Source: Clostridia bacterium (GTDB lineage Bacteria; Bacillota; DSM-521; Neomoorellales; SLTJ01). From it: a stretch of 64,000 nucleotides of DNA. Under the pieces are notes generated by a model that did not search any database, had not been told where the DNA came from, and was given only the letters and a program-made list of their open reading frames with translations. Positions within the stretch are counted from its first letter, which is position 1; the number at the start of each line of letters is the position of its first letter. The DNA lies in contig SLTJ01000021.1 of the NCBI GenBank assembly GCA_004347685.1, positions 3,157 to 67,156 on the forward strand, written 5' to 3'. The position numbers and the translations under genes are program-made. Of this stretch, positions 1-64,000 are shown piece by piece.

Positions 1-522
1 GGAAGGACGGCAGAGGGTCACCCCGCACCTGCCGCCGCGGTACCCGAACCCGGTATCTCACCTCTCCCCCACCCAGAGCTGCACCAGGGCTCATAAAGAG
101 AATAGCCAGGCAATGATTTGGGGTGGATTTCTTTCTCCACACCCCGAATCCCTTCGTAATAGCCCATTAGACTTTCTTATGTTCAACCCGTGGGGTATAA
201 GGGTGGGGGCTGTCTGCTCTTACCTATCCAAGCGATACTCGGTGGCTTACGGCTGGGTAAGGATATGGTGCAGGAAGCTGACCGGAAGGAGCCGGGCAAG
301 GTCAATTTCTTCCTGAGTATAAACCCTGGCTTCCACCGGCTCCACGATCTCGGCGGCAGCCCGGCCCAATAGGAGCGAGACTTGGCGATTGCAGCGAAGA
401 ACGGCTGGGTGCCGGACTGAACGGGACGTTACGGCCAAAGAAAAACCCTCCACTATGAGAGGGAACTAACAGGGAACCAAGCACTACCCCAGCCGGCAGG
501 GACACTACCCCTGGCGGCTATT

Positions 523-564
523 TTGTTGTCACCAAGGCCGGGTTGTTGTCAAATTGTTGTCAAA
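523..564. repeat. 11-bp tandem repeat TTGTTGTCAAA x2 (543-564) plus a partial copy at 523; candidate tyrosine-integrase arm-type sites
   Basis: Repeat is directly visible. An 11-bp period in a remnant-rich region next to a tRNA is typical of integrase arm sites (inference). Confidence 0.5.
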
Positions 565-690
565 CGGCTTAAAGACGGGAATCCCCTTCGCGGCTATTTT
601 ATCCTTTTCACCAGAGTCCCGGAGGCGGTTGCATCACAGTGGCATCATCCTACGCCTGGCCAAATGAAAGGCTGGGGAGTTCCTGCCGGC

Positions 691-944
691 CTAGGCGGTA
701 GCCACCTCAGGGTAACGGCGAACTGGTACTATCACTTGCCCCTGGGCAGGCCCCGGCTCACCGGCCAGCTTTTCCATTTTCTTGGCGACCGCAGCCGTAT
801 AATAATGCTCGCCGCACTGCCGGCAGACGCCTGCCGGGACGCCCTCGAGTATAATCAACCTGTCCCCGGTTCGATAGTCGACCCTCGCCAGTTTTTCCTC
901 CACTTTACCGCCACAAAAGGAAAGTCAGCATACTTATACCCCAC
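691..944 (-). pseudogene. YgiT-type zinc finger protein (MqsA-like antitoxin partner), frameshifted
   Basis: RBS AAAGGAGG then GTG at 944 reads MGYKYAD. Adding one base at ~922 restores D-C-S-F-C-GGKVEEK, in frame with the 691..903 ORF that carries VPAGVCRQCGE. Confidence 0.75.
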
Positions 945-946
945 GG

Positions 947-1257
947 TTATTTCCTCCTTTTCCTGGTCTTCCAGTCGGGCTCCCATTCGTCGGGGTCGGG
1001 GACATAAACCGTGATTATTCTCACCCATCCGCTGGGAAGAAATCCAACCACTATATGGGCGGGGAGCCCACCACTTGTAAAACCGCAGACCAGGCAACTT
1101 GGCCCCCTCGGGTCGTCGGGGTACGACTCGATAACTTCCCCGGAGGCAATAGCGTCCTCTAAATCGTTGACGGTGAGGTTATCGTTAAGCCTCTCCCGCT
1201 CGGCGTGCCTCGAAATCTCATATGCTCAAGGCTAACAGCACGTCGGAGCCTCCGCAT
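947..1257 (-). pseudogene. DUF4258 domain protein (putative toxin), frameshifted
   Basis: Minus frame reads YEISRHAERERLNDNLTVNDLEDAIASGEVIESYPDDPRGPSCLV...IITVYVPDPDEWEPDWKTRK*. The ATG at 1257 (MRRLRRAVSLE) is out of frame by one base near 1222. Sits directly upstream of the YgiT gene. Confidence 0.75.
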
Positions 1258-1372
1258 GTTTATGACTTCGTTAATACCATGCCGGTTCCCATCTTTCTAG
1301 CGAGCCGTAGGGCCGGCACTCAAAACGGGTCAGCTAACAAATTGGCGAGGGGCCGCGGCCCTTACTGTCGCC

Positions 1373-1780
1373 GTGCCTATCATTCTTAATCCCTTGCCAA
1401 AGAACATCTTCGCAAAATGGGAAGAAAGTCAAGCGGCAGCTTTTGGTTCCGGCTCGTCCGGGTTAGGAACCCCCATCATCCCGCGAAACCTTCACCAGAA
1501 ATTTTACGAGCTGGTGGAGAAGGCTGAAATTAGCAGGCTCAACCTGCACGCCCTCCGCCACAGCTTCGCCACCCGGCTGCCGGAAGAAGGCGAGGGTCTG
1601 AAGGTAGTCCAGGAGTTGCTGGGCTGCTCCAGGATCGATACCACCGCCGATATCTACTCCCACGTATCCCGCGAGTTGAAGTGGCGGGCGGCCGAAAAGA
1701 TAAACGGTATCTTGGCGGCGGCGGGCACCAAATGGGCACCAAAAAAGGGTTTTGAGGAAGCACGTCTACGACGAACATAG
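1373..1780 (+). pseudogene. Tyrosine recombinase/phage integrase C-terminal remnant
   Basis: GTPIIPRNL, LHALRHSFATRL, VQELLGCS (H replaced by C) and TTADIYSHV. No N-terminal or core-binding domain, and the first catalytic Arg region is absent. Confidence 0.8.
1723..1744. repeat. 11-bp tandem repeat GGGCACCAAAT/GGGCACCAAAA at the integrase 3' end; candidate arm-type sites
   Basis: Visible repeat immediately after the integrase C-terminal helix. Confidence 0.5.
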
Positions 1781-1864
1781 GCCGAGTGTGCCTGAGTGCG
1801 CTTTTAGCCGGGCGGTGGAGAAAAACCAGGCATTTAGACGCAAGAGAGAGAACGGGAGAAGAGG

Positions 1865-2089
1865 CTAAAGCAGGTCAAGCAACTGATCAATGGTGAGCCC
1901 CGCCTGTTTCAGGATGCTCTTAAGGGTCTTAGGCGGCAATGTTTCTTTAGGGTGAACCGGGACAGTGACGAGCCCGCTCCCGCGGCGGTATAGTTGGTGG
2001 TGGCTGCCTTCAACATTTACCACGACAAACCCTGCGCTCTTTAAGGCTGCCACAACTTCTTTACCCCCAACACGTGGTAACCTGGTCAC
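1865..2089 (-). CDS. hicA: HicA family mRNA interferase toxin
   Basis: 74 aa with GF....GSH and VTVPVH....L...TLKSILKQAG motifs. Overlaps the hicB stop by 4 bp. Confidence 0.92.
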   Translation of the reverse strand: MTRLPRVGGKEVVAALKSAGFVVVNVEGSHHQLYRRGSGLVTVPVHPKETLPPKTLKSILKQAGLTIDQLLDLL

Positions 2090-2313
2090 GTGATGTTCAC
2101 CAATACTTCGTCAATATCAACGTCTCCCTCGGGCACAGGTTCGCCGATCAGCTTCAGGCCCTTGAGGTGGCCCTGGATGGCCTCCCGCGCCCTTTGCAGA
2201 GCCTCCTCCCTGGTGCGGCCATAGGTGAAACAACCCGGCAGCGCCGGCACAGATACATGATAGGCATTACCTTCCCTATCCCACTCCAGGACAACCTTGA
2301 ATCCGCGCTCCAT
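2086..2313 (-). CDS. hicB: HicB family antitoxin, short form without a C-terminal DNA-binding domain
   Basis: VPALPGCFTYGRTREEALQRAREAI motif. ATG at 2313 follows RBS AGAAAGGTGG. Confidence 0.9.
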   Translation of the reverse strand: MERGFKVVLEWDREGNAYHVSVPALPGCFTYGRTREEALQRAREAIQGHLKGLKLIGEPVPEGDVDIDEVLVNIT

Positions 2314-2371
2314 ACTAACCACCTTTCTTTTTCGCCCTGGCAAGGGGTGTGACTGTTCCGCTCCTGAGAGT

Positions 2372-2400
2372 ATTCTACATGATCCTTCCCACGATTACAA
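2372..2400 (-). promoter_or_regulatory. SigA-type promoter for hicB-hicA
   Basis: TTGTAA-17 nt-TAGAAT on the minus strand. Confidence 0.55.
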
Positions 2401-2561
2401 CCAAGGTGGCGATTGTAACGGGACACATGGTACGCAGCATGACCCTTTCTATGACGACGGGCGTTACGGGGCCGGTGACTGAGGTTGTGACGGGAACAAT
2501 GGTTACCTGAAAACCAACATGCGTTATAATAGCGGTAAGCGGCAGTTATCCGAGGGAGGAG

Positions 2562-2717
2562 TGTGCTACGGACATTCTGAGCGTAATCCAGTACCTTGGT
2601 CCACAGGCCACGCCGGCCGAAATCGCCCGCGTTACCGAGCGGCCCTATGCGTCGGTGAAGGTCACCCTTTCCCGGCTGGCGAAAAAAGGCGTAGCGCGTT
2701 CCGTCAGAGGTGTTTAG
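2562..2717 (+). pseudogene. Winged helix-turn-helix fragment
   Basis: Reads ATDILSVIQYLGPQATPAEIARVTERPYASVKVTLSRLAKKG. RBS GAGGGAGG and GTG at 2561 are out of frame; TATAAT at 2525. Confidence 0.5.
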
Positions 2718-2753
2718 AGGCCTTTTCGATGCCTATGGCGAGGTCCGCCCGCT

Positions 2754-3071
2754 GAGCTTACATCCGCCAGGACCTGGAAGGTGGGTGTCCTCTGGCTGCG
2801 CCAGGAAACCACCACGCCATTTGCTGTAGAATTCAGGTACTGGGCCGGCGGGGGTACCGGCGCAGATGGTCTGACCTTCATGTTTTACAAGGACAAAAAT
2901 TACGGGCCGGGCAGTGGCTACGGACTAGGTTTCAATGGGGCCCCGGGCTATGCCATAGAGTTCGATAGCTACGGTAACTCGGGCGATTACTCAGGCAGTC
3001 ACATCGCCCTTATTAAAGACAGCACGACAAACCATCTTAGGGAACTAAGAGAACCATCAAAGATAACATAA
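2754..3071 (+). pseudogene. L-type (legume/ConA-like) lectin domain fragment
   Basis: LTSA..K.GVLW, GADGLTFMF, GYAIEFDSY.N and D....HIA motifs. No RBS or signal peptide, and truncated at the C-terminus. Confidence 0.65.
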
Positions 3072-3130
3072 CCGTCAGGGACGCAAGCCCTGGCGGTTAT
3101 GTTATTGTCCTCACCAGGACCCCGGAGCGG

Positions 3131-3157
3131 GTTGCAGTAAATACTCCTGTTGCAGTA
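3131..3157. repeat. GTTGCAGTA x2 just beyond the tRNA 3' end; candidate arm-type sites
   Basis: Copies at 3131 and 3149, about 30 bp from the tRNA CCA end. Confidence 0.4.
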
Positions 3158-3188
3158 CCACTCCGAACCCTGGAACCCTTGTCAAATT

Positions 3189-3263
3189 TGGAGCGGAAAA
3201 CGGGATTCGAACCCGCGACCCTCGGCTTGGGAAGCCGATGCTCTACCACTGAGCTACTTCCGC
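3189..3263 (-). tRNA. tRNA-Gly (CCC)
   Basis: GCGGAAGTAGCTCAGTGGTAGAGCATCGGCTTCCCAAGCCGAGGGTCGCGGGTTCGAATCCCGTTTTCCGCTCCA folds as a cloverleaf with anticodon CCC and an encoded CCA. Confidence 0.97.
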
Positions 3264-3329
3264 TCGCCTTACTGCCTTGGTTGGCCTGCTTGCCAGCAAG
3301 ACCTTGATCCTTGTCTCTTACCGATTTTA

Positions 3330-3358
3330 ATTATATGCTGAGAAACCGGATTAGTCAA
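3330..3358 (-). promoter_or_regulatory. SigA promoter of tRNA-Gly
   Basis: TTGACT-17 nt-TATAAT. Confidence 0.8.
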
Positions 3359-3525
3359 GGGGCTGAAAAACAAATTACTGGCTTCGCTAGGCCTTTGAGT
3401 CCGCACATCTGCGCCAAGTGCAACGGCATGAAAACCAGGGCGGCTGAGGTGGGCCTGGATCAGGAACCGGCGACGCCGGTTCCTACAAGTGCCCCACCTC
3501 ACACCTCTCAGGGAGGTCCGGGCCC

Positions 3526-4386
3526 TCAAGGCTCGTCCCCAGGTGGCTCCCACGAGGGCCGGAAGGCCAACTGTAGGGTCTGGCGGGTAACTTCCCGGTA
3601 ATACTCCGACATAATGGACAGAAAATCAGGTTTACCTTTCCACCAGGAAGGCTGGCCTAGTTGCTTGAGCAGGGCCAGGTCTACTTCCGGCGGCGCGAGA
3701 TGTGGCCGCACCTGCTCCAGGACCGGTCCGGGTGCCCAAAAGTCCTGCGGCTCCGAGGGCAGCACCTCGCGTTCCGTAGGCTCTCCTGCCGGCTGCCCGC
3801 CATGCTGCTGCGGTTGATCCCCGGTAGGTTCCTCGGGTGCGGCTCCGGCGCCATCGGCCCACCTGGAGCGCAGGGCGGAAATTATCTCTTCACGGTTGCG
3901 ACCGCGCAGGCGCAGAAGCAAAAACGGGTCACGATCGAATTCCTGCCCCAGCAGGTAATATACCGCGGCGATATGCTTGCAGGGGTTGGCCCAGTCCGGG
4001 CAGGAACAACTGGTGGTCAGGTCGCCGGCCCGGGAGGGAAAGAGGTCCACCCCCGCTGCCGCGAAAACTTCTTCCAGCCCGGGCGGCATCTCCTCGGCCA
4101 ACAGCCGGGCGGCAAATACCGCCTGCCCTGACATGGTTTCAATTACTTTTGCCCACCGGGCGGCGTCCAAGGGCTCAATCTGAATCCGCACCTTGTATGG
4201 AGAAGGGCGGGAGCCCTGCACCCGGGCCTCCACCCGGCCCGGACCTATCTCCATTTGGAGCACGTTGCCCTGCCGGGCATAACTGCGGCCCCGCTGCAGC
4301 CGGCTGCGCCAGCCAAAGGACTCGAGCACCTCCAGCCAGCGCCTGGCCCACCAGTTACTTCCGAATTCTCCTGGTCTTCTTCCCAA
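3526..4386 (-). CDS. SWIM zinc finger protein (YwqB/Rv2102-like)
   Basis: RLQRGRSYARQG N-terminus and CSCPD...PCKH SWIM motif. Follows the SNF2 gene by 6 bp. Confidence 0.92.
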   Translation of the reverse strand: MGRRPGEFGSNWWARRWLEVLESFGWRSRLQRGRSYARQGNVLQMEIGPGRVEARVQGSRPSPYKVRIQIEPLDAARWAKVIETMSGQAVFAARLLAEEMPPGLEEVFAAAGVDLFPSRAGDLTTSCSCPDWANPCKHIAAVYYLLGQEFDRDPFLLLRLRGRNREEIISALRSRWADGAGAAPEEPTGDQPQQHGGQPAGEPTEREVLPSEPQDFWAPGPVLEQVRPHLAPPEVDLALLKQLGQPSWWKGKPDFLSIMSEYYREVTRQTLQLAFRPSWEPPGDEP

Positions 4387-4392
4387 GGCATC

Positions 4393-7300
4393 CTACTCCT
4401 CTATGGCCCTCCTGTCCAGGGCCAACAACTGCCGCAGCTCAACTGTAGACATCTCCGTAAGCCAGGTCTCACCGCTGCTGATAATATTTTCAGCCAGGGC
4501 CCTCTTTTCTTCGAGGACCCGGTCAATACGTTCCTCCAAGGTCCCGGTACAAATGAATTTATATACCTGCACCGGCCGGGTCTGGCCGATACGGAAGGCC
4601 CGGTCGGTGGCCTGGTCCTCCACCGCGGGATTCCACCAGCGGTCGTAATGAAAAACGTGGCTGGCCCGGGTCAAGTTCAGCCCCACACCGCCGGCCTTGA
4701 GGGAAAGGATAAATAGGGCCGGGCCCCGGCCGTCTTCCTCCTGGAAACGGCGCACCATCTCATCCCGGGCCCGCACCGGTACCCCTCCATGCAGGAACAG
4801 CACTTGCCGCCCCAGTGTCTGGGACAGGTTGCGCCGCAGCATCTCCCCCATCTGGGCAAACTGGGTGAAAATCAAGGCCTTGTCCCCTTCGGCCAAAATC
4901 TCCTCCAGCATTTCCACCAGCCGAGTTAATTTCCCCGACCGGCCTTCGAGAGCGCTGCCGTCCCCCGAGAAATGGGCCGGGTGGTTGCATATCTGCTTCA
5001 ACCGGGTAAGGGTAGCCAGCACCAGACCCTTGCGCTCTATGCCCTCGGCCCCTTCAATCCGGCTCAGCATCTCCTGCAACACGGCTTCATACAGGGTGGC
5101 CTGCTCCCGGGTCAGATAGCAATATGTTTTCATCTCCTGCTTGGGCGGGAGGTCCTTGATCACCAAGGGGTCGGTTTTCACCCGCCGCAGGATAAAGGGC
5201 CGGATCACGGCCTGCAGTTGCCTGGCCCGGGTCTCGTCCCCGTATCGCTCAACCGGCAGGGCGAAACGACGGCGGAAATCCGCGGCCGACCCCAGGTAAC
5301 CCGGGTTGAGAAACTCCATGAGGGACCACAGCTCGCCCAGGTGGTTTTCTACCGGCGTTCCGGTCAGGACCACCCGGTACCGGGCGGCCAGAGCGCGGAC
5401 ACTCTGGGCCTGCCGGGAGGAGGGGTTCTTGATGTTTTGCGCCTCGTCTAGCACTACTCCCTCCCACTCAACCCGGGCTAGAGTCTCCAGATCCCGGTAG
5501 GTAAGGGCATAGGTGGTCAACACCAGGTCGTACCCGCGGGCGGCCCGGGCCAAGGCTTCCCCGGCCAGCCTTTCCGGCCCGTGATGCACCATAACCGCGA
5601 TATCAGGCGCGAAGCGGGTCGCCTCCCGCTCCCAGTTGCCAACCACCGAGGTGGGGCAAACCAACAACACCGGCCCCCCGGCCTCTCCTTCCTCCTTCAG
5701 GTACAGGAGCCAGGCCAGTAGTTGAATCGTCTTGCCCAGACCCATGTCGTCAGCCAGGCAAGCCCCGAAACCGTATCTGGTTAGGAAGGCCAGCCAGGAA
5801 AAGCCGCGTTGCTGGTATGGCCGCAACTGCCCGGCAAAGGACCGCGGTGGCGGCAAGAGTTCCAACCTCTCCTTACCCTGCAGGCGTTCCAACAGCCTTC
5901 CCAGGCTTCCCCGGGCCTCCAAACCCACCACCGGCAGGCCGATACCTGTCTCCTCCTGGCCCACCTGCGCCCCCAGGCGCAGGACCTCGCCCAGAGTCAT
6001 GACCCGCTTGCGTTTCCAGAACTCGTAGGCCTTTTGCAGCCGTTCCGTATCTACCTCCACCCACTGGCCCCGCACTTGGACCAGGGGCACCTTGAGAGAG
6101 GCTAGGTGGCTGAACTCCTCCGGACTTATTTCGGTATCCCCCACGGCCAACCGCCAGTCGTACTCCACCAGACTCTCCAGCCCGAACTGCCCGGAAGCGG
6201 CGGCTCCAGTGGCTGTTTCGGCGGTCTTGACCCGCAGCCGCACGCCCAGGCCGGCTTTTCTTTCCTGCCACCAGGAGGGCAATTGTACCCCGAAGGAAGC
6301 CTGCTGCAGCAACAGCGCCCCTTCCTTGAGAAAGGCGTGGGCCTCCTCCGCAGGCAGATAACAACATTCCGGCCGGGCCGCGGCCAGGCTGCGCTCCAGC
6401 GGGGGAAAGAGACGGGCGGCCCGGGCCAGGTCGGCCAGGAACTGCTCCTGGGGCCGGTGGAATTGGCGGTCGAGGAATTTCAAGGTGTCTCCCCTTTCCC
6501 GCCAGATGGCCGCAGCCGGCACCAACAGGCTGGGATCCTCGACCGCCTGGAGGAAGAACCGCAGGGGCCAGCACAGGTGGCCATCGCCTGGTTCCCCTGT
6601 TTCCTCCCCCATGTCCTGCTGGTCCCCAGCGGCGGCCGGACCGCTCTCACCTTCAGCCGACATACCCTCCGGTCGCGGTTCCTCCAGGCGGAAACAGGTA
6701 CGGAAAGAGCGGGCTGTCTGCGGCGCCGCCAACTGGTCAACCCAATTCTTCCAGTCCCGGTAGAGCTTCTCCACCTCCACCTCGGGTCCGGCAGGTCCGG
6801 GTTCGGCCGCCGTCAGGGCCTGGACAAACCAGCGCGAGGCGACCCTTTCGGGCTTGACCTGCCCGCGCCGGTAGCGGGGCTGCATCCCCGGCAGGCAGTG
6901 CCGCACCGCCTGGTCTATCCCCGCAGCCACTGCGCTGCGCAAAAGTTCCCTGGCCGGCGGCGAAGCTCCTGCCGGCGGCCGGGCCGGTGCGAGCTGGCCG
7001 TCTGCCCGGCTCTTGCGTTCCCCGTCATCGGCGGCCGGGGTATCCGGCGGCCACAACAGGGCACGGCAGGCCGGGGGCATAGCCCCGGCCAGGAGCTCCA
7101 TCTCCCTGTCCACTGTCACGCCCGGAACCGGCTCCCAGACAGCCACCAGGGCCTCTCCCACTTCTCCGCGCACCTGGCGCAAGCCCGGCAGGTATCGCTG
7201 GCGCGCTGCCAGCTCCAGCACGTAACCGACGACCACCCGCCAGTAAATCAGGTCCGTCCCTACGACTACCCCGCCGGCGGGCCTGTCCGGCAAGAGCAGC

Positions 7301-7830
7301 AGTAAGTTCAACATCTCCCAGGCCGTCATGGCCAGGGTTTCAATTTTCCAGGCTGACACCTGGCCTTCTTTTAGCTCCTTACGGCCCGCTCCCCCAGATC
7401 CAAGCCGGACTTTCCTGCCGGCGCCCGCGGCATCCCCCTCCAGGTAGGGAGCCAATTCCGGGGACGGCAGGGGCCTGCCGCCGCTCGACGGCAACCAAGC
7501 CAGCGCCTCCCGGGCCGCTGTCGAACCCAGATCAAACCCAGACCATACCGGACCGCTTTCCGGGTCGAGGGAATCCCCCGGGGCCGCGGCCCGGCCCGGA
7601 TCCTCACGGCCGGACGAAAGGGCTGCCACCACGGCGGCCTGCACTTGCTCCGCCCTGGAGGCAAAGGGGTGGGAAGCTACCTGGCTGCGGTTTTTCCCTC
7701 TCCTTCCCCTCTGGCCGCCCTTTACCGGGGACGACGATGTTTCCGCCCACAGGCAAAAACGCCCTGCGGCCGGCGAACCCTGCCCGCTTTCAAAAGGCAA
7801 AGGCACCCATGTTCCGTGTAGTACCAGCAT
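4393..7830 (-). CDS. SNF2-family helicase/ATPase (YwqA/HelZ-like)
   Basis: LADDMGLGKT, DEAQNIKN, TGTPVENHL, FILRRVK, SLKAGGVGLNLT and QATDRAFRIGQ motifs. Start placed at MLVLHGTW (RBS GAGGA). Confidence 0.95.
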   Translation of the reverse strand: MLVLHGTWVPLPFESGQGSPAAGRFCLWAETSSSPVKGGQRGRRGKNRSQVASHPFASRAEQVQAAVVAALSSGREDPGRAAAPGDSLDPESGPVWSGFDLGSTAAREALAWLPSSGGRPLPSPELAPYLEGDAAGAGRKVRLGSGGAGRKELKEGQVSAWKIETLAMTAWEMLNLLLLLPDRPAGGVVVGTDLIYWRVVVGYVLELAARQRYLPGLRQVRGEVGEALVAVWEPVPGVTVDREMELLAGAMPPACRALLWPPDTPAADDGERKSRADGQLAPARPPAGASPPARELLRSAVAAGIDQAVRHCLPGMQPRYRRGQVKPERVASRWFVQALTAAEPGPAGPEVEVEKLYRDWKNWVDQLAAPQTARSFRTCFRLEEPRPEGMSAEGESGPAAAGDQQDMGEETGEPGDGHLCWPLRFFLQAVEDPSLLVPAAAIWRERGDTLKFLDRQFHRPQEQFLADLARAARLFPPLERSLAAARPECCYLPAEEAHAFLKEGALLLQQASFGVQLPSWWQERKAGLGVRLRVKTAETATGAAASGQFGLESLVEYDWRLAVGDTEISPEEFSHLASLKVPLVQVRGQWVEVDTERLQKAYEFWKRKRVMTLGEVLRLGAQVGQEETGIGLPVVGLEARGSLGRLLERLQGKERLELLPPPRSFAGQLRPYQQRGFSWLAFLTRYGFGACLADDMGLGKTIQLLAWLLYLKEEGEAGGPVLLVCPTSVVGNWEREATRFAPDIAVMVHHGPERLAGEALARAARGYDLVLTTYALTYRDLETLARVEWEGVVLDEAQNIKNPSSRQAQSVRALAARYRVVLTGTPVENHLGELWSLMEFLNPGYLGSAADFRRRFALPVERYGDETRARQLQAVIRPFILRRVKTDPLVIKDLPPKQEMKTYCYLTREQATLYEAVLQEMLSRIEGAEGIERKGLVLATLTRLKQICNHPAHFSGDGSALEGRSGKLTRLVEMLEEILAEGDKALIFTQFAQMGEMLRRNLSQTLGRQVLFLHGGVPVRARDEMVRRFQEEDGRGPALFILSLKAGGVGLNLTRASHVFHYDRWWNPAVEDQATDRAFRIGQTRPVQVYKFICTGTLEERIDRVLEEKRALAENIISSGETWLTEMSTVELRQLLALDRRAIEE

Positions 7831-8093
7831 ATCCGTCCTCACCAAAACGCCATATAAGCCGCCATCCGTCCGGCCGCACCAGGCGTGACCCACGTTAACC
7901 GGCGGTTCGAGTTCCATTCCTCTTACCTTACCACAAGGGCCAGCCCCGCGCAATATGTGAATTCGGCCGGTGAGCCGGTAGCGGAAGGGATTAACGCTAG
8001 AGGTCTGCCCTATTGATCTGGGTTAGGTTACCTCAACCAGCAGGAATCTGGCCATGAATACGGAATACAAAATACAAACAGGGTACCGTCATC

Positions 8094-9722
8094 ATGAAAG
8101 CTAGCGGCAAGAAAGGAAGAGGATGGAAGTTGCCCAACATATGTCCAGATACCTTTGGCCAGTTATCCCGCTTGCTTACCTCCGGCCAGGCCCATCACGA
8201 CCTGCCGCTGCCGATCCTGGTGGAAAAGGCCTTGGAGAGACGGGAAGGCGTTTTGACCACCAGCGGCGCTCTGCGGGTCACCACCGGCAAATATACCGGC
8301 CGCTCGCCGGATGACAAATTTGTCGTCGAGCAGCCTGCCACTACGGCCAGCGTCTGGTGGGGGCCGAACCGGCCTTTGAGTGCAGCCGGTTACCAACACC
8401 TTTGGGGCCGCCTCCTGGCCTACCTGCAAAATCGCGAGCTTTTCGTTTTTCACGGGGCCGTGGGCGCCAGCCCGGCCTACGGGCTCCCGGTGCGGGTGAT
8501 AACCGAGCTGGCCTGGCAAAACCTTTTCGCCCGCCAGTTGTTCCTGCGGCCCGGGCCCCAAGCGCGGGCCGGCCGGGATTACAGGTCCGGCATCACCGTC
8601 ATTTCCGCCCCGGGCTTTGCCGCTGACCCGGAAATTGACGGGACCAACTCGGAAGCCTTTATTGTCCTGGACCTGGAAAAAAGGACTATCATAATCAGCG
8701 GCACCCAATATGCCGGAGAAATCAAGAAGTCGGTTTTTACCCTGATGAATTACTTGCTGCCGGGCCACGGGGTCCTGCCTATGCACTGCTCGGCCAACCA
8801 GGGCGAGGCCGGGGACGTGGCCTTGTTTTTCGGCCTTTCCGGCACCGGCAAGACCACCCTTTCCGCCGACCCGCAGCGCTCGCTGATCGGCGACGACGAG
8901 CACGCCTGGGATAGCGATGGGGTCTTTAACCTGGAGGGCGGTTGCTACGCCAAGTGCATCCGCCTCTCGCGGGAAAACGAGCCGCAGATCTGGGAGGCCA
9001 TCCGCTTCGGCAGCGTGCTGGAAAACGTGGCCCTCCGGGACGGTACGCGCGAGCCCGACTATGACAGCGACGCGCTGACGGAAAACACCCGCGCTGCTTA
9101 CCCGGTGGACTTCATCCCCGGAGCGCTGATCCCCGGTACTGGCGGGCACCCCCGGACGATCATCTTTCTTACTGCGGATGCCTTTGGAGTCCTACCGCCT
9201 ATTGCCCGTCTTTCCGAGGAACAGGCCATGTACCATTTCCTGGCTGGTTATACCAGCAAGCTGGCCGGAACAGAGCGCGGGGTCACCGCACCCCAGGCCA
9301 CCTTCTCCACCTGCTTTGCCGCGCCCTTCCTCCCCCGGCCGCCGCATGTTTACGCCCGCCTGCTGGGAAAGAAAATCAGGGAACACCGGGTTAACGTCTT
9401 CTTGGTAAATACCGGCTGGACGGGAGGGGCCTACGGCACTGGCCACCGCCTTCCCCTGCCTTACACTCGGGCCATGGTCCGGGCCGCCATTGCCGGCCAC
9501 CTTGACGGGGTAGAGTACGACTACGACCCTGTCTTTAACCTGGCCATCCCCAATACCTGCCCGGAGGTGCCGGCGGAGATACTCAAACCCTGGCAAGCAT
9601 GGACCGACCGCCAGGCTTACCAGCGCCAGGCCCGGGAACTGACCCGGAGGTTCGCGGCTAATGCCGAGAAGTTTACCGGCATTGCTCCGGAAACCCTCCT
9701 GGCCGGACCCAAAGCAGGATAG
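8094..9722 (+). CDS. pckA: Phosphoenolpyruvate carboxykinase (ATP)
   Basis: TGRSPDDK, YAGEIKKS, MHCSAN, FFGLSGTGKTTLS, IGDDEH and NLEGGCYAK motifs. True start may be TTG near 8130. Confidence 0.97.
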   Translation: MKASGKKGRGWKLPNICPDTFGQLSRLLTSGQAHHDLPLPILVEKALERREGVLTTSGALRVTTGKYTGRSPDDKFVVEQPATTASVWWGPNRPLSAAGYQHLWGRLLAYLQNRELFVFHGAVGASPAYGLPVRVITELAWQNLFARQLFLRPGPQARAGRDYRSGITVISAPGFAADPEIDGTNSEAFIVLDLEKRTIIISGTQYAGEIKKSVFTLMNYLLPGHGVLPMHCSANQGEAGDVALFFGLSGTGKTTLSADPQRSLIGDDEHAWDSDGVFNLEGGCYAKCIRLSRENEPQIWEAIRFGSVLENVALRDGTREPDYDSDALTENTRAAYPVDFIPGALIPGTGGHPRTIIFLTADAFGVLPPIARLSEEQAMYHFLAGYTSKLAGTERGVTAPQATFSTCFAAPFLPRPPHVYARLLGKKIREHRVNVFLVNTGWTGGAYGTGHRLPLPYTRAMVRAAIAGHLDGVEYDYDPVFNLAIPNTCPEVPAEILKPWQAWTDRQAYQRQARELTRRFAANAEKFTGIAPETLLAGPKAG

Positions 9723-9725
9723 GAA

Positions 9726-10208
9726 CTAATGCTCGGTGAACCTTCCTTGCAGGATTTCCAGGCCATGCGGGAGGGCGGGTAAAATGGCCTCCAGGCATTC
9801 CCGCACGGCCTTGGGGCTGCCGGGGAGGTTGACGATCAAGGTGCGGCCGCGGGTGGCGGCCACGGCCCGGGAAAGCATGGCCATGGGCGTGGCCTTGAGG
9901 CTGGCCAGGCGCATGGCCTCGGCTATCCCCGGTACCGGCCGTTCGGCCACGGCCCGGGTGGCCTCCGGGGTCACGTCCCTGGGGGCCAGGCCGGTGCCGC
10001 CGGTGGTGAGGAGCAAATCCACCCGTTCCTGGTCGCACCAGGCCCGCAGGGTGGCGGCCAGCAGTTCCTTTTCGTCAGGCAGGATTTCATAGGCCACCAC
10101 CTCGCCCGGCAGGGTGGCCACCATCTCCCGGATTACCTCCGCGCTCCTGTCTTCCCGCTCCCCGGCTGCGCCTTTGTCGCTGGCGGTGATTATCCCTACC
10201 CGGATCAC
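9726..10208 (-). CDS. mog: Molybdopterin adenylyltransferase (MogA/MoaB family)
   Basis: ITASDK, LTTGGTGLAPRDVTPEAT, NLPGSPKAV. Confidence 0.93.
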   Translation of the reverse strand: MIRVGIITASDKGAAGEREDRSAEVIREMVATLPGEVVAYEILPDEKELLAATLRAWCDQERVDLLLTTGGTGLAPRDVTPEATRAVAERPVPGIAEAMRLASLKATPMAMLSRAVAATRGRTLIVNLPGSPKAVRECLEAILPALPHGLEILQGRFTEH

Positions 10209-10642
10209 GATTCGGTCACCTCAATATGGTCGCCAGCCGCCACCGGCCCCCCTTCCAGGACGGCGGCGAAGAGCCCCTCCCTAGGCATGATACAGTCGCC
10301 CGTTCGCTGGTAAATAGAGCACTTGCTGTGGCATTTCTTCCCGATCTGGGTGATCTCCAGCAACACCCCCCGGCTGGTGCGCAGCCGGGTGCCCACCGGC
10401 AGGCGGAGGAGGTCTATGCCTTCCGTGGTCAGATTTTCGGCGAAATCACCCGGGCCAAGTTCACCCATATCTTCCCGCGCCCGGCCGATAGATTCCATGC
10501 TCAGCAGGCTGACCTGCCGGTGCCAGGGCCCGGCGTGGGCATCACCCTCCAGACCGTGCCCAGCCACCAGCGTTCCCTGATTCACGTTAACCTTGGGTTC
10601 ACCCTTACGGTCACTGCGGCAGACAGCCACTATCCTTCCCAT
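10205..10642 (-). CDS. MOSC domain protein
   Basis: [36 protein letters not shown]...C.I...GDCIMPREG. Confidence 0.92.
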
Positions 10643-11124
10643 ACTTCCTCTCCTTCCCGCAGGTAGTGCCCGGAGCGGCCCCCGGACTTTTCCACCAGGC
10701 GCACGTCTTCGATCACCATGCCCCGGTCTACGGCCTTCAACATGTCGTATACAGCCAGACAGGCCACACTAACGGCCGTAAGGGCTTCCATTTCCACCCC
10801 GGTGCGGCCGGTGGTCTTGACCCGGGATTGGACTTCGATGACCCCGGCTACCGCATCCACCCTTACCTCCACGGCCACGGCGGTCAGCGGCAGGGGGTGG
10901 CAGAGGGGAATGAGGCGGCTGGTCTCCTTGGCGGCCATAATGCCGGCCAGCCGGGCCACCCCCAGGACATCTCCTTTGGCCACCTGGCCTTCCTTGACCA
11001 GTTGCAGCGCCTCCGGCCGCACCCGTACCCGGCCCCGGGCCACTGCCTCCCGCCCGGTCACGTCTTTATCCGAAACATCCACCATCCGGGCCTGGCCCCG
11101 ACTGTCCACATGGGTCAGCTCCAT
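10630..11124 (-). CDS. moaC: Cyclic pyranopterin monophosphate synthase MoaC
   Basis: [47 protein letters not shown] before ATG 11124. Confidence 0.96.
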
Positions 11125-11253
11125 GACGAAATCCTCCCGCACCAATCTCTGGCGAAAATCCCCTCCGGGGTTCATACCGGCCCGCGGCCCGGAGAGCCGT
11201 GAAGATTATCCGGCCGGCGTCGCACGCCGGAGACCGCGCCCCGCCCGCCATAT

Positions 11254-12225
11254 TTACCCCCCGATCTGCGACATATATGTGCCCGGTCCCGGCTCACCCG
11301 GCGGCACCCGCGGGTGGGCCTGCGGTTTACCCAGGATGGCCTGCCGGAAGAGGGCCACGATCTCCTCCCGGGAGGCCCCCCGCCGCAGCGGGCCCTTGAC
11401 CTCAATTTCGGCGTCACTATAGAGGCAGGAACGCAGTCCCCCCAGGGCGGTGAGCCGCACGCGGTTGCACCGGGAGCAGATTTCCCCGGTGCGTCCGCCG
11501 ATAATTCCCACTGTGCCGGCCGCGCCGGGCCGGGTAAAACTCTCGGCCGGGCCGTTCCCGGCCGGCGGGTGTACCGGGAGGCGCCAGCCCAGGCGCTCCA
11601 GCTCGGCCGTTATTTCCACCTCAGGTACTGGCTTCCCCCACCGGGCCCCTTGGCCGACGGGCATGATTTCAATGAAGCGCACGTGCACCGGGTAGCGGTA
11701 GGCCAGTTCGCAAAAGGCGGGAATTTCGTCAAAGTTGAGGTCCCTGGCCACCACGGTATTGATCTTGACCGGCGACAAGCCCACAGCGTAAGCCGCCCGC
11801 AGCCCGGCCAGCACCTGCGTTAGGTCACCGCCCCGGGTAAGGTGGACGAATCTGGCGGGATCCAGGGTGTCCAGGCTGACGTTCACCCGGTCCAGGCCGC
11901 TGGCCTTCAGTTCTTCAGCCCGGGCCGCGAGCAAGGTACCATTTGTGGTCAGGGAGATTTCCTCCATGCCGGCTTCCTTCAGGGCGCGCACCAGGTAGGC
12001 CAAGTTCTTGCGTACCAGGGGTTCCCCGCCGGTAAGGCGCACCCGCCTGATCCCTACTTCGGTTGCGCACCGGCCCAGGTAGGCGATTTCCTCCAGGCGC
12101 AGTATTTCTCCTGCCGGCCGCAGGGTCACGCCTTCCTCCGGCATGCAGTAGCGGCAACGGAGATTGCACCGGTCAGTAACGGCTATCCGCAGGTAATTTA
12201 TCTCCCGCCCGAAGGAATCCAGCAT
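11254..12225 (-). CDS. moaA: GTP 3',8-cyclase MoaA (radical SAM)
   Basis: LRIAVTDRCNLRCRYC, RLTGGEPL, C..CNRVRLT...L.SCL, C-terminal MSQIGG. Confidence 0.97.
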   Translation of the reverse strand: MLDSFGREINYLRIAVTDRCNLRCRYCMPEEGVTLRPAGEILRLEEIAYLGRCATEVGIRRVRLTGGEPLVRKNLAYLVRALKEAGMEEISLTTNGTLLAARAEELKASGLDRVNVSLDTLDPARFVHLTRGGDLTQVLAGLRAAYAVGLSPVKINTVVARDLNFDEIPAFCELAYRYPVHVRFIEIMPVGQGARWGKPVPEVEITAELERLGWRLPVHPPAGNGPAESFTRPGAAGTVGIIGGRTGEICSRCNRVRLTALGGLRSCLYSDAEIEVKGPLRRGASREEIVALFRQAILGKPQAHPRVPPGEPGPGTYMSQIGG

Positions 12226-12276
12226 TTTCTCGCCCCCCTTACCCTTTCCCAAAAGAACCTCAAAAAAGGCGAAAGC

Positions 12277-14211
12277 CTACCCTTCCCACATCACCCGGCC
12301 GCAGTCGGACAGGTCATACCCGCCCATGCCCGCCACCTCGGCCTGAAACCCGGGATCCCGGATGGCCGTTAAAAGGTGCTGGACCCTGGCTTCCGCCATG
12401 AACTTCCGGGGGAAAAGCAGGTCATATCGCTCCTGGCCCAGGGGGATAAACTCCAGTCCCAGGGCCTTGGCCGCCGCCAAGATGCCCAGGCCGGCGTCGG
12501 CCGTCCCTCCGGCTACGGAGGCAGCCACGGCCAGGTGGCTGAACTGCTCCCGGCGATAACCCTTCACCTGGGACGGGTCAATACCCTCGCGCGCCAGGAG
12601 GTAATCCAGGAAAACCCTGGTCCCGGCGCCAGGCTGCCGGTTTACTATTTCCACCTCCGGCCGGGCCAGGTCTTTAATGCCAGTGATGTTCTTGGGGTTC
12701 CCCGGCTGCACCATGAGCCCCTGCTGGCGGTAAACCAGGTTTACCAGCACACACGGCCGATCCAGGTATCTTTTGACATAGGTTTCATTATAGGTGCCGG
12801 TTTCCGGGTCCAAAAGGTGGAGGCCAGCGCAAACCGCCTCCCCGGCGCGCAGGGCCATCAGGCCCCCGATGCTGCCCACGTGGGCCGAGGCCAGGCTTTC
12901 GCCCGGATACAGGCGGCGCAGGTAATTATCCAACAGGTCCAGGGCCACATCGTGGCTGCCAACGCAAAGAATCTGGCCCTCGATTTGCGCCCGGGGCCGG
13001 CGTAAGATAACCCTTACCATCTCCCCGGCGGCAACGCCTTCGGCCAGCCGGGGCACTACCAGCCACCCGTCCGCCCTGACCAGGGAGGTGATAACACCGG
13101 CGCCCCGGGGCAAGGGGTTGGCCACCAGCGTCTCCCCTACCCGGCCCAGCCGTACCCGCACGAATTCTTCGGCCCCCAAGCTGGAATACAGCTTCCGCGC
13201 CAGCCGGGCCGTCACCACTTCCGGCTCCGGAGGGAGGAGCCCCTGCCACCGGTACAGCAAAGGCCGGACAAAGAGTTCCATGGCCAGGGCGGCCGAGACC
13301 GGGTATCCTGGGATGCCGATGACCGGCTTGTCTCCTACCCGGCCAAGGATCACCGGCTTTCCGGGCCGGGTGGCTACCCCGTGGGTATAGACTTCGCCCA
13401 GTTCCCGCACCAGCCGCACGGTATAGTCGTCTCGTCCGGCGGAGGAGCCGGCGTTGACGAGCACCATGTCACTTTCGGGCAGAGCCCTGGCCAAAGCAGC
13501 CCGCAATTCCTCCCACTGGTCCGGCACCGGCCCAAACAGCTCCGGCTCTCCGCCCCAGGTTTGCACCATGCCGGCCAGCATGGCCCCATTAAACTCAGGA
13601 ATGGCTCCCGGCGGGAGATCAGGACCAGGGGACACCAACTCATCCCCGGTGGGGATGATGGCCACCCGCATCGGCCGGTATACCTGCACCCGGGTTACCC
13701 CGCCGGCCAGGACCGCGGCCAGGTGCTCCGGCGCCAGCTTTACTCCTGCCGGCAGAATCATCTCAGTGGCCACCAGGTCCTCGCCGATGGGCCGCACGTG
13801 CTGCCAAGGCGTAGCCGGGGCGATGATTTCCACCGTATCCTCGGCCGCCCAATGGATGTCCTCGATCATGATCACCGCGTCATATCCCGGTGGCAGGGGA
13901 TCGCCGGTATCCACCGGCATAGCCTCCCGGCCCACCGCCAGCCGCCTGGGACTGGTCTCCGCCGCCCCAAAGGTATCCCCGGCGCGGACAGCAAAGCCGT
14001 CCATAGCCGCGGCCGGGTAATGGGGCGAGGAGATGGCTGCGTAGATAGGGGCCGCCGTTACCCGCCCCAGGGCCTGGGTGACAGGCACCTCCGCCGCCGG
14101 CCCCGGGCCCATGGCGCCGTGTCCCGCCAGGGCCTCCTGGTAGCGGGCCAGGGCCTGGTCCCACGGCTGCCGGTCCAGATATACATCCCGGCCGAATGCC
14201 AATCCCAACAC
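12277..14211 (-). CDS. moeA: Molybdopterin molybdotransferase MoeA fused to a periplasmic-binding-protein (PBP/LysR-like) domain
   Basis: AAMDGFAVRA, IPTGDEL, HGVATRPGKP and IPGYPVSA. C-terminal VGSHD, HVGSIGGL, VNRQPGAGTR and ADAGLGI. Confidence 0.93.
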   Translation of the reverse strand: MLGLAFGRDVYLDRQPWDQALARYQEALAGHGAMGPGPAAEVPVTQALGRVTAAPIYAAISSPHYPAAAMDGFAVRAGDTFGAAETSPRRLAVGREAMPVDTGDPLPPGYDAVIMIEDIHWAAEDTVEIIAPATPWQHVRPIGEDLVATEMILPAGVKLAPEHLAAVLAGGVTRVQVYRPMRVAIIPTGDELVSPGPDLPPGAIPEFNGAMLAGMVQTWGGEPELFGPVPDQWEELRAALARALPESDMVLVNAGSSAGRDDYTVRLVRELGEVYTHGVATRPGKPVILGRVGDKPVIGIPGYPVSAALAMELFVRPLLYRWQGLLPPEPEVVTARLARKLYSSLGAEEFVRVRLGRVGETLVANPLPRGAGVITSLVRADGWLVVPRLAEGVAAGEMVRVILRRPRAQIEGQILCVGSHDVALDLLDNYLRRLYPGESLASAHVGSIGGLMALRAGEAVCAGLHLLDPETGTYNETYVKRYLDRPCVLVNLVYRQQGLMVQPGNPKNITGIKDLARPEVEIVNRQPGAGTRVFLDYLLAREGIDPSQVKGYRREQFSHLAVAASVAGGTADAGLGILAAAKALGLEFIPLGQERYDLLFPRKFMAEARVQHLLTAIRDPGFQAEVAGMGGYDLSDCGRVMWEG

Positions 14212-14220
14212 CTCCGCTAT

Positions 14221-15456
14221 CTACGCTAACAGAGTGATCTCCACTGTCTCTCCAGCCGCCAAGCCATCCTTTTCAATAGGAATGCGCAGCAGGCCGTCGG
14301 CCTGGACCAGGGGCCGCAGGAGCCCGGATTTGCCCAGCACCGGCTCGGCCCAGACTATTCCATCCTCCAAGACCAGCCGCACAGCCACAAACTCCTCGCG
14401 CCCGGAAGCCGAAGCCAGGCTGCGCCGGAGAACCGCCTTGACCGTGGGCTGTAACTCCCGGGGCGGGTATTCCCCCCGGGCCAGGAGAGGGCCGAGGAGT
14501 ACCTGGAAGAAAACGGCGGCTGCCCCCGGATGTCCAGGGACACCTATGATCAGGCTATCCTGTACCCTGGCCGCCAGGGCCGGTTTGCCAGGCTTCAAGG
14601 CCACCCCGTGGAACAGGACTTCGGCCCCCAGCCGCTCCTGCAGCACCTCCAGCACCAGGTCCCGGCTGCCGACCGAACTGCCTCCGGACAACACGAGCAG
14701 GTCGCTGGCCGCCAGGGCGGCTTCTATCCCGGCCTGCAGCTCCCCCAGGGTATCGCCGGCTATCCCCCACAATGTGGCCCGGGCGCCGGCGGCCTGGGCA
14801 AGGCCCAGCAGGGTATAGGAATTCATATCCCGCACCTGTCCGGCCCGCGGCACCCGGTCCGGCGGGATAATCTCATTGCCGGTGGCCAGTATCCCCACGG
14901 CCAGGGGCGGGAAAACCGGGACCTCAGTTACGCCCGCGCCGGCCAGCAGGCCCAGGTCAAAGGGCCGCAGCCTCCGCCCCCGGGCCAGGACCCAACCCCC
15001 CTGCGGGACGTCTTCGCCGGCGGCGATGATGTTTTCCCCCGGCGCCACGGCCTTGACCACCCCCACCTCCACGGGTGATACTTCCTCCATATTCTCCACC
15101 ATAACCACAGCGTCAGCTCCCTCCGGCAATACGCCGCCGGTAGGGATGCTGGCTGCTTCTCCTGTTCCTACCTGCAGCCGCGGTTCCTGGCCCATGAAGA
15201 CCTCGCCGACAATTCTCAGGTAGGCCGGAAGGGCCGGGCTGGCGCCGAAAGTATCAGCCGCCCGTACGGCAAAACCATCCACCGTGGCCCGGGTAAAGGG
15301 TGGCAGGTGGGCTTGCGCATAAATATCCTCGGCCAGCGTGGCTCCCAGGGCCCCGGCCAGGGGGGCCACGACTACCTCGGCCCGGTCCCGGGGCCAGTTT
15401 TCTGCCAGGATTCTCTCTGCTTCACCCAGGGTGACAACCCGAAAAAACTCCCGCAT
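14221..15456 (-). CDS. moeA: Molybdopterin molybdotransferase MoeA (gephyrin-like)
   Basis: RATVDGFAVRAADTFGAS, IPTGGVLPEGADAVVMVE, SGGSSVG.RD, KPGKP. Confidence 0.95.
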   Translation of the reverse strand: MREFFRVVTLGEAERILAENWPRDRAEVVVAPLAGALGATLAEDIYAQAHLPPFTRATVDGFAVRAADTFGASPALPAYLRIVGEVFMGQEPRLQVGTGEAASIPTGGVLPEGADAVVMVENMEEVSPVEVGVVKAVAPGENIIAAGEDVPQGGWVLARGRRLRPFDLGLLAGAGVTEVPVFPPLAVGILATGNEIIPPDRVPRAGQVRDMNSYTLLGLAQAAGARATLWGIAGDTLGELQAGIEAALAASDLLVLSGGSSVGSRDLVLEVLQERLGAEVLFHGVALKPGKPALAARVQDSLIIGVPGHPGAAAVFFQVLLGPLLARGEYPPRELQPTVKAVLRRSLASASGREEFVAVRLVLEDGIVWAEPVLGKSGLLRPLVQADGLLRIPIEKDGLAAGETVEITLLA

Positions 15457-15475
15457 CGCATCCTCCGGAAACGTC

Positions 15476-15652
15476 CTAGAAACATCCTAACTCGCAGGCC
15501 ATTATCTTCACTCCAAGCTGGTCGCAAGCCTCCCCTACCAGCCTCACCTCCACGCCGAGCCGGGCGGCGATTTCCCGGGCCCCGGTGCAGGTGATCTTTT
15601 TTTCCCGAGACGCTTCTTGTACTGCGGTCAAAACCTGTTCCGGTACAGTCAA
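15476..15652 (-). CDS. Small Cys-rich protein (58 aa) of unknown function, first gene of the Moco operon; not in the ORF track
   Basis: RBS GAGGGAGGAG, TTG start: MTVPEQVLTAVQEASREKKITCTGAREIAARLGVEVRLVGEACDQLGVKIMACELGCF*. Four Cys; ends 20 bp before moeA. Confidence 0.8.
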   Translation of the reverse strand: MTVPEQVLTAVQEASREKKITCTGAREIAARLGVEVRLVGEACDQLGVKIMACELGCF

Positions 15653-15790
15653 ACTGCTCCCTCCCTCACCATGTTGTGGTCGCCGTCAGCTCTACCCACG
15701 CCAGCCCGGCAGGCGGCGCTGGCCGCCAATCCTTCACCAAATCCCTGGTAATTCCCGGCCTTCGCCCCGCCAGTTACCTGGCCGGTGATA

Positions 15791-15816
15791 AATGAGGCGC
15801 CGCTACCGGCGCCTGG
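15791..15816 (-). terminator. Hairpin downstream of the Moco aptamer (possible expression platform)
   Basis: AGGCGCCG-GTAG-CGGCGCCT followed by CATTTAT (weak U tract). Confidence 0.45.
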
Positions 15817-15832
15817 GATTACCACAACTAGA

Positions 15833-15950
15833 GCTCCTTTCCAAGCACGGGAGGGAGGTGAATTTCTTCACCGCCCCGGCACTACCTCGGTAGCAGGCTG
15901 CTGGCCATAGCCTTTGCGGGCCTTAGGTCGGACAGCTCGGAGCCGCTATT
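15833..15950 (-). ncRNA. Moco/Tuco (molybdenum/tungsten cofactor) riboswitch
   Basis: Minus strand CTCCGAGCTGTCCGACCTAAGG...TATGGCC...CCTCCCGTGCTTGGAAAGGAG matches the motif as I recall it, and it lies upstream of Moco genes. Confidence 0.88.
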
Positions 15951-15969
15951 CACTTTGCCACTTAACGGG

Positions 15970-15998
15970 ATTATACCACCGTTTTCGGGACTGCACAA
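15970..15998 (-). promoter_or_regulatory. SigA promoter of the Moco operon
   Basis: TTGTGC-17 nt-TATAAT with an extended TG. Confidence 0.75.
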
Positions 15999-16022
15999 GC
16001 CTTGTCCGAGACAAAAAACCGC

Positions 16023-19000
16023 CTAACCTCTAACCTCCGCTGTTAGGGCCCGGCGCACCGCCTCTGGTATCAAGTCCCCTACCCGGCCGGTGGCCACGCT
16101 GACCGTGCTGTCGGCCGCACCATAGTAAACCAGGATTTCGTCCTCGTCGTCCAAGATGCTCTTGTCCCCCTTTGGCACGGCGCCGCAGGTAAAAACGACG
16201 TTCGGCACCCAGCACTTGCCTTCTGCGCCTACTTCATACTCACACTCCGGCTCCAGGACGGGATTGGGGGAACGGTAAAGCACCTTGCCCGGGTCGGCCA
16301 GATCCACCAGCAGTATCCCCAGGCGATAGGACAGGGCATAGTCCACGCCATGATAGATCAGGAGCCAGCCGTATCTCGTCTTCAGGGGCTGGGCCCCGGC
16401 ACCGATCTTCACCCCATCCCACATCATCCCCGACCTGGGCCCCATGACGATGCGGTGGCCTTCCCGGGACCAGGGGCATTTTATGGCCTCGGCAAAGGAA
16501 ATCCACATGCTGGGCGCCACCCGGTGGTACATGGCATACCTGCCAGCAAATTTTTCCGGAAAAAGAAAGGCATCCTTATTGGTTACCCCGGGAAAGGCCA
16601 GCCCCATCCGCTCCCACTTCTCCCAGCGATAAGCGAGAAAATCCTCCACGCGGATGCGGGCCATGGCGATCTGCGGCACCAGACCGTCATAGGCGGTATA
16701 CAGGATATATACCTGCCCCTCCATGACGGTGGCGCGGGGATCCTCACACCCCTTGGATTCAGCCGGGCCGGCCGGCACCAGCACCGGCTCAGGCAGCCGC
16801 TCGGCAACGTTATACCCGTCGTCACTTACGGCCAGGCCCAGGCGCGAGACCTCGTCGTCCCCCACGGCCCGGTAGAGGATATATACTCGCCCGTTCAGCC
16901 GCAGGGCCGCGCTGTTGAGCACGTACTTGTTCTCCCACCAGTGCCCCGGCACCGGTTCCAGAACGGGGTTGTTCTTGTACCTTTCCAGCCGGCCAGCCAG
17001 CGGCTCGCCTACCACCGGAGATTGCTCCAGCAGCAGGTCTTTGGCCTCCTTGTGGCCGAGGAGGATCTCAGCCAAGTCCTGGGACTCGGCCCCCATGCTT
17101 ATTAACTCCACAATCTTCTCCTCAACCTCGGCCGGGCTGATTCCGGCCGCCTGGCAGTAGGCCAGGAGAAACTCATGACTAAACCAGTCCCGCTCCACAT
17201 GCAGGGATAGGGGCGCGGGAACACTCTTGCCGCCCTTGAAACTGTAACTTGCCCAGGTCCAGGCCGAACAGGGGATAAACCGGCCGTCCGGCATGGTCAG
17301 AGCCAGGTGATAGCTGTCAGCCACCAGCCTGAGGTTGGCCAGGAACTCCTGCCACTCGGGCGGTCCGCTCTGGGCTTCCAGTTTCTCCAGCATCTGGCGC
17401 AGCCTAACCACGAGCAGGCGCTGGTGCCCGTTTTCAAAGATATTGTGGGCAGAGAACGGGCTGCGTCCCCAGTGCCCTTCGATGGAGTTACATATTTTCC
17501 CTCCGAACTCCCGCCGCTCGCGGGCAAACCGCTGCCAGATCTGGCTGAATCTCTCGCCTTCCACGAAGTTCTTGGCCAGGACGGTCAGATACCGCAACTT
17601 GGGGAATTCCCCGCCGGTATTCTTGCGCAGGTTGCTCACCACTACCCGCCCGGCCAGGCGGTCCAGGGCCGAGGTTTCCTTCATCTCCACCAGGGAAGGG
17701 AAATCTTCGTGGGCCACCACCAGCACCTTCAGGTCGGTGAGGGCGAAATGTTCCGGCCGGGCAAAATCCCGCAGCCATTCGGCAATGCGCTCCCCGAAGT
17801 CCCGCGCCTCCGACCACCCGGCTAGAGCCAGCACGTCCAGCGGGTCCCTCCCCGCGAGAAGGCTGGTTACATCCTGGCAATCCCACCGGGTCATCAAGTT
17901 TACCGGGGGATAATGGCGCAGAAGCCAGGTGGCCGCCTCAGGCTGCAGGGTCAAAACCTGGCCGTGGGGAATATGGCTGGCCACCGCCTCGGCCACCGCC
18001 CGCGTTCCTTCCACCGTACACAGGTCCCCAGGCAACAGGAGGTCCAAGCCGGCCTCGGTGCGGCGGAGGAAGTCCCGCACCGCCTGGGCTATCTCCTGGG
18101 AAGTAACTCCCCGGTGTACCCCCAGGCGCTCATAAATAAAGGCGTCGAATTCTGCCTTGTACCGCCGCAGCAGACCTTCGTAGATGGGCGCCACGCTCAC
18201 CGGATGCCCTTCGGGAGAGAGGGTTTCCTGGGGCAACACCAGGGGCACCCCTGGGACAAACTCCCAGTAGGCTACCTTAGGAATGAAGGACTCCACGGCC
18301 TGGCTTTCTTCGCGCCACCGGGCGAGAAACGCCGGCCGCTCCTTGCGGAAGACCTCAGCCTGATCCTCCACCATCCGCTCGGCCTGCAGGTCCAGCAGGG
18401 ATTCCACGTCGTCCGGGTTCAGCCTCTCCAGGTAGCTGCGGAAGGACGCCAGTTCCCGCTCAAAGCCGGCCACCCGGCCCTGGAACAGAGCCACCAGGGC
18501 GTTCAGCAGGTCCCCCCGTGCCAGATCATGGCTGAAGGCATAGGTTAGCAAGAAGGCGTAAACCGTCTTGGACCAGAGGTCGGGCGAAAAGTTAAATTCG
18601 CCGTACCCGGCGTTCGCCAGCTCGGCCAGCCGGCGGTAAACCTCCTCGGGTAGAATCCTCTCCAGAAGGGATTCGTGAAACCGGTTGTACCCCTGGCGGA
18701 AGCGGTTGACCAAAGCCTGGTAATTGATCTGCATCCAGGCGCCCACATCCGAATCCGCTTTATACCCGAACATGCTGACCAGGTACACCGACCCCGCCTT
18801 CTGGCGCCACCACTCCTGGTGCAGGATGATCTGGTCAAAGAGCACCTTGGCCACCTGGCGGAAAATGAACTCCTGTTTGCCGGGTGAGGACCGGTGCAGT
18901 TTTACCCCCAGGCTGGTCTCGCCGATACGGGCTTCCCGGACAATGGCCTTGGTGAGCAACCAGACGTCAATGCCGTAAGCGCCGACATCGCCGTGCCAGC

Positions 19001-19655
19001 TCGCCTGGTCGCCCAAGAACACTGGCAGCATCTGGTTGGCAATGGCGATTTCGCCCCCCAGGGGTTCCCGGATGCGCACATTATAAATGGCCGTTATCAA
19101 GGGGTAAACCAGGCTGTTGCTGGCGATGGCTTCCAGATAATGGCGGGTAAACCGGGGAAAGACCATATCTACTTGGCCGTTACGGACGGGTTCTAAAAGT
19201 AACTTGACCCATTCCCCGGTAAGGCCCAGGGTGCGGCCGTCCTTTTCAGCCGTCTCCAGGTCGGCTTCAAAGATGGCCACGTCCGCCTCCAGTTCCCGGG
19301 CTATCTCCATGATGGCCCGGATGCTCCACCCCTTGCCGTTTATGCTCGGGTGGTGAAAAGTAAAGGCCAGACGGGTCACCTTCGGATTGGGCCCCGGCAA
19401 TGCTTCCACGACCCTGAGAACCTCCTGGCCAACCGGGGATCCTGCCAGGACAATGACGGCAGACTGGTCAGGATAATAGGTAGCCAGCCCCTCCTGAACC
19501 GTCTCCACGACCCTGGTTATTGTATCCGCCTCATTATAAAAGGGAATGCCTACGACTATGTCTGCCTGGCCAATTCTCCTGGCCTGCTCCAGCGGGGCAG
19601 CCATACATTCGCGGTAAGCGCGCTCCAGTTCCCTGTCAACTTCCTCCCCTGACAT
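16023..19655 (-). CDS. Fusion: glucosylglycerate/mannosylglycerate-synthase-like glycosyltransferase + unknown middle domain + GH130 glycoside phosphorylase
   Basis: N-terminus: IVVGIPFYNE, GKG, EADL, RH...SN.LVYPL, REPLGGE, YGIDVW, KLH. C-terminus: NNPVL.P, VLNSAA, GCEDPR, NKD..LFPEK, YHR, KIGAG, YHG, PNVVF, YYGAADS. Start MSGEE after RBS GGGAGGG. Confidence 0.8.
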   Translation of the reverse strand: MSGEEVDRELERAYRECMAAPLEQARRIGQADIVVGIPFYNEADTITRVVETVQEGLATYYPDQSAVIVLAGSPVGQEVLRVVEALPGPNPKVTRLAFTFHHPSINGKGWSIRAIMEIARELEADVAIFEADLETAEKDGRTLGLTGEWVKLLLEPVRNGQVDMVFPRFTRHYLEAIASNSLVYPLITAIYNVRIREPLGGEIAIANQMLPVFLGDQASWHGDVGAYGIDVWLLTKAIVREARIGETSLGVKLHRSSPGKQEFIFRQVAKVLFDQIILHQEWWRQKAGSVYLVSMFGYKADSDVGAWMQINYQALVNRFRQGYNRFHESLLERILPEEVYRRLAELANAGYGEFNFSPDLWSKTVYAFLLTYAFSHDLARGDLLNALVALFQGRVAGFERELASFRSYLERLNPDDVESLLDLQAERMVEDQAEVFRKERPAFLARWREESQAVESFIPKVAYWEFVPGVPLVLPQETLSPEGHPVSVAPIYEGLLRRYKAEFDAFIYERLGVHRGVTSQEIAQAVRDFLRRTEAGLDLLLPGDLCTVEGTRAVAEAVASHIPHGQVLTLQPEAATWLLRHYPPVNLMTRWDCQDVTSLLAGRDPLDVLALAGWSEARDFGERIAEWLRDFARPEHFALTDLKVLVVAHEDFPSLVEMKETSALDRLAGRVVVSNLRKNTGGEFPKLRYLTVLAKNFVEGERFSQIWQRFARERREFGGKICNSIEGHWGRSPFSAHNIFENGHQRLLVVRLRQMLEKLEAQSGPPEWQEFLANLRLVADSYHLALTMPDGRFIPCSAWTWASYSFKGGKSVPAPLSLHVERDWFSHEFLLAYCQAAGISPAEVEEKIVELISMGAESQDLAEILLGHKEAKDLLLEQSPVVGEPLAGRLERYKNNPVLEPVPGHWWENKYVLNSAALRLNGRVYILYRAVGDDEVSRLGLAVSDDGYNVAERLPEPVLVPAGPAESKGCEDPRATVMEGQVYILYTAYDGLVPQIAMARIRVEDFLAYRWEKWERMGLAFPGVTNKDAFLFPEKFAGRYAMYHRVAPSMWISFAEAIKCPWSREGHRIVMGPRSGMMWDGVKIGAGAQPLKTRYGWLLIYHGVDYALSYRLGILLVDLADPGKVLYRSPNPVLEPECEYEVGAEGKCWVPNVVFTCGAVPKGDKSILDDEDEILVYYGAADSTVSVATGRVGDLIPEAVRRALTAEVRG

Positions 19656-19852
19656 ACTGCCCTCCCACTCCTCCGGCCGGCACCAGCGCCGCCATATAGC
19701 AAAATGCTCCCAACTGTACACATCATATGGCTGCCGGGCCGCAAAGGTACCTGTCAAAACGCCATTAAGCTTCTCTATGATAAACCAAAATCCTTGTCCA
19801 GTCTACACTGAAGCTCAAATTATGCGCTGTATAATAATAGCGATGATGGCAC

Positions 19853-19900
19853 AAAAAAGCCTGTAGCGGTAGGAGACGGCTCTCGTACCGCCCAGGCTTT
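19853..19900 (-). terminator. Rho-independent terminator after eam
   Basis: AGCCTGGGCGGTA...TACCGCTACAGGCT followed by TTTTT on the minus strand. Confidence 0.7.
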
Positions 19901-19986
19901 AGAACCAATACTCCCCCGGAAAATAGAGGTGGGAGGTGAGAGGAGGCTGGGTAGTTACTATTCGGACTTAAGGGCCTAGTATCTGC

Positions 19987-21267
19987 TTATTTCTGGCGGC
20001 GGCGTACGCCGTTGGGATAGGCCAAGACCCGCTTTTCCCAGGTGCGGATGACCACTTTACCAGAGTCACGTTCCAGCAGGTATTCTGGCAGGACCGGGAC
20101 CTTACCGTAACCGCGGGGGGCATTGATAATGTATGTGGGCACCGCCAGCCCGGAGGTATAACCGCGCAACTGCTCCATGATCTCCAGCCCCTCGTCCACC
20201 GAGGTGATAAAGTGCGCCGTCCCGCTCACCTGCTTGGCGTGGAAAATATAATACGGCCGGACGCGGATCTTCAACAGTTCCTGGTTCAGCTTCTTCATGA
20301 CAAAGGGATGACTGTTAACGCCCTTGAGCAGCACGGCCTGGTTGCCCAGCACCACGCCGGCCCTGGCCAGCATAGCCGTGGCCCGGGCCGCCGCGGGCGT
20401 GACCTCGCGGGGGTGGTTGAACTGGGTGTTCAGGTAGAGCGGGGGATGCGCCTCGAGTATGGCGCACAGTTCGGGGGTAATGCGCTGCGGCAGAGTTACC
20501 GGGACCCGCGTGCCGATCCGCTTGATCTCCACGTGAGGGATGGCGTCCAGTTCCCCCAGCAGCCAGTCAATCTGCCGGTCGGAAAGCATCAGAGCGTCAC
20601 CGCCGGTAAGGAGCACGTCGCGGATTTCGGGATTGGCCCGGATGTAGTCCAGGGCCGCTTCCAATTCCACCCGGGACTTATTCTTATCCACCTCGCCGAT
20701 ATTCCGGCGGCGCTGGCAATGGCGGCAGTACATGGCGCAGCGGTTGGTCACGTTGATTATCAGCCGGTCCGGGTATCTCCTGGTGATGCAGGGCGCCGGC
20801 GAGGTGAATTCTTCGGCCATGGGGTCACTTTCGCCCACCGAGGTGTCCAGTTCCAGGATGCTGGGCACAGCCTGGCGCCTGACCGGGCTTTCCGGGTCAT
20901 CCAGGTCAATGAGGCTGGCATAATAAGGAGAAATGGCCCAGCGGAACCTCTCCCCCACCCGGCGAATCTGTTCCTGCTCGATACGGGACAGATCGAGGAT
21001 CTCGGCCAGGACGCCGACTTCGGTAATGCGGTTGGCCATCTGCCACTTCCAGTTGGCCCAGTCCTCCTCACTGCCGCCAAGAACTCCCAGGATTCGCCTT
21101 CTGTTTCTCTCCGTGACCTCCTCCCGGTTGAAGCCAGTAGGGATATTTGGCTGCTCTTCCAGGTAATTGGCAATCCGCTCGCGTAACTGGCGACTGCGCC
21201 GCAGGGCTATCTGCCTTTTCTCCCCGTTGCTCAGAAACCCCCGCAGATCGCCCTCCCGGTTCAGCAT
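19987..21267 (-). CDS. eam: Glutamate 2,3-aminomutase (KamA-like radical SAM/PLP enzyme)
   Basis: CAMYCRHCQRRR, ITRRYPDR, DVLLTGGD and RPYYIFHAK. The N-terminal extension (KRQIALRRS.QLRERI..YL....IPTG....NRRRILGVLGG.EEDW) fits the EAM subfamily rather than KamA. RBS AGGAGG. Confidence 0.85.
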   Translation of the reverse strand: MLNREGDLRGFLSNGEKRQIALRRSRQLRERIANYLEEQPNIPTGFNREEVTERNRRRILGVLGGSEEDWANWKWQMANRITEVGVLAEILDLSRIEQEQIRRVGERFRWAISPYYASLIDLDDPESPVRRQAVPSILELDTSVGESDPMAEEFTSPAPCITRRYPDRLIINVTNRCAMYCRHCQRRRNIGEVDKNKSRVELEAALDYIRANPEIRDVLLTGGDALMLSDRQIDWLLGELDAIPHVEIKRIGTRVPVTLPQRITPELCAILEAHPPLYLNTQFNHPREVTPAAARATAMLARAGVVLGNQAVLLKGVNSHPFVMKKLNQELLKIRVRPYYIFHAKQVSGTAHFITSVDEGLEIMEQLRGYTSGLAVPTYIINAPRGYGKVPVLPEYLLERDSGKVVIRTWEKRVLAYPNGVRRRQK

Positions 21268-21330
21268 ATAAACCCCTCCTTTTCCCACGGTATGTACAGA
21301 TCCGCTGGAAAGGAGGTCGGACACAAAAAA

Positions 21331-21714
21331 CACCCCCTCTTTCCACGCCTACGGGGTTAGCTGACGGGTTCGGGTTGAAAGAGTAACCCTACCTGGAACA
21401 GAGGTCAGAGGCAGGAAGTTAGAGGCCGGAACCTCATAGGAAAAGGCTGTTCCGGTGCCGAAACCAAGAGCCGATCTTTAGCCATACCGCCGTCTGGCGA
21501 TCACGAAACCCGGGCTAGATCGTACCAGCCGGGCTGCGGACATATGTCTACGACCAGCCACCAGCCGGACCAGTCCGGCACTATCGGCCCCGGTAGCGAC
21601 CGGGACAACCGGCCCGGTCAATACCCTCGACTCTTACCTCTGTTTCAGGATTCACCCCAAAAAACGGGTCCCCCGCTTCTCCCTTTCCAGGGAGAACTAA
21701 GCGATCACGAGGAT
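21331..21714 (-). ncRNA. c-di-AMP (ydaO/yuaA) riboswitch with a large internal insertion
   Basis: 5' part GATCGCTTAG...GCGGGGGACCCGTTTTTTGGGGTGAATCC and 3' part AGGTAGGGTTACTCTTTCAACCCGAACCCGTCAGCTAACCCCGTAGGCGTGGAAAGAGG, then a T tract. The halves are separated by ~258 nt. Confidence 0.88.
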
Positions 21715-21724
21715 CTGTATCCTT

Positions 21725-21753
21725 ATTATACTACATTTAGGCCGCTTTGGCTA
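21725..21753 (-). promoter_or_regulatory. SigA promoter of the eam leader
   Basis: TAGCCA-17 nt-TATAAT just upstream of the aptamer. Confidence 0.65.
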
Positions 21754-21927
21754 CCATTATTTTTTCCAGGCAACCCAGCGTTGCCATCTAAGATGTGAGA
21801 TGAGATGTACGGTCCCCCCTGCCGCAACCTTTTCAGAAGATCACTGAAGAACCCTACCCGACCAGCCGAAACCAAACGCTGCGCGTGATTTCCTTACCAC
21901 TTGGCGAAAATGTTCGGACTTGAGGGC

Positions 21928-22920
21928 CTAAGCGTTCCTGGCCCTCTCCCAAGCCTGCTCCAGGGAGCGCCGCAGGAGTACCCCGGCCACCTGCCGCCGG
22001 TAGCCGGCGGGAACGTCCATGGCGCCGGCATAGGTGACGAAACCCATGGCCTTTACCGCTTCTCCGGCCACCTCGTCCAGGAGCCAGGTGGTTATTTCCC
22101 GGCCCTCTAACTGTTTTACCGGCAAGGGGGTGGGCGCCACTACGCTGCCGGAAACGGCAGCCGAGGCTTCCCGGCAGGTACGGCCGTCCTCGGCCAGGGA
22201 GATCACGGCCGCGACATTTACCAGGGCAAAGTCCAGGGTCTGGCGCCGGGCCAACTTGATGAAGGCGCTCCCTGTCCCGGCCGGGCAGGGTGGGAGAAGG
22301 ATGTGGGTCAATATCTCCCCGGGCTCGAGGGTGTGGGGGGCGGCCCCATCGGCCCGGTAGAGATCTTTTACCGCCAGGAGGCGGCTTCCGGAGGCAGACT
22401 GCACCTCAACCCGGGCTCCTATGGCCACCAGGGCCGGCACCAGGTCCGAACTGGCCGCAGCCCGGCACTGCCTCCCGGAGGGGAAAACATAGCACCTCTC
22501 GCCACCGCGCTTGAAACACTGCTCTTTCCCCCGCCACCATTCCCCGGACCGGTTGTAGTACCAGCAGCGGTTGTCAACAAGGAGATTGCCACCAACAGTA
22601 CCCATGTGGCGGAGTGTCCAGGCGGCCACCCGGGAGGCAGCCTGGGCCAGGGCCGGCCACGCGGTCAAACCTGTAACCTCATTCACGCTGACGGCGGCGC
22701 CAATCGCCGTGCTGCCGTCCTCCCTGGCCGATACCTGTTTTAGCCCGGCAATACCCTTAATATTCACCAGCAGGCCGGCGGCAATACCTCGCCTTTTCAT
22801 GGCCGGCAAAAGGTCTGTGCCGCCGGCCAGTACTCTGGCCTGGCCTGCGGCTTGCCCAAGGAGGTTTATTGCCTCTTCCAGGCTGGCCGGGCTGGCGCAC
22901 TCAAAAGGAGGCAATCTCAT
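21928..22920 (-). CDS. FAD-binding subunit of a xanthine-dehydrogenase-family enzyme with a [4Fe-4S] loop (HcrB-like)
   Basis: LAGGTDL, TVGGNL, CWYYNRSGEWWR...CFKRGG.RC......C four-Cys insert, SDLVPAL, DFALV. Confidence 0.88.
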   Translation of the reverse strand: MRLPPFECASPASLEEAINLLGQAAGQARVLAGGTDLLPAMKRRGIAAGLLVNIKGIAGLKQVSAREDGSTAIGAAVSVNEVTGLTAWPALAQAASRVAAWTLRHMGTVGGNLLVDNRCWYYNRSGEWWRGKEQCFKRGGERCYVFPSGRQCRAAASSDLVPALVAIGARVEVQSASGSRLLAVKDLYRADGAAPHTLEPGEILTHILLPPCPAGTGSAFIKLARRQTLDFALVNVAAVISLAEDGRTCREASAAVSGSVVAPTPLPVKQLEGREITTWLLDEVAGEAVKAMGFVTYAGAMDVPAGYRRQVAGVLLRRSLEQAWERARNA

Positions 22921-25181
22921 TGCCCATCACCGCCCTTGACTATTTGAAATGGAGTTATGGGCAGGTTTAGGAAGCGCCTGCCGGTGGCCTGGTAAAGGGC
23001 GTTGGCGATGGCCGGTGCCGTAGGCCCGACCGTGCCTTCGCCGCATTCCTTGGCCCCAAAGGGGCCGGCCGGGTCTTCCACCTCTAAGTGGACGCACTCT
23101 ACTTCTGGCATGTCGGCGGCCACGGGAATGGCGTAATCCACCAGTGCGGGGTTGAGGACCCGGCCCTGGCGTACCACCATCTCCTCGCTAAGGGCAAAAC
23201 CGAGGCCCATGTGTACCGACCCCTCCAGTTGCCCCTCCACGGCCATGGGGTTGATTACCCGGCCAGCGTCATGGGCACTCACTACGTTTACCACCTTCAC
23301 CTGCCCGGTCTCCTTATCTACTTCAACTTCCGCCACTTGGGCGCCAAAGGAGTAGGCTTCGTAGAATTTCTTATCGGGCGGATCGTATGTACCTTCCCCC
23401 ACCAGCGGTTTCCCCTGGTGCTTTTCCTGCCACCCGCGCGCGGCCTGGGCGAAGGAAATACGTTTGTCAGGCGCACTAGCGCAGGTGATCTCGCCACCGG
23501 CAATTTCCAAGCTTTCTTCCGGCACCTGCCACTCGTCCGCTATGAAGGCCAGGAGCTTTTCCTTTACCCTGGCGGCCGCTTCTTTGACGGCATTGCCGGC
23601 AAAAACCGTTTCCCGGCTGGAGTAGTTGCCCAGGTCGGCCGGGGTGATATCGGAGTCGGCGCGGACGTAACGGATGTCCTGAGGCCTGACCCCTAGTTCT
23701 TGGGCCGCGATCTGCACCATCACCGTATCTGACCCCTGGCCGGTGTCGGCGGCGCCACAGAGGAGGGTAACGCTGCCGTCTTCGTTTACCCGGGTGACGG
23801 CCGTGGTATAGGCCGGGATGTCCGGGCGGAGACGGAAGCCCTGGCCAGAGGGGAAGCCGGCGCAGCCGATGCCCACGCCCCGCCCCGGCGGCAGGGAGGC
23901 GCGCCTTGTGTACCAGCCGGATCTTTCCGCCGCCTTCCGTATGCATTCTTTTAGGCCGCAGGTACCTATCTTGAAACCAGCGGCCGTAACTTCCCCGTCT
24001 TCCAGGGCGTTGCGCAGGCGGATTTCCACCGGGTCAATCCCCAGGTCTTCAGCCAGCATATCCAGTTGTACGTCGCCGGCGAACTGCACCTGGGGGGCGC
24101 AGTGGCCGCGCATGGCGCTAGACACGGGGTTATTGGTGTACACCCGCAAGCCTTCGTAGTGGTAGGCGCCGTAACGGTAAGGCAGGCAGAGGAATAACCC
24201 TGCCAGGTAGATGCTGGCATGGCCCCAGCCGCTGTAAGCGCCGCCGTCGGCTATTACCCTGGCCTGGCGGGCCGTTATCTCCCCCTGCCGGTTCACCCCG
24301 GTTTTAAGGTAGATCTGCATGGGGTGGCGCCGCCGGGTACAGATAAATTCTTCTTCCCGGCTGTAGGCTATCCGCACCGGTCGCCCCGTTTTTTGGGCTA
24401 AAAGGGCCGCACACAGGTCCAGGGAGAAAACGCCGTCAGACTTGCCGCCAAACCCGCCGCCAACAAAGGGTAAGATCACCCGCACCTGGTTTTCGGGGAC
24501 TCCCAGCAGCCTTGCCAGGTCACTCTTGACCATGTACGGCACCTGGGTAGAGGTCCAGAGGGTGAAATACCCGGGAGGGTCGTATTTGGCCACGCAGGTA
24601 TGGGGCTCTAAAGGCACATGGGAATCCGAAGAGGTATTGAAAATGTCCTCGCGGATATGGTAGGCCTGGCGAAACCCAGCTTCGATGTCTCCGCCCTCCA
24701 GGACAATGCGCCGGCTGATGTTGCCGGGCATGTTCTCGTGTACCAGGGGAGCCCCGGGCTGCATGGCTTCCTCAGGGGTAAAAACCGCCGGTAGTTCCTC
24801 CCACTCCACCTTGATCTGTTCCAGGGCCGCACTGGCGGCGTCTTCGTCCACGGCGGCTACCGCGGCCACGGCATCGCCAATATACCGCACCTTATCCCTA
24901 GCCAGGGGCAAAAAGTCCAGGGACTTCTCTCTGAACCGCGTGGGACCGCATCCCAGCCCCAGGGTATCCTGACCGGTAACTGCGGCTTTCATCCCGGGGA
25001 CCCGCACGGCCGCGCTGGTATCAATGCGCCGGATGCGGGCATGGGGCAAGTAGCTCGTGAGGATCTTGCCGCACAGCATGCCCGGCAGGTTCAAATCGCC
25101 AGCATATACAGCTTCTCCCCTGGCCTTGGCCGGACCATCAAGGCGGGGCAGGCTGCGCCCAATCGCCTGTTGCTCCCCCAA
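22917..25181 (-). CDS. Molybdopterin-binding subunit, xanthine dehydrogenase family (HcrA-like)
   Basis: G.A.YAGD, PLEPH, STQVP, VGGGFGGK, AMRGH.APQ, GQGSDT, SSRET, EGQLEGS, GPFGAKECGEG. Confidence 0.92.
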   Translation of the reverse strand: MGEQQAIGRSLPRLDGPAKARGEAVYAGDLNLPGMLCGKILTSYLPHARIRRIDTSAAVRVPGMKAAVTGQDTLGLGCGPTRFREKSLDFLPLARDKVRYIGDAVAAVAAVDEDAASAALEQIKVEWEELPAVFTPEEAMQPGAPLVHENMPGNISRRIVLEGGDIEAGFRQAYHIREDIFNTSSDSHVPLEPHTCVAKYDPPGYFTLWTSTQVPYMVKSDLARLLGVPENQVRVILPFVGGGFGGKSDGVFSLDLCAALLAQKTGRPVRIAYSREEEFICTRRRHPMQIYLKTGVNRQGEITARQARVIADGGAYSGWGHASIYLAGLFLCLPYRYGAYHYEGLRVYTNNPVSSAMRGHCAPQVQFAGDVQLDMLAEDLGIDPVEIRLRNALEDGEVTAAGFKIGTCGLKECIRKAAERSGWYTRRASLPPGRGVGIGCAGFPSGQGFRLRPDIPAYTTAVTRVNEDGSVTLLCGAADTGQGSDTVMVQIAAQELGVRPQDIRYVRADSDITPADLGNYSSRETVFAGNAVKEAAARVKEKLLAFIADEWQVPEESLEIAGGEITCASAPDKRISFAQAARGWQEKHQGKPLVGEGTYDPPDKKFYEAYSFGAQVAEVEVDKETGQVKVVNVVSAHDAGRVINPMAVEGQLEGSVHMGLGFALSEEMVVRQGRVLNPALVDYAIPVAADMPEVECVHLEVEDPAGPFGAKECGEGTVGPTAPAIANALYQATGRRFLNLPITPFQIVKGGDGQ

Positions 25182-25372
25182 TCTAATCCCCTCCCGGTAA
25201 AAACGAATAAGAATGCTTCTCCATGAACTATTAACTTACGCCCTGTTCTTTTCCTCTAGGGGCAAAATCAAATCACCAGCGTACTGGCCTTCCCCGGAAG
25301 CCAACCGCATTCCGTAGGGCCGCGGCCGGCGCAATCCGACAGCCGTGAAATTAGCCATTTCCCTCGCCTCCC

Positions 25373-25873
25373 TCACACTTTTGCTAGTTCTTCGCCGGAC
25401 TGTACAGCGTTTTGACTGGCTACATCCATGATGGCCTCCACGATTTTCTTGTATCCGGTACAGCGGCAGATATTGTTACCAATGGCTTTCCTAACATCTT
25501 CTTCTGTTGGTGCTGGATGGCTATTAAGAAATCCTTTGGCGGTCATAATCATCCCTGGAGTACAGTAGCCGCACTGGATCGCCCCGTGCTCCACAAAGGC
25601 TTGCTGCAGGGGATGAGGTTTCCCTCCCTGGGCCAGGCCTTCAATGGTGACTATTTCCTGGCCCTGGGCATCGGCAGCCAGCACCAAACAGGAAAGAACG
25701 GGTTTACCGCCCATTAGTACCATGCAGACCCCACATTCGCCCAGGTCACAGGCTTCTTTAGCCCCCGTCAACCCCAGGTTTTCCCGCAGAACCTCCAGTA
25801 AGGTGCGATGGGGCTCGATGGCCAGCTCATGGCTCTCGCCGTTCACCTGAAGCTCTACCAGTATTTTACTCAT
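25373..25873 (-). CDS. [2Fe-2S]-binding subunit (HcrC/CoxS-like)
   Basis: GAKEACDLGECGVC, SCLVLA, QCGYCTPG, NICRCTGY. Confidence 0.93.
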   Translation of the reverse strand: MSKILVELQVNGESHELAIEPHRTLLEVLRENLGLTGAKEACDLGECGVCMVLMGGKPVLSCLVLAADAQGQEIVTIEGLAQGGKPHPLQQAFVEHGAIQCGYCTPGMIMTAKGFLNSHPAPTEEDVRKAIGNNICRCTGYKKIVEAIMDVASQNAVQSGEELAKV

Positions 25874-26482
25874 GGCTATCTCCTCCCTTGGCTCTCCTGA
25901 CAGCATATTCCAGAGTCCTCTGCGTCAAGACCCGAATAACTCGCCGCCGGTAATAAACTGAGGTCCAGATGCTGATTTAAAGGCTATATCCAGAACCTCG
26001 CCTATTTCCCAAAGGAACACGCCGGGTAGGTACACGGCTGACAATGGCGGCATAGCCCTCCCACTCCGTAGGCTAGAATATCATCGCGGGTAACGCTTTC
26101 GCCGGCCCCCGATCACGGCACAGCCATCTTCTCATAATTATAGCCTGGCTACGGTGTTCTGGCAAGACGAATTACTCTAATTTATATCCCAGGGGCGGCT
26201 AGCCTCAACGGTGATCAAAGACCCGCCTGACCTTTTGGTCATGACGCGAGGGTCCTTGTTTTCTTGGACATCAGCTGAAAGCTGGAAGGCGATTCTTTCT
26301 CACCGAGCCGTGGAACTGCAGCATCACGCCGCGGGGAGGGGAGGGTTGCCCGCCCGGTTGGCGTAAAACCGTTCTAACGAATGCGGGCAGAAAATGGCAA
26401 CCTGAGGTCACAATTTTTCTTCCCGGACTGGCGGCATTTCGGGAACAAAATGCCAAGGCCGAACGTCTAAATAACTAAGGGG

Positions 26483-27547
26483 TTGGTGGGCATGTCAGTG
26501 ATCGGGATCTACTGGAGAGAACGGGCGACCACCAGGATCTTCGGGTTGCGGCCAAAGGCCCGCCACGGCTGTCTGGTGGCAATCATTATGGCTCTAATCG
26601 TCACCGGGCTGGCGGGCTACCAGGGGGAGAGGACATCCCTGCCGGCCGGCTCCAGGGAGGGGGCGGCAAAGGCGGCGGAAATGCCAGTCCATTACCGGGA
26701 CCGGGTGGCTGTGCTCGCGTACCACCACATAGCTCCGGTGGAAAATCCTAGGGAGACAGCCACGATGTCGGCAGAAAACTTCCGCCGGCACCTGAAGGCC
26801 TTGCAGGAAGGCGGCTTTAACGTAGTCTCCCTCGAAGGCGTCGAAAACTTCCTGGCCGGAGGGAAAATCCCGCCCAACACCGTGGCCATCACCTTCGACG
26901 ATGGCTACGAGAGCTTTTATACCTACGCCTTCCCCGAACTGGAGAAACGCCACATGCCGGCCAGCGTCTTCCTCATCCTCAACCTCGTAGGCACCACCGG
27001 GCGCACCCCCTACCTCACCTGGGATGAAATCCGTTACCTCAAGGCAAAAGGCGTAAGCTTTCATTCCCATTCCTACGACGGGCACCGTTTTGCCCGAGGA
27101 GCAAGAAAAGACATCGCCGCCCTGACCGGGCCCATCTACCGCCAGGACCTGGGCCGGCTGGAAACCCGGCAGGAGTATGTGGCCAGGATCGCGGCGGACA
27201 TCGCCCAGGCCAGGGAATCGCTGGCCTCGGAGGCCGGCATAAACGATAAGTATTTTTGTTACCCATATGGACGCTATTCGCCGGAACTAAGGGAAGCCTC
27301 GCGGGCGTCAGGCTACAAGCTGGCCTTTGGCTTGGGCCAGGGGATGGTGACCGGGGAAAGCGACCCCTTGCTTCTCCCCCGGCTCAACGTAGGCCGGCCG
27401 GGGATCGGGCCGCAGGACCTACTGGCGGCGATACAAAAGGCGGCCCGGCCGAAGTCCAAAGGGTTTTCCGGCTGGCTGAAGGCCAGGGCCATGAACCTGG
27501 AGCGGCGGGTTAACAGCGTCCTGCCCGGGGCCAGGGGCAACGGTTAG
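26483..27547 (+). CDS. Polysaccharide deacetylase (CE4, IcaB/PgaB-like) with an N-terminal membrane anchor
   Basis: LAYHHI, ITFDDGY, HSHSYDGH, FCYPYG, LPRL. Confidence 0.88.
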   Translation: MVGMSVIGIYWRERATTRIFGLRPKARHGCLVAIIMALIVTGLAGYQGERTSLPAGSREGAAKAAEMPVHYRDRVAVLAYHHIAPVENPRETATMSAENFRRHLKALQEGGFNVVSLEGVENFLAGGKIPPNTVAITFDDGYESFYTYAFPELEKRHMPASVFLILNLVGTTGRTPYLTWDEIRYLKAKGVSFHSHSYDGHRFARGARKDIAALTGPIYRQDLGRLETRQEYVARIAADIAQARESLASEAGINDKYFCYPYGRYSPELREASRASGYKLAFGLGQGMVTGESDPLLLPRLNVGRPGIGPQDLLAAIQKAARPKSKGFSGWLKARAMNLERRVNSVLPGARGNG

Positions 27548-27674
27548 GCAAACTGAGGTCTACCGCCGGGGTCACGGCGGCCTGTGACTTGCGGCCGGAG
27601 TTCTAGCCCGGCCGTCTGTTGCCTGAGGCTAGGCCCGTTGTCGGCGGGAGCAAGGATGACAGGAGGCAAAGAAT

Positions 27675-28790
27675 TTGCGGCGTTTGCTGGTTGCACTTAT
27701 TGTTTTTCTGGGAGCCGTGGTTGTGGCCGGGGTGGTCGTCGCGGCCAGCCCGCCGGCCCGTAATTACGTAGTCGAGGAGCTTAAAGCCCACCGGGATGCC
27801 TGGGGCGTTTTTCAGGACTGGCTGGACCACACCACCTTTGCCTGGCACCAGCCTGCGTACCCCGATTTTTACACCGGGGCCAAATGGGAGCCGGAAGAGG
27901 GCGTCTACCTGGGGGCCTATGTGGTGCAGGATGAAAGCATTAACGGCGATATGGCCGAGTTTAACCGCCTGACCGGGAAAAAGCACGCCACCTTCTTCCG
28001 CTACGTGGGATGGGGGGAGCCCTTCCCCGGGGAATGGGTGGAGGAAGTGGCGGCTGCTGGCGCTGTGCCCCAGATCGCCTGGGAGCCCAACCAGGGGTTG
28101 GACATGGTTAAGGACGACGCCTATCTGCGCGGCTTCGCCCGAGAGGCTCGAGCCACCGGCCTCCCCATCTTCCTCCGCTACGCTTCCGAGATGAACGGCG
28201 ACTGGACGGCCTACAGCGGCGACCCGCAAAAGTATATTGAGAAATGGCGGCTGGTCCACGACGTCATGGAGGAGGAAGCCCCCAACGTGGCCATGGTGTG
28301 GACGGTCTTCACCATGCCCCAGCAAACCATCCCCCGCTTTTACCCCGGGGACGAGTACGTGGACTGGGTGGGGGTGAACGTGTACAACGTGGCCTACCAT
28401 AACGACCGGCTGGACAAGGCCGCCGCCTACGAGGATCCCTTGCGCCTCCTAGATTACGTCTACCGCACCTATGCTGACACCAAGCCCATCATGATCGCCG
28501 AGTACGGCGTCACCCATTACACGGTGACCGATGGCCGGGAGTACGTGGACATGGCCATCAGCAAGCTAAACCGCATGTACCAAGGGATCCTCACGTATTA
28601 CCCCCGGGTTAAGGCCATTTATTATTTCGACGTGAATAACGTGGCCTATGCCGTCGAGCACCGGCAGATAAACGACTACTCCCTCACCAGCGACCCCAGG
28701 ATCCTGGCCGCCTACCGGGACCTGGTGGCCGACCCGAGGTTCTTGAGTTCGGTGCGGGGTGTCCAGGCAGAGGACCAGGATCATCCGTGA
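27675..28790 (+). CDS. Glycoside hydrolase family 26 protein, secreted or anchored
   Basis: IAWEP, LRYASEMNGDW (acid/base), YPGDEYVDWVG and IAEYG (nucleophile). Hydrophobic N-terminus. Confidence 0.85.
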   Translation: MRRLLVALIVFLGAVVVAGVVVAASPPARNYVVEELKAHRDAWGVFQDWLDHTTFAWHQPAYPDFYTGAKWEPEEGVYLGAYVVQDESINGDMAEFNRLTGKKHATFFRYVGWGEPFPGEWVEEVAAAGAVPQIAWEPNQGLDMVKDDAYLRGFAREARATGLPIFLRYASEMNGDWTAYSGDPQKYIEKWRLVHDVMEEEAPNVAMVWTVFTMPQQTIPRFYPGDEYVDWVGVNVYNVAYHNDRLDKAAAYEDPLRLLDYVYRTYADTKPIMIAEYGVTHYTVTDGREYVDMAISKLNRMYQGILTYYPRVKAIYYFDVNNVAYAVEHRQINDYSLTSDPRILAAYRDLVADPRFLSSVRGVQAEDQDHP

Positions 28791-28848
28791 AGCAGCAGGG
28801 GCGGCCACTGTAGGCCCAAATTACGATCAGGGGTGGTGGCCGGGACTG

Positions 28849-30381
28849 TCAATAACCCACCGGCCGGTCCAGGCAACGGTACTGCAGAGCTTCGGCCACA
28901 TGGACCGGCCTGATTTGTTCTTCCCCGGCCAGGTCGGCGATGGTGCGGGCCACCCGCAGGACGCGGTCCCGGGCGCGCAGGGAAAGGCCTAACCCGGTAA
29001 AGGCCTGCTGCAGCAGCTTACGCGCTTCTCCCTCCAGGGTACAGAACTGCCGCAGGTGGCGGGGCTGCATCTGGGCGTTATAATGCAGGCCCACTGGCGC
29101 CAGGCGCTCTGCCTGGCGCTGCCGGGCGGCCACCACCCGCTCGCGGACGGCGGCGGAAGATTCCGCCAGGCTGTCCGACTCAAGCTCCAGGTAGGGAACG
29201 CGGGGCACCTCTACCTGCAGGTCAATGCGGTCCAGAACCGGGCCGGAAATCTTGGCCCGGTAATTTTCTATCTGGCGGGGCGTGCAGTTGCACCCGCGTA
29301 CGGAATCCCCGAGATAGCCGCAGGGACAGGGGTTCATGGCCGCCACCAGGAGGAACTCCGCCGGAAAGCTGGCGGCTCCGGCGGCCCGGGTGACGGTTAC
29401 CTTCCGGTCTTCCAGGGGCTGGCGCAGGGCTTCCAGCACGTCGCGAGGAAACTCCGGCAACTCGTCCAAAAAAAGGATGCCATGGCTGGCCAAGCTTACT
29501 TCTCCCGGCCGGGGTACGCGGCCGCCGCCAATCAGGCTCACCGCCGAAGCGCTGTGATGTGGGGCGCGGAACGGCCGGGTAGTTATTACCGGCCGCTCTT
29601 TGCTGAGTATCCCGGCCACGCTGTGTATGCAGGTTACCTCCAGGGCCTCCTCCCGGGTGAGGGGCGGCATAATGGAAGGGAGACGGCGGGCCAGCATGGT
29701 CTTGCCCGTGCCCGGCGGACCGATGAAAAGTAGGTGGTGGCCGCCGGCCGCGGCTATCTCCATGGCCCTCCGGGCCGCCGCCTGCCCCTTTACCTCGGCC
29801 ATATCCAGATCCGTTTCCGCCCCCGGGAGGGGGAAAGCATCTTCTGGCGGAGCCAAGTCAAAACCGGCCCGGCCGGCCAGGGCGTCCCCTACCTGGGCCA
29901 GGGTGGCGGCCCCGTACAGGCCGGTGGCCGTTACCAGGGCCCCTTCGGCCAGGTTGTCCCGGGGCACCACCAGCCCGCGGCCCGGACAGGCGGAAGCAAA
30001 ATGCATGGCCATGGCCAGTACCCCTGGTACGCTGCGCAGGCTGCCGTCCAGGGAGAGCTCTCCTACCCAGGTATATCCGGCGAGGGCTTGGGCAGGCACC
30101 TGCCCTGTGGCCGCCAGTATGCCCAGGGAAATGGGCAGGTCAAAGGCCGACCCGCTCTTTGGGATATCCGCAGGGGCGAGGTTAACGGTGATGCGGCTGG
30201 GCGGGAAATTGTAACCGGAGTTCTTAATGGCTGCCCGCACCCTGTCCCTGGCTTCCCGGACCCCAGAATCTGGCAACCCGGTAATGTTAAAGGCCGGCAG
30301 GCCCCCGGCCACATCTACTTCCACCCGTATGGGAACGGCCTCCAGCCCGGTAATGGCATAGCTATCAACCACGGCCAGCAT
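28849..30381 (-). CDS. YifB/ComM family Mg-chelatase-like AAA+ ATPase
   Basis: GLPD.GVREARDRV, NLAPAD, GELSLDG, GPPGTGKTM, RPFRAPHH, LFLDELPEF, AMNPCPCG. Confidence 0.96.
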   Translation of the reverse strand: MLAVVDSYAITGLEAVPIRVEVDVAGGLPAFNITGLPDSGVREARDRVRAAIKNSGYNFPPSRITVNLAPADIPKSGSAFDLPISLGILAATGQVPAQALAGYTWVGELSLDGSLRSVPGVLAMAMHFASACPGRGLVVPRDNLAEGALVTATGLYGAATLAQVGDALAGRAGFDLAPPEDAFPLPGAETDLDMAEVKGQAAARRAMEIAAAGGHHLLFIGPPGTGKTMLARRLPSIMPPLTREEALEVTCIHSVAGILSKERPVITTRPFRAPHHSASAVSLIGGGRVPRPGEVSLASHGILFLDELPEFPRDVLEALRQPLEDRKVTVTRAAGAASFPAEFLLVAAMNPCPCGYLGDSVRGCNCTPRQIENYRAKISGPVLDRIDLQVEVPRVPYLELESDSLAESSAAVRERVVAARQRQAERLAPVGLHYNAQMQPRHLRQFCTLEGEARKLLQQAFTGLGLSLRARDRVLRVARTIADLAGEEQIRPVHVAEALQYRCLDRPVGY

Positions 30382-30632
30382 AAAAACGCCTCCAGCAATC
30401 CCTGTCGCTAACTCTCACCTCCCGGCCAAGGACCGGGCTCGACCTCTGTTAGGATTCTCTTTCCATAATACTTATCCTGCCCGGGGGCAAAAATCGGCAA
30501 GGTCGTATTGTCACCAGGTTACGTTAAAGCAGGAAGAAGCCCCGGTACGGTGAAATTAATTGTGGTCGGGATAAACATAATGAGTGTGCGGGTTCCGGCG
30601 AGGGTGCCAGCCGCACTCTTGGAGGAGAAAAA

Positions 30633-31580
30633 ATGAAACTCGTTACCTTTATCCTCAAGGAAGAAAAACGCCTCGGACTGTGGCAGGACGGCCGGATAAT
30701 CGTCATCTCCCAGGCGGCCAGGCTAATGGGCTTAGGGGCAGAAAAACCAAGCTCCCCGGCCGCAGCCGGTGCAGGCTACTCGCCGGGCGTCCCGCCGGAC
30801 TGCCTGGAGAGTATGGAAGCCCTCCTGGCCGCAGGTGAAGCGGGCCGGCACCTGGTGGAGAGAATCGCTGCCAGCCCCCCGCAGGAGGCCGCCGTCCCGG
30901 CGGAGGAAGTGCAACTGGCGGCCCCGCTGACCCGGCCGCCGAAAATAATTTGCATAGGCATGAATTACAGGAGCCACTGCGCTGAGCAGGGGGCCAGGCT
31001 GCCGTCCCACCCCATTATTTTTGCCAAGTTTGCCACTGCCGTCACCGGCCCCGGCAGCCCTGTTATCCGGCCCCGCCTTACCCAGCAGCTCGACTATGAA
31101 ACCGAACTGGCGGTGGTCATCGGCCGGAGAGGTAAGAACATAGGCCAGAACAAAGCTATGGAGTACGTGGCCGGCTATACCATCTTCAATGACGTGAGCG
31201 CCAGGGACATCCAGTTCGGCGACCGCCAGTGGGTCCGGGGTAAGACCTTTGATACCTTCGCCCCCATGGGGCCGTGGCTGGTAACCGCGGATGAAATCCC
31301 TGACCCCCAGGATTTGCGCCTCAGGTGCTGGGTAAACGGGGAGCTGCGCCAGGATTCCACCACGGCGGAAATGATCTTCACCGTGCCGTACCTGATCGAA
31401 TTCCTTTCCCGGGTGGTAACCCTGGAGCCAGGGGACATCATCGCCACCGGCACCCCGGCCGGAGTAGGGGCCTTCCGCCAGCCCCCGGTCTACCTGGAGG
31501 CAGGTGACAGAATCCGTATGGAAATTACCGGCCTGGGAGTGCTGGAGAATTACATTGTAGATGCGGAATATGATAACTGA
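30633..31580 (+). CDS. Fumarylacetoacetate hydrolase family protein
   Basis: KIICIGMNY..H, LDYETEL, NDVSARD, GKTFDTF.PMGP, GDIIATGTPAGVG. Confidence 0.93.
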   Translation: MKLVTFILKEEKRLGLWQDGRIIVISQAARLMGLGAEKPSSPAAAGAGYSPGVPPDCLESMEALLAAGEAGRHLVERIAASPPQEAAVPAEEVQLAAPLTRPPKIICIGMNYRSHCAEQGARLPSHPIIFAKFATAVTGPGSPVIRPRLTQQLDYETELAVVIGRRGKNIGQNKAMEYVAGYTIFNDVSARDIQFGDRQWVRGKTFDTFAPMGPWLVTADEIPDPQDLRLRCWVNGELRQDSTTAEMIFTVPYLIEFLSRVVTLEPGDIIATGTPAGVGAFRQPPVYLEAGDRIRMEITGLGVLENYIVDAEYDN

Positions 31581-31632
31581 TTGTTGCCCCTACCGGTTGC
31601 TTATGGTATGATACAGTCAGGAGGGGAAAATA

Positions 31633-32022
31633 ATGGCTGTGCCGGAAGAAGCCAGGAAGGAAACGGCTGCTGGGGCCGAGGGCGGGGGAAGTTGGTTTTC
31701 CGGCAGCTTCGATCCCATAGGTTACATTTTTCAACGCCTGGATCACCTAGAGGCTATGATCCGCCAGGTGGAAACGAACCTGCGCCAGGAAATAAAACAA
31801 AGCGAAGCCCGAACCGAGGAGAAATTCAACCGGGTAGACGAGAATTTCAGCCGGGTATATGAGAAATTCGACCGGGTAGACGAGAAATTCGATCGGGTAG
31901 ACGCTAAGCTGGAGCAACTTAACGGGCGACTACACAACCTCACCCTATGGGCCATCGGCGCTCTGTTCACCATGATAGTGGGCTTCATTGCGATCCTTAT
32001 TCCCTTGCTGAGGTTGAACTGA
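31633..32022 (+). CDS. Coiled-coil heptad-repeat protein with a C-terminal transmembrane helix (DUF1640/CCDC90-like)
   Basis: RBS GGAGGGG, (EKFDRVD)-type repeats, hydrophobic C-terminus LWAIGALFTMIVGFIAILIPLL. Confidence 0.7.
   Translation: MAVPEEARKETAAGAEGGGSWFSGSFDPIGYIFQRLDHLEAMIRQVETNLRQEIKQSEARTEEKFNRVDENFSRVYEKFDRVDEKFDRVDAKLEQLNGRLHNLTLWAIGALFTMIVGFIAILIPLLRLN
31819..31902 (+). repeat. 21-bp tandem repeat x4 (GAGAAATTCGACCGGGTAGAC consensus) inside the CDS
   Basis: Four contiguous in-frame units with no spacers. Confidence 0.9.
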
Positions 32023-32149
32023 ACCAAAGGCATTTGGCTTTGCTGGCCGACGGCAAAAGCGTTACCTACCAGGCCGGCCAGGCGCTGTCTTACATATCAG
32101 TAGCCGCTGTCGCCTCAGGAGGAAATGGTTACATGCCGGGCCTCCTGTT

Positions 32150-33421
32150 CTACCTCCTGGTACCCGGCCTGAAATCAGTTGTCGTGTCACCAGTTTCCCT
32201 GGGTATTACCTCAACTCGCTCCCCGGACAGTACCGGCCCATTACTTGGTTTTTCCGGCAAAGGCACCTCCTCCTGGTCTTCCTGCCGCCGGTAGGCCGGC
32301 CTTACCCCTGCCAGGCGAAGGAAGGCGCCCGGCAGCGGCCGGATAACCTCCCGCAGATGGGCATAGGCGAGGGAGCCCAGGAGGAGAAAGCCGGCGTACC
32401 CGACGGCTGGAAAAACAATTCCCACCATGCGTGAAAACCCAACCTGGGCCGCAGCCAGACCGGCCAGGCTGGCGCCCACAGCCACCAGGCGAAAACGCGG
32501 CCCCTGTGGATCGGCCAGGCGGGAGACAAAACCGTAAAGGCTAGCCACGGCAGTGGTGTATATCTCACCCAGCAGGACCAAACCGTAAACTGTTCCTACC
32601 CGGGGACTGATGCTCCTGGCGCTGAACACCATGGGAACCTCAAAGGCTGCCGCCTGAGGCGCCCCGGCCAGGGTGGAGAGGAAGATGGCGGTGGCACCCA
32701 GGCCCAGGCCAAGGCCGCCCCAGATAGCACCCCGCCGGATGGCCGGCGGCGCCGCTGCCGCCCCCAGGGGAGCCAGGACAGCCACTGCCAGCACCATGTT
32801 GTAGGAGACGTAATTCATCGCCGCCAGGGGCCAGAAACCGACTGCGGCCCTGGCCGGAACGGACCAGCCCGTATTGGCCACGAGGACCGGCCAGTTGGTG
32901 GCCAGGGTGTAGAGGCTAACACCGCCGACGGCGGCCAGCAGGAAAGGCACGAAGAAACTGATGGCCGATATGATCCCGCCAAAGCCCAGCAGTACGGTGA
33001 CCAGGGAAGCAGCTATCATCAGGGTGCTACCGGTCCAGGATGGCAGGCCGAACTGTTCGGCAAAGAGGGCCCCGGCCCCGGCAGCCATGATGGTTAACGC
33101 ACCAAAAAGGAAAAAGGTTATTACGGCATCTACCGCGTTGCCGGCCCAGCGACCGCCAGCCATACGAATTACCGGGCGGTAGGAGCTACTGCCCAGGCTG
33201 TGACCCAGGCTCATAGCCGCGTAACCAAAATAGACCAGCAGTACCGTGGCCACGGCTAGACCGGCCAGGCCCCACAGGCCGAAATAACCAAAGAACTGCA
33301 GCACCTCCTGCCCGGAAGCAAAACCGGCCCCCACAACCGTCCCGATATAGACGGCCGCCACCTTGAAGCTGGACTCCGCCGGCGTATTATTACCCTGCAC
33401 CCCTTTACGGGCCAATACCAC
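32150..33421 (-). CDS. YkvI family membrane protein
   Basis: YIGTVVGAGFASGQEVLQFF, YVSYNM, EIYTTA; multiple TM helices. Confidence 0.88.
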   Translation of the reverse strand: MVLARKGVQGNNTPAESSFKVAAVYIGTVVGAGFASGQEVLQFFGYFGLWGLAGLAVATVLLVYFGYAAMSLGHSLGSSSYRPVIRMAGGRWAGNAVDAVITFFLFGALTIMAAGAGALFAEQFGLPSWTGSTLMIAASLVTVLLGFGGIISAISFFVPFLLAAVGGVSLYTLATNWPVLVANTGWSVPARAAVGFWPLAAMNYVSYNMVLAVAVLAPLGAAAAPPAIRRGAIWGGLGLGLGATAIFLSTLAGAPQAAAFEVPMVFSARSISPRVGTVYGLVLLGEIYTTAVASLYGFVSRLADPQGPRFRLVAVGASLAGLAAAQVGFSRMVGIVFPAVGYAGFLLLGSLAYAHLREVIRPLPGAFLRLAGVRPAYRRQEDQEEVPLPEKPSNGPVLSGERVEVIPRETGDTTTDFRPGTRR

Positions 33422-33503
33422 TACCCCTCAAATTGAGGCTGGAAATGACCAGTTCTTTGATCACCTCCTTAGTCTACCCGAGAACAGGATTATTATTTGG
33501 CCG

Positions 33504-34730
33504 CTACTGGGCAGCCACCACCCGGTTGCGCCCTTCTTGCTTGGCCCGGTACAGGGCTGTATCCGCCCGGTCAATAAAGTCGGACTTGGCCTCACCCGCC
33601 ACCCACTCCGCCACCCCGAGGCTCATGGTTACCTTCACTTCCTGTCCATCCTCAGGATCGGCAAAGGGATGGGAGGCCACCCGCTGCCGGATATCACGGG
33701 CAATCTCTGCTGCGCCGGCCAGGGGTGTATCCGGCAGGATGGCCGCAAACTCCTCTCCCCCGTACCGGGCGGCTATTCCCCCGGCAGCAGCGACGCTCAA
33801 ACTCATTATCCCCGCCACTTCCTTCAATACGGTGTCGCCAAAGAGGTGGCCGTAGGTATCGTTCAGCCGCTTAAAGAAATCGAGGTCCCCCAGGATTATT
33901 GACAGGGGCTGGCCGTTTTCCTGCGCGGCCCGAATTTCGGCTGAAAGGGTTTGGTGAAAATGCAGATGGTTATACAGGCTGGTGAGACCGTCAGTAACGG
34001 CCCGCTGCTCCAGCAACATGGCCTGACGTTTAATCTCCAGGTACATCAGGGCGTTCTTCAGAGCCAGGGCAGCCTGGCCGGCCAGGTTGTAGAGAAACTC
34101 CACCTGCCAGTCAGTGAGGACGTACCGGGAAGGAATCCGGTGGATGTTCAGTGTCCCCAGGACTTCCTTATCGAATATGAAAGGGATGGCCGCCACGTAG
34201 TCGTTCAGGGTGCACCCGAGGCAGTCGTAAACCTCAGGATCCTGGAGGACATAGGGCTGGCCCGACTTGCACACGTGCCAGGCCATGGAATCCGTATACT
34301 CTCTGGCAAAGCGAGCCTTTTCCCCTTCGGGATCGGCCAGCCCGAAATCGGCGATAATGCGCACTCCGTCAGCTTCATCCAGGAGCATGATCGAACAGGC
34401 ATCGGCGTTGGTCAGGGTGACCACGGCCTGCATGATCAGCCCGGCTATCTCCTCCGGCACCAGCAGGGTATTGATGGCCTTGTTTATTTCATATAACAAC
34501 TCGCTTTCCCGCCGCCGCTCATCCAGCTCCCGGCGCAGCCGCTCTATTTCCTGCCGGCAACGGGTAAGCTCGTCAGTCACCGCCGCTTGCTGGGATTGCA
34601 CGCCATTCACTCCTATAGACAATTCCTGGGGGCGACCAATGCATGTTCCAGCGGGCAAAACTCCGGGTAATAAAGTCCAACCCAAGTAGGGATACGCTTT
34701 TAATCTACCACGATTCCCAATGGCAGTCAA
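33504..34730 (-). CDS. GAF-sensor diguanylate cyclase (GGDEF)
   Basis: TDGLTSLYN, DLDFFKRLNDTYGHLFGD, ARYGGEEF and AD.ALY.AK..GRN, with a GAF domain upstream. Start uncertain (probably near 34610). Confidence 0.92.
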   Translation of the reverse strand: MTAIGNRGRLKAYPYLGWTLLPGVLPAGTCIGRPQELSIGVNGVQSQQAAVTDELTRCRQEIERLRRELDERRRESELLYEINKAINTLLVPEEIAGLIMQAVVTLTNADACSIMLLDEADGVRIIADFGLADPEGEKARFAREYTDSMAWHVCKSGQPYVLQDPEVYDCLGCTLNDYVAAIPFIFDKEVLGTLNIHRIPSRYVLTDWQVEFLYNLAGQAALALKNALMYLEIKRQAMLLEQRAVTDGLTSLYNHLHFHQTLSAEIRAAQENGQPLSIILGDLDFFKRLNDTYGHLFGDTVLKEVAGIMSLSVAAAGGIAARYGGEEFAAILPDTPLAGAAEIARDIRQRVASHPFADPEDGQEVKVTMSLGVAEWVAGEAKSDFIDRADTALYRAKQEGRNRVVAAQ

Positions 34731-34806
34731 TGGTCTCGCGCAACCGCAAATAAAACCCCCACCTGGAAAGGGTGAGGGCTATCTAAGGCAGTGTAATCAC
34801 AGCCCG

Positions 34807-36009
34807 CTACAGGCAGCGCAAAAGACCCTTCTCAATGGGGGTAAGGAGTTCCGTACCCCGGTCCGTAACCACATAGCTATCCTCAATGCCCACCGCCCCC
34901 CGTCCGGGGAAAACAAATGTCGGCTCAAGGGCGATGACCATGCCCGGCTCGAGCTCCATCTGGTTCCCGTGGGCCAGGGCCGGCAGTTCGTCCAGCTCCA
35001 GGCCGATGCCGTGGCCGACAAACTTAACCTGTTCCTCCAGGTAGCCCAGGTAATAATCCTCCAGGCCCGTGCGCCTGGCCCTTTCCACTGACAGGCGGTA
35101 AAGCTCGCTGGCCGGCATCCCCGGCCGGGCAACTGCCGCCAGCTCCGCCTCTATTTCCTCCGCCAGGTAGTAGGCCTGCTCCAGGTCGGGGTCAATGGCG
35201 CCAAGGCCGAAGGTGCGGGTAACGTCCGCTATATAACCGCCTGCAGCCGCCACGGCAAAGTCTATGTAAACGGGCTCGCCTGCCTGCATGCGGCGGAAGC
35301 CGGAACCGGCGGCTATGGCCGGGTTCGGGCCTTCGCCCCCGGTCAGCCCTTCAAAAAAGCTGGGCACGCCCCCGCTGGGACCGGCCAGGACGTGAATGGG
35401 TACAACATAGCGGTTGAGGCCGGCCATGCGCACCCGCCCCTGTTCTCCCCGTACCCGCGCCACTTCATACAGGGCCGCCGAAGCTTCCAGTTCGGTCATC
35501 CCTGGGCGCAAGACCGTCCGCGCAGCGCTGACCATGGCGGCGATAACCTGCGCTGTCTCCCGGATACATTGCAGCTCGTAGGGAGACTTTAACATCCGCA
35601 CCTGTTTGATGGCCTGGCTGGCATCCACTATGCGCGCCCGGGGGAAAAGCTTCTGGTAGGAGAAAAATAAAGCCGCGGGGATTTCTTCTAACTCCAGGGC
35701 CAGAACCCCGGGGGCAAAGCCGTGGTCGGCCATGACCTGCGGCACTTCCTTGGGGCTTTTAACCTGCACGATGCCGGCCATGGGGGTCTCCAGGCAGGCC
35801 CGCCCGTAGCTCTTCTGGGCCATGAGCAGGGGACGCCCTGCGGCCGGTATGTAGAGGTAAGAGCGCTGGATGGTGCCGGCAAAATAATAGAGGTTCACGT
35901 CCCTGATAAGGAGCGCCCCCTCTACGTCCTGCGCCGCCAGCTTCTCCTGCAGCCTTGCTATCCGGCCGGAAATTTCCTCCGGCGGGGTAAACTGCAGGTG
36001 GGGCAACAT
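34807..36009 (-). CDS. Xaa-Pro peptidase family (M24) metallopeptidase
   Basis: Creatinase N-domain, YIDF, YIADVTRT, GHGIGLELDE, ALEP, GIEDS. Start placed at MLPHLQF. Confidence 0.9.
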   Translation of the reverse strand: MLPHLQFTPPEEISGRIARLQEKLAAQDVEGALLIRDVNLYYFAGTIQRSYLYIPAAGRPLLMAQKSYGRACLETPMAGIVQVKSPKEVPQVMADHGFAPGVLALELEEIPAALFFSYQKLFPRARIVDASQAIKQVRMLKSPYELQCIRETAQVIAAMVSAARTVLRPGMTELEASAALYEVARVRGEQGRVRMAGLNRYVVPIHVLAGPSGGVPSFFEGLTGGEGPNPAIAAGSGFRRMQAGEPVYIDFAVAAAGGYIADVTRTFGLGAIDPDLEQAYYLAEEIEAELAAVARPGMPASELYRLSVERARRTGLEDYYLGYLEEQVKFVGHGIGLELDELPALAHGNQMELEPGMVIALEPTFVFPGRGAVGIEDSYVVTDRGTELLTPIEKGLLRCL

Positions 36010-36068
36010 TTCCCGCCGCTCTTTAACCTTTTCCCCGGTTGGTGCTGTAACAACTTCTACTGGCAAAG

Positions 36069-36284
36069 CTACCACCTCACCGCCGCAAACTCTGGTAAGT
36101 CGAAATGCAGCTTTGGCCCTATCTCCTCCTGGAGGACCTTCTCCCGGGCCGCTATCTCTTCTGCCGGTACCGTTTCTCCCTTTTCCCGCCGCCACTTGAG
36201 GTCCACCAGCTCCATGACTTCCTTTGGCGGCACCGACACCGGCGCCCCGTGGCCGCCGTAGGCCTTCACGTACGGGTAGTCCAT
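36069..36284 (-). CDS. Hypothetical protein or C-terminal remnant
   Basis: Protein-like composition (MDYPYVKAYGGHG...). No clear RBS; sits at the edge of the lower-GC cassette. Confidence 0.4.
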   Translation of the reverse strand: MDYPYVKAYGGHGAPVSVPPKEVMELVDLKWRREKGETVPAEEIAAREKVLQEEIGPKLHFDLPEFAAVRW

Positions 36285-36345
36285 TGCCTGCAGCTTAGTT
36301 ACAACAGATCCCGGTCGCGGTGCCGGGAGAAGGTGTAAGAAAATC

Positions 36346-38160
36346 CTATCCGGCCATACTTTCCTCGCGATAGAGGGTTTCTACCTCGGCGGCAAACTTC
36401 TGCTCCATCACTTTCCGCCGCACCTTCTGGGTTGCGGTGAGATCCCCTTCCTCGTGATACAGTTCCCGGTCAATAAGGACAAACTTCTTTATCTGCTCTA
36501 CCCGGGCCAGTTCGGCGTTAACAGCATCCACCTCTTTTTGAATCAAGGCTATCACTTCGGGCCGGTGGGACAGGTCCCTGATGGTGGTGTAAGGGATCCC
36601 CTGATTCTGGGCCCAGTTCCCTACCACATCAGTTTCTATCTGGATCAATGCCCCGAGGTATTTCCGGCCGTCCCCGACCACCAGGGCTTCGCGGATATAT
36701 GGGCTGGCCTTAAGCTTATTTTCTATAAACTGCGGGGAAACGTTTTTCCCGCCACTGGTAATGATAATGTCCTTTTTTCTGCCGATGATCTTTAGGTGCC
36801 CATCGGCATCTATCTCGCCCAGGTCCCCCGTATAAAGCCACCCGTCTCGCTTAACCTCTGCCGTAGCCTCCGGCCGGCGGTAGTAGCCATGGAAAATCCC
36901 AGGGGTGCGGAAAACTATCTCCCCATCCTCAGCGATCCGTACTTCGTAACCAAGGAAAGATTTACCCACCGTGCCGATTTTAATATCGTCGTACTGCATG
37001 GTAGTCACACTTGTCAGTTCGGTCATCCCGAAGCCTTCCCGCACCTTAATACCTATCGAGTGGAAAAACAGGGAAACTTCCGGGGGCAGGGGAGCCCCGG
37101 CACAAAGGATATACCTCGCCCGCTTCAAGCCGGTGAAATGGCGCAAGGGGTTAAACAGGATTGGGGTTAGAATGAGCCGCTGCAGCCTTTCCGGCAAGGT
37201 CCAGCTTTCTTTATTGAAGTATTTTAGCGCCAGTTTCTTTCCCCGGGACAAGCCCCAGGCGAAAACTCTGCGCTTCATGTTGCTTGAATTATCCATCTTA
37301 ATGGTGATGGACGCCTGCATTTTCTCCAAGATGCGGGGGACAGTAATGAATGTAGTCGGCGCGAGTTCCTGCAAGTCCTTCTGGACAGAATCCGTGCTCT
37401 CGGCAAAGTTGACCACATATCCTACCATCAGGTGCGTGTATAGGGCAAATACCCGCTCAAAGGCATGACAAAGTGGTAGATAAGAGATATGGGAATCATC
37501 TGGGGTCAACAGCAAGGTATCCTGAATGATCCTGGTTGTCTCGAGAACATTCCGGTGCGAGATGACGGCTCCTTTAGGATTGCCGGTGGTACCGGACGTA
37601 TAGATAAAGACCGAGGGATCGTCGGGTTTCCCAGCCCTGACCCGCTCCATAAAAAGGGCCGGGTTCTCGGCATGAACCGTTCTTCCTAGGCTTTCCACTT
37701 CCTTGAAACTGATTATCATGGGGTCATTATACTTTTTTATTCCTTTGGCGTTCATAACAATTATTTTGCGCAGGCGTGAAAGGCTTTCCCGCACCTCGAG
37801 GATCTTGTCCACATGTTCCTGGTTCTCGGAAATGAAGAACTCGGCTTCGGCATCATCCATGATATAAGCGAGTTCTTTGGCCGGGTTGGTAGGATAAACT
37901 CCCACGGTAACCCCGCCCATGGACTGGATCGCCAGGTCAGCGTAAAGCCACTCCTGGGTATTCTCTGATTGGATACAGACCTTGGTCCCGGGGTTTAATC
38001 CCAGCTTGTGCAGGCCGAGGGCAAAGTCGCGCACATGCTCGAAATAATCGCCCCAGGTCACTTCCTGCCAAATCCCAAAATCCTTCTGCCGCAGAGCCAC
38101 CCGATCACGCCATTTCTCTACCGCTTCGCAGAAAAGCTTGGGCAGAGTGTCAACCCCCAT
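36346..38160 (-). CDS. AMP-dependent long-chain acyl-CoA synthetase (FadD-like)
   Basis: IYTSGTTGNPKG, YLPLCHAFER, EGFGMTE, YTGDLG, GRKKDIIITSGGKNVSPQ.IEN. Confidence 0.93.
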   Translation of the reverse strand: MGVDTLPKLFCEAVEKWRDRVALRQKDFGIWQEVTWGDYFEHVRDFALGLHKLGLNPGTKVCIQSENTQEWLYADLAIQSMGGVTVGVYPTNPAKELAYIMDDAEAEFFISENQEHVDKILEVRESLSRLRKIIVMNAKGIKKYNDPMIISFKEVESLGRTVHAENPALFMERVRAGKPDDPSVFIYTSGTTGNPKGAVISHRNVLETTRIIQDTLLLTPDDSHISYLPLCHAFERVFALYTHLMVGYVVNFAESTDSVQKDLQELAPTTFITVPRILEKMQASITIKMDNSSNMKRRVFAWGLSRGKKLALKYFNKESWTLPERLQRLILTPILFNPLRHFTGLKRARYILCAGAPLPPEVSLFFHSIGIKVREGFGMTELTSVTTMQYDDIKIGTVGKSFLGYEVRIAEDGEIVFRTPGIFHGYYRRPEATAEVKRDGWLYTGDLGEIDADGHLKIIGRKKDIIITSGGKNVSPQFIENKLKASPYIREALVVGDGRKYLGALIQIETDVVGNWAQNQGIPYTTIRDLSHRPEVIALIQKEVDAVNAELARVEQIKKFVLIDRELYHEEGDLTATQKVRRKVMEQKFAAEVETLYREESMAG

Positions 38161-38186
38161 AGCTACCTTCCCCCACAAGTATATGT

Positions 38187-39050
38187 TCAAGCCGGCCTTT
38201 GCCCTTCGGCACCGACATAGGCAGCGACAACCTCTGGAATCTGCACCACCTGAGCCGGTTGTCCCTCGCCGATTACGCGGCCGAAGTTCATAACCGTAAC
38301 CCGGTCCGAAATATCCATCACCATGTCCAGCTCATGCTCAATGAGCACGACGGCCAGCCCCAGATCTTCCTTCACGTCCAGGATAAAACGGGCCATGTCT
38401 TCCTTCTCCTCCAGGTTCATGCCGGCCACTGGCTCATCCAGCAAGAGCACGGCAGGCTCCAGGGCCAGCGCCCGGCCGAGTTCCACCCTTTTTTGCAGCC
38501 CGTAAGATAACTCCCCGACCGGCACGTTTCGCAGATGTTCTATCTCCAAGAACTCAATTATCTCCTCAACCATGGCCTGGTTACGAATATCCTCCCGCAC
38601 GCCTTTCCCCCAGTAAAAGGCGCCGGCCAGCAGTCCCGCCCTGATAAAGGAATGCCGGCCCACAAAGATATTCTCCAAAACCGTCATACCCTTGAAAAGG
38701 GCCAGGCGCTGGAAGGTACGGCCCAGCCCCAGCATGGATATCTTATCCGGGGACAGGCCAACCAAGTCTTGTCCGCGAACCAGTATCTCCCCCTGCTGCG
38801 GCCGGTACAAGCCGCTTATACAGTTAAGCAGGCTAGACTTACCCGCCCCGTTTGGCCCGACAATGGCGTGTATTTCTCCCTGCTGCACATGGAAGGAAAC
38901 GCCGTCCAGCGCCGTAATCCCGCCAAAACGCAACGTTAATTTCCTCGCCTCCAGACAAACTTTCCCCTTTTCATGGCAATAATTGTAAAATGATGGCAAT
39001 ACTTCGTTGCGGCGGTGCCAGTAGTGCGGGACTACAGGATCTTTTTCCAT
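38187..39050 (-). CDS. LIV-type ABC transporter ATP-binding subunit (LivG-like)
   Basis: GPNGAGKS, RTFQ, LSYGLQKRVELGRAL, LLDEP. ATG overlaps the upstream stop (TAATG). Confidence 0.93.
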   Translation of the reverse strand: MEKDPVVPHYWHRRNEVLPSFYNYCHEKGKVCLEARKLTLRFGGITALDGVSFHVQQGEIHAIVGPNGAGKSSLLNCISGLYRPQQGEILVRGQDLVGLSPDKISMLGLGRTFQRLALFKGMTVLENIFVGRHSFIRAGLLAGAFYWGKGVREDIRNQAMVEEIIEFLEIEHLRNVPVGELSYGLQKRVELGRALALEPAVLLLDEPVAGMNLEEKEDMARFILDVKEDLGLAVVLIEHELDMVMDISDRVTVMNFGRVIGEGQPAQVVQIPEVVAAYVGAEGQRPA

Positions 39051-39838
39051 TACGAAAGCCACCTTTTCGTCCGCTTATAATGTTTCACATCGCGGTAGCT
39101 CCGCCTCTTGCTACCCTGGCCAAATCCCAGGTAAAACTCCTTGACTTCCTTATCCTGCAATAATTCGCCGGCCGGGGCGTCCAGCACTATTTTACCATTT
39201 TCCATAATGTAACCGTACGAGGCGATAGCCAGGGCGCGGCGGGCATTCTGCTCGATGAGGAGAATGGAAATCCCCTCTTCCTCATTGATCTTGCGGATAA
39301 AGCCGAACAGTTCGTCCACAATCAGCGGAGCCAAACCCAGCGACGGCTCATCGAGCATTAATACTTTAGGGCGGGCCAGCAAGGCCCGGGCCAGGGCGAG
39401 CATCTGCTGCTCGCCCCCGCTCAGATAACCGGCCCTGACCCATGCCCTCTGCTGCAGGACAGGGAACCACTCCCAGGCTTTACCCAAGCCGTCGGCCTGG
39501 TCACCGCGGGAATGAAGCAGGCCCAGGCGCAGGTTTTCCTCAACCGTCAAATCTTCAAAGAGGCCCCCGCCTTCTGGAATGAGATAGATGCCAGCGCGGC
39601 GAACTTTTTCCGGCGGGTGGCCGGCAATGCTTTGCCCGTCAAGGAATATGTTCCCGCCGGTAATTTCTCCTTCCCTGGACTTGAGAATACCGGACATGGC
39701 CCGTAGGATGCTTGTTTTACCGGCTCCGTTAGGGCCCAGCAGGGTCACTATCTGGCCGTCCGGAACCTTCACCGACACGCCCTTGACCGCATAAATGACT
39801 TCGTCATATACTACTTCGATGTTCTCTATCGAAAGCAT
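39050..39838 (-). CDS. LIV-type ABC transporter ATP-binding subunit (LivF-like)
   Basis: GPNGAGKT, LSGGEQQML, LDEPSLGLAP, C-terminal SYRDVKHYKR typical of FadD-linked systems. Confidence 0.94.
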   Translation of the reverse strand: MLSIENIEVVYDEVIYAVKGVSVKVPDGQIVTLLGPNGAGKTSILRAMSGILKSREGEITGGNIFLDGQSIAGHPPEKVRRAGIYLIPEGGGLFEDLTVEENLRLGLLHSRGDQADGLGKAWEWFPVLQQRAWVRAGYLSGGEQQMLALARALLARPKVLMLDEPSLGLAPLIVDELFGFIRKINEEEGISILLIEQNARRALAIASYGYIMENGKIVLDAPAGELLQDKEVKEFYLGFGQGSKRRSYRDVKHYKRTKRWLS

Positions 39839-39843
39839 GAGTC

Positions 39844-41115
39844 TTAACCTTCCTCTGGCGTGTACCAGTCGCTGACGGGCTCAAAGTAACCCTTTTCCAC
39901 GTTGGCTTTTACGTATTTTACCTGTTTAGAACCGTAATGCCTGCTAGCGGAATAGCTCAAAGGCGCGGTCAGGCCACCGGTGTTAAAGTCCTGCAGGCTT
40001 TCAATGGCTTCCTTGAGGGTATCCGTAGTAGGATTATCCCCGGCCTTTCTCAAGCCTTCCGTGAAGACCATGGCGTCAGTCCAGGTCATGAGATACCACT
40101 GGGAATAATACAGCTTCTTCTCAACCCCGTACTTCTGGGCCATCTCCTCAACCTGTTTGATGCCAGGCACATCCTCGGCAAAGGTAGCATAAAAGGTAAC
40201 GCCTACGGCATTCTTGATGGCCTCGGTATTGCCTGCCAGCTCAATCAACGGAGGCTCAGTGGTGTTGTAATTCAAGATGAAGGGAGCCTTAAACTGGAGC
40301 TGGTCAGCAGCCTTGAATATCACTGCTCCCTGGAGACCGGCCTGAACCAGCAATACGTAGTCAACGCCAGCGTTTTTCAGATTGGTCAACTGGGAGGTGG
40401 CATCCACGTCGCTGAGGTTGAAAACCTCTGGTACAACTGTAAGCCCCTTCTCCCCGGCCCGTTTCTTAATCCATTTGAACCCATCCTGCCCGAAGGTGTT
40501 ATCCGGGTACATGACGCCGATCTTGGCCCCGGGTTTTTCCTTGGCCACGTAATCAACCTGCGCATAGTAGCCGATATGGTAGGGCGGACTGGTAATAAAC
40601 ACGTAGGGATTCTGCTCAGGCTCGAACATGAAGGTGGCTCGGCTCTGCGGGAACACTATGTTCTTTTCCTTAATGTAATCAGGCAGGAGCGCCTGATTGG
40701 CCCCGGTAGTCCAGACGTCAACTACGGTAAAGACCTGGTCCTGGGTATGTAACTTCTTAAACAGGCTTATTTCTCTGGACTGGTCGTACTGGCCATCTTC
40801 CACCTTTAGCTCCAGTTTCCGCCCGTTTATCCCGCCCTGCTCATTGACTAACTTAAAGTAAGTGTCCCACCCTGCCTGGGACTGGACGCCGATATCACCG
40901 GTAGGTCCGGTTACGTCCGGCACTATGCCAACCTTGATGGCATCTGGCGTAATCCCCTCAGCGGCAACCTCCTGTCTTGGTGTTTGTTCTTTTTGCTGGC
41001 CTAGCTGGCCCTCGGACTGGGACTGTTTGCCACTGCCACCGCCACAGCCGGCCAAGAGCAACCCTACCAGCAAAACTGCCACCAACCAGAACCATTTACT
41101 AGCAACTCTTTGCAT
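39844..41115 (-). CDS. LIV-type ABC substrate-binding lipoprotein
   Basis: Lipobox LLAGC, GGINGRKLE...DG.YD, DNTFGQDG. Confidence 0.9.
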   Translation of the reverse strand: MQRVASKWFWLVAVLLVGLLLAGCGGGSGKQSQSEGQLGQQKEQTPRQEVAAEGITPDAIKVGIVPDVTGPTGDIGVQSQAGWDTYFKLVNEQGGINGRKLELKVEDGQYDQSREISLFKKLHTQDQVFTVVDVWTTGANQALLPDYIKEKNIVFPQSRATFMFEPEQNPYVFITSPPYHIGYYAQVDYVAKEKPGAKIGVMYPDNTFGQDGFKWIKKRAGEKGLTVVPEVFNLSDVDATSQLTNLKNAGVDYVLLVQAGLQGAVIFKAADQLQFKAPFILNYNTTEPPLIELAGNTEAIKNAVGVTFYATFAEDVPGIKQVEEMAQKYGVEKKLYYSQWYLMTWTDAMVFTEGLRKAGDNPTTDTLKEAIESLQDFNTGGLTAPLSYSASRHYGSKQVKYVKANVEKGYFEPVSDWYTPEEG

Positions 41116-41207
41116 TGCTTCTCTCCCCCTCCGCAAAGCTCATTATCAATCTGCTAAAGTTAAATCCGGCCAGAATGCTGGCTGCTTCCTGCCCTTGCTG
41201 GTCTTTT

Positions 41208-41225
41208 CCCCCCCCCCCCCCCCCC
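41208..41225. repeat. C18 (G18 on the coding strand) homopolymer in the permease/SBP intergenic spacer
   Basis: Directly visible run of 18 C. Confidence 0.9.
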
Positions 41226-41229
41226 TCCA

Positions 41230-42282
41230 CTAATATCTAAAGGGCCACATAACCAGATAATTTCGCAGGCTTTTCCACAACCCGAAAAGCCCTTCCGGCT
41301 CAAAGATAAGGAACAGCACTATGGCCAGACCGAAGAAGAGCCGTTCCAGGTAAGGCACGGCAGTGCTGGCCTGAAAGGCAGGCCACAATGACTGCAGGTA
41401 CCCGGCGAGCTGGTTGATCCAGTTGGGCAACATGGTTATGAAAGCCGCCCCAGCGACCGTTCCCGCCAGGGTACCCATGCCGCCAACTATCACCATGGCG
41501 ATATAGTTGACCGAAACGGTAAAGGTGAAGTCCTGCGGGCTGATGAAGCCGATGTAATACGCATAAAGGCTCCCGGCGACCCCGGCATAAAAGGCTCCGG
41601 TAGTGAAGGAAAGCGTTTTGTACATCCGCAGGTTAACTCCCATAGCCTCAGCCGCCAGGTCCCAATCGCGGATAGCCTTCCAGGCCCTCCCGGTTTTGGT
41701 ACGCAAAAGGTTTTTGGCCAAAACGAGGCCCAGGACAACTATAGCCAGGCCAACCGGATAAAAGGCATACTCGCCGTCGAGCTCCAGGCCGAAAAAGTTG
41801 AGTTCAGGAATATGCCGGCCCATGGCCCCGCCGGTGAGCGGTTCAGCCTTCAGAATGATAAACATGACAATGTAATAGAAGGCCAGGGTTGACAGGGCCA
41901 GGTACAAGCCCTTAAGGCGAAAGGCGGGTACGGCAGCAAGCAGGCCAGTAACAGAGGTTACCGCACCGGCTATCAGTATCACCACCGGAAACGGCAGTTG
42001 CGGCAAATACCCGGCCACAATTGCGGTGGTATAGCCGCCGATGGCCAGAAAGGCGGCATGGCCAAGGGATACCTGTCCGGTGTAACCCATTAGCAAGTTC
42101 AAGCCAATTGCCCCGACGATAGCTATCATGGTCAGATTAGTGAGGTGAAGCAAATACCTGTCGGTTATAAGCGGCAGGATAATCGCCGCGACAACCGCTA
42201 CTGCCAGGACCAGTCGCTCAATGAAGAGCGGGAACAGTTCCCTGTCTCTCCGGTAGTCAACCTTGAAATAGCCACTCCTCAT
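41230..42282 (-). CDS. LIV-type ABC permease (LivM-like)
   Basis: GLNLLMGYTGQVSLGHAAF, RLKGLYLALSTLAF, GRAWKAIRD...AEAMG, VGGMG. Confidence 0.93.
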   Translation of the reverse strand: MRSGYFKVDYRRDRELFPLFIERLVLAVAVVAAIILPLITDRYLLHLTNLTMIAIVGAIGLNLLMGYTGQVSLGHAAFLAIGGYTTAIVAGYLPQLPFPVVILIAGAVTSVTGLLAAVPAFRLKGLYLALSTLAFYYIVMFIILKAEPLTGGAMGRHIPELNFFGLELDGEYAFYPVGLAIVVLGLVLAKNLLRTKTGRAWKAIRDWDLAAEAMGVNLRMYKTLSFTTGAFYAGVAGSLYAYYIGFISPQDFTFTVSVNYIAMVIVGGMGTLAGTVAGAAFITMLPNWINQLAGYLQSLWPAFQASTAVPYLERLFFGLAIVLFLIFEPEGLFGLWKSLRNYLVMWPFRY

Positions 42283-43151
42283 AACCTTTCGATCTCCTCG
42301 GTTCCGAATAGTCCGTACGGTTTAACCAGCAAGGCTGCCAGCATTACTACGAAAGCGATGACTTCCTTGGCTCCGCCTCCGAGAAGGGGATCAACAAACT
42401 TCCCCGCCAGGTTCTCGATAATGCCGATGGCCAGTCCTCCGAGAAGGGCACCGCCCACGCTGTCCATACCGCCCAGGACAGCTCCCGGAAAGGCCCGGAA
42501 GGCAAAGGCATCCAGGTTCAGATTTACCGAAAGCATGCTGGCGAGAAAGACCCCGCCTACAGCCCCCACCAGAGCTGCAAAGCCCCAGCTCAGGGCAAAA
42601 ACCCGGCTGACGCTGATCCCAATCAGGCTGGCATAATCCTGATTGGTGGCCACTGCCCGCATGCTTATGCCCATGGAACTCTGCCGGTAAAAGAGGATGA
42701 ATAACACAAATACGCCCAGAGAACTAATTATAGCCCAAAAATAAACTTGTGGAATATTTTGTCCAAGGAGGTTAATACTGCCACCGGGGAACATAGGCGG
42801 AAATGGCCGCGGCCAGGCACCCCAGACAAGGCCAAGGACGGCTTTGATTATTTCGGACAGGCCTATGGTAAGCAGGAGCACCGACAGCACCGGCTCCCCA
42901 ATCATAGGCCGTAATAGCAGCCTTTCGATAACAAAACCAAGGACGAAACCGGCGACCATACTGATAAGAAGGGCCAGCGGAGCAGGTAGGCCGGCGTCAG
43001 TTATCAGCGTGAAAGAAAGGTATGTACCTACCAAAACCAGGGTTCCCTGGGCAAAGTTGAACACCTTGGTACATTTAAAAATAAGAACGAACCCCAGCGC
43101 CAGGATGCTGTAAATGCTGCCGATGGCCACGCCAGAAAAAAGTAATTCCAT
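42279..43151 (-). CDS. LIV-type ABC permease (LivH-like)
   Basis: G...GSIY..LALGFVLIFK....FNFAQG, MRAVA, LGGMDS. Confidence 0.93.
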   Translation of the reverse strand: MELLFSGVAIGSIYSILALGFVLIFKCTKVFNFAQGTLVLVGTYLSFTLITDAGLPAPLALLISMVAGFVLGFVIERLLLRPMIGEPVLSVLLLTIGLSEIIKAVLGLVWGAWPRPFPPMFPGGSINLLGQNIPQVYFWAIISSLGVFVLFILFYRQSSMGISMRAVATNQDYASLIGISVSRVFALSWGFAALVGAVGGVFLASMLSVNLNLDAFAFRAFPGAVLGGMDSVGGALLGGLAIGIIENLAGKFVDPLLGGGAKEVIAFVVMLAALLVKPYGLFGTEEIERL

Positions 43152-43273
43152 CAATCCTCTCACCCCCTCAGCTCTAAATTTCAACATCGAGATCTTGAAG
43201 CTCCATCATGGGGGTTAACACTTCGCCATACTTACATAAAATCCTCCTCTTTGGGTAAATGAATTTCATCTAT

Positions 43274-43320
43274 TAGAAATGCTACTTAGAAATGCTACTT
43301 GCTACCGTTACATACCGTTA
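43274..43320. repeat. TAGAAATGCTACT x2 and TACCGTTA x2 in the AT-rich region upstream of the first ABC operon
   Basis: Copies at 43274/43287 and 43303/43313. Confidence 0.7.
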
Positions 43321-43607
43321 AATTAACTGCCTCCCATAAGAGTAAGCGAACCAATAGCATGGTAATAGTGTCTAAACCAAGAGTCAAATAGAAAAAGTTC
43401 CATGGTGCTATCTATGGGATCAATACTTCGACAGCGGTAAACAGCGCCCAGATAGCGAGACAGCTTTCTGGCTATGCCCCACTAAGACTAAACGGCCGGC
43501 GTCAGGAGGAACATCAGGCCCTCATGAGAGAGGCCGTTATACGGAGTGGGCACCGGGGGCCCGGTCCCCGGGCCGGGCTGGTTCCCGGTGACCATGGCCA
43601 AGTTCTG

Positions 43608-44651
43608 TCACCCAGCTCCACCACCGTCCCAGTGGGGTTGGAGACAATAATAGCGAATCCCCTCCCGCTCCTCGACCTTTACTGCCCCTTCCTCCACCAG
43701 GTGCGTCAGGTGCGATAGGACCAGGCCCAGGGTAAGGAGGATCCCGGGAGCAGGAGGCAGGCGGGGAAACATTTTCCCCGCCACCTGGGCGGCCGTCAGC
43801 GGGCCGGCGGAAAGGATTTGCCTGATTTGCTCCTCCTGCCCGTGCACAGTTTTCTCAGCCAGGTCCAGGGCCGGTCCCAGGGGACGGGGATGGCCGTGCC
43901 CTGGATAAAACATGTCCGCCTTTACCCTGCGCATTCGGTCCAGCGACCGGTAATACTGCCCCACGTTCCCGCCGGTGAAAAGCTGAATGCTGGTACTGGC
44001 CCCGATCAGGAGATCTCCGGTAATGACGGCCCGGCGCTGGGGGCAATAAAGGGTGATATGCTTTTCCTGGTGGCCGGGGGTATACAGGACTACCAGGCGG
44101 GTCCGGCCTAAGGAAATTTCCTGTCCGTCCGCCAGGGGGACGACTTCCAGTGAGCCGGGGGCCAGATAGTAGCTCTCGGCCCAGACCCGCGTTGCCGGGG
44201 AGGTAAGTTCACCGGCCAGTTCCGGGTAATGCCCGGCCAGGGCATCCGGCACGCACCGGTGGGTTCTTTCCACCCACCCGGGATAATCCCGGGCTATTTC
44301 CACTGTCTCCCGGTGGGCCAGGTGTTTAACCTGAGGCCACTGTTCGGCCAGCAATACCCCACCGCCCATGTGGTCCACATGGGGATGAGTATAAATGACC
44401 CCGGCCAGGGACCCCGGAGATATGCCCCTGGCCTGCAGGGCCCGTACCAGGAACGCCAGGGCCTCCGGCGACCCGTGGCCGGCGTCAACGAGATATATGC
44501 CGTGGTCAACAAGCAAATATACATTTGCCCCCCGATAAGGATCCGGCACCGTCAGGCGCCACCATCCACCGCCCAGATCATGCCACACGTCACGCGCCGC
44601 GGTCGTTTCCACGCCCCCCAATCTAGCCATAAATTTCCTGGCCCGCCTCAT
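43608..44651 (-). CDS. MBL-fold metallo-hydrolase with a C-terminal wHTH
   Basis: THPHVDHMGG, TPGH, ITGD, PGHG. Start uncertain; overlaps the LysR stop. Confidence 0.88.
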   Translation of the reverse strand: MRRARKFMARLGGVETTAARDVWHDLGGGWWRLTVPDPYRGANVYLLVDHGIYLVDAGHGSPEALAFLVRALQARGISPGSLAGVIYTHPHVDHMGGGVLLAEQWPQVKHLAHRETVEIARDYPGWVERTHRCVPDALAGHYPELAGELTSPATRVWAESYYLAPGSLEVVPLADGQEISLGRTRLVVLYTPGHQEKHITLYCPQRRAVITGDLLIGASTSIQLFTGGNVGQYYRSLDRMRRVKADMFYPGHGHPRPLGPALDLAEKTVHGQEEQIRQILSAGPLTAAQVAGKMFPRLPPAPGILLTLGLVLSHLTHLVEEGAVKVEEREGIRYYCLQPHWDGGGAG

Positions 44652-45582
44652 CGCCGGCCGTAACCACGCCTGTATGGAAAACCGCAGCGTTGGTGTTCAG
44701 ATAGCTCTGCATGGCTGCCACCAGAGTTCGGATACCGTAATTTTCCTCCCGGCTGCGTAGGTAAAATAAAGAAATATAACGGTGGAAGTCCACCGGCGGG
44801 TTGATCCGCACTTCCACCAGGGTGCCTTCCTTGAGCTCCCGCCCCAGGGCCAGCCTGGGGACAAAGGCCACGCCCATGCCCTGCATCACCAGCGTCTTAA
44901 TGGCCTCAAAGTTATCCAGTTCCAGGATGATATTCGGGTGCGGCACGGCCGGGCTCGTCAGGAAGGCCTCCACCGGGCGCCAAAAGGCCGAATCCCTGAT
45001 ATAGGCCACAATGGGGAGCTTGCGCAGGGCCCGCCGGGAAACGCTCCCCTGTACGACCACAGGGTGGCGCGGGCTGGCCACCAGAACCACATCGTCCTCG
45101 GTTATCGGCACCAGGCTCACGTGGCGGTGCACCTTGACAAAATTGGCGTTGGCAAAGGCAGCGTCAACTATACCACTTTCTACCAAATGAACTACTTCGG
45201 GGCTGGTACCGGTGCGCAGGGAAACCTCCAGATTGGTATTGGCGCGCAAGTACTTGAGGAAATGGGGCAGGCAATAGGAGCTGATGATGGGCGTGCTGGC
45301 CACGGAAATGCTGGTTACCGGCCCGGCGGCATTATTGATTGCGTGGCAACCTTCTTCAATGAGGGACAGGGCTTGTTCTATGTAGGGCAAAAGTTTTTTC
45401 CCGGCCGCCGTTAGCTGCGTTGTCCGGCCACGGGTAAAAAGTACTTGCCCCAGTTCCTTCTCCAGGGCCTGGATGCGGGCCGTTAAAGAAGGCTGGGTTA
45501 TGTAGAGTTTCTCAGCGGCCCGGGAAAAACTCTGCTCCCTGGCTACGGCCAAGAAGGCTTCTAGCTGAGATAGTTGCAACAT
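44623..45582 (-). CDS. LysR family transcriptional regulator
   Basis: SFSRAAEKLYITQPSLTARIQALEKELG..LF.R....LT.AG, plus substrate-binding domain. Confidence 0.95.
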   Translation of the reverse strand: MLQLSQLEAFLAVAREQSFSRAAEKLYITQPSLTARIQALEKELGQVLFTRGRTTQLTAAGKKLLPYIEQALSLIEEGCHAINNAAGPVTSISVASTPIISSYCLPHFLKYLRANTNLEVSLRTGTSPEVVHLVESGIVDAAFANANFVKVHRHVSLVPITEDDVVLVASPRHPVVVQGSVSRRALRKLPIVAYIRDSAFWRPVEAFLTSPAVPHPNIILELDNFEAIKTLVMQGMGVAFVPRLALGRELKEGTLVEVRINPPVDFHRYISLFYLRSREENYGIRTLVAAMQSYLNTNAAVFHTGVVTAGDEAGQEIYG

Positions 45583-45796
45583 TCAGCCCCCTCTCATGAC
45601 CATTCCGGCAGGTTAGACACCAAGTACCTCAGGCTAACACATTATACCACAAAAAGGTGGCTATGTAACTGCCTTTTGGCGTACGGACCTACAGAAGAGG
45701 GCCAGCAACCAAACTTTCTCCGGGCGGCGCAAGGCAGAGGAACGACCCATGCCCTGTGTCACCCGGAAATCTCACTCCGTCACGGGCAACGGCGGG

Positions 45797-47056
45797 CTAT
45801 TTTGCAATGGCCCACTGCCCCTTGTCGTCAATCAAAAGCATGATCACGGCATCAGGTACGTGGACACCTATGCGGTCTTCCTTGGTCAGCTTAATAGTCC
45901 CGCCCACACCCACTACTTCGTGCGCACCTTCCAGCCATTCATTAATCTTGGCCCGGTCAGGCCCTGCCGCCTTGAGGGCTTCCGCTGCCACCATCATGGT
46001 GTCAAACCCGTACATGGCCAGCCCCTCGGGGTCAGTCTTAGTGGAATCGTGGAGAATGCTATATATCCTTTCATAGAAGTTCTTTTGCGGGTCGTTGTTC
46101 GGCAACTGGCCGGCAACTACAAACTTGGGGCTTAATACCAGGGCCGTACCCGGCTTGTATTCGGCCATCATCCTCTTCATCTCGTTATGCGTGTTCCCTA
46201 TCGAAATGATCATCGGGACATTTTCCAGGCCCACCTGGTTTAATTGCTTGCGGACCTGATACACTGCCTGGCCGGCCACCATGGTAAAGATCAGGTCGGG
46301 CTTGTCACCCTTCAACTTGATAAGCTGTGGAGTATAATCGATGTCCTTGGCCCCTATGCGGATCCGAGCCGTCTGCTTGATGTCGGGGTTTTGCCCGAAG
46401 TACTTGGTAAACAAACCCTCCATCAAATCGCCTAATGAATCCGTGGAAGTTATGGTAGCCACCTTGGTGGCACCGTGTGCCTTCGCGTACTCAAAGTACT
46501 TGATCGCCTGCATTTCCAGGTGGGGAGTCGGCGCCCATGACCACTTAACTCCCTGGCTGGGCTCATAGCCGCCGGAGGTGGAGATCATGGGCACGCCGAC
46601 TCGCTCGGCCACCGCTTCGGCCGCGTACGCGGTAGGCGTAAATGTCGGACCGATTATGACCGGAACGCCTTGCAGCGCCAGATCTTCCGCCGCCCTGGCG
46701 GCCAAATCGGGACTGGATTGGTCATCAATCTCCACCAGCTTCACGGGGTGCCCGTCTATTTCGTTGCCTAATACCTCCAAGGCCGCCTTGTACCCGGCCT
46801 GCTGGGACTTGCCACCAGCCGCTTTATCTCCCGTAAGGCTGTTGATAACGCCAATCTTATACTCAGAGGTCTCGGAAGTGGCAGGCGCACTTTGTCCAGT
46901 AGTCCCACCAGGGCTGGCAGGTTCAGTTTGCGCCCCTGCAGGTGACTTTGACGGGGTGGCCGGTGAGCTCGAGCCGCCGCCGCACCCGGCTAGGACTAAT
47001 ATAAAAGCTCCCGCCAGCAGCGCTAACCATAGGGTTTGTTTTTTCCGGAAACTCAT
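45797..47056 (-). CDS. LIV-type ABC substrate-binding lipoprotein (second system)
   Basis: LVLAGC lipobox, IGVINSLTG..A..G, IDDQSSP, IIGP. Start placed at MSFRKK. Confidence 0.88.
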   Translation of the reverse strand: MSFRKKQTLWLALLAGAFILVLAGCGGGSSSPATPSKSPAGAQTEPASPGGTTGQSAPATSETSEYKIGVINSLTGDKAAGGKSQQAGYKAALEVLGNEIDGHPVKLVEIDDQSSPDLAARAAEDLALQGVPVIIGPTFTPTAYAAEAVAERVGVPMISTSGGYEPSQGVKWSWAPTPHLEMQAIKYFEYAKAHGATKVATITSTDSLGDLMEGLFTKYFGQNPDIKQTARIRIGAKDIDYTPQLIKLKGDKPDLIFTMVAGQAVYQVRKQLNQVGLENVPMIISIGNTHNEMKRMMAEYKPGTALVLSPKFVVAGQLPNNDPQKNFYERIYSILHDSTKTDPEGLAMYGFDTMMVAAEALKAAGPDRAKINEWLEGAHEVVGVGGTIKLTKEDRIGVHVPDAVIMLLIDDKGQWAIAK

Positions 47057-47081
47057 CACTATGCACCTCCATTTTTTGTAA

Positions 47082-47801
47082 TTATCCCAAGTACTTTTCC
47101 AACAATCTGCTGCGATCCCTAAAATAATCCGTGGGTCCTTCATCTACGACTTTGCCACCGTTAAGTACGTAAGCCCGTTGGGCTACGGTTAGCGCTACGT
47201 TGGCCGACTGCTCAACCAATAGCACCGAAATCCCTTCTGTGGGAAGCCTGGCTACTACATCCATGATAGCCTGAACTACCACAGGCGCCAGTCCTAAAGA
47301 CGGCTCGTCCAACAACAAAACTTTCGGCCTGGCCATCAATCCCCGACCGATGGCCAGCATCTGCTGCTCGCCTCCGCTCAAAGTACCGGCATACTGGTGC
47401 TGCCTCTCCTTCAGGCGAGGGAACAGGGTAAACACCTGGGCTTTTCTCATTTCCACCTCCCCCCTCTGGTTATGGTATAAGTACGCACCCAGCATAAGAT
47501 TATCCAAAACCGTCAACCCGCTGAAAACCTCGCGTCCTTCGGGCACATGAATTATGCCGGCGCGCACCACCTTGTCATATCCGGTGCCTGTCAGTTCCTG
47601 ACCACAGTAATCAACCCTACCCCTCCTCCTTACCAGACCGGATAACGCCCGCAGGAGGGTCGTCTTCCCAGCGCCGTTAGGGCCGAGCAAAGCCACACAC
47701 TCGCCTTCTCGGATATGAAGACTAACACCGAACAGTACCTGAACATCACCATAAAAGGCATTAAGCCCATCAATTTGTAGGATCGTTCGTCTGGGTTCCA
47801 A
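47082..47801 (-). CDS. LIV-type ABC ATP-binding subunit (LivF-like)
   Basis: GPNGAGKTT, VPEGREVF, LSGGEQQML, LDEPSLGLAP. Confidence 0.94.
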   Translation of the reverse strand: MEPRRTILQIDGLNAFYGDVQVLFGVSLHIREGECVALLGPNGAGKTTLLRALSGLVRRRGRVDYCGQELTGTGYDKVVRAGIIHVPEGREVFSGLTVLDNLMLGAYLYHNQRGEVEMRKAQVFTLFPRLKERQHQYAGTLSGGEQQMLAIGRGLMARPKVLLLDEPSLGLAPVVVQAIMDVVARLPTEGISVLLVEQSANVALTVAQRAYVLNGGKVVDEGPTDYFRDRSRLLEKYLG

Positions 47802-48603
47802 AATAAGCTACCTCCACCTTTTTGTCTGCTCTTACTTCGGCTGGAGACCCCTCAGCTATTTTGCTACCGTGATCCAGGACAATCACCTGATGGCAAAGGC
47901 GCATGACCATGGCGACACGATGCTCTACTAGGACAATAGTGATCCCTCTTGCGTTAAGCATCTCTAGAACGGAACCAAGCGCGTCCACTTCGGCGTCATT
48001 TAGTCCGGCAGCCGGTTCATCCAGCAGCAGAACCCGCGGCTCCCCCGTGAGGCACCGGGCAATTTCCACCAGCCTACGGTCGCCCACGGGAAGAGCATCG
48101 GCCCGCTGAAGCGCCCTGGAGGCCAGCCCAAGTATGCGAAGGTATTCCATGGCTTTTTCTCTTATTTCCCTTTCCTGGTGGCGAATGACCGGAAATGAGA
48201 GCATGCTGGCAAATAGATTCGTTTGGCTGTGGTTATAAGCCCCCACCATAACGTTGTCTAGCACCGTGAAGTTTCCGGCCGAAAACAGCTTGCTGGTCTG
48301 AAACGTTTTGGACATTCCCAGCCGGCTACGAGCATGAGGGGTAAGAGCGTTTACCTTCCGGCCGAAGTAGAAAACTTCCCCTTTATCAGGTCTCATCAGC
48401 CCTGACAGAATGTTTAGCAGGGTAGTCTTACCAGCCCCGTTCGGGCCTATAACCCCGAAAATCTGTCCCTGCCAGACGTTCATATTTACCCTATTCAATA
48501 CCTGGAGACCTCCAAAGGCTTTGGTTACATCTAAGACCTGTAAGGCGGGGACGTCCCCACCGGCGCTATCAATTCTCGAGGTCAATTTCTTCACTCCCGG
48601 CAC
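47770..48603 (-). CDS. LIV-type ABC ATP-binding subunit (LivG-like)
   Basis: GPNGAGKTT, KTFQ, LLDEPAAG, LVEH. Confidence 0.93.
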   Translation of the reverse strand: MPGVKKLTSRIDSAGGDVPALQVLDVTKAFGGLQVLNRVNMNVWQGQIFGVIGPNGAGKTTLLNILSGLMRPDKGEVFYFGRKVNALTPHARSRLGMSKTFQTSKLFSAGNFTVLDNVMVGAYNHSQTNLFASMLSFPVIRHQEREIREKAMEYLRILGLASRALQRADALPVGDRRLVEIARCLTGEPRVLLLDEPAAGLNDAEVDALGSVLEMLNARGITIVLVEHRVAMVMRLCHQVIVLDHGSKIAEGSPAEVRADKKVEVAYFGTQTNDPTN

Positions 48604-49540
48604 CTAGACTCACGCTTTTCGTCTTTGAGCGAAAGTGGATTTCGCTAATGCCATGGGGCAAGAAGATCACCAGCAGAATAACGATTAGCCCTGTCAGCAA
48701 GACCTGCCATTGCCCAGACATACTGGCCACCTCGGGGAGAATGCGCCAGATGATGGCCCCCCATATGGCCCCGAACAAGTTGGTGACACCCCCCAGCATG
48801 CTGATTATTATGAGCTCCACGGACAGCAAAACACCAAACTGGCTCGGAGAAACAAACAATAAGTAGTGGGCTAGCAAACTCCCGCTAATACCGGTGAATA
48901 CACTACTGAGCAAGAATATCAGCATCTTCCAGCGGCCGACATCTATACCGATAGTTTCAGCCGCCGTTTCGTCACTGCGGATGGCCAGGAGCACTCGCCC
49001 CACCTGCGACCGCGCCAAGTTGTTGGCCAAGAGCAACACTACCAAGGCTATGCCCCATACCAGGTAGAAAAACGCGGTGCGGCCAAAGGGCACTCCCCCT
49101 AAGCTTAGCATAGGAATGCCAGGGATGCCACTTTCGCCTTTGGTAAAATCATACCAGCCGGTCAACACGTTCTGCACCAGAATACCAAAGGCCAAAGTGG
49201 CAGCGGAAAAATAAAAGCCTTTTAGCTTGAGTAAGGGGTACCCTACTGCGAGCCCGGATATTAAACAAAGGATGATACCCACCAGCATGGCTTCTCCTGG
49301 ACTAGCCCCATAGCGGGTGGTCATGATGGCTGTGCTATAAGCCCCGATGGCCATAAAGGCCCCCTGCCCGAGGGAGGCCTGCCCGGTGTACCCCATAAGC
49401 AAGGTGATGGCTAGCGCGGCAACTGTATATATCCCTGCACTCAGTACTATGGTAAATAAAATGCTCTGACCCAATAGAACAGGGGTCAAGATAACGAGCA
49501 ATAAGGCTAGCAGCAAGCTTAATCGTTCTCTTGGGTCCAA
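48569..49540 (-). CDS. LIV-type ABC permease (LivM-like)
   Basis: LLMGYTGQASLGQGAF, LKGFYF, GRVLLAIRSDE.AA. Confidence 0.92.
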   Translation of the reverse strand: MDPRERLSLLLALLLVILTPVLLGQSILFTIVLSAGIYTVAALAITLLMGYTGQASLGQGAFMAIGAYSTAIMTTRYGASPGEAMLVGIILCLISGLAVGYPLLKLKGFYFSAATLAFGILVQNVLTGWYDFTKGESGIPGIPMLSLGGVPFGRTAFFYLVWGIALVVLLLANNLARSQVGRVLLAIRSDETAAETIGIDVGRWKMLIFLLSSVFTGISGSLLAHYLLFVSPSQFGVLLSVELIIISMLGGVTNLFGAIWGAIIWRILPEVASMSGQWQVLLTGLIVILLVIFLPHGISEIHFRSKTKSVSLGAGSEEIDLEN

Positions 49541-49541
49541 C

Positions 49542-50408
49542 TCAAATCCTCCCGAATAAGCCAGTCGGCCTGGCTATTAGCAGTACGATCAAAAAGGCCA
49601 GGGTAATAGCGTCCTTGAACGAGGCCGAAATATACCCAGCCACGAAGGCTTCCATCAAGCCCAGAAGAAGGCCTCCGACCACGGCAGCGGTCGCGTTTCC
49701 CATCCCTCCCAGGACGGCAGCAATAAAACCTTTAAGGGTCAGCGACAGACCAGTACCAAAATCGATGGTTATTAGGGGAGCAAATACGACCCCCGCGATG
49801 GACACCAGACAGGCGCTGATGATATAGGTAATGCGGATCATGCGGCTGACGTTAATCCCCATGAGTTTGGCAGCCGTTGTGTTTTGAGAGCAGGCCATAA
49901 TGGCCTTGCCGTAAATGGTCTTGCTGATAAAAATGTAAACAAATACCAAAGCCAAAACACCTATTACGATTACCCATAAAGATTGACTTGGCAAGCTGGC
50001 TTCGCCGAAGCGTATTGCTTCCATTTGGCTGAACCGCGGCAGGCTGTGCGCCTCCCGACCCCATACGTTAAGAAACAAACCCTGGAACACGAAAACCGCT
50101 CCTACCGCGCCAATCAGCACCGAGGTCTCCTCGCCAGCGTACAGCGGCTCCATTACCAGGCGTTCCTGGACCAGGGAGGCTCCAGCAGCAACTACCATGG
50201 CCAGAATTAGGCTAGGTACCAAATCCAGATGCGAGGCAGTCAGGCTAAGCACACAAAATATACTCAGCACCGCGTACTCGCCCAGTGCCAAATTAGCCTT
50301 CCTGGTCACGTTATAGATCAAGGTAAGAGCCAAGGCCAGAAGAGCGTAAACACTGCCAGACGTAATGCCAGAAAATATGTATTGTAAGATCAAGGTACTA
50401 GTGGCCAT
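49542..50408 (-). CDS. LIV-type ABC permease (LivH-like)
   Basis: GITSGSVYALLAL, NLALGE, LKGFIAAVLGGMGN. Confidence 0.92.
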   Translation of the reverse strand: MATSTLILQYIFSGITSGSVYALLALALTLIYNVTRKANLALGEYAVLSIFCVLSLTASHLDLVPSLILAMVVAAGASLVQERLVMEPLYAGEETSVLIGAVGAVFVFQGLFLNVWGREAHSLPRFSQMEAIRFGEASLPSQSLWVIVIGVLALVFVYIFISKTIYGKAIMACSQNTTAAKLMGINVSRMIRITYIISACLVSIAGVVFAPLITIDFGTGLSLTLKGFIAAVLGGMGNATAAVVGGLLLGLMEAFVAGYISASFKDAITLAFLIVLLIARPTGLFGRI

Positions 50409-50763
50409 AGCGGTATCTCCTTGGACTGAGATTTCTGCAACCCACCTTTTCCGCACCGACACCGTTCCCCTCTACAGTGCCTGCCTATCCCAAAGAATGA
50501 CCTTTCGAGCTATATCCCCTCCCCTCGGAAGCATGTTGAAGAATTCCCGGAGGCCGTTCAAGAACGAGCATGGCGCGAAGAGCACTCCAGCCTGAGGGAG
50601 CGCATCTCGGCGGTAGTGAGCGCCGTGGGCCGGCTGGGTGAAGCCGGGCGAAGTTTTTCAACCGCCGCCTAGGAGCTTTTCCGCAGCCTCGCTGACAGTG
50701 CACCGCACTCGCGCCCGCAGAATGAGGCCTTTTCTGGATGACATACACAAATTATCACGTACG

Positions 50764-50778
50764 ATAGGTCATGGCTAT
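50764..50778. promoter_or_regulatory. LysR-type recognition box ATAG-N7-CTAT
   Basis: Dyad containing T-N11-A, centred about 65 bp upstream of the predicted TSS of the 50801 promoter. Confidence 0.6.
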
Positions 50779-50800
50779 AATTATATTCAACATTCAGCAG

Positions 50801-50829
50801 TTGTCAAGGGGAATTTGCTATGATATAAT
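50801..50829 (+). promoter_or_regulatory. SigA promoter of the CoA-transferase-like operon
   Basis: TTGTCA-17 nt-TATAAT with an extended TG. Confidence 0.8.
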
Positions 50830-50964
50830 CCATACGTGAGGTAGATTTTATAGATAGAAAGGGGGCAAATGCGGAGGCTTTGGTTCAAGACAATAGCCTA
50901 GCAAGCTTATGGAAATCGCGCCATGGAGAATGACGCAACACTATAATTCAGGGGGTAAGTTCCA

Positions 50965-51867
50965 GTGCTCAGGCAATCAAAGGTTCGCAGCCTGGCCGAG
51001 GCCGTATCCCTGATCAACAACGGGGATACAGTGGTGGTCTGCGGGTTCAACCTGCAGAACAAGCCCATGGCCCTGGTCAGGGAAATCATCCGGCAGAAGA
51101 AGAAGAACTTGTGGCTGGTGACGGCCGGCCCGTCCAGCATCGACGCCGACCAACTCATTGGTGGCGGCTGCGTGCGCAAGGTGGCCAGCGTGTCCATCAG
51201 CGCCGAACGCTTCGGCCCCATCGGCCCCTGCTTCCGCCGGGCCGTGCAGCAGCAGAGCATTGAGATCTGGGAGTGCGAGCAGGGGATCATGACCGCCGCC
51301 CTCCGCGGCGCTATCCAAGGGGTGCCTTTTGTCCCCACCGTGGCCGGCCTGGGCGGGGACTTCGTCAAGGTCAACCCCGACCTGAAGGTGATCCAGGACC
51401 CCTTCGAGGGCCGGCCGGTGGTGGCGGTAAAAACCATCAAGCCTGACGTGGCCCTGATACATACCCTCATCGCTGACGAATTTGGCAACGCTAGGCTGGA
51501 AGGCGGCATGTTCTTTGACGAGTTGGCGGTCCGCGCCGCCAAGAAGGTTATTGTCAGCACGGAAAACGTGGTGCCTACCGCGGTTATCCAACATGAGCCC
51601 CGCCTCACCAGGGTATTCTCCCACATGACGGCCGCGGTGGTCGAGGTTCCCTATGGCAGCCATCCCACTGCCTGCCACGGTGCTTACACCTTCGACGAGG
51701 AGGCCTGCGGTGAATACATTAAGGCCGCCCGCTCCGGGCCGGATGGCTTCCAGGAATACGCCGACAAGTACATCTCCGGCGCGCCGACACAAATGGAGTA
51801 CCTGAACCTGTTCGGTGTCGAGCGCCTGTTGAATATCCGCACGAAAGTGAGGGTGGGAGACATATGA
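50965..51867 (+). CDS. Class I CoA-transferase-fold alpha subunit (GctA/IpdA-like)
   Basis: SLAEAVSLI..GD.V...G, PMALVREIIRQ, GVPFVP..GLG.D, PDVALIH...AD.FGN. Confidence 0.9.
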   Translation: MLRQSKVRSLAEAVSLINNGDTVVVCGFNLQNKPMALVREIIRQKKKNLWLVTAGPSSIDADQLIGGGCVRKVASVSISAERFGPIGPCFRRAVQQQSIEIWECEQGIMTAALRGAIQGVPFVPTVAGLGGDFVKVNPDLKVIQDPFEGRPVVAVKTIKPDVALIHTLIADEFGNARLEGGMFFDELAVRAAKKVIVSTENVVPTAVIQHEPRLTRVFSHMTAAVVEVPYGSHPTACHGAYTFDEEACGEYIKAARSGPDGFQEYADKYISGAPTQMEYLNLFGVERLLNIRTKVRVGDI

Positions 51868-52649
51868 GCCAGGGCTATACCATTTCCGAACTCATGGCCT
51901 GCGTTTTTGCCCGGGAAATAAAGGACGGGGAGCTGGGCGGCTGCCCGGGGGTGCGCTCTGAGGTGCCGCTGGCCTCAGTGCGGCTGGCCCAGAGGATGCA
52001 CGCCCCCAATACCACCTGTTACTATGGCGCCATAGTATATAACACCGACGCCCCCTTGAGCAAGTTCGCCACTGAGTACGACCGGATTATCGGCGCTGAG
52101 GCCTCGGTGGCCACCTACGAATGGTTTGACACCCTGCACCGGGGGGATATTGACTTCTTCTTCGTCGGCGGCATGCAGGTAGACATGTACGGCAACCTGA
52201 ACCTTGTCTGCCTAGGAGACTGGAAAAAGCCCACCCTACGGGGGCCGGGCTCGGCAGGGTTGAACACCGTCACCTTTGCTCGCCGCCACTTCATTTGGAT
52301 CAACGAACATACCAGCCGGGTCTTCGTGCCCAAGGTGGACTTTATCTCCTGCCCGGGCTACCTGGACGGCCCGGGAGCCAGGGAAGGTGCCGGCCTGCGG
52401 TGGGGCGGCCCGTCCATCGTGGTATCGCCCCTGGCGGTAATGGATTTTGACCAGGAGACGAAAAGGATGCGCCTGCGCTCGGTACACCCCGGAGTGACCG
52501 TAGACGAGGTCAAGCAGAATACCGGCTTTGAACTGATTATCCCGGACAGCGTGCCCCAGACCCCCGCGCCCTCGGAGGAGGAACTGCGGGTTCTGCGCAC
52601 CGAAGTAGACCCGGCCGGCATCCTGCGGAACGAAGAACCGGTGGGATAG
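51864..52649 (+). CDS. Class I CoA-transferase-fold beta subunit (GctB/IpdB-like), canonical Glu apparently absent
   Basis: ELMA...AREI.DG, LAQRMHAPN, DFFFVGGMQVDMYGNLN, LRGPGSAG, FVPKVDFI, LRSVHPG. Confidence 0.9.
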   Translation: MSQGYTISELMACVFAREIKDGELGGCPGVRSEVPLASVRLAQRMHAPNTTCYYGAIVYNTDAPLSKFATEYDRIIGAEASVATYEWFDTLHRGDIDFFFVGGMQVDMYGNLNLVCLGDWKKPTLRGPGSAGLNTVTFARRHFIWINEHTSRVFVPKVDFISCPGYLDGPGAREGAGLRWGGPSIVVSPLAVMDFDQETKRMRLRSVHPGVTVDEVKQNTGFELIIPDSVPQTPAPSEEELRVLRTEVDPAGILRNEEPVG

Positions 52650-52657
52650 CTCCCCTG

Positions 52658-52697
52658 CCCGGCCCCGCGCCCTTACGGCCGGGGCCGGGTTTCTTTT
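52658..52697 (+). terminator. Rho-independent terminator
   Basis: CCCGGCCCCG...CGGGGCCGGG followed by TTTCTTTT. Confidence 0.75.
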
Positions 52698-52741
52698 ACA
52701 GGCGTGAAAAGCCAGCAGCGAGTGACTTCTTCTCAAAGGAG

Positions 52742-53950
52742 ATGTTTACGATGTTACCCCTCGAAGATATAAGAGTGCTCGATCTCAGCCATGCCGCAGC
52801 CGGACCTTACTGCTCCATGCTCCTGGCCGATATGGGGGCCGAGGTAGTAAAGATCGAACCCGCCCACGGGGAGCATTTCCGCCAAGTCCTAGGCAGCAGC
52901 ATTTTCGTCAACCTAAACCGCAACAAAAGGGGCATTGTGGTCAACATGGCCACCCCGGAGGGGAAAGATATCGTCCTGAAGCTGGCCCACCAAAGCGACG
53001 TCATGCTGGAAAGCTTCACCCCCGGGTCGGTAGACCGGCTAGGCCTGGGTTACGAGGCCATTAAAGAAAGCAACCCCGGGATAATTTACGCCTCCATCTC
53101 CGGCTTCGGCCAGACCGGCCCCTACCGCGACCGTCCGGGCTACGACGTGGTGGCCCAGGCCATGTCCGGCCTGATGCTGGCCACCGGCACACCAGACGGC
53201 CCCCCGGTGCGGATCGGTACTTCCCTCATTGATTTCAGCGCCGGCCTGTTCGTAGCCTTCGGCATCATCCTGGCCCTGCGCAACCGGGAGAAGACCGGAC
53301 AGGGGTGCCGCGTTGACATGTCCCTGCTGGAAACAGCCATCTCCTGGATGAACTACTGGGTGACCTACTACTCCATGTACCAGAAACTACCGCAACGGTG
53401 GGGCTCGGCCCACGAGATGTTCGCCCCCTACCAGGTCTTTGCCACCAAAGACAAGCCCATTTTCGTGGGCGTTTCCACCAACAAATTCTTCGAGGCCTTC
53501 TGCCGCGCCTTTGGGCTGGAGCACCTGCTGGAGGAAGAAAAATTCAGCACCAACGAACTCCGCTGCCAGCACCGGGATGAACTGGTGCCCCTGGTGGCCG
53601 AAGCGCTGAAAAACTACTCTTCACAAGAGCTGCTGGCCAAACTCGAGGAGCTGGGCATCCCCAACGCCCCGCTGTTGAACATTGACGAGGTGATAGAGCA
53701 CCCCCAGGTGCAGGCCCGGGACATCATCGCCGATATGGAGCATCCCCTCTATGGCCCGGTAAAAATGACGAAATTCCCGGTGCATATGTCCAATATGGAC
53801 CGTCCCCTGCGCGCGCCTGCGCCCCTCCTGGGAGAGCATACCGAGGAAGTCCTGCTCAGGCTCGATTACAGCCCGGCGGAAATCGAAGCCCTGGAGCAAA
53901 AGGGCGTGATCCTGCGGGCCAGGAAGGACCAGGCGACCAGGCCGGTATAA
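52742..53950 (+). CDS. Class III CoA-transferase (CaiB/BaiF family)
   Basis: RVLDLS...AGPY...LLADMGAEVVKIEP, NRNKR, ISGFGQTGP, GYD.VAQAMSG, APLLGEHT. Confidence 0.95.
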   Translation: MFTMLPLEDIRVLDLSHAAAGPYCSMLLADMGAEVVKIEPAHGEHFRQVLGSSIFVNLNRNKRGIVVNMATPEGKDIVLKLAHQSDVMLESFTPGSVDRLGLGYEAIKESNPGIIYASISGFGQTGPYRDRPGYDVVAQAMSGLMLATGTPDGPPVRIGTSLIDFSAGLFVAFGIILALRNREKTGQGCRVDMSLLETAISWMNYWVTYYSMYQKLPQRWGSAHEMFAPYQVFATKDKPIFVGVSTNKFFEAFCRAFGLEHLLEEEKFSTNELRCQHRDELVPLVAEALKNYSSQELLAKLEELGIPNAPLLNIDEVIEHPQVQARDIIADMEHPLYGPVKMTKFPVHMSNMDRPLRAPAPLLGEHTEEVLLRLDYSPAEIEALEQKGVILRARKDQATRPV

Positions 53951-53968
53951 ATTGATTAGCTCATTATC

Positions 53969-53997
53969 TTGTCAGGTCGGGATTTTTATGATATGGT
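53969..53997 (+). promoter_or_regulatory. SigA promoter upstream of the PHP gene
   Basis: TTGTCA-17 nt-TATGGT with an extended TG. Confidence 0.6.
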
Positions 53998-54042
53998 AGG
54001 AATAGATAAGCCCGGGATCAAGAGGATGCTGGAGGCAGGCCA

Positions 54043-54549
54043 TTGACCAGGTTAAAGCTCGACCTACATATGCACCCCGAGGAGATGAGTTCCTTCGCAC
54101 CCCTCACCGTGGCCGTGGTGAAGAACGTGCTGGAAAGCGCCCTGGACCACGGCCTGGACGGGATAGCCGTCACCGAGCACGAAAACCTGGCCTACGGCCT
54201 GAAGTTCGTCGAGTTGGTACAGGAGCATTTTCCCCATTACCCGCTGCTGGTGCTCCCAGGAAGAGAGATAAGGGTTAAATACCACGAGGAGGTTGAGGTT
54301 TACCTCCCCGAAGGTAAGGTGTTTCGTTTTCTGGCCCACCCGGCCACCTCCATCGAGTTCAACGGCAACATAGGCGGCATCGAAGTGGAAAACAGCATGC
54401 ACTACATAAGCCGCCGTCACGTAGAGGAGATGCTGGCGGCCTCCCCTCACCTCCTGGCCTTGCGGAACAGCGACGCCCACCACTACGAGGATGTGGGCAA
54501 GCTGTTTTCGGAAGTGGCCTGGAATGAATTACTGGCCCGGGCAAAGTGA
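54043..54549 (+). CDS. Small PHP-domain metallophosphoesterase-like protein
   Basis: DLHMH, GLDGIAVTEH, PGREI, AHP, NSDAH. Confidence 0.85.
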   Translation: MTRLKLDLHMHPEEMSSFAPLTVAVVKNVLESALDHGLDGIAVTEHENLAYGLKFVELVQEHFPHYPLLVLPGREIRVKYHEEVEVYLPEGKVFRFLAHPATSIEFNGNIGGIEVENSMHYISRRHVEEMLAASPHLLALRNSDAHHYEDVGKLFSEVAWNELLARAK

Positions 54550-54697
54550 AAACGTTGGCAGGGAGCCTGACCACCACCGGCCAGCAGCTCCAGCAACACA
54601 GACGAAAAATATTGAGGAGAAGAAAGGAGTGAGCAGCCTGGCCGGCGCAACCTCATGCATAAGTACTGAGGCTTGTCATGCCGTTGTCAGGAGATTC

Positions 54698-55918
54698 ATG
54701 AACCAGAATGATATCGTGATCACCAGCGCCTGCCGTACCCCTTTCGGCCGCTACGGCGGGTCGCTTAAGGATATGGACTATTTCGACCTAGGGGCCATCC
54801 CCATGCGGGAGGTACTGCGACGGGTGGGTCTGGACCCCGCCAGCGGCGTGGTGGAGGAGGTGTACTGGGGGGTGGGTGACACCTCTGCCTGCAAGGACGT
54901 GTTTACGCCCGTGGCTGCCCGCCAGACATTACTCAAGGCCGGTCTGCCCCCCACTACTCCCTCTACCAGCCTGGACAAGGCGTGCGTGTCCGCCATGTCG
55001 GCCGTAAAGCTAGGTTGCACGGGCATTAAGGCCGGCGAAATCCGGGTAGCCATTGGCGGTGGCGCCACTTCCTTCAGCCAGGAGCCCCTTATTCTGCGGC
55101 GGCTGCGTTTTGACGGCTTCCGCCTGGGCAACGTGGTCATGGAAGACCCGCTTTTTGAGCTCGGCTACAAGGATTTTGCCCCGGTGGCCGTAGATGCCGG
55201 CAACGTGGCCCTCAAGCACGGCGTGACCCGGGAGCAGCAGGACGAGTGGGCGGTTCGCAGCCACCAGAAGTACGGCGAGGCCTGGGCCGCGGGTAAATTC
55301 CAGGAGGAAATGATCCGTCTGGAAATCCCACAAAAAAAGGGCGGGCCCAAAGTCCTGGAGATTGACGAGCAGTACCGGGCCGATACCACCCTGGAAAAGC
55401 TGGCCAAGCTGCCTCCCATCTACGGCAGCCCCACTTGCACCGCCGGCAACGCGCCGGGGCTGAACGACGGCGCAGCCGCCATCCTCATTATGACCCGCGG
55501 CCGGGCGGCCGAATTGGGGTTGAGCCCGTTGGCCACCATTGTCAGCATGGTTTCCATAGCCACCGAGCCTTCCCTGATCGCCGAGACCCCGGCCTACGCC
55601 ATCCAGAAGGCCCTCCGGTTGGCCGACCTTACCCTGGACGATATTGCCATAATAGAAATAAACGAGGCCTTTGCCGCCATGCCCCTGGTATCCACTAAAC
55701 TCCTGGCTGATGGGGACGCGGCCAAACTGGCCTTACTCCGGGAAAAGACCAATATCAACGGCAGCGCCATCGCCATCGGCCACGCCAATGCCGCTAGCGG
55801 GGCACGCATCATGATGAACCTGGTCTATGAGCTGCGCCGCCGTGGTGGCGGCTATGCAGCCGGGGCCATCTGCGGCGGCCTGGGCCAGGGAGATGCCTGC
55901 ATTCTGCGGGTGGATTAA
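54698..55918 (+). CDS. Thiolase family protein (acetyl-CoA acetyltransferase-like)
   Basis: RTPFG.YGG, KAC.S, TAGNA.GLNDGAAA, INEAFAA, GH...ASGAR, ICGGLGQG. RBS AGGAG before ATG 54698. Confidence 0.93.
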   Translation: MNQNDIVITSACRTPFGRYGGSLKDMDYFDLGAIPMREVLRRVGLDPASGVVEEVYWGVGDTSACKDVFTPVAARQTLLKAGLPPTTPSTSLDKACVSAMSAVKLGCTGIKAGEIRVAIGGGATSFSQEPLILRRLRFDGFRLGNVVMEDPLFELGYKDFAPVAVDAGNVALKHGVTREQQDEWAVRSHQKYGEAWAAGKFQEEMIRLEIPQKKGGPKVLEIDEQYRADTTLEKLAKLPPIYGSPTCTAGNAPGLNDGAAAILIMTRGRAAELGLSPLATIVSMVSIATEPSLIAETPAYAIQKALRLADLTLDDIAIIEINEAFAAMPLVSTKLLADGDAAKLALLREKTNINGSAIAIGHANAASGARIMMNLVYELRRRGGGYAAGAICGGLGQGDACILRVD

Positions 55919-56000
55919 TTTCCGCACGGCAAAAAAGGAGGTATAACCTGGCCGGGCACCCCAGTCCTCATGGGCCGGCCGCGGCCAGGTATGGGCCAAT

Positions 56001-57191
56001 ATGCCAGAAAGTAAAAAGGGTTCAGCGGAAATCTTCCACCCCCAGTTTATCCTCATTATGCTGGTTAACGTACTCATGTTCATCAGCTTTTTTTCCATGT
56101 TGCCCACCATGGCCGGCTACGCCCAGACCATGGGAGCTTCTACCAGCGGCGTCGGTTTTATCATGGGGCTTTTGACCTTCACCGCCGTCTTTTTCCGCCT
56201 CTTCGCCGGTCGGGAAATAGACCGCTCCGGCTCCCGCCGGGTGCTCGTCTTTAGTACGGCCGTTATTGTGGCCGTCACCTTCCTTTACCCGCAAGTTCAC
56301 AACCTGACGTACCTGGCCTTGTTGCGCGTGCTCCACGGCCTGGGCTGGGGCGGCTTTATCGCCGTCACCCACGTTATAGCCGCCGACATTTCGCCGGCCG
56401 CCAGGCAGGGCGAGGCCATGGGCTACTTTACCCTCACCATCAACCTGGCCATGGCCTTTGCCCCGGCCGTCGGCCTGGCCTTGGCCGGCCGTTTGGGCTA
56501 CCCAGGGCTTTTTTACCTGGCCGGGGTGCTGATCGTGGCCGACCTACTCCTCTGCCTGGCCGTGGCCGAGCCGCCGCGGGAACGCTCACCGGAGCCCAGC
56601 CCCCTGATTGCCACCGCCTCCTTGCCGGCGGCTGCGGTTATCGTCCTCGTGACCCTGGGCTATGCCGGCATTATCAACCTGCTACCCCTGTTTGGCGCCG
56701 AACGCGGCCTCACCCAGTTAGGGTGGTTCTACGCTGTCTTCTCGGTGGCCCTGATCGCCAGCCGACCCGTTGGCGGCCGCCTCTCAGACCGCTACGGTCG
56801 CTTCGCCGTCCTCTGGCCCGGCATACTCCTGGTGGCCATGGGGCTGGCCCTGCTGGCCCAGACCCATGGCCTGGGCCTGTTCCTGACCGCTGCCGCTGTC
56901 TACGGTATCGGCTTTGGGTTTGTCCACCCCAGCCTGCTGGCCCTGACCATAGACCTGACACCGCCGCGCCAGCGAGGTGCAGCCATGTCCACCTTCTATT
57001 CGGCCTACGACCTGGGGGTAGGGGGTGGATCCTTCCTCTTCGGCAGCGTGGCTGCAGCCAGCGGCTTTACCCTGACCTATTGGGCCGGGGCCTGCCTGGC
57101 TGCTCTTTCCCTGCCCTTTCTCTCCCTGGCTGCCCGCAGGATGCAGCCCGGCGCCAGGCCGAGTGCCAGCCAGGCCGGCCTGGGGAAATAG
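56001..57191 (+). CDS. MFS transporter
   Basis: About 12 TM segments; GREIDRSGSR and GRLSDRYGR loop motifs. Confidence 0.92.
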   Translation: MPESKKGSAEIFHPQFILIMLVNVLMFISFFSMLPTMAGYAQTMGASTSGVGFIMGLLTFTAVFFRLFAGREIDRSGSRRVLVFSTAVIVAVTFLYPQVHNLTYLALLRVLHGLGWGGFIAVTHVIAADISPAARQGEAMGYFTLTINLAMAFAPAVGLALAGRLGYPGLFYLAGVLIVADLLLCLAVAEPPRERSPEPSPLIATASLPAAAVIVLVTLGYAGIINLLPLFGAERGLTQLGWFYAVFSVALIASRPVGGRLSDRYGRFAVLWPGILLVAMGLALLAQTHGLGLFLTAAAVYGIGFGFVHPSLLALTIDLTPPRQRGAAMSTFYSAYDLGVGGGSFLFGSVAAASGFTLTYWAGACLAALSLPFLSLAARRMQPGARPSASQAGLGK

Positions 57192-57363
57192 GACCAGCCG
57201 GAACCCGCGGAACTGAGCATGACACTCACGTCCACACGCGCCCCAGGCCTTCTAAATGGCTGCAGAGAGCATCCCTGTCGTGTCGCGAATGGCCAAAAAC
57301 GCGGGCGTTAAGCTAGTCACCCTTTCCGGGCGTGCGTCAGCTCTGCGGAACCCACCCGGCACC

Positions 57364-57392
57364 TTGACAGAACCTTTCACCCAGAGTATAAA
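57364..57392 (+). promoter_or_regulatory. Near-consensus SigA promoter for the Uma2 gene
   Basis: TTGACA-17 nt-TATAAA. Confidence 0.8.
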
Positions 57393-57425
57393 TGGGATAA
57401 CACTACTGGTACGGAGGTGACCTCC

Positions 57426-58004
57426 ATGACCCAAGCCCAGACCCAGCCGCAGCCACCGGCCGGGGAAATAATCCTCTCTTACGACGACTACCTCAAGCTC
57501 CCGGAGGACGGCAACCGCTACGAAATCCTGGAAGGAGTGCTGTACGTGACCCCGGCCCCTGTACCCCGCCACCAGCGGGTTTTGCGCGATCTCAGCCATA
57601 TCCTCCACGGCTTTGTCTCGGCCAACAATCTGGGGGAGGTCTTCTACGCCCCCGTTGATGTCGTTTTCAGCCGCACCAGCGTCGCCCAGCCGGACCTCAT
57701 CTTTATCAGCCGGGAAAAACTGCACCTGATCACCGAAAAAAACATCGCCGGCCCGCCTGACCTGGTGGTGGAGATCCTCTCCCCTTCCACTTCCGAGCGG
57801 GACCGGCTGGTCAAGGCCCAGGTATACGCTAAGCATGGGGTAGACTACTACTGGCTCCTGGACCCGGAGACAAAAACCCTGGAAGAATACCGGCGGGAGG
57901 AAAAAACCTTCACCTTGTTGTCCGCGGTGCAGGGAGATAGCACCTTCTCCCCCAAGCTATTCCCTGGGCTGGAAATTGATTTGGGCCAGGTATGGGCGAA
58001 CTGA
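57426..58004 (+). CDS. Uma2 family (DUF820) PD-(D/E)xK putative endonuclease
   Basis: YDDY..LPEDG.RYEILEG, P.PRHQ, QPDL, PDLVVEILSPST, K..VYA..GV.YYW. RBS GGAGGTG. Confidence 0.92.
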   Translation: MTQAQTQPQPPAGEIILSYDDYLKLPEDGNRYEILEGVLYVTPAPVPRHQRVLRDLSHILHGFVSANNLGEVFYAPVDVVFSRTSVAQPDLIFISREKLHLITEKNIAGPPDLVVEILSPSTSERDRLVKAQVYAKHGVDYYWLLDPETKTLEEYRREEKTFTLLSAVQGDSTFSPKLFPGLEIDLGQVWAN

Positions 58005-58394
58005 TTAGATCGTCAGGGAATATACTCCGCCTCAGCAGGCTTCTCTGTCGAGCGGCCCTCATAGGAGCCGGTAAGAACACCTCCCGTTTCGCTCCATAAT
58101 ATGATGTATGCCCCTCCTTGTTCCACCAGGTAGGCCATGTGGGACAGCCCCAGGCCTAAAGTCAGAAGGGGTGGCGGGAGAAACCGGTACGCGGGGAAAC
58201 ATCCTGTCAGCTACCTGGGCAGCGGTCGTTGGCCGAGGGAGGTGATCTGTTTGATTTTGCCCCTGGCCTGGGATTACAGCGCTTCCTGGCCGCGGCCATA
58301 GCTGGAGCCTTAAAACCGTCTCAATCTAATCCGCAAGAAGATGATGAGACAGATCTGCTTTCTCTCCTATCACGTAACGCTCCTGATCTCTGGG

Positions 58395-60335
58395 CTATTT
58401 TATGGATACATTTTTAGTTTTCCACTGCCAGAGAACTGCCCCCACCAGAACAACAATACCTATCACATCTGTCTTCCACCCTGGTACTACGGCCAAAATG
58501 GAGCCGATAAGGATCAATATACGCGGCAGCCACTTACATTGGTGGAATAGAAAGCCCTGCAACCCGATGGCCAGGCCAGTACTTCCAATTAAGGCACTCA
58601 CGGCGGCGGTGGCAATTTCTACTGGCGTGCCAACTAGAAGAAACGCAGGATTGTAAGCAAAAACTAAGGGGGCCAGGAAGGTAACTATACCAAGCCTCGT
58701 GGCCTGCCACCCCACCTGCATGGGGTTAGCTTGAGCAATAGCCCCGGCCACATATGCTGCTGGTGCCACTGGGGGCGTTATACTGGCTGCCACCGCAAAA
58801 TAAAAGATGAAAAAGTGGGCCGCCAGGGGGATCATACCCATCTTGACGAGGGCGGGAGCCACCAGAGTAGCCAAAAGTATATATGCCCCAGACGTAGGAA
58901 GTCCCATGCCTAACAGGATGCAGGTTAACGCTGTAAGGACAAGGAGTACAAATAAATGACCGCCGGAAGCGGCTACTAATACACTGGAAAGCCTAAGGCC
59001 CAATCCTGTAAGATTTAGGGTACCAAGGATGATACCAGCCACCGCACAGACTACAGCCACATCCACCATGGATCTACCACCTTGCTCCAAGGCCTGAAAA
59101 ATGCTTTGCAGCTTTAGATGCCCTTTCTTACCTCTTACAAAAGTTACAAAAGCGCTAACCACTACAAGGGATGCCGCCGACCATAGAGCTGATAATTGAG
59201 GTGGATACCCTAATACCAGCAACAGGAAAATTAGAACAATCAGCGGGACAACAAATTGTATACCTTCTCCCAGGACATGCTGGAGCTTTGGTAAGTCCTC
59301 GCGAGGTAGCCCGCGTAGGCCCATTTTTACGGCTTCGATATCAACCATAACGAATAAGACGAGGAAATACAGAACCGCCGGGATGATTGCCGCTGAGGCA
59401 ATGATGCGAAAGGGTACCCCCAGGAATTCGGCCATCACGAAAGCCGCAATTCCCATTACCGGGGGCATGATCTGGCCTCCATTGGAGGCCACCGCTTCCA
59501 CCGCACCGGCAAAATGAGGCATGTACCCGGTTCGTTTCATGAGGGGAATGGTGAAGGAGCCAGTAGTTGCCACGTTACCCATGGCACTGCCGGAGATAGT
59601 GCCCATCAGGGCACTGGCAATCACAGCTATCTTTGCCGGACCTCCGCGAACATGCCCCATTATGGCTCGGGCAGCGCCTACAAAGAAGTTTGCTGCGCCA
59701 CTAGTTTCCAGGAAAGCAGCAAAGACCATAAAAGCTACGACTAAACTAGCCGATACACCTAAAATTGAGCCGTAAATACCGTCGGCCCACATCCCTACGT
59801 ACCTGGCAATCTGGTCTGGAGAATACTGAGGCGTCTGCAGGATAGGGCTGTAGCTGCCAAAGAAAGCGTAGAGCAACAATACTGTGGCTATAAGAGGAAT
59901 AACAAGCCCCATCCTCCGTCGCGTAGCCTCAAGAACAATTATTACCATGGTCCAAGTAAGGAATCTATCAATGAATTCCATGGACCCCATGGCCACGCGC
60001 TGCTCAGTAACTTCATTAAAGAGGAATAGGTACCCATTTGCTACCAAGGCTAGAATAATTAGCACAATATCATACCAGGGTATCCTATTCCTTTCCCTCC
60101 CTGTGAATCCTGCCGGCGTAACTAAGAAGGTGATAGCCAGTACCAACCCGAGATGCGCGGCCCGGTGGGGGACTGTAGCTATGTGGATGCCAAGAAGGTC
60201 AAAGAAGCCAATGAGGTACATTATGCTATACAAAGAGAATATGATAGATATAACTTTAAGGATACCGGCGGCTGCGCTTGATAATTCCCTGCCGGTGGCA
60301 CGTTCCTTTTCTTTCCTAGCCGTGTCCATAGCCAC
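58395..60335 (-). CDS. TRAP transporter fused permease (4TM/12TM, TAXI type)
   Basis: LEATRR, GGPAKIAV.ASAL.GTISGSA..NV.TTG.FTIP.M, ASNGGQIMPPVMG, GMGLPT, SITPPVA. Confidence 0.95.
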   Translation of the reverse strand: MAMDTARKEKERATGRELSSAAAGILKVISIIFSLYSIMYLIGFFDLLGIHIATVPHRAAHLGLVLAITFLVTPAGFTGRERNRIPWYDIVLIILALVANGYLFLFNEVTEQRVAMGSMEFIDRFLTWTMVIIVLEATRRRMGLVIPLIATVLLLYAFFGSYSPILQTPQYSPDQIARYVGMWADGIYGSILGVSASLVVAFMVFAAFLETSGAANFFVGAARAIMGHVRGGPAKIAVIASALMGTISGSAMGNVATTGSFTIPLMKRTGYMPHFAGAVEAVASNGGQIMPPVMGIAAFVMAEFLGVPFRIIASAAIIPAVLYFLVLFVMVDIEAVKMGLRGLPREDLPKLQHVLGEGIQFVVPLIVLIFLLLVLGYPPQLSALWSAASLVVVSAFVTFVRGKKGHLKLQSIFQALEQGGRSMVDVAVVCAVAGIILGTLNLTGLGLRLSSVLVAASGGHLFVLLVLTALTCILLGMGLPTSGAYILLATLVAPALVKMGMIPLAAHFFIFYFAVAASITPPVAPAAYVAGAIAQANPMQVGWQATRLGIVTFLAPLVFAYNPAFLLVGTPVEIATAAVSALIGSTGLAIGLQGFLFHQCKWLPRILILIGSILAVVPGWKTDVIGIVVLVGAVLWQWKTKNVSIK

Positions 60336-60377
60336 ACTCCCCCGTCTAATTACTTTCAGCCATGACCCATCCTCAAC

Positions 60378-61493
60378 CTATCTGTCCTGCCCCATCCGCT
60401 GCAGCATATCACGATTAAACTGTTCCATCTCATCTGTCCACTGGCCAGCTTCTCTGTAGTACTTGATAGCTCCCTGGTGGAACGGAGCAACTCGCTGGGC
60501 CAAGGTCTTCTTGATGCTAAAGTCCTTGAATACCGCGTGCACACGTTTCAGTTCGTCTATATTGTCCCACACAGTCTTTGTGAAGGTATAAACAACATCC
60601 TCGGGCACGTTTTTGTTGGAACCAACAGCAGCGTAGATCCACAATGATGGTACGTCGTTGTCTATACCTTTGTAGATGCCGCCTGGAAGAACCCCCTCCT
60701 GTACCCAGGGAGCCAGTTCTTTGATACGCGCGATTCGATCTTCGCCGCTTATTTCCACCTCAACAATAGGCAGGGTCATAGCCAATTCCTGGAAAGTAGG
60801 GGTAGGTACGTTTCCGTGCATGCCAAATGCATCAATCCGCCCGGTCTTTAAGGCATCGGCCTCTTCTCCGGGGGTAAGGCGTGGCAAAAGTACCATATCG
60901 TTCTCTGTCATCCCGTAGGCATCCATGATGGCCTGCCACTCCATATCCCAAATAGGCGACCCAGGGGATTTGGCCATCACCCTTTTCCCTTTTAAGTCTG
61001 CAAAGGTCTTGATACCTGAATCAGCACGGGCTAAAATATGTACCATGGAAGAATGAGTACGGAGCACATAGCGAGAATTGCCCTTGTTCTCAGCACCATA
61101 AGGTTCCTCTCCTAGATAGCTGCGACCAATATCAAAATCAGTAGTATAACCAAAATCACCCTGGCCGGAAGCAACCATATTTTGGGCCTCGCCGGAGCCG
61201 CTGCTGGGAGTTACAGCGATGTCTAGCCCTGCTTTATTCCGTACCAGATCGGCCATGGCCGCCATTCCGATATAAGTAGTGGTACCGGCAGCCGATGTAT
61301 ATGCCGAGAAAACCTTACCCTTCCAGCTAGGCTCTTGGCTCTGCTCTGAAGCAGATTGCCCATTACCCCGAGCCACCTCCTTCTGGGCACTGGAAGTTTC
61401 AGTACCTTTACCACATGCAGCCAAGAATATAGCCATAGACATGACCGCGACTGTTAAAATCAACCATATAAACTGCTTGCTGTACCTCCTCAT
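60378..61493 (-). CDS. TAXI family TRAP solute-binding lipoprotein
   Basis: LAAC lipobox, GTTTY, S.GS, ADLKGKRV....PGS, PFHQGA.KYY.E.G. Confidence 0.92.
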   Translation of the reverse strand: MRRYSKQFIWLILTVAVMSMAIFLAACGKGTETSSAQKEVARGNGQSASEQSQEPSWKGKVFSAYTSAAGTTTYIGMAAMADLVRNKAGLDIAVTPSSGSGEAQNMVASGQGDFGYTTDFDIGRSYLGEEPYGAENKGNSRYVLRTHSSMVHILARADSGIKTFADLKGKRVMAKSPGSPIWDMEWQAIMDAYGMTENDMVLLPRLTPGEEADALKTGRIDAFGMHGNVPTPTFQELAMTLPIVEVEISGEDRIARIKELAPWVQEGVLPGGIYKGIDNDVPSLWIYAAVGSNKNVPEDVVYTFTKTVWDNIDELKRVHAVFKDFSIKKTLAQRVAPFHQGAIKYYREAGQWTDEMEQFNRDMLQRMGQDR

Positions 61494-61554
61494 AAGTTGA
61501 TGCCTCCTTTGGTCTTATTTCTGATCTCAACAAATTGCCGTAGCTCTAGAACAC

Positions 61555-63750
61555 CTAATTGTGGTAACTATCTGGAACTGCACCCTCATGCGACTCCTTT
61601 TGCAAGATCACTACTGCGTCAACCGCCATAACACCATACCTGTCTGGGTATACTATCAGCGGATTAATATCCAGTTCGGCAATCTCGTTTTTCAGGTCTA
61701 AAGCCATGTGGCTCACCCGAGAGACGACCTTTACTAATTCGTTTATGTCCCCTGGTTCACTGCCTCGAATTCCGAGTAACAAGGGATAAGCTCGTAATTC
61801 TTGTAGCATTTCTCGGGCTTCCTGCTCTGTTACTGGGGCAGGGCGTAAAGAGACATCTTTAAATACCTCTACGAATACTCCTCCGAGTCCTACCGTAACT
61901 ACTGGGCCAAAGCGCCGGTCCTGTTTAATACCAATAATAACCTCTATTCCGCTGCCGGCCATTTCCTCTACCAGTACGCCCTGAATATACGCGTCAGGGT
62001 TATATTCTCGGGCACGCATAGTAATCCTGCGATAGGCCTCTTTCATCTTCACAACTGAATCCAGACCAAGTATTACGGCTCCGGCGTCAGTTTTATGAAC
62101 TATATCAGGGGAAACAACCTTCGTAACCACAGGGAAGGTAATTTTGTCCTCGACCTGCGCCAGTTCATCTTCATCCTTAACCATAATGCCTCGAGGTACG
62201 GGAACGTCATAAGCACGCAGTAGTTGCTTAGCTGCAAATTCTGGTATCACCCCCTTGCCGCTGATCCTGGAGTTCTTAATTATCTCCTTAGCGGCGGCCT
62301 GGTTGCTGCTATGGGTAGGAGCAACCTTGTACTTTGAATTAAGCTTAAGATAAAGTTCCCGGCGGCGGTTATAGTCTACCAAGAGTGCCATGGCTTTCAC
62401 TGCACGGGTGGGATCAGTAAAGGCCGGAATATGCGTATCCCGCAGAATGGAAAGAGCCTCGCGTGGCATACCCATCCAGCTAACTACTACTGGCTTGCTA
62501 CTCCCAGTCGCTACTTCTGCAATATTCCGGGCCAGTTCCTCCGCCTTGCTGTATTGAAGGCTCAGGAAGATCAGCAGGTTATCAACTCCAGGGTCAACCA
62601 ACATAGCTCTCATTGATCGTGTAAGTAAATCGGGATAAAGCAGTAGTGAGGTAGTTAAATCAACAGGATTATTAATTGCAGCGAAGGGCGGCAATATTTC
62701 CTGAAGTGCCTGTATAGTCTCAGGAGCAAATTTTGCCAACTGGAGACCAAACTCTTCACAGGCGTCAGCTATGACGATTCCTGCCCCGCCAGAAATAGTA
62801 GCCACGGCCACCCGCGGTTTCTCCGGCTGGCGGGGAGATGAACATATTACGGCCAGGTCCAAAAGTTGTTCAACATCGTGGGCTCGGATGATACCTGCCT
62901 GGCGAAAAACGGCATCATAAACCTTATCAGAGCCGGCCAGGGCACCAGTATGAGAAGCGGCGGCTTTGGCTCCCATCTCAGACCTGCCTGCTTTGAGAAT
63001 CGCTACCGGCTTGCCCAGCTCCAGCGCGCGGTAGGCAGCCTGCTTTAGGGCCTCTCCGTTACGGGCATCTTCCATATACCCAATGACCACTCGAGTATCC
63101 TCTTGCTCGATAACAAATGAAACATAGTCAGCAAATGTGAGAACGGCTTCGTTCCCGGTACTGACCCAGAAGTTAAACCCGATTAAGTCTCGGGCAGCCA
63201 CAGCCATTATGGCCGTACCCAGAGCTCCGCTTTGACCGACAAAGGACACTGGCCCCGGATAAAGTTCGCCATACTCCAGAGCCTGAACAAAACTAGCCGT
63301 TACCTTCTCAGTAACATTAATGAAACCAGCGCAGTTAGGTCCACAAATAGCCATACGGTAACGGGTGGCGATCTCGCGAATCCTGTCTTCAAGTTCCTGA
63401 CCCTTTTCGCCTACCTCGGCAAATCCTGAGCTTAGAATTACCGCTGCCTTAATCCCCTGCTCTGCACATTCTTCTAACGCCTGTGGCACCGCTGCCGCTG
63501 GCAAGCTGATAATGGCCAGGTCGGCCTGCCGAGGGACTTTAGCCACATTTTCATAACACCTTACACCGTCTATCTGTCGATACCGCGGATTGACCAGATA
63601 AATATCACCTTGGTACCCATAACGTTGCAAAAAATGGAAAGGTTTGCCGCTAAGCTTACCCGGATCATTGGACACGCCTACTATGGTAATGGAGCGGGGG
63701 GAAAACATTACCTTCAGGTCTGGCCCTTGTTGAATACCGCCGCCACTCAT
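61555..63750 (-). CDS. ADP-forming acyl-CoA synthetase (acetate-CoA ligase family, alpha-beta fusion)
   Basis: PRSI.IVG.S, GPNCAG, QSGALG, GNEA, SHTGALAG (phospho-His), HKTDAGAV.L, ELDINPL. Confidence 0.94.
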   Translation of the reverse strand: MSGGGIQQGPDLKVMFSPRSITIVGVSNDPGKLSGKPFHFLQRYGYQGDIYLVNPRYRQIDGVRCYENVAKVPRQADLAIISLPAAAVPQALEECAEQGIKAAVILSSGFAEVGEKGQELEDRIREIATRYRMAICGPNCAGFINVTEKVTASFVQALEYGELYPGPVSFVGQSGALGTAIMAVAARDLIGFNFWVSTGNEAVLTFADYVSFVIEQEDTRVVIGYMEDARNGEALKQAAYRALELGKPVAILKAGRSEMGAKAAASHTGALAGSDKVYDAVFRQAGIIRAHDVEQLLDLAVICSSPRQPEKPRVAVATISGGAGIVIADACEEFGLQLAKFAPETIQALQEILPPFAAINNPVDLTTSLLLYPDLLTRSMRAMLVDPGVDNLLIFLSLQYSKAEELARNIAEVATGSSKPVVVSWMGMPREALSILRDTHIPAFTDPTRAVKAMALLVDYNRRRELYLKLNSKYKVAPTHSSNQAAAKEIIKNSRISGKGVIPEFAAKQLLRAYDVPVPRGIMVKDEDELAQVEDKITFPVVTKVVSPDIVHKTDAGAVILGLDSVVKMKEAYRRITMRAREYNPDAYIQGVLVEEMAGSGIEVIIGIKQDRRFGPVVTVGLGGVFVEVFKDVSLRPAPVTEQEAREMLQELRAYPLLLGIRGSEPGDINELVKVVSRVSHMALDLKNEIAELDINPLIVYPDRYGVMAVDAVVILQKESHEGAVPDSYHN

Positions 63751-63775
63751 TCTTTTTAACCACCCTTACGAAATA

Positions 63776-64000
63776 TCAGGCCTCGGTACGTAAAATCTCC
63801 CCATAAGGACGGCTCCTGATAAAATTCTCTAATTCTTCCTCGATCTTGATATACCATGGCTGCGAATGCAGAAGGCCATTCCCTGTCCGGATATACAACC
63901 TATCTGCTCCGGGTAACTTATCGGGAGAGCTGGCCACTAGTGCCCTTACGCGTTTAGCGCGGTATTTATATTTTCCGGGGGTTAACTCTCTGATAAACAA
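63776..64000 (-). CDS. C-terminal end of an unidentified gene continuing beyond the window
   Basis: Open frame to the window edge; ends 25 bp before the acyl-CoA synthetase start. Confidence 0.6.
   Translation of the reverse strand: MFIRELTPGKYKYRAKRVRALVASSPDKLPGADRLYIRTGNGLLHSQPWYIKIEEELENFIRSRPYGEILRTEA

Follow-up and report, generated by a model that had tools for sequence, protein, structure and literature searches.

The first gene behind a molybdenum/tungsten cofactor (Moco/Wco) riboswitch in a Clostridia bacterium encodes a 58-amino-acid protein, which we call S, that belongs to a family without a Pfam or NCBIfam model, a solved structure or a published description. The gene lies in a 64,000-nucleotide stretch of DNA (contig SLTJ01000021.1 of assembly GCA_004347685.1), hereafter called the window, where it shares transcription and regulation with the Moco genes that follow it. 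We propose that S is a previously unrecognised and widespread component of Mo/W cofactor assembly in anaerobes, namely a dimeric thiolate hand-over domain that would receive Mo/W or the nascent metal-pterin and work with MoeA and MobB-type NTPases. In this full form the proposal is possible rather than probable.

The S frame starts with TTG on the minus strand (Table 1), a strand that the original prediction had left unstated while otherwise describing the 58-codon frame as we find it. The strong ribosome-binding site claimed for it can be read as GAGGGAGGGAG. The four cysteines of the translated frame (residues 22, 43, 53 and 57) have the expected spacing, C-x20-C-x9-C-x3-C-F-stop, and the protein ends in ACELGCF. 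The gap to the next gene is indeed short, with 19 nucleotides separating the stop codon of S from the ATG of moeA. The Moco aptamer said to lie upstream is a match to RF01055 (E 9.3e-15, model positions 1-135) that was recovered again in a whole-genome search. With RF01055 directly upstream and on the same strand, S is a member of the Moco-riboswitch regulon.

Table 1. Features of the S operon and its leader, in the direction of transcription (positions in the window)
Feature	Position	Strand	Basis
Probable sigma-70 promoter, TTGTGC, 17 nt, TGgTATAAT (extended -10)	15970..15998	-	Read from sequence, inferred
Moco/Wco riboswitch aptamer RF01055, full length	15818..15954	-	cmscan 69.7 bits, gathering threshold 36
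GC-rich structured spacer between aptamer and S, 165 nt	15653..15817	-	MFE -88.6 kcal/mol, z -2.77
58-codon GTG frame filling the spacer, TGA overlapping the TTG start of S	15825-15649	-	Open frame
Shine-Dalgarno sequence GAGGGAGGGAG, 4 nt ahead of the TTG start	15657..15667	-	Read from sequence
S, 58-aa predicted winged-helix-like domain with C22 and C-terminal C53-x-L-G-C57-F tail	15476..15652	-	Homologues, conservation, AF2 model
MoeA (molybdopterin molybdo/tungsto-transferase), 411 aa	14221..15456	-	Pfam MoeA_N, MoCF_biosynth, MoeA_C
Second MoeA fused to a PBP_like oxyanion-binding-type domain, 644 aa	12277..14211	-	MoeA_N/MoCF_biosynth/MoeA_C, PBP_like 253 bits, PRK14498 758.7 bits
MoaA (GTP 3',8-cyclase)	11254..12252	-	TIGR02666 333.6 bits
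MoaC	10630..11175	-	Pfam MoaC 196.5 bits
Small MOSC-domain protein, 145 aa	10205..10642	-	Pfam MOSC 43.7 bits
MoaB/MogA-type MoCF_biosynth protein, last gene of the operon	9726..10208	-	Pfam MoCF_biosynth 124.1 bits

The TATAAT element of the probable promoter and the CCGTTAAG leader start that follows it are conserved in two orthologous loci, L003 and L004. A consensus promoter scanner did not report this promoter because its -35 element agrees at only three of six positions. The 165-nucleotide spacer between the aptamer and S is single-copy in the genome, which rules it out as a copy of the abundant hairpin repeat found there, and is absent from the shorter leaders of L003 and L004 and of other members of the order. 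No homologue of the GTG frame that fills it turned up in 10 relatives, and the leaders of the close orthologues do not contain the frame; it is therefore probably not a gene and is treated here as non-coding. By our estimate, an open frame of this length has roughly an 18% chance of arising in DNA of such composition. The description of S as the first open reading frame after the aptamer carries the qualification that this second frame, although probably not a gene, is interposed. In one member of the order, a terminator-type expression platform separates the aptamer from the S gene.

Several lines of evidence indicate that S is a genuine gene. A word-index search yielded the orthologues P0004 (81% identity) and P0005 (79%), both with the same synteny and with the frame kept, and locus L003 carries one close orthologue inside an identical operon. 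The orthologue in L004 has an ATG at the codon that aligns with the TTG of S, which fixes the start codon. Between S and its L003 counterpart, 17 of codons 18-58 differ, and 14 of these differences are synonymous and three non-synonymous. An exhaustive phmmer search of 1.84 billion cluster representatives gave 511 matches at E<=1e-3, including 24 at E<=1e-10, and a profile search of a 5.8-billion set gave 895 clusters at E<=1e-5. Because homologues with invariant residues, divergence dominated by synonymous changes, conserved synteny and fusion forms coincide, sequence comparison identifies S as a genuine and conserved gene, far beyond chance.

Database entries for the homologues from Desulfofundulus, Pelotomaculum, Desulforamulus putei, Desulfofalx, Syntrophomonadaceae and others are labelled 'hypothetical protein'. 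A few are evidently mis-annotated, as 'LAO/AO transport system kinase' or 'putative N-acetylmannosamine-6-phosphate epimerase'. Searches of S against Pfam and NCBIfam gave no match at E<=1, and a literature search on its C-terminal motifs found no papers.

Homologues with conserved cysteines, whose lack would have counted against the original prediction, do exist. Among 27 single-domain members, the invariant residues are C22, A25, A29, G40, C53, L55, G56, C57 and F58; K49 and I50 come close to invariance, and almost every protein terminates directly after the Phe at position 58. These invariant residues hold across eight phylum-level groups. However, the four-cysteine motif that had been predicted does not survive the comparison, since C43 is variable and tandem forms of the protein keep only the equivalents of C22 and C53. 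Among the matches listed (150 of the 511 representatives), from which the architectures were taken, the single-domain forms comprise 57-100 residues with a domain of about 55, and the tandem pairs comprise 114-160 residues with repeats that end CQLGLF/CQLGAF or CQLGCF/CQLGCW. It follows from these endings that only the C22- and C53-equivalents are universal in the family. The conserved core, as read from the alignments, is C22, C53, L55, G56 and F58. The two-domain tandems, which resemble covalent dimers, further suggest dimerisation of the single-domain protein, with four invariant cysteines in each unit.

An AF2 model built with the 27-sequence alignment (pLDDT 86.9) has the order helix-strand-helix-helix-strand followed by a tail of lower confidence. 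Its elements are a helix at residues 5-14, a strand at 19-21, helices at 22-32 and 36-46, a strand at 49-51 and the tail at 52-58. C22 caps the N-terminus of the second helix in this model, and C53 and C57 are carried on the tail just past the second strand. Thus modelled, S is predicted to consist of a minimal winged-helix-like fold followed by a flexible tail that bears cysteines. The order of elements fits a winged helix, and the structural matches are within noise. Foldseek against the PDB returned nothing at E<=1e-3 (best E 0.84), and the best score in the wide VIA structure search, Z 5.7, is under that tool's noise level. The VIA neighbours, all within noise, include the C-terminal domain of L11, the N-terminal helices of NuoE and homeodomains. 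The sole hit of a PDB sequence profile search was a designed repeat protein, matched through low-complexity helices, and the ESM Atlas returned only unnamed clusters of about 56 residues.

The family is widely distributed. A degenerate DNA pattern encoding K-I-x2-C-x-L-G-C-F-stop was run against one-genome-per-species contigs and matched at least 120 stretches. Translation confirmed true members in Acidobacteriota, Thermoleophilia (Actinomycetota), Chloroflexota, Nitrospirota, Ca. Abyssobacteria, Bacteroidales, Clostridium ljungdahlii and Thermosyntropha lipolytica, and it ruled out three stretches (L098, L108 and L115) as chance matches. Judged from these translated matches, members of the S family occur in a large number of bacterial phyla, most of them anaerobic. 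Acetogens, syntrophs and sulfate reducers are among the carriers.

The link between homologues of S and Mo/W loci, on which the original prediction also depended, proves to be strong. S is present in 30 of 41 relatives, and RF01055 is located directly upstream of it in 12 of the 19 loci fetched from them. A wider sample of the phylum was composed of 121 evenly drawn genomes, each at least 90% complete, and is reported here as raw counts. S occurs in 56 of these genomes, and MoaC is present in 54 of the 56 carriers; conversely, only two of the 34 MoaC-negative genomes carry S. The S gene is located within 5.6 kb of moaC in 35 carriers. In 44, the PBP_like domain of MoeA-PBP is encoded 2.7-3.3 kb downstream of S, in the order S-moeA-moeA/PBP, and at least 20 have RF01055 on the same strand no more than 460 nucleotides upstream of S. 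Of 80 loci derived from the DNA pattern, 15 have a Moco riboswitch beside the S gene according to our own covariance model, among them loci from Actinomycetota and Acidobacteriota.

The conserved partner of S is the moeA/moeA-PBP pair. Where the operon is split, S keeps with this pair and not with moaC (for example in genomes G029, G055, G056, G070, G099, G100, G111, G128 and G133), and in only a few genomes (G039, G090 and G144) does S directly precede moaA-moaC. S is absent from 33 of the 87 MoaC-positive genomes, of which 13 have the moeA/PBP fusion, at least nine of them with the fusion beside moaC. In S-less operons of the same type, moeA is the first gene. We rejected a dependence of S on the MoeA-PBP fusion, as the fusion is equally present in S-less genomes. 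An obligatory pairing of S with the riboswitch was likewise rejected, given that S-less operons can carry the riboswitch and many S genes have none. S is an optional, lineage-variable helper and not a core enzyme.

Fusion proteins bear on where in the pathway S would act. The word-index search yielded no fused forms, a failure of sensitivity, and these were recovered by the exhaustive search. S is found as a C-terminal domain on MobB-like P-loop proteins, DUF1847, the hydrogenase maturation protease HycI and HemD, and among the matches listed it is always the C-terminal partner. A Thermodesulfovibrio protein (locus L063) is a MobB-S fusion that scores 36 bits on the Pfam MobB model, which is above threshold, and the MobB-like-S fusion P0013 matches this MobB-positive fusion at E 9e-22. 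The gene for P0013 adjoins genes for a MobA-type NTP_transf_3 protein, an AFOR/AOR and a ThiS/MoaD-like protein. Full-length homology connects the MobB-like fusions of different phyla. One from Actinomycetota (locus L079, 289 residues, 41% identical to P0013) is encoded between two Moco riboswitches, the second of which heads genes for a TupA-type PBP_like_2 binding protein and an ABC permease. The genome studied here has a stand-alone MobB.

Other neighbourhoods include a single S beside a MogA/MoaB-type MoCF_biosynth gene at one locus, and a tandem S placed between moeA/moeA-PBP/ModE-type HTH genes and a molybdopterin oxidoreductase gene. A molybdopterin oxidoreductase is encoded beside S in C. 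ljungdahlii and in locus L041, and the C. ljungdahlii copy of S (L114:3739-3948) lies downstream of the genes for this enzyme and its ferredoxin subunit. The fusions to HycI and DUF1847 also point to metallocentre maturation. S also occurs in a neighbourhood with hemA.

The explanation we favour is that S is a thiolate-based accessory protein or chaperone that works with MoeA and MobB in the final stages of Moco/Wco synthesis, where metal is supplied, inserted and handed over. We rate it as falling somewhat short of an even chance. The conserved cysteines and the strong ties to Mo/W loci make a chaperone or carrier role in cofactor assembly reasonable, as the original prediction had envisaged. 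S would act at these late stages and have no part in making the pterin or the dithiolene. The protein, probably dimeric, would bind Mo/W or the metal of newly synthesised cofactor for a short time by means of C22 and C53 (and perhaps C57), and would pass it to or from MoeA, MobB or MobA. The binding module might consist of C22 and the tail cysteines, probably at the dimer interface, and so its role would resemble, by analogy, that of the cysteine-motif metal-binding modules attached to other maturation NTPases. The binding of metal, cofactor or sulfur by S is putative throughout.

Several observations dampen our enthusiasm for this explanation. Thiolates are not how the known Mo/W oxyanion binders (TOBE/Mop, ModA and TupA) hold their ligand, and no solved structure or characterised family resembles S above noise. 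S is also dispensable in many similar operons, as the S-less MoaC-positive genomes demonstrate. Some tandem members occur at loci without an obvious Moco gene, as in Geobacter hydrogenophilus (locus L083). In addition, the HemD fusion and the hemA neighbourhood do not fit a purely Mo/W role.

An unlikely explanation, but the one that competes best with a metal hand-over function, is that S serves as a sulfur relay. Like TusA or DsrC/TusE, S would bear a persulfide, on C22, on the tail cysteines or on both, and feed dithiolene formation or cofactor sulfuration, possibly in an unknown route that replaces MoaE-type MPT synthase. A cysteine at a helix N-terminus and a penultimate cysteine on a flexible tail are the layout of known persulfide carriers, and the few S genes immediately before moaA-moaC would fit such a route. 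That Moco users can be without MoaE is a general puzzle that is already documented (PMC2700814, PMC4751268). The genome studied here is one such case, because MoaE (PF02391) was not found in this 99%-complete genome by a search that was positive in 11 of 14 control genomes. The original prediction had spoken of a missing MoaD/E, of which the MoaE half stands; the MoaD half does not, as the genome has five ThiS/MoaD-family genes, together with FdhD.

The distribution of MoaE at first sight speaks for a sulfur relay. Among the 41 relatives, all 30 S carriers are without MoaE, the three MoaE-positive genomes are without S, and the seven genomes that have neither also are without MoaC and MOSC. 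In the phylum sample, S occurs in none of the seven genomes with a canonical MoaE (about 130 bits). Outside the phylum, four S carriers (Thermosyntropha, C. ljungdahlii, G. hydrogenophilus and a Thermoleophilia MAG) are without MoaE. However, the association dissolves in the wider sample, where the 87 MoaC-positive genomes comprise 48 with S and without MoaE, six with both, 22 with neither and 11 with MoaE only. The six genomes with both all have a weak MoaE-like gene of 30-41 bits. Because 22 MoaE-less pathway genomes have no S and six carriers have a MoaE-like gene, S is no specific stand-in for MoaE. Its role as a one-for-one replacement, perfect in the 41 relatives, failed in the 121-genome sample and was rejected. 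S is enriched in MoaE-less lineages and is neither necessary nor sufficient for them, and much of the signal is shared ancestry. MOSC has also been proposed as a MoaE substitute (PMC4751268); MOSC and MoaE co-occur in three genomes (G031, G034 and G036).

Further points stand against a sulfur relay. A Thermodesulfovibrio MAG holds both MoaE and a MobB-S fusion, and the synteny of S tracks moeA and MobB, not moaA, moaC or MOSC. The presence of FdhD and of the five ThiS/MoaD genes in the genome studied here also weighs against it, as do the loss of the penultimate cysteine in tandem forms and the lack of a Pfam match of S to TusA or DsrC. As a metal hand-over domain, S might be part of an alternative late pathway in lineages without MoaE.

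A regulatory function is less probable again. S could be a minimal winged helix with nucleic acid as its target (DNA or RNA, perhaps that of the leader), or it could attach to MoeA or MobB as a redox- or metal-sensing switch, and in either case would tune the operon. The winged-helix-like model agrees with this reading, as do the best structural neighbours, which are homeodomains, the RNA-binding C-terminal domain of L11 and Z-alpha, all within noise. S genes are often immediately beside riboswitches, either upstream or downstream, and members of the family have sub-threshold Pfam matches to HTH-type families and DUFs. Against this, the structural scores are under the tool's own noise level, and S is net acidic (-1), with seven K/R and eight D/E residues. 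The would-be recognition helix, V-G-E-A-C-D-Q-L-G, has an invariant Gly and conserved acidic residues, unlike helices that read DNA. DNA binding would also leave the invariant cysteines and the strictly C-terminal tail unexplained, and the repeated fusions join S to enzymes and NTPases, not to sensor domains.

We consider it improbable, slightly more so than regulation, that S is a passive structural adaptor or stabiliser that docks on MoeA or MobB complexes and uses its cysteines to hold a structural Zn or Fe-S site. The small size of S, its optional presence and its invariably C-terminal position in fusions would all suit an adaptor, and a tandem or dimer with four cysteines per unit fits a structural tetrathiolate site. 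However, the co-regulation by the riboswitch and the importer neighbourhood fit an active role better. Finally, the reading of S as a chance open frame in a GC-rich leader, which would explain its short length, its TTG start and its escape from the usual ORF cut-offs, is hardly credible, as the hundreds of homologues, the invariant residues, the synonymous divergence, the synteny and the fusions already refute it.

The biosynthesis of Moco/Wco is considered essentially solved from work on E. coli, plants and humans. Many anaerobes are without supposedly essential Moco genes, and MoaE was not found in 70 of the 87 pathway-positive (MoaC-positive) genomes of our sample. S is small, strongly conserved and riboswitch-controlled, keeps company with moeA and recurs in fusions to MobB-like NTPases; it is therefore a concrete candidate, inexpensive to test, for an accessory function so far missing, such as metal delivery, the handling of Mo versus W, or cofactor hand-over. 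If S is a hand-over component, then the textbook E. coli scheme misses a step or partner that is used by most anaerobic Bacillota, Nitrospirota, Actinomycetota and others. S also bears on the role of MobB. The tungsten and molybdenum enzymes of S carriers, such as FDH and AOR, matter for CO2 reduction and biotechnology. More generally, S illustrates how operon-head genes of fewer than 60 codons escape annotation.

Comparison with known systems sets S apart from the established small proteins of sulfur and molybdenum metabolism. TusA carries its active cysteine at a helix N-terminus and affects Moco synthesis in E. coli, and DsrC/TusE has a penultimate cysteine on a flexible C-terminal arm. All of these are small helical or alpha-beta proteins, and S combines both cysteine layouts. 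However, S has no match to TusA (PF01206) at E<=1 and no CPxP, its C22 motif being I-T-C-T-G-A. Nor does it have a Pfam match to DsrC/TusE (PF04358), and its 58 residues compare with about 100 for the DsrC fold. The tail spacing of DsrC/TusE is C-x10-C, whereas that of S is C53-x3-C57-F, with the penultimate cysteine present only in single-domain forms. DsrC was unlisted in both structure searches with S, which by itself is uninformative on the fold.

S is likewise distinct from MoaD/ThiS (PF02597), as it has a helical model, ends in G-C-F instead of Gly-Gly and gives no Pfam match, and from MoaE (PF02391), to which there is no match. The Mop/TOBE molbindins and the orange protein of Desulfovibrio are also small cytoplasmic proteins that are encoded near Mo genes, and they hold molybdate or a Mo-containing cluster. 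However, TOBE is a beta-barrel that binds oxyanions without cysteines, S has no Pfam match to Mop/TOBE (PF03459) and a mostly helical model with two short strands, and the orange protein is unrelated to S in sequence. Among HTH-like Pfam DUFs (DUF7645, DUF7769 and DUF7123), relatives of S give borderline matches (P0173 at 27.8 and P0269 at 27.0 bits against a cut-off of 27, and P0007 at 26.1) that cover the three-helix part in the N-terminal 45 or so residues and stop before the cysteine tail. S itself does not match these families even at E<=1, and a literature search on DUF7645 found no paper.

MobB (PF03205), a P-loop NTPase accessory of Moco/MGD synthesis, would act at the same pathway stage as S. 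S itself lacks a P-loop and is unrelated to MobB in sequence; it is an extra module, carried C-terminally by MobB-like proteins of Nitrospirota, Actinomycetota and others. To our knowledge, characterised MobB proteins such as that of E. coli are without an S-type module. The N-terminal CxxCGC of HypB and the CxCC of CobW/ZigA are cysteine-motif metal-binding modules of maturation NTPases. They differ from S in fold, metal and family, and the comparison is one of analogy only; even so, S would share with them the pairing of a short cysteine module with a P-loop NTPase in metallocentre assembly.

A strongly structured spacer unique to this locus separates the Moco riboswitch aptamer from the gene for the 58-residue cysteine protein, S. 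It is 165 nt long in the window, whereas the same interval is only about 50-100 nt in relatives, one of which (L022) carries a clear intrinsic terminator within it. Within the window spacer, a GTG frame lies open from 7 nt 3' of the AGGAG of the aptamer to a TGA that overlaps the TTG of S. It is no more than conceivable that this frame encodes a leader peptide or couples its translation to that of S.

The orthologous same-family loci L003 and L004 retain the promoter, together with ~30 nt at the start of the leader. Neither leader region is matched by the Moco/Wco riboswitch model (RF01055), even at E<=1, and aptamer-like segments are still present in L004. These leaders may carry a degenerate or variant Moco/Wco aptamer.

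A second Moco riboswitch located elsewhere in the genome scores higher than that of the S operon. In two Actinomycetota loci, two Moco riboswitches flank the S gene or a fusion of S to a MobB-like protein, and the second of these heads genes for a TupA-type binding protein and an ABC permease. Moco riboswitch matches are unusually numerous in two other genomes, G075 (17) and G140 (12).

Coordinates of riboswitch, leader and fusion-gene features
Feature	Location	Strand	Score
Second Moco riboswitch of the genome	G000:C1:40924-41061		88.8 bits
Aptamer-to-S spacer	window 15653-15817	(-)	z -2.77
Orthologous leader, L003	L003:180-531		
Orthologous leader, L004	L004:3690-4003		
Actinomycetota riboswitch pair, L079	L079:2775-3902		
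Actinomycetota riboswitch pair, L058	L058:2548-2898		
Thermodesulfovibrio MobB-S fusion with adjoining haem-synthesis genes	L063:1011-3801		

Some S-family members of 57-63 residues (P0216 from Thermosyntropha lipolytica, P0262, P0156 and P0281) are publicly named 'LAO/AO transport system kinase' or 'putative N-acetylmannosamine-6-phosphate epimerase'. Both labels are misleading and were probably transferred from fusion proteins. Two cases also link the family to tetrapyrrole genes: in Thermodesulfovibrio the MobB-S fusion adjoins hemA and a cytochrome c assembly-type gene, both assigned to haem synthesis, and one representative, P0054, is a HemD-tandem-S fusion.

A whole-genome search found no MoaE (PF02391) in this 99%-complete genome. 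The domain was likewise undetectable in 70 of the 87 MoaC-positive genomes of the 121-genome phylum sample, ten genomes of which have only a weak MoaE-like gene (30-41 bits, ~140 aa). The puzzle of how cPMP becomes molybdopterin in such organisms has been raised before, with Geobacter metallireducens and Dehalobacter as examples (PMC2700814, PMC4751268).

Follow-up and report, generated by a model that had tools for sequence, protein, structure and literature searches.

Co-transcribed hairpin repeats or MITEs are known from several bacterial groups, among them Correia/NEMIS from Neisseria, ERIC/IRU from enterobacteria and BOX/RUP from pneumococci, and Correia elements are substrates of RNase III when they are co-transcribed. 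The riboswitch class concerned here is that of the c-di-AMP (ydaO-type) riboswitches, Rfam family RF00379. Helix names are assigned here by position, and the peripheral hairpin at the centre of this work (RF00379 model positions ~58-76) is the pseudo-symmetry mate of P2. The YdaO riboswitch, which has been crystallised, has also served as a scaffold on which foreign hairpins were grafted onto the P2 loop with folding left undisturbed; the grafts were loops of up to 10 nt, and the authors caution that longer ones may interfere with folding (bioRxiv 10.1101/2020.05.05.078014). No paper describing hairpin repeats in the outer loops of riboswitches was found in the literature searched. The locus presented here lies in a window of 64,000 nucleotides (the whole stretch of DNA that was analysed), and belongs to this known class, in which it stands out by a repeat-derived helix extension of exceptional size. 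Our reading, held with moderate confidence, is that the extension is a tolerated passenger without a function of its own, which lengthens a dispensable helix of a translational c-di-AMP switch that still works.

The riboswitch spans ~382 nt, from 21330 to 21711 on the minus strand, ahead of eam (19987-21267, minus strand), an osmolyte gene coding for a glutamate 2,3-aminomutase of 426 aa (it scores 701 bits with the TIGR04368 equivalog, the cut-off of which is 650). A promoter-like site (TAGCCA, a 17-nt spacer and TATAAT; 10/12 in a consensus scan) is predicted upstream of the aptamer, at 21725-21753 on the same strand. The genome also encodes a diadenylate cyclase (a DAC-domain gene, 150 bits), which together with eam provides a suitable genomic context for a c-di-AMP switch, and it contains a second c-di-AMP riboswitch upstream of an APC-type amino-acid permease (G000:C7:47961-48188, equivalent to L009:1501-1728; 71.4 bits). 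The second riboswitch carries an insert of ~96 nt, located in another hairpin (model positions 40-49); this insert was considered and rejected as a member of the repeat family described below. Around 230 nt downstream of eam, and on the same strand, is an ORF of 1244 aa (16023-19757), the C-terminal ~300 aa of which show a GH130-like resemblance to beta-1,2-mannobiose phosphorylase, with a score of 247 bits that does not reach the cut-off. The remainder of this ORF had no match in NCBIfam, the sole library searched.

The 5' half of the aptamer (21650-21711, minus strand) was delimited by alignment with 23 relatives and by R1, a covariance model built from the 5' halves only of 20 orthologous leaders. 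Searched against the 64-kb window, R1 gave a sole match, at 21648-21711 on the minus strand (47.7 bits, E 4.4e-11). This half consists of the P1 5' strand CGCUU (21703-21699), the P2 hairpin and the P3 5' strand GCGGGG, followed by a small CCC/GGG hairpin and then the GGGGUGAAU junction, which ends at 21650. The 3' half (21330-21391, minus strand) was delimited by the RF00379 alignment, in which model positions ~66-134 align with high posterior to 21330-21396 on this strand. It starts with UAGGG from 21391 and continues with the P7 hairpin (GGGUU..AACCC), CCGAACCCGUCAGCUAACC, the P3 strand CCCCGU, the P1 3' strand AGGCG (21350-21346), the pseudoknot tail GGAAAGAG (21344-21337) and a U-run (21330-21325). 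Within the conserved block of this half containing CCCGAACCCGUCAGCUAACC, a 19-mer is equal to the consensus, with no differences. The P7 loop (CUCUUUC) is complementary to the tail (GAAAGAG), the two being part of an inverted repeat (I4) with 10-nt arms that are 90% complementary (21337-21346 and 21374-21383). Both halves of the aptamer are statistically supported and stand in the correct order. When the insert is swapped for a GAAA tetraloop, the aptamer matches 77 of the 87 columns with a conservation of 90% or more among the 23 orthologous leaders, and the departures are mostly pairing-preserving; they include a change from G-U to G-C in P3 and an altered P1 pair. The first junction reads UAG, where at least 90% of the relatives have GAA and one has GAG. 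The R1 match, the RF00379 alignment of the 3' half and the column count agree with the original observation, made from the letters of the sequence, that both conserved halves are intact.

The riboswitch escapes routine annotation. At the gathering score, RF00379 is unreported in the window, for which Rfam lists just a tRNA and a Moco riboswitch. At E<=10, the family scores 36 bits over 21330-21493, below its gathering threshold of 38; the 3' half is well aligned, and the 5' half is wrongly placed inside the insert. This sub-threshold score is caused by the insert. The suspicion that standard covariance searches might miss or mis-split such an aptamer was therefore justified on both counts, since it is absent at the gathering score and has a false 5' half at the permissive one. 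The case illustrates an annotation gap, in which a riboswitch drops below the Rfam threshold owing solely to an insert, and searches with split models would recover such cases. Nothing supports the nested second sensor that had been suggested for the insert, and apart from RF00379 no Rfam family was found in 21000-22000 at E<=10.

The insert measures 258 nt (21392-21649) and extends the hairpin between GGGGUGAAU and UAGGG, the site itself being a peripheral hairpin flanked by GGGGUGAAUC and GUAGGG. Read 5' to 3' along the RNA (minus strand), CCUG opens the insert hairpin at 21649 and CAGG closes it at 21392. Its outer arms, 21392-21410 and 21631-21649, are 19 nt long, 89% complementary (17/19) and 220 nt apart. 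Position and length are exactly as first proposed, to the base, the 17/19 arms were found again by a repeat search, and the four inner hairpins named beforehand are all present in the sequence. Folded alone, the insert is predicted to form one long, imperfect rod (-121.9 kcal/mol, z -4.49), equalled by none of 200 dinucleotide shuffles. In the unconstrained fold of the whole 391-nt leader, P1, P2, P3, the CCC/GGG hairpin and P7 are formed in both the MFE and the centroid structures, and in the MFE the insert is self-paired only, as a separate rod. This native-like MFE fits the initial view that a variable peripheral hairpin holds the insert, which folds out of the core. No terminator-like site was found inside the insert on the RNA strand.

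As to its origin, the insert is composite. The arm at the RNA 3' end gives BLAST matches of 83-92% elsewhere in the genome and in three other genomes. These matches led to a dispersed, hairpin-forming repeat, and an nhmmer profile of this repeat, built from genomic copies, matches 21397-21495 on the plus strand with 38.7-40 bits (E 1.2e-9 genome-wide, 7.5e-14 for the leader alone). The match covers model positions 9-106, densely for positions 9-68 (21397-21457) and sparsely beyond, so that the strong part accounts for only ~60 nt of the insert (~60-100 nt in all). The arm at the RNA 5' end, CCUGAAACAGAGGUAAGAGUC (21629-21649, minus strand), which pairs with 21392-21410, has a weak nhmmer match to model positions 3-24 in inverted orientation. 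Between the two lies a G+C-rich interior with several local hairpins (21496-21628, minus strand) and without detectable relative: neither blastn-short nor nhmmer in the genome, nor BLAST in 60 relatives, found a related sequence, and a single-sequence nhmmer search of the genome with a 171-nt query (21458-21628, which overlaps the weak tail of the repeat match) found only the query itself. A BLAST comparison with the genome had been put forward as the way to recognise a mobile, multicopy insert, and its outcome is mixed. The arm part does belong to a dispersed family, but the genome contains only one copy of the complete insert, the inner ~170 nt of which are unique.

The repeat family has 103 loci in the genome at E<1e-3, of which 57 reach E<1e-10. 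Most of these loci avoid long ORFs, and a fraction of 0.44 of the repeat bases falls in ORFs, compared with 0.89 genome-wide. Copies are mostly intergenic and sometimes tandem; examples in this genome (G000) are C21:11355-11511, C7:55129-55286 and C32:20311-20475. In the window, the profile also matches 3419-3509 on the minus strand and, weakly, 19915-19943 on the plus strand. The consensus is 157 nt long and bipartite. Module A is a long hairpin with a purine-rich arm of GAGAGGT-like 7-mers, a GGAAC...GTTCC apex and a pyrimidine-rich opposite arm, and module B is a separate, conserved 45-nt hairpin (CCTCTGTTGGTGCCRCC..GGYGGCATGGGGGTCTGCC), which is missing from the riboswitch copy. Among many genera of the order, module B on its own shows 85-95% identity. 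For a canonical copy of the repeat, the z-score of the fold is -4.2. Long-form members (C15:13788-14025, C23:43646-43883, C4:101400-101610, C1:181013-181231 and C40:176-433, all in G000) carry 80-128 extra nt at the apex, for a total of 205-258 nt, and their extra apical domain is closed by a conserved stem, GGCACUCAAC...GUUGAGUGCC. The existence of members with an enlarged apex places an enlarged interior such as that of the riboswitch copy within the habits of the family. The C40 copy has eight tandem GAGAGGT units in its arm, which indicates that the arms grow by slippage. The family is present in 24 of 61 related genomes, and searching Rfam with canonical and long-form copies gave no credible match. 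The case thus points to an undescribed bipartite repeat family, abundant in Moorella-related thermophiles and without an Rfam match.

The suggestion of a MITE-like element holds in part. A portion of the insert matches a hairpin repeat with ~103 loci, a repeat of the same superfamily is found in another genus (see below), and the 19-nt arms do qualify as terminal inverted repeats, although this is unspecific since the whole family is hairpin-shaped. Against it, the insert has no target-site duplication, its flanks CCUG and CAGG being complementary rather than direct repeats, and no transposase partner was found in a search for the Y1 family. The CCCTGAAA found at both ends of the canonical copies is identical in all of them, and is consequently part of the unit rather than a target-site duplication. 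A REP-RAYT model was rejected, because no gene for a Y1 (RAYT) transposase (PF01797) was found in the assembly, which is 99% complete. A MITE-like element is the closest of the three options first offered; a strict MITE is unsupported.

Downstream of the aptamer, the probable expression platform is formed by an anti-SD, CCUCCUUUCC (21316-21307), and the Shine-Dalgarno sequence, GGGAAAAGGAGGGG (21286-21273), both on the minus strand and paired with each other in the MFE. The tail GGAAAGAGGGGG, the anti-SD and the Shine-Dalgarno sequence can pair alternatively, and this three-part design recurs, though spelled with other letters, in L129 and L130, whose eam is 86% and 76% identical. Regulation of eam is thus most likely translational, according to the modelled structures. 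No canonical terminator was found at the U-run, which directly follows the tail and is conserved (also in L129 and L130); the translational model leaves it unexplained. Over 9 nt, the top of P2, CUGGAAAGG (21682-21690), is also perfectly complementary to the anti-SD region, CCUUUCCAG (21305-21313), 368 nt away. This complementarity may be a chance reuse of a purine motif or a further alternative pairing.

In the mechanism which we propose, the peripheral hairpin would have been enlarged to ~268 nt by repeat-derived DNA together with a unique interior of ~130-170 nt. In the transcript, the rod would pair with itself and extend the helix coaxially, pointing away from the ligand pockets, so that both pockets, P1/P3 and the pseudoknot of the P7 loop with the tail could form across the insert. 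With c-di-AMP bound, the tail GGAAAGAG would be held in the pseudoknot; this would leave the anti-SD CCUCCUUUCC available for sequestering the Shine-Dalgarno sequence and so turn eam off. Without ligand, the tail would pair with the anti-SD and free the ribosome site. A translational switch of this equilibrium type should be less sensitive to an extra 258 nt than a terminator racing the polymerase. We infer ligand binding and regulation by the switch, as well as this working of its platform, from the preserved anatomy. Among the features that count against the reading of a working switch with a tolerated passenger is the separation of the halves of P1 and P3 by ~330 nt, which makes misfolding during transcription possible.

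This separation can also be taken as a sign that the switch is decaying. The riboswitch would have been disabled or badly weakened by the insertion, eam would be constitutive or otherwise controlled, and the halves would be intact because the event is too recent. Together with the UAG found for GAA at the first junction and the warning of the authors of the YdaO scaffold that longer grafts may interfere with folding (bioRxiv 10.1101/2020.05.05.078014), it is the situation in the closest genomes which favours this explanation. In the three genomes of the same family (G001-G003; L020, L031 and L044) and in a 73% relative (L131), eam stands behind purA, and its leader is short and lacks a riboswitch, which means that the control is dispensable in this clade and that the link between riboswitch and eam has been lost or replaced within the family. 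It also means that the same-family genomes provide no empty site. Other genera have short hairpins at the insert site. The nearest eam relatives with the 3' half, L129 and L130, are available only as short Logan contigs (from runs SRR28876184 and SRR28822788) that start inside the 3' half of the aptamer. That these contig breaks are a sign of the repeat was rejected, since k-mers shared between species explain them. For the upstream FAD-subunit gene, an 89% relative was found, which has a different neighbour gene. Several observations speak against a recent, disabling insertion. The repeat-derived part is strongly diverged (40 bits, compared with 100-148 for typical copies), which argues for an old one, and the leader nevertheless agrees with 77 of the 87 conserved columns and retains both pseudoknot and platform. 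Moreover, L129 and L130 have a conserved 3' half and platform as well, and the MFE is native-like. We consider a decaying switch rather unlikely, though with a real chance of being correct, and retain the working switch with a tolerated extension as the better account.

The length of the extension was put in perspective by comparison with other eam leaders. RF00379 was detected with 96-109 bits in 16 of the 20 eam loci scanned, in sister families (for example Moorella and Thermanaeromonas). The same hairpin measures 8-113 nt in 49 other eam leaders (24 of relatives, the other 25 taken from a wider collection), compared with ~268 nt here; its usual size is ~10-20 nt, and most eam leaders are short at this site. 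The total length of RF00379 is 124-228 nt among the best 150 matches in 201 genomes of the phylum, in a search that is biased against large inserts. Variation at this hairpin is consequently routine, yet an insert of 258 nt is well beyond the 8-113 nt seen, in agreement with the unusual length originally claimed. Hairpins of 62-100 nt were observed in the eam leaders L025, L035, L039, L040, L046 and L047 (from genera g6 and g12, which are probably Moorella and its relatives). They share a conserved closing stem, CCCGCRCUCAG...CUGAGUGCGGGG, and have a variable, A+U-rich apex. This extended helix of the Moorella type is lineage-specific and unrelated to the repeat family.

A second insertion at the same hairpin was found in a Pelotomaculum MAG (L056), the eam of which is ~65% identical. 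Its eam riboswitch scores 86.8 bits with RF00379 and carries a 113-nt insert, which has eight matches in its own genome (seven besides itself), one of them 87% identical over nearly the full length. The repeat profile matches this insert with an E-value of 1.5e-6, so that it belongs to the same repeat superfamily. The presence of inserts of this superfamily in two genera implies either an unusual tolerance of the loop for such hairpins or a tendency of the loop to attract them. A resemblance was also noted in G019 (L022), where CTGAAAACAGAGGT is common to the short hairpin, CUCUGAAAACAGAG, and the terminus of the repeat; with ~11 letters independent of the riboswitch core, this sequence likeness is only suggestive. 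The hairpin of the eam-linked c-di-AMP riboswitch hence seems to take up foreign hairpins repeatedly (113 nt in Pelotomaculum, 258 nt here), which is useful for the engineering of grafts. As a separate observation, the Pelotomaculum leader also contains a Na+ riboswitch (RF03071, 653-713; 46 bits, the cut-off being 40.5), which precedes the c-di-AMP riboswitch (817-1054) by ~100 nt, and may be a case of tandem Na+ and c-di-AMP control of an osmolyte gene.

The recurrence in two distant genera raises the question of whether the insert is functional, with the rod acting as an RNase III entry site (for half-life or splitting of the leader), as a protein-binding array of 7-mers, or as a delay or temperature element. 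The rod is indeed long and near-continuous, the repeat family has persisted in many genera of the order (it occurs in 24 of the 61 genomes), and RNase III is known to cleave Correia elements that are co-transcribed. The tolerance of the loop explains the recurrence equally well, however, and the interior has no homologue and hence shows no sign of constraint, the hairpin is short in most eam leaders, and no Rfam family matches. A function of the insert is on balance improbable. In its strongest form, the hairpin repeat would be a working RNA module under selection, with the rod as a second input read by a double-strand RNase or by a protein recognising the 7-mers; the leader might then be cut and still assemble as a "split" aptamer, or its lifetime be set independently of c-di-AMP. 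We would give this version only a slight chance.

Still less can be said for local growth of the helix, by which it would have expanded in place through slippage of short units, its likeness to the repeat being a convergent, low-complexity similarity. The continuous variation of the hairpin in relatives (8-113 nt) and the expanding 7-mer arms of the family, with the eight GAGAGGT units of the C40 copy, would suit such a process. The match, however, includes the non-repetitive apical GGAAC...GTTCC hairpin and has an E-value of 1.2e-9 genome-wide, and the genome of the Pelotomaculum MAG contains a further full-length copy of its insert with 87% identity, which makes growth in place very improbable. 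Finally, a misassembly joining a repeat into the leader, conceivable in a draft genome of 54 contigs given that the insert holds repeat-family sequence, is extremely improbable, since the insert is deep within a 68.9-kb contig, its ends pair exactly at the hairpin, and the collinear halves of the aptamer share one orientation.

The reading of a tolerated passenger in a working switch leaves the current understanding of how c-di-AMP riboswitches work unchanged. The full leader and its short-hairpin relatives do however constitute a natural test pair for the distance (here ~330 nt) at which the two parts of a pseudo-dimeric aptamer may stand and still fold and regulate.

Compared with Correia/NEMIS, ERIC/IRU and BOX/RUP, the repeat described here is alike in being short, non-coding, dispersed (~100 copies) and mostly intergenic, and in forming long hairpins if transcribed. 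It differs from them in having neither a target-site duplication nor a Y1/RAYT gene, and in its reiterated 7-mer arms and bipartite unit, to which the riboswitch copy adds a unique interior. With respect to the RF00379 class, as represented by ydaO/kimA of B. subtilis and by the Thermoanaerobacter structures 4QLM and 4QK8, the core and both halves are alike, as are the long-range helices P1 and P3, the pseudoknot between the P7 loop and the tail, and the osmolyte-related target gene; what sets this member apart is a hairpin of ~268 nt, a total length of ~382 nt and a score below the gathering threshold. The engineered YdaO scaffold shares with it a peripheral hairpin that accepts foreign stem-loops, as was demonstrated by experiment for the scaffold. 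The grafts were placed on P2 and did not exceed 10 nt, whereas here the hairpin that is the symmetry mate carries a natural insert of 258 nt.

Follow-up and report, generated by a model that had tools for sequence, protein, structure and literature searches.

Within the window, i.e. the whole stretch of 64,000 nucleotides analysed here, two overlapping genes are best explained as encoding the subunits of an intact heteromeric enzyme, folded like class I CoA-transferases of the glutaconate branch. The pair is, as the earlier note had proposed, very probably not a ping-pong CoA-transferase, as judged from a sequence in which the canonical nucleophile is absent and the surrounding signature degenerate. 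Moreover, alignments indicate that the sub-lineage to which it belongs is devoid of both known catalytic glutamates, because the beta column is occupied by Gly55 and the column of IpdA Glu105 by Gln106 of alpha. Public annotation lists such proteins as 'glutaconate CoA-transferase subunit A/B'. The pair probably departs from canonical CoA transfer and acts on the product of a neighbouring class III CoA-transferase, while a more specific assignment as an AibAB-like decarboxylase is put forward tentatively.

Both genes are intact and under strong purifying selection, with dN/dS values against the close relative L109 of 0.06 for alpha and 0.03 for beta, which are below those of the partner enzymes (Table 1). 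The alpha reading frame begins with GTG behind an AGGGGG ribosome-binding site, and its stop codon overlaps the start codon of beta in ATGA. The PF01144 (CoA_trans) fold is present in both subunits. Among solved structures, alpha matches AibA (7e-32), GctA (6e-31) and IpdA (3e-30), and it shares many GctA-specific residues.

Table 1. Features of the locus, in window positions
Feature	Position	Strand	Basis
MBL-fold hydrolase with C-terminal extension	43608-44651	-	Lactamase_B 1.2e-26
LysR-type regulator	44623-45582	-	HTH_1, LysR_substrate
Liv/HAAT-type ABC importer, divergent	45797-50462	-	synteny; binding-protein structure matches
ABC binding protein	45797-47143	-	
ABC ATPases	47082-47801, 47770-48603	-	
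ABC permeases	48569-49540, 49542-50462	-	
Divergent predicted sigma-70-like promoters	50780-50829	both	500-bp intergenic region
Alpha subunit, GctA-like, 300 aa	50965-51867	+	PF01144 1.7e-22
Codon of alpha Gln106	51280-51282	+	
Beta subunit, GctB-like, 261 aa	51864-52649	+	PF01144; AlphaFold2 pLDDT 84.6; Foldseek 1poi_B TM 0.88
Codon of beta R31	51954-51956	+	
Codon of beta E33	51960-51962	+	
Codon of beta Gly55	52026-52028	+	
Codon of beta Glu79	52098-52100	+	
Class III (CaiB/BaiF) CoA-transferase, 402 aa	52742-53950	+	PF02515 4e-127
Mini-PHP protein, 168 aa	54043-54549	+	Pfam PHP 22.6 bits, under the 26.4 cutoff
Thiolase, acetoacetyl-CoA-thiolase-like	54698-55918	+	Thiolase_N, Thiolase_C, TIGR01930 358 bits; PDB 7cw4 8.7e-86
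MFS transporter at the end of the + strand run	56001-57191	+	PF07690 6.7e-51

The replacement of the catalytic glutamate of beta by glycine, originally aligned by eye, was confirmed. In a phmmer alignment with 1poi_B (E 1.4e-36), Gly55 falls under the Glu of the GctB motif IIVESG, within the segment HAPNTTCYYGAIV (beta residues 46-58), and a profile alignment comprising 142 representatives of the family yields the same Gly55/Glu column. In the Glu-bearing clade, E55, G56 and T162 are conserved at 100% each and S130-G131-G132 at 86-100%, while all of them are degenerate in the clade of the query. Since these residues co-define the Glu clade, the placement of Gly55 is not an alignment slip. The oxyanion motif GSGG is replaced by GSAG (A131). 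The alignment also puts Cys56 of AibB, the residue mutated in PDB entries 5n00-5n03, into the column of Gly55. In CtfAB, substitution of Glu by Ser at the catalytic position abolished both transfer and hydrolysis (PMC12400318). With Gly55 in the nucleophile column and a degenerate E-G/GSGG signature, a ping-pong reaction via a glutamyl anhydride and a glutamyl thioester is very probably no longer possible.

In the sub-lineage of the query, the canonical G-x-G loop, which lines the CoA/acyl site, has given way to R31-S-E33 of beta, embedded in the lineage-specific loop P28-G-V-R31-S-E33-V-P35, and the active-site loop of the lineage thus carries new invariant polar residues. We take R31-S-E33 to be the counterpart of the G283-I284-G285-type loop, by manual counting along the pig SCOT sequence. 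A loop of the latter type lines the CoA/acyl site (PMC12817287). Of 60 pairs, 11 display the GxRSE[IV]P loop, each of them adjoined by a class III CoA-transferase, a correlation that rests on only about two lineages. Another acidic residue of beta, Glu79, is clade-wide but absent in L027, L021 and C33. Owing to these absences, and to its co-occurrence with Glu55 in the Glu-bearing sister clade, it was rejected as a general replacement nucleophile. In the AlphaFold2 model, strand 24-27 precedes Glu33 and strand 51-54 precedes position 55, and the two loops are predicted to lie close together. Either Glu33 or Glu79 may be a relocated nucleophile; a role as hydrolytic general base is equally possible for the invariant Glu33 and the clade-wide Glu79, an ambiguity that counts against decarboxylation.

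For alpha, the earlier note had drawn attention to a WECEQG motif, which is indeed present at residues 102-107 (W102-E103-C-E105-Q106-G) but provides no IpdA-type glutamate, the Glu105-equivalent column being that of Gln106. In the alignments, Gln106 shares this column with IpdA Glu105, with the Gln of GctA (SQD) and with the Gln of the ScoA motif 'PQGT', and it is common to all members of the lineage. The residue aligned to it is Glu in PDB 6co6_A and Ala in 6coj_A, the latter of which we take to be the E105A variant of IpdA, with Glu105 as the catalytic residue of that enzyme. Gln106 also corresponds to the position of SCOT Gln99 and TbASCT Gln110 (alignment and PMC12817287), which hydrogen-bonds the acid substrate (PMC12817287).

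An exhaustive search for relatives of beta yielded 2753 clusters at 50% identity, and only 31 of the 142 nearest representatives and references included in the tree keep the catalytic Glu. The query belongs to a clade with 97% support that comprises 64 representative clusters, 63 of them without Glu, and that is distinct from the clades of GctB, IpdB and AibB. The query lies outside both the IpdB clade (23 rows) and the AibB clade (9 rows); the paralog of the source genome itself, on contig C25, is an IpdB-clade member. Since 46 of 60 pairs of the surrounding clade carry the IpdA-type alpha Glu, the ancestral chemistry of the clade may be hydrolytic. An anti-correlation of beta Glu55 with alpha Glu106 (10 versus 46 pairs) was discarded, because it represents a single event on the tree and thus has no statistical weight. 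To our knowledge, the only Glu-less members with known function are IpdAB, a steroid ring-cleaving hydrolase that employs an alpha-subunit Glu, and AibAB, a 3-methylglutaconyl-CoA decarboxylase; literature searches found no characterised member of the query's own clade.

In orthologous loci, the pair is part of a fixed module that encompasses LysR and MBL genes, a carboxylate transporter, alpha and beta, the class III CoA-transferase and a mini-PHP protein, with neighbourhood counts obtained by clustering of all ORFs and antisense clusters set aside by eye. The proposed class III partner proved to be conserved and is the immediate neighbour of the pair in all orthologous loci with contigs that extend that far (L025/L029, L026, L027, L028, L021 and L109/L110). 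It possesses the catalytic Asp (GYD135VVAQA) and is closest to the dicarboxylate-activating enzymes SUGCT, YfdE and Frc, its nearest solved structures being SUGCT 9br6 (6.6e-86) and YfdE 4hl6 (7.5e-85), and it is the probable activating enzyme. In general, a separate CoA-activating enzyme is found in 55 of 80 homologous loci.

A further partner, previously unnoticed at this locus, is the mini-PHP protein, which features the full PHP-type metal-ligand set (D7, H9, H11, E14, D39, E45, H46, E75, E85, H99, E114, N117, D144 and H146) and invariant residues in alignment A2. Its AlphaFold2 model (pLDDT 95.2) has its best fold matches in the PHP domain of RNase AM (7ug9) and the pAp phosphatase Cv1693 (2yb1). 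Orthologs occur in L109/L110 (91%), L029 (66%) and L027 (37%, E 4e-20), whereas the other alpha/beta loci analysed have none; lineage members devoid of it are L020, L021, L023 and C33. As two hydrolase-fold partners, mini-PHP and MBL would suit a hydrolytic pathway better than decarboxylation. The thiolase ORF opens at 54491, its likely start is MNQNDIV at 54698, and the Cys/His/Cys triad is present. A conserved thiolase partnership, which had been suspected from the gene order, was not supported: in L029, an ortholog of 84% identity, the 300 bp downstream contain no thiolase start. That the thiolase is the only obvious sink for the product in the cluster, and has no such start in L029, is a further point against decarboxylation.

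The divergent upstream region contains the LysR-type regulator, which is conserved with the module (orthologs in L025/L029, 52%, and L109, 85%), and the ABC importer, at whose place L109 carries a TAXI-TRAP system. That one transporter stands in for the other at this position suggests that the substrate is a carboxylate. The nearest solved relatives of the ABC binding protein are 7ylt, 3tx6, 3ukj, 4jb0 and 4ey3, which are known as binders of aromatic acids rather than aliphatic dicarboxylates, a point against decarboxylation.

In the favoured scheme, the LysR-controlled transporter (ABC here, TAXI-TRAP in the close relative) would import a (di)carboxylic acid, which would be thioesterified by the SUGCT/YfdE-like class III CoA-transferase next door. 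Alpha and beta would transform the bound acyl-CoA by an AibAB-like decarboxylation of dicarboxylyl-CoA, in which the thioester would be polarised by the retained alpha Gln106 together with what is left of the oxyanion loop, the free carboxylate bound by the new beta Arg31 and the enolate protonated by beta Glu33. The resulting acyl-CoA would either donate its CoA in the following round or pass to the thiolase. What we infer here is the acyl-CoA substrate, its decarboxylation and the part played by each of R31, E33 and Q106. Taken as a whole, the statement that the pair is a non-transferase acting on (di)carboxylyl-CoA that the class III enzyme produces, decarboxylation included, is plausible without being probable.

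AibA/AibB of Myxococcus xanthus (PDB 5MZW-5N03), whose own substrate is a dicarboxylyl-CoA, shares the fold with the query (TM 0.80/0.86) and likewise lacks both the beta Glu (AibB Cys56) and the IpdA-type alpha Glu (AibA Gly). On the other hand, identity amounts to only ~23%, the clade is a separate one, and the query keeps alpha Gln106 and possesses the R31-S-E33 loop. No genes for AibC, LiuC or HMG-CoA synthase and no mevalonate/leucine-type context were found in the window. A putative functional analogy exists with the Frc/Oxc and YgfH/YgfG-type cycles, which combine a CoA-transferase with an acyl-CoA decarboxylase: as in Frc/Oxc, a Frc/YfdE/SUGCT-type class III enzyme would be joined by a second enzyme acting on dicarboxylyl-CoA. 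This second enzyme is of ThDP or crotonase fold in the known cycles, whereas that of the query has a CoA-transferase fold. The minimal Sneathiella-type relatives consist of transporter, CoA-transferase and alpha/beta only.

Hydrolysis ranks after decarboxylation and is regarded as rather unlikely. The pair would in this case be a C-C or ring hydrolase of the retro-Claisen/hydratase type, similar to IpdAB, with beta Glu33, Glu79 or alpha Glu103/105 as base, or with water activated at the metal centre of mini-PHP, and would yield a beta-ketoacyl-CoA for the thiolase. IpdAB (Rv3551/Rv3552; RHA1; ScdL1L2), the COCHEA-CoA ring-cleaving hydrolase, resembles the query in fold and in the absence of the beta Glu, and among the solved relatives of beta IpdB ranks second (1e-22; TM 0.79-0.83); the pair nevertheless stands outside the IpdB clade. 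Retention of the IpdA-type Glu by most of the surrounding clade favours hydrolysis, but the residue at this column, which is changed from Glu to Ala between 6co6 and 6coj, is Gln106 in the query and throughout its lineage, a point against it. The hydrolase folds of mini-PHP and MBL, both conserved with the module, favour hydrolysis, as does the thiolase gene that follows the pair in the window, since a thiolase acts after IpdAB in the IpdAB-FadA6 sequence of steps (PMC6678751); the absence of a nearby thiolase start in L029 detracts from the latter argument. Moreover, the steroid ring C/D context (ipdC, echA20, fadA6, KstR2) is absent from the window, where the locus is limited to LysR, ABC importer, class III CoA-transferase, mini-PHP, thiolase and MFS.

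That the pair is still a CoA-transferase is unlikely. Such an enzyme could be intermolecular with a nucleophile that has migrated to beta Glu33 or Glu79, or intramolecular between the two carboxyls of a dicarboxylate via a substrate anhydride, which requires no nucleophile from the enzyme. GctAB of Acidaminococcus fermentans (PDB 1POI) is the best match of beta in both sequence and fold (E 1.4e-36, TM 0.88), shares the two-subunit architecture and, in keeping with retained transfer, the active-site Gln of the strongly GctA-like alpha, but differs from the query in Glu54 versus Gly55, GSGG versus GSAG and a G-T-G versus an R-S-E loop, and belongs to a different, well-supported clade. The predicted proximity of the Glu33 loop to the loop of position 55 would suit a migrated nucleophile, while Glu79 is disfavoured by its co-occurrence with Glu55 in the sister clade and its absence from L027 and L021. 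Nucleophile-free intramolecular transfer has been proposed for the class III enzyme ThnP (PMC11659651), and the presence of two enzymes of CoA-transferase type in one module would make sense if the class III partner loaded the 'wrong' carboxyl. On the contrary, the E-G/GSGG/T162 signature is wholly decayed, and an intermolecular transferase would have no need of the separate activating enzyme that is present in 55/80 loci and adjacent in 11/11 RSE-loop pairs.

A role as a catalytically dead scaffold that binds acyl-CoA, or as a regulatory subunit, e.g. one that hands a CoA ester over to mini-PHP or the MBL hydrolase, would accord with the loss of both known catalytic residues, with the strict co-conservation of the metal-hydrolase-like mini-PHP in the sub-lineage and with the activity of its nearest folds on adenosine 3',5'-bisphosphate, which is also a moiety of CoA, yet it is highly improbable given dN/dS values of 0.03-0.06, lower than those of the partner enzymes, the new invariant polar residues of the active-site loop and the lineage members that lack mini-PHP.

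Beyond the favoured decarboxylation, alpha, beta, mini-PHP and the class III enzyme could constitute a new four-part catabolic module, with an active site rebuilt by Arg31/Glu33 in place of the glycine loop and a reaction new to the fold, e.g. a cycle that decarboxylates dicarboxylyl-CoA without a nucleophile, or a cleavage assisted by metal in which the PHP subunit forms part of the complex; this broader view is a conjecture that we hold with reserve. If true, it would add a third functional class to those of IpdAB and AibAB and guide the re-annotation of hundreds of 'CoA-transferase subunit A/B' families. Knowledge of the pair's reaction would give the fold a third chemistry and would also correct pathway reconstructions of anaerobes and archaea in which such pairs are counted as CoA-activating enzymes. 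Testable handles are offered by the R-S-E loop and the mini-PHP partner.

The MBL-fold protein matches 2zo4, LACTB2, glyoxalase II and the PqsE thioesterase in the PDB with E values of 1e-6 to 1e-18, and its gene lies beside LysR in L109 as well, where the ortholog is 88% identical. A search of positions 43000-58500 for riboswitches or leader RNAs retrieved no Rfam element. The predicted promoters between the two divergent gene runs read TTGTCA-17-TATAAT with an extended TG on the + strand and TTGACA-16-TATAAT on the - strand, and sigma-70-like sites number 8 compared to 1.9 expected.

The GctAB-like pair (alpha and beta) was correctly delimited in the earlier note, as both open reading frames are found at its coordinates and match PF01144; they are joined by an ATGA overlap, that is, by translational coupling. 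In phmmer searches of the PDB, beta is closest to the subunit of glutaconate CoA-transferase (GctB, 1poi_B, 1.4e-36), followed by those of the ring-cleaving hydrolase (IpdB, 1e-22) and of methylglutaconyl-CoA decarboxylase (AibB, 1e-16), and alpha matches AibA, GctA and IpdA near-equally (7e-32 to 3e-30). The proposed replacement of the catalytic Glu by Gly is confirmed by the phmmer alignment, in which Gly55 (...CYYG55AIV...) faces the Glu of GctB ...IIVESG..., and this column is reproduced in a profile alignment of 142 family representatives; it is also occupied by Cys56 of AibB, the residue varied in PDB entries 5n00-5n03. Superposition of the AlphaFold2 beta model (pLDDT 84.6) ranks 1poi_B first (TM 0.88), ahead of AibB (TM 0.80/0.86) and IpdB (TM 0.79/0.83). 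In CtfAB, a Glu-to-Ser exchange at the catalytic Glu abolished both transfer and hydrolysis (PMC12400318).

Coordinates of the features discussed (in the window unless a contig or locus is named)
Feature	Position	Strand	Remark
Gene flanking the ligase/importer block	34807-36195		
Long-chain acyl-CoA ligase and second Liv-type ABC importer	36346-43187	-	
MBL-fold hydrolase (MBL)	43608-44651	-	
LysR	44623-45582	-	
ABC importer	45797-50462	-	binding protein 45797-47143
Stretch in the divergent intergenic region	50485-50750		GC-rich
Alpha	50965-51867		300 aa
Beta	51864-52649		261 aa
Class III CoA-transferase	52742-53950	+	
Mini-PHP	54043-54549	+	168 aa
Thiolase upstream extension	54491-54697		probably untranslated
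Thiolase	54698-55918	+	likely start at 54698
TAXI-TRAP transporter and ADP-forming acyl-CoA synthetase	58395-63750	-	fused permease 58395-60335, binding protein 60378-61493, synthetase 61555-63750
GctAB-like paralog	C25:40587-42323		IpdB clade, IpdA-type alpha Glu
GctAB-like paralog	C33:245-1993		Gln type, like window
GctAB-like paralog	C9:37285-39071		Phe at alpha column
GctAB-like paralog	C35:16-1479 + C46:128-412		Phe at alpha column
Cluster of the C33 paralog	C33:245-19285		
Cluster of the C9 paralog	C9:29658-46505		
Distant mini-PHP relative	L111:8001-8525		
Distant mini-PHP relative	L112:525-1043		

An exhaustive HMMER search yielded 2753 beta-related clusters at 50% identity, 188 of them below 1e-30, and the best 150 clusters plus references gave a tree of 142 kept rows with four resolved groups: a Glu-bearing clade including GctB (31 rows, Glu in 29), the AibB clade (9 rows), the IpdB clade (23 rows) and the clade of the query (64 rows, 97% support), where 63/64 lack the Glu. 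The hallmarks of the Glu-bearing clade, namely E55 and G56 (each 100%), S130-G131-G132 (86-100%) and T162 (100%), are all degenerate in the query's clade; hence, the entire transferase signature has decayed, beyond one residue. Despite the loss of Glu, alpha and beta are under strong purifying selection, with dN/dS values against the homologous locus L109 (95-97% identical) of 0.06 and 0.03, respectively, below those of the neighbouring enzymes. One sub-clade inside the otherwise Glu-less 64-row clade (L046, L052, L056, L058, L066, L068, L077; L037, L051, L062) has a Glu in the catalytic column with non-canonical residues after it, and in alpha has Ala/Val in place of Glu/Gln; it comprises Alphaproteobacteria with an ADP-forming acyl-CoA synthetase and Betaproteobacteria/Hydrogenedentota with a class III CoA-transferase, and possibly constitutes a reversion to transferase chemistry.

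The WECEQG motif of alpha had been considered as a possible source of an IpdA-like glutamate, which the alignment does not bear out: the IpdA Glu column corresponds to Gln106, the position at which 6coj_A carries Ala and 6co6_A Glu, a difference that presumably marks 6coj_A as the IpdA E105A variant. In a canonical ScoA-like subunit encoded by a related genome, the 'PQGT' Gln occupies this column, as does the Gln of GctA. In SCOT/TbASCT, the equivalent Gln99/Gln110 hydrogen-bonds to the acid substrate beside the catalytic Glu (PMC12817287). Among 60 alpha/beta pairs from genome loci, 46 combine an IpdA-type alpha Glu with no beta Glu, 10 possess the beta Glu and alpha Ala/Val at the IpdA-Glu column, forming one clade in the tree of the pairs, and 4 have neither, namely the window, its ortholog L029, L027 and the outlier L104; the first three make up one lineage (100% support). 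An x[ED]x[EDS]Q motif is common to metagenome relatives (L020, L021, L023, L028, L109) and the genome paralog C33, and within this lineage alpha shows a distinct resemblance to GctA at many positions. The genome encodes five GctAB-like pairs, with the beta catalytic Glu in 0/5.

Where GctB has a V-G-T-G-L-P loop, presumably equivalent to G283-I284-G285 of pig SCOT (by counting along the SCOT sequence), the query lineage features P28-G-V-R31-S-E33-V-P35, with R31 in 9/9 and E33 in 8/9 members. The SCOT residues G283-I284-G285 are listed among those lining bound CoA and the acyl group (PMC12817287). In the beta model, strand 24-27 precedes Glu33 and strand 51-54 precedes position 55, and judging from this strand order the two loops probably lie near each other. 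The GxRSE[IV]P loop is present in 11/60 pairs, which represent only about two lineages, and a class III CoA-transferase gene directly flanks the pair in 11/11; the loop-bearing relatives L020, L023 and C33 show different activating enzymes or no visible one. Glu79 (G[AT]E motif), 81% conserved in the 64-row clade, was rejected as a simple replacement nucleophile, since the Glu-bearing sister clade has it alongside Glu55, and L027, L021 and C33 lack it.

A separate CoA-activating enzyme is present in 55/80 homologous loci, within 2.5 kb of beta in 45. Neighbour families across 82 clustered loci include AMP-forming CoA ligase (32 loci), enoyl-CoA hydratase (25), class III CoA-transferase (23), acyl-CoA dehydrogenase (21) and ADP-forming acyl-CoA synthetase (9). 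The lineage to which the query belongs has a fixed module: L025/L029 (Desulfitobacteriaceae MAG, 82-84% identical) comprise LysR, ABC importer, class III CoA-transferase, alpha, beta and the 168-aa mini-PHP, L109/L110 comprise MBL, LysR, TAXI-TRAP, alpha, beta, class III CoA-transferase and mini-PHP, and L027 (48% identical) comprises alpha, beta, a 197-aa mini-PHP homolog (E 4e-20) and the class III enzyme, embedded in a PaaABCD-like oxygenase/ALDH/MaoC/thiolase cluster. The slot between LysR and alpha harbours the ABC system in the window and TAXI-TRAP in L109, which links transport with the module and suggests that the substrate is a carboxylate. With its catalytic Asp intact, the class III enzyme most closely resembles the dicarboxylate-activating SUGCT (6.6e-86) and YfdE (7.5e-85). 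The nearest solved relatives of the ABC binding protein are 7ylt, 3tx6, 3ukj, 4jb0 and 4ey3, most of which presumably come from Rhodopseudomonas and bind aromatic acids derived from lignin.

Mini-PHP falls below the Pfam PHP threshold yet retains the full invariant set of PHP-type metal ligands, and its model (pLDDT 95) best matches the RNase AM PHP domain and the 3',5'-bisphosphonucleotide phosphatase Cv1693. Among the fetched alpha/beta loci it is confined to the window's lineage, and it occurs in 2/401 genomes of the phylum; we consider it a true partner of alpha/beta that had so far gone unnoticed. Two distant relatives (L111, L112; 44-46% identity) lie directly between or beside enoyl-CoA hydratase genes with no alpha/beta pair alongside, and a wider link of this small family to acyl-CoA metabolism is suggested. 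The echo of an IpdAB-thiolase partnership, also raised in the earlier note, holds insofar as an acetoacetyl-CoA-thiolase-like gene with its catalytic triad follows in the window, but it may not be conserved: the 300 bp searched downstream of mini-PHP in L029 contain no thiolase start and the L109 sequence ends at mini-PHP. The thiolase reading frame opens 69 codons before the conserved MNQNDIV start, in an extension without homology that overlaps the mini-PHP 3' end.

Regarding function, the transporter would import a (di)carboxylate, the class III CoA-transferase would convert it into a thioester, and alpha/beta, which are likely no canonical CoA-transferase, would act on this product. Decarboxylation is tentatively proposed as the reaction because AibAB, the only characterised member that, like the window pair, lacks both glutamates, is a decarboxylase, because the kept Gln and the remnant oxyanion loop fit enolate chemistry and the new Arg in the acyl pocket a free carboxylate, and because the partner is of the dicarboxylate type and cycles of a CoA-transferase plus an acyl-CoA decarboxylase (Frc/Oxc, YgfH/YgfG) are an established design. 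Hydrolysis or retro-Claisen cleavage, for which the partners with hydrolase folds and the predominance of an IpdA-type Glu in the clade speak, appears less probable. The chances are slimmer for a relocated nucleophile or a nucleophile-free intramolecular CoA transfer, for which class III ThnP is the comparison case (PMC11659651). The selection acting on both subunits, together with the newly fixed polar residues, makes a non-catalytic scaffold improbable.

Several features of the surroundings were also recorded. The ligase/importer block between MBL and the gene at 34807-36195 is an insertion/deletion difference, as the counterparts of its two flanking genes adjoin in L109. The window's own TAXI-TRAP, next to the ADP-forming acyl-CoA synthetase, shares only 36% identity with the TAXI system preceding alpha/beta in L109 and is therefore not its ortholog. 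The sole reading frame in the GC-rich stretch of the divergent intergenic region is an implausible one of 87 aa on the - strand. The paralogous C33 cluster, possibly a related aromatic-acid pathway, comprises genes for a sigma-54 activator and two PaaK-like CoA ligases, for an ABC importer of the Liv type with a binding protein similar to that in the window, for hydantoinase/acetophenone-carboxylase-like A and B subunits and for an epimerase, followed by alpha/beta. Around the C9 pair are two thiolases, two 3-hydroxyacyl-CoA dehydrogenases, an SDR, acyl-CoA dehydrogenases, an enoyl-CoA hydratase and two proteins of 467/498 aa resembling subunits of benzoyl-CoA reductase or 2-hydroxyacyl-CoA dehydratase.
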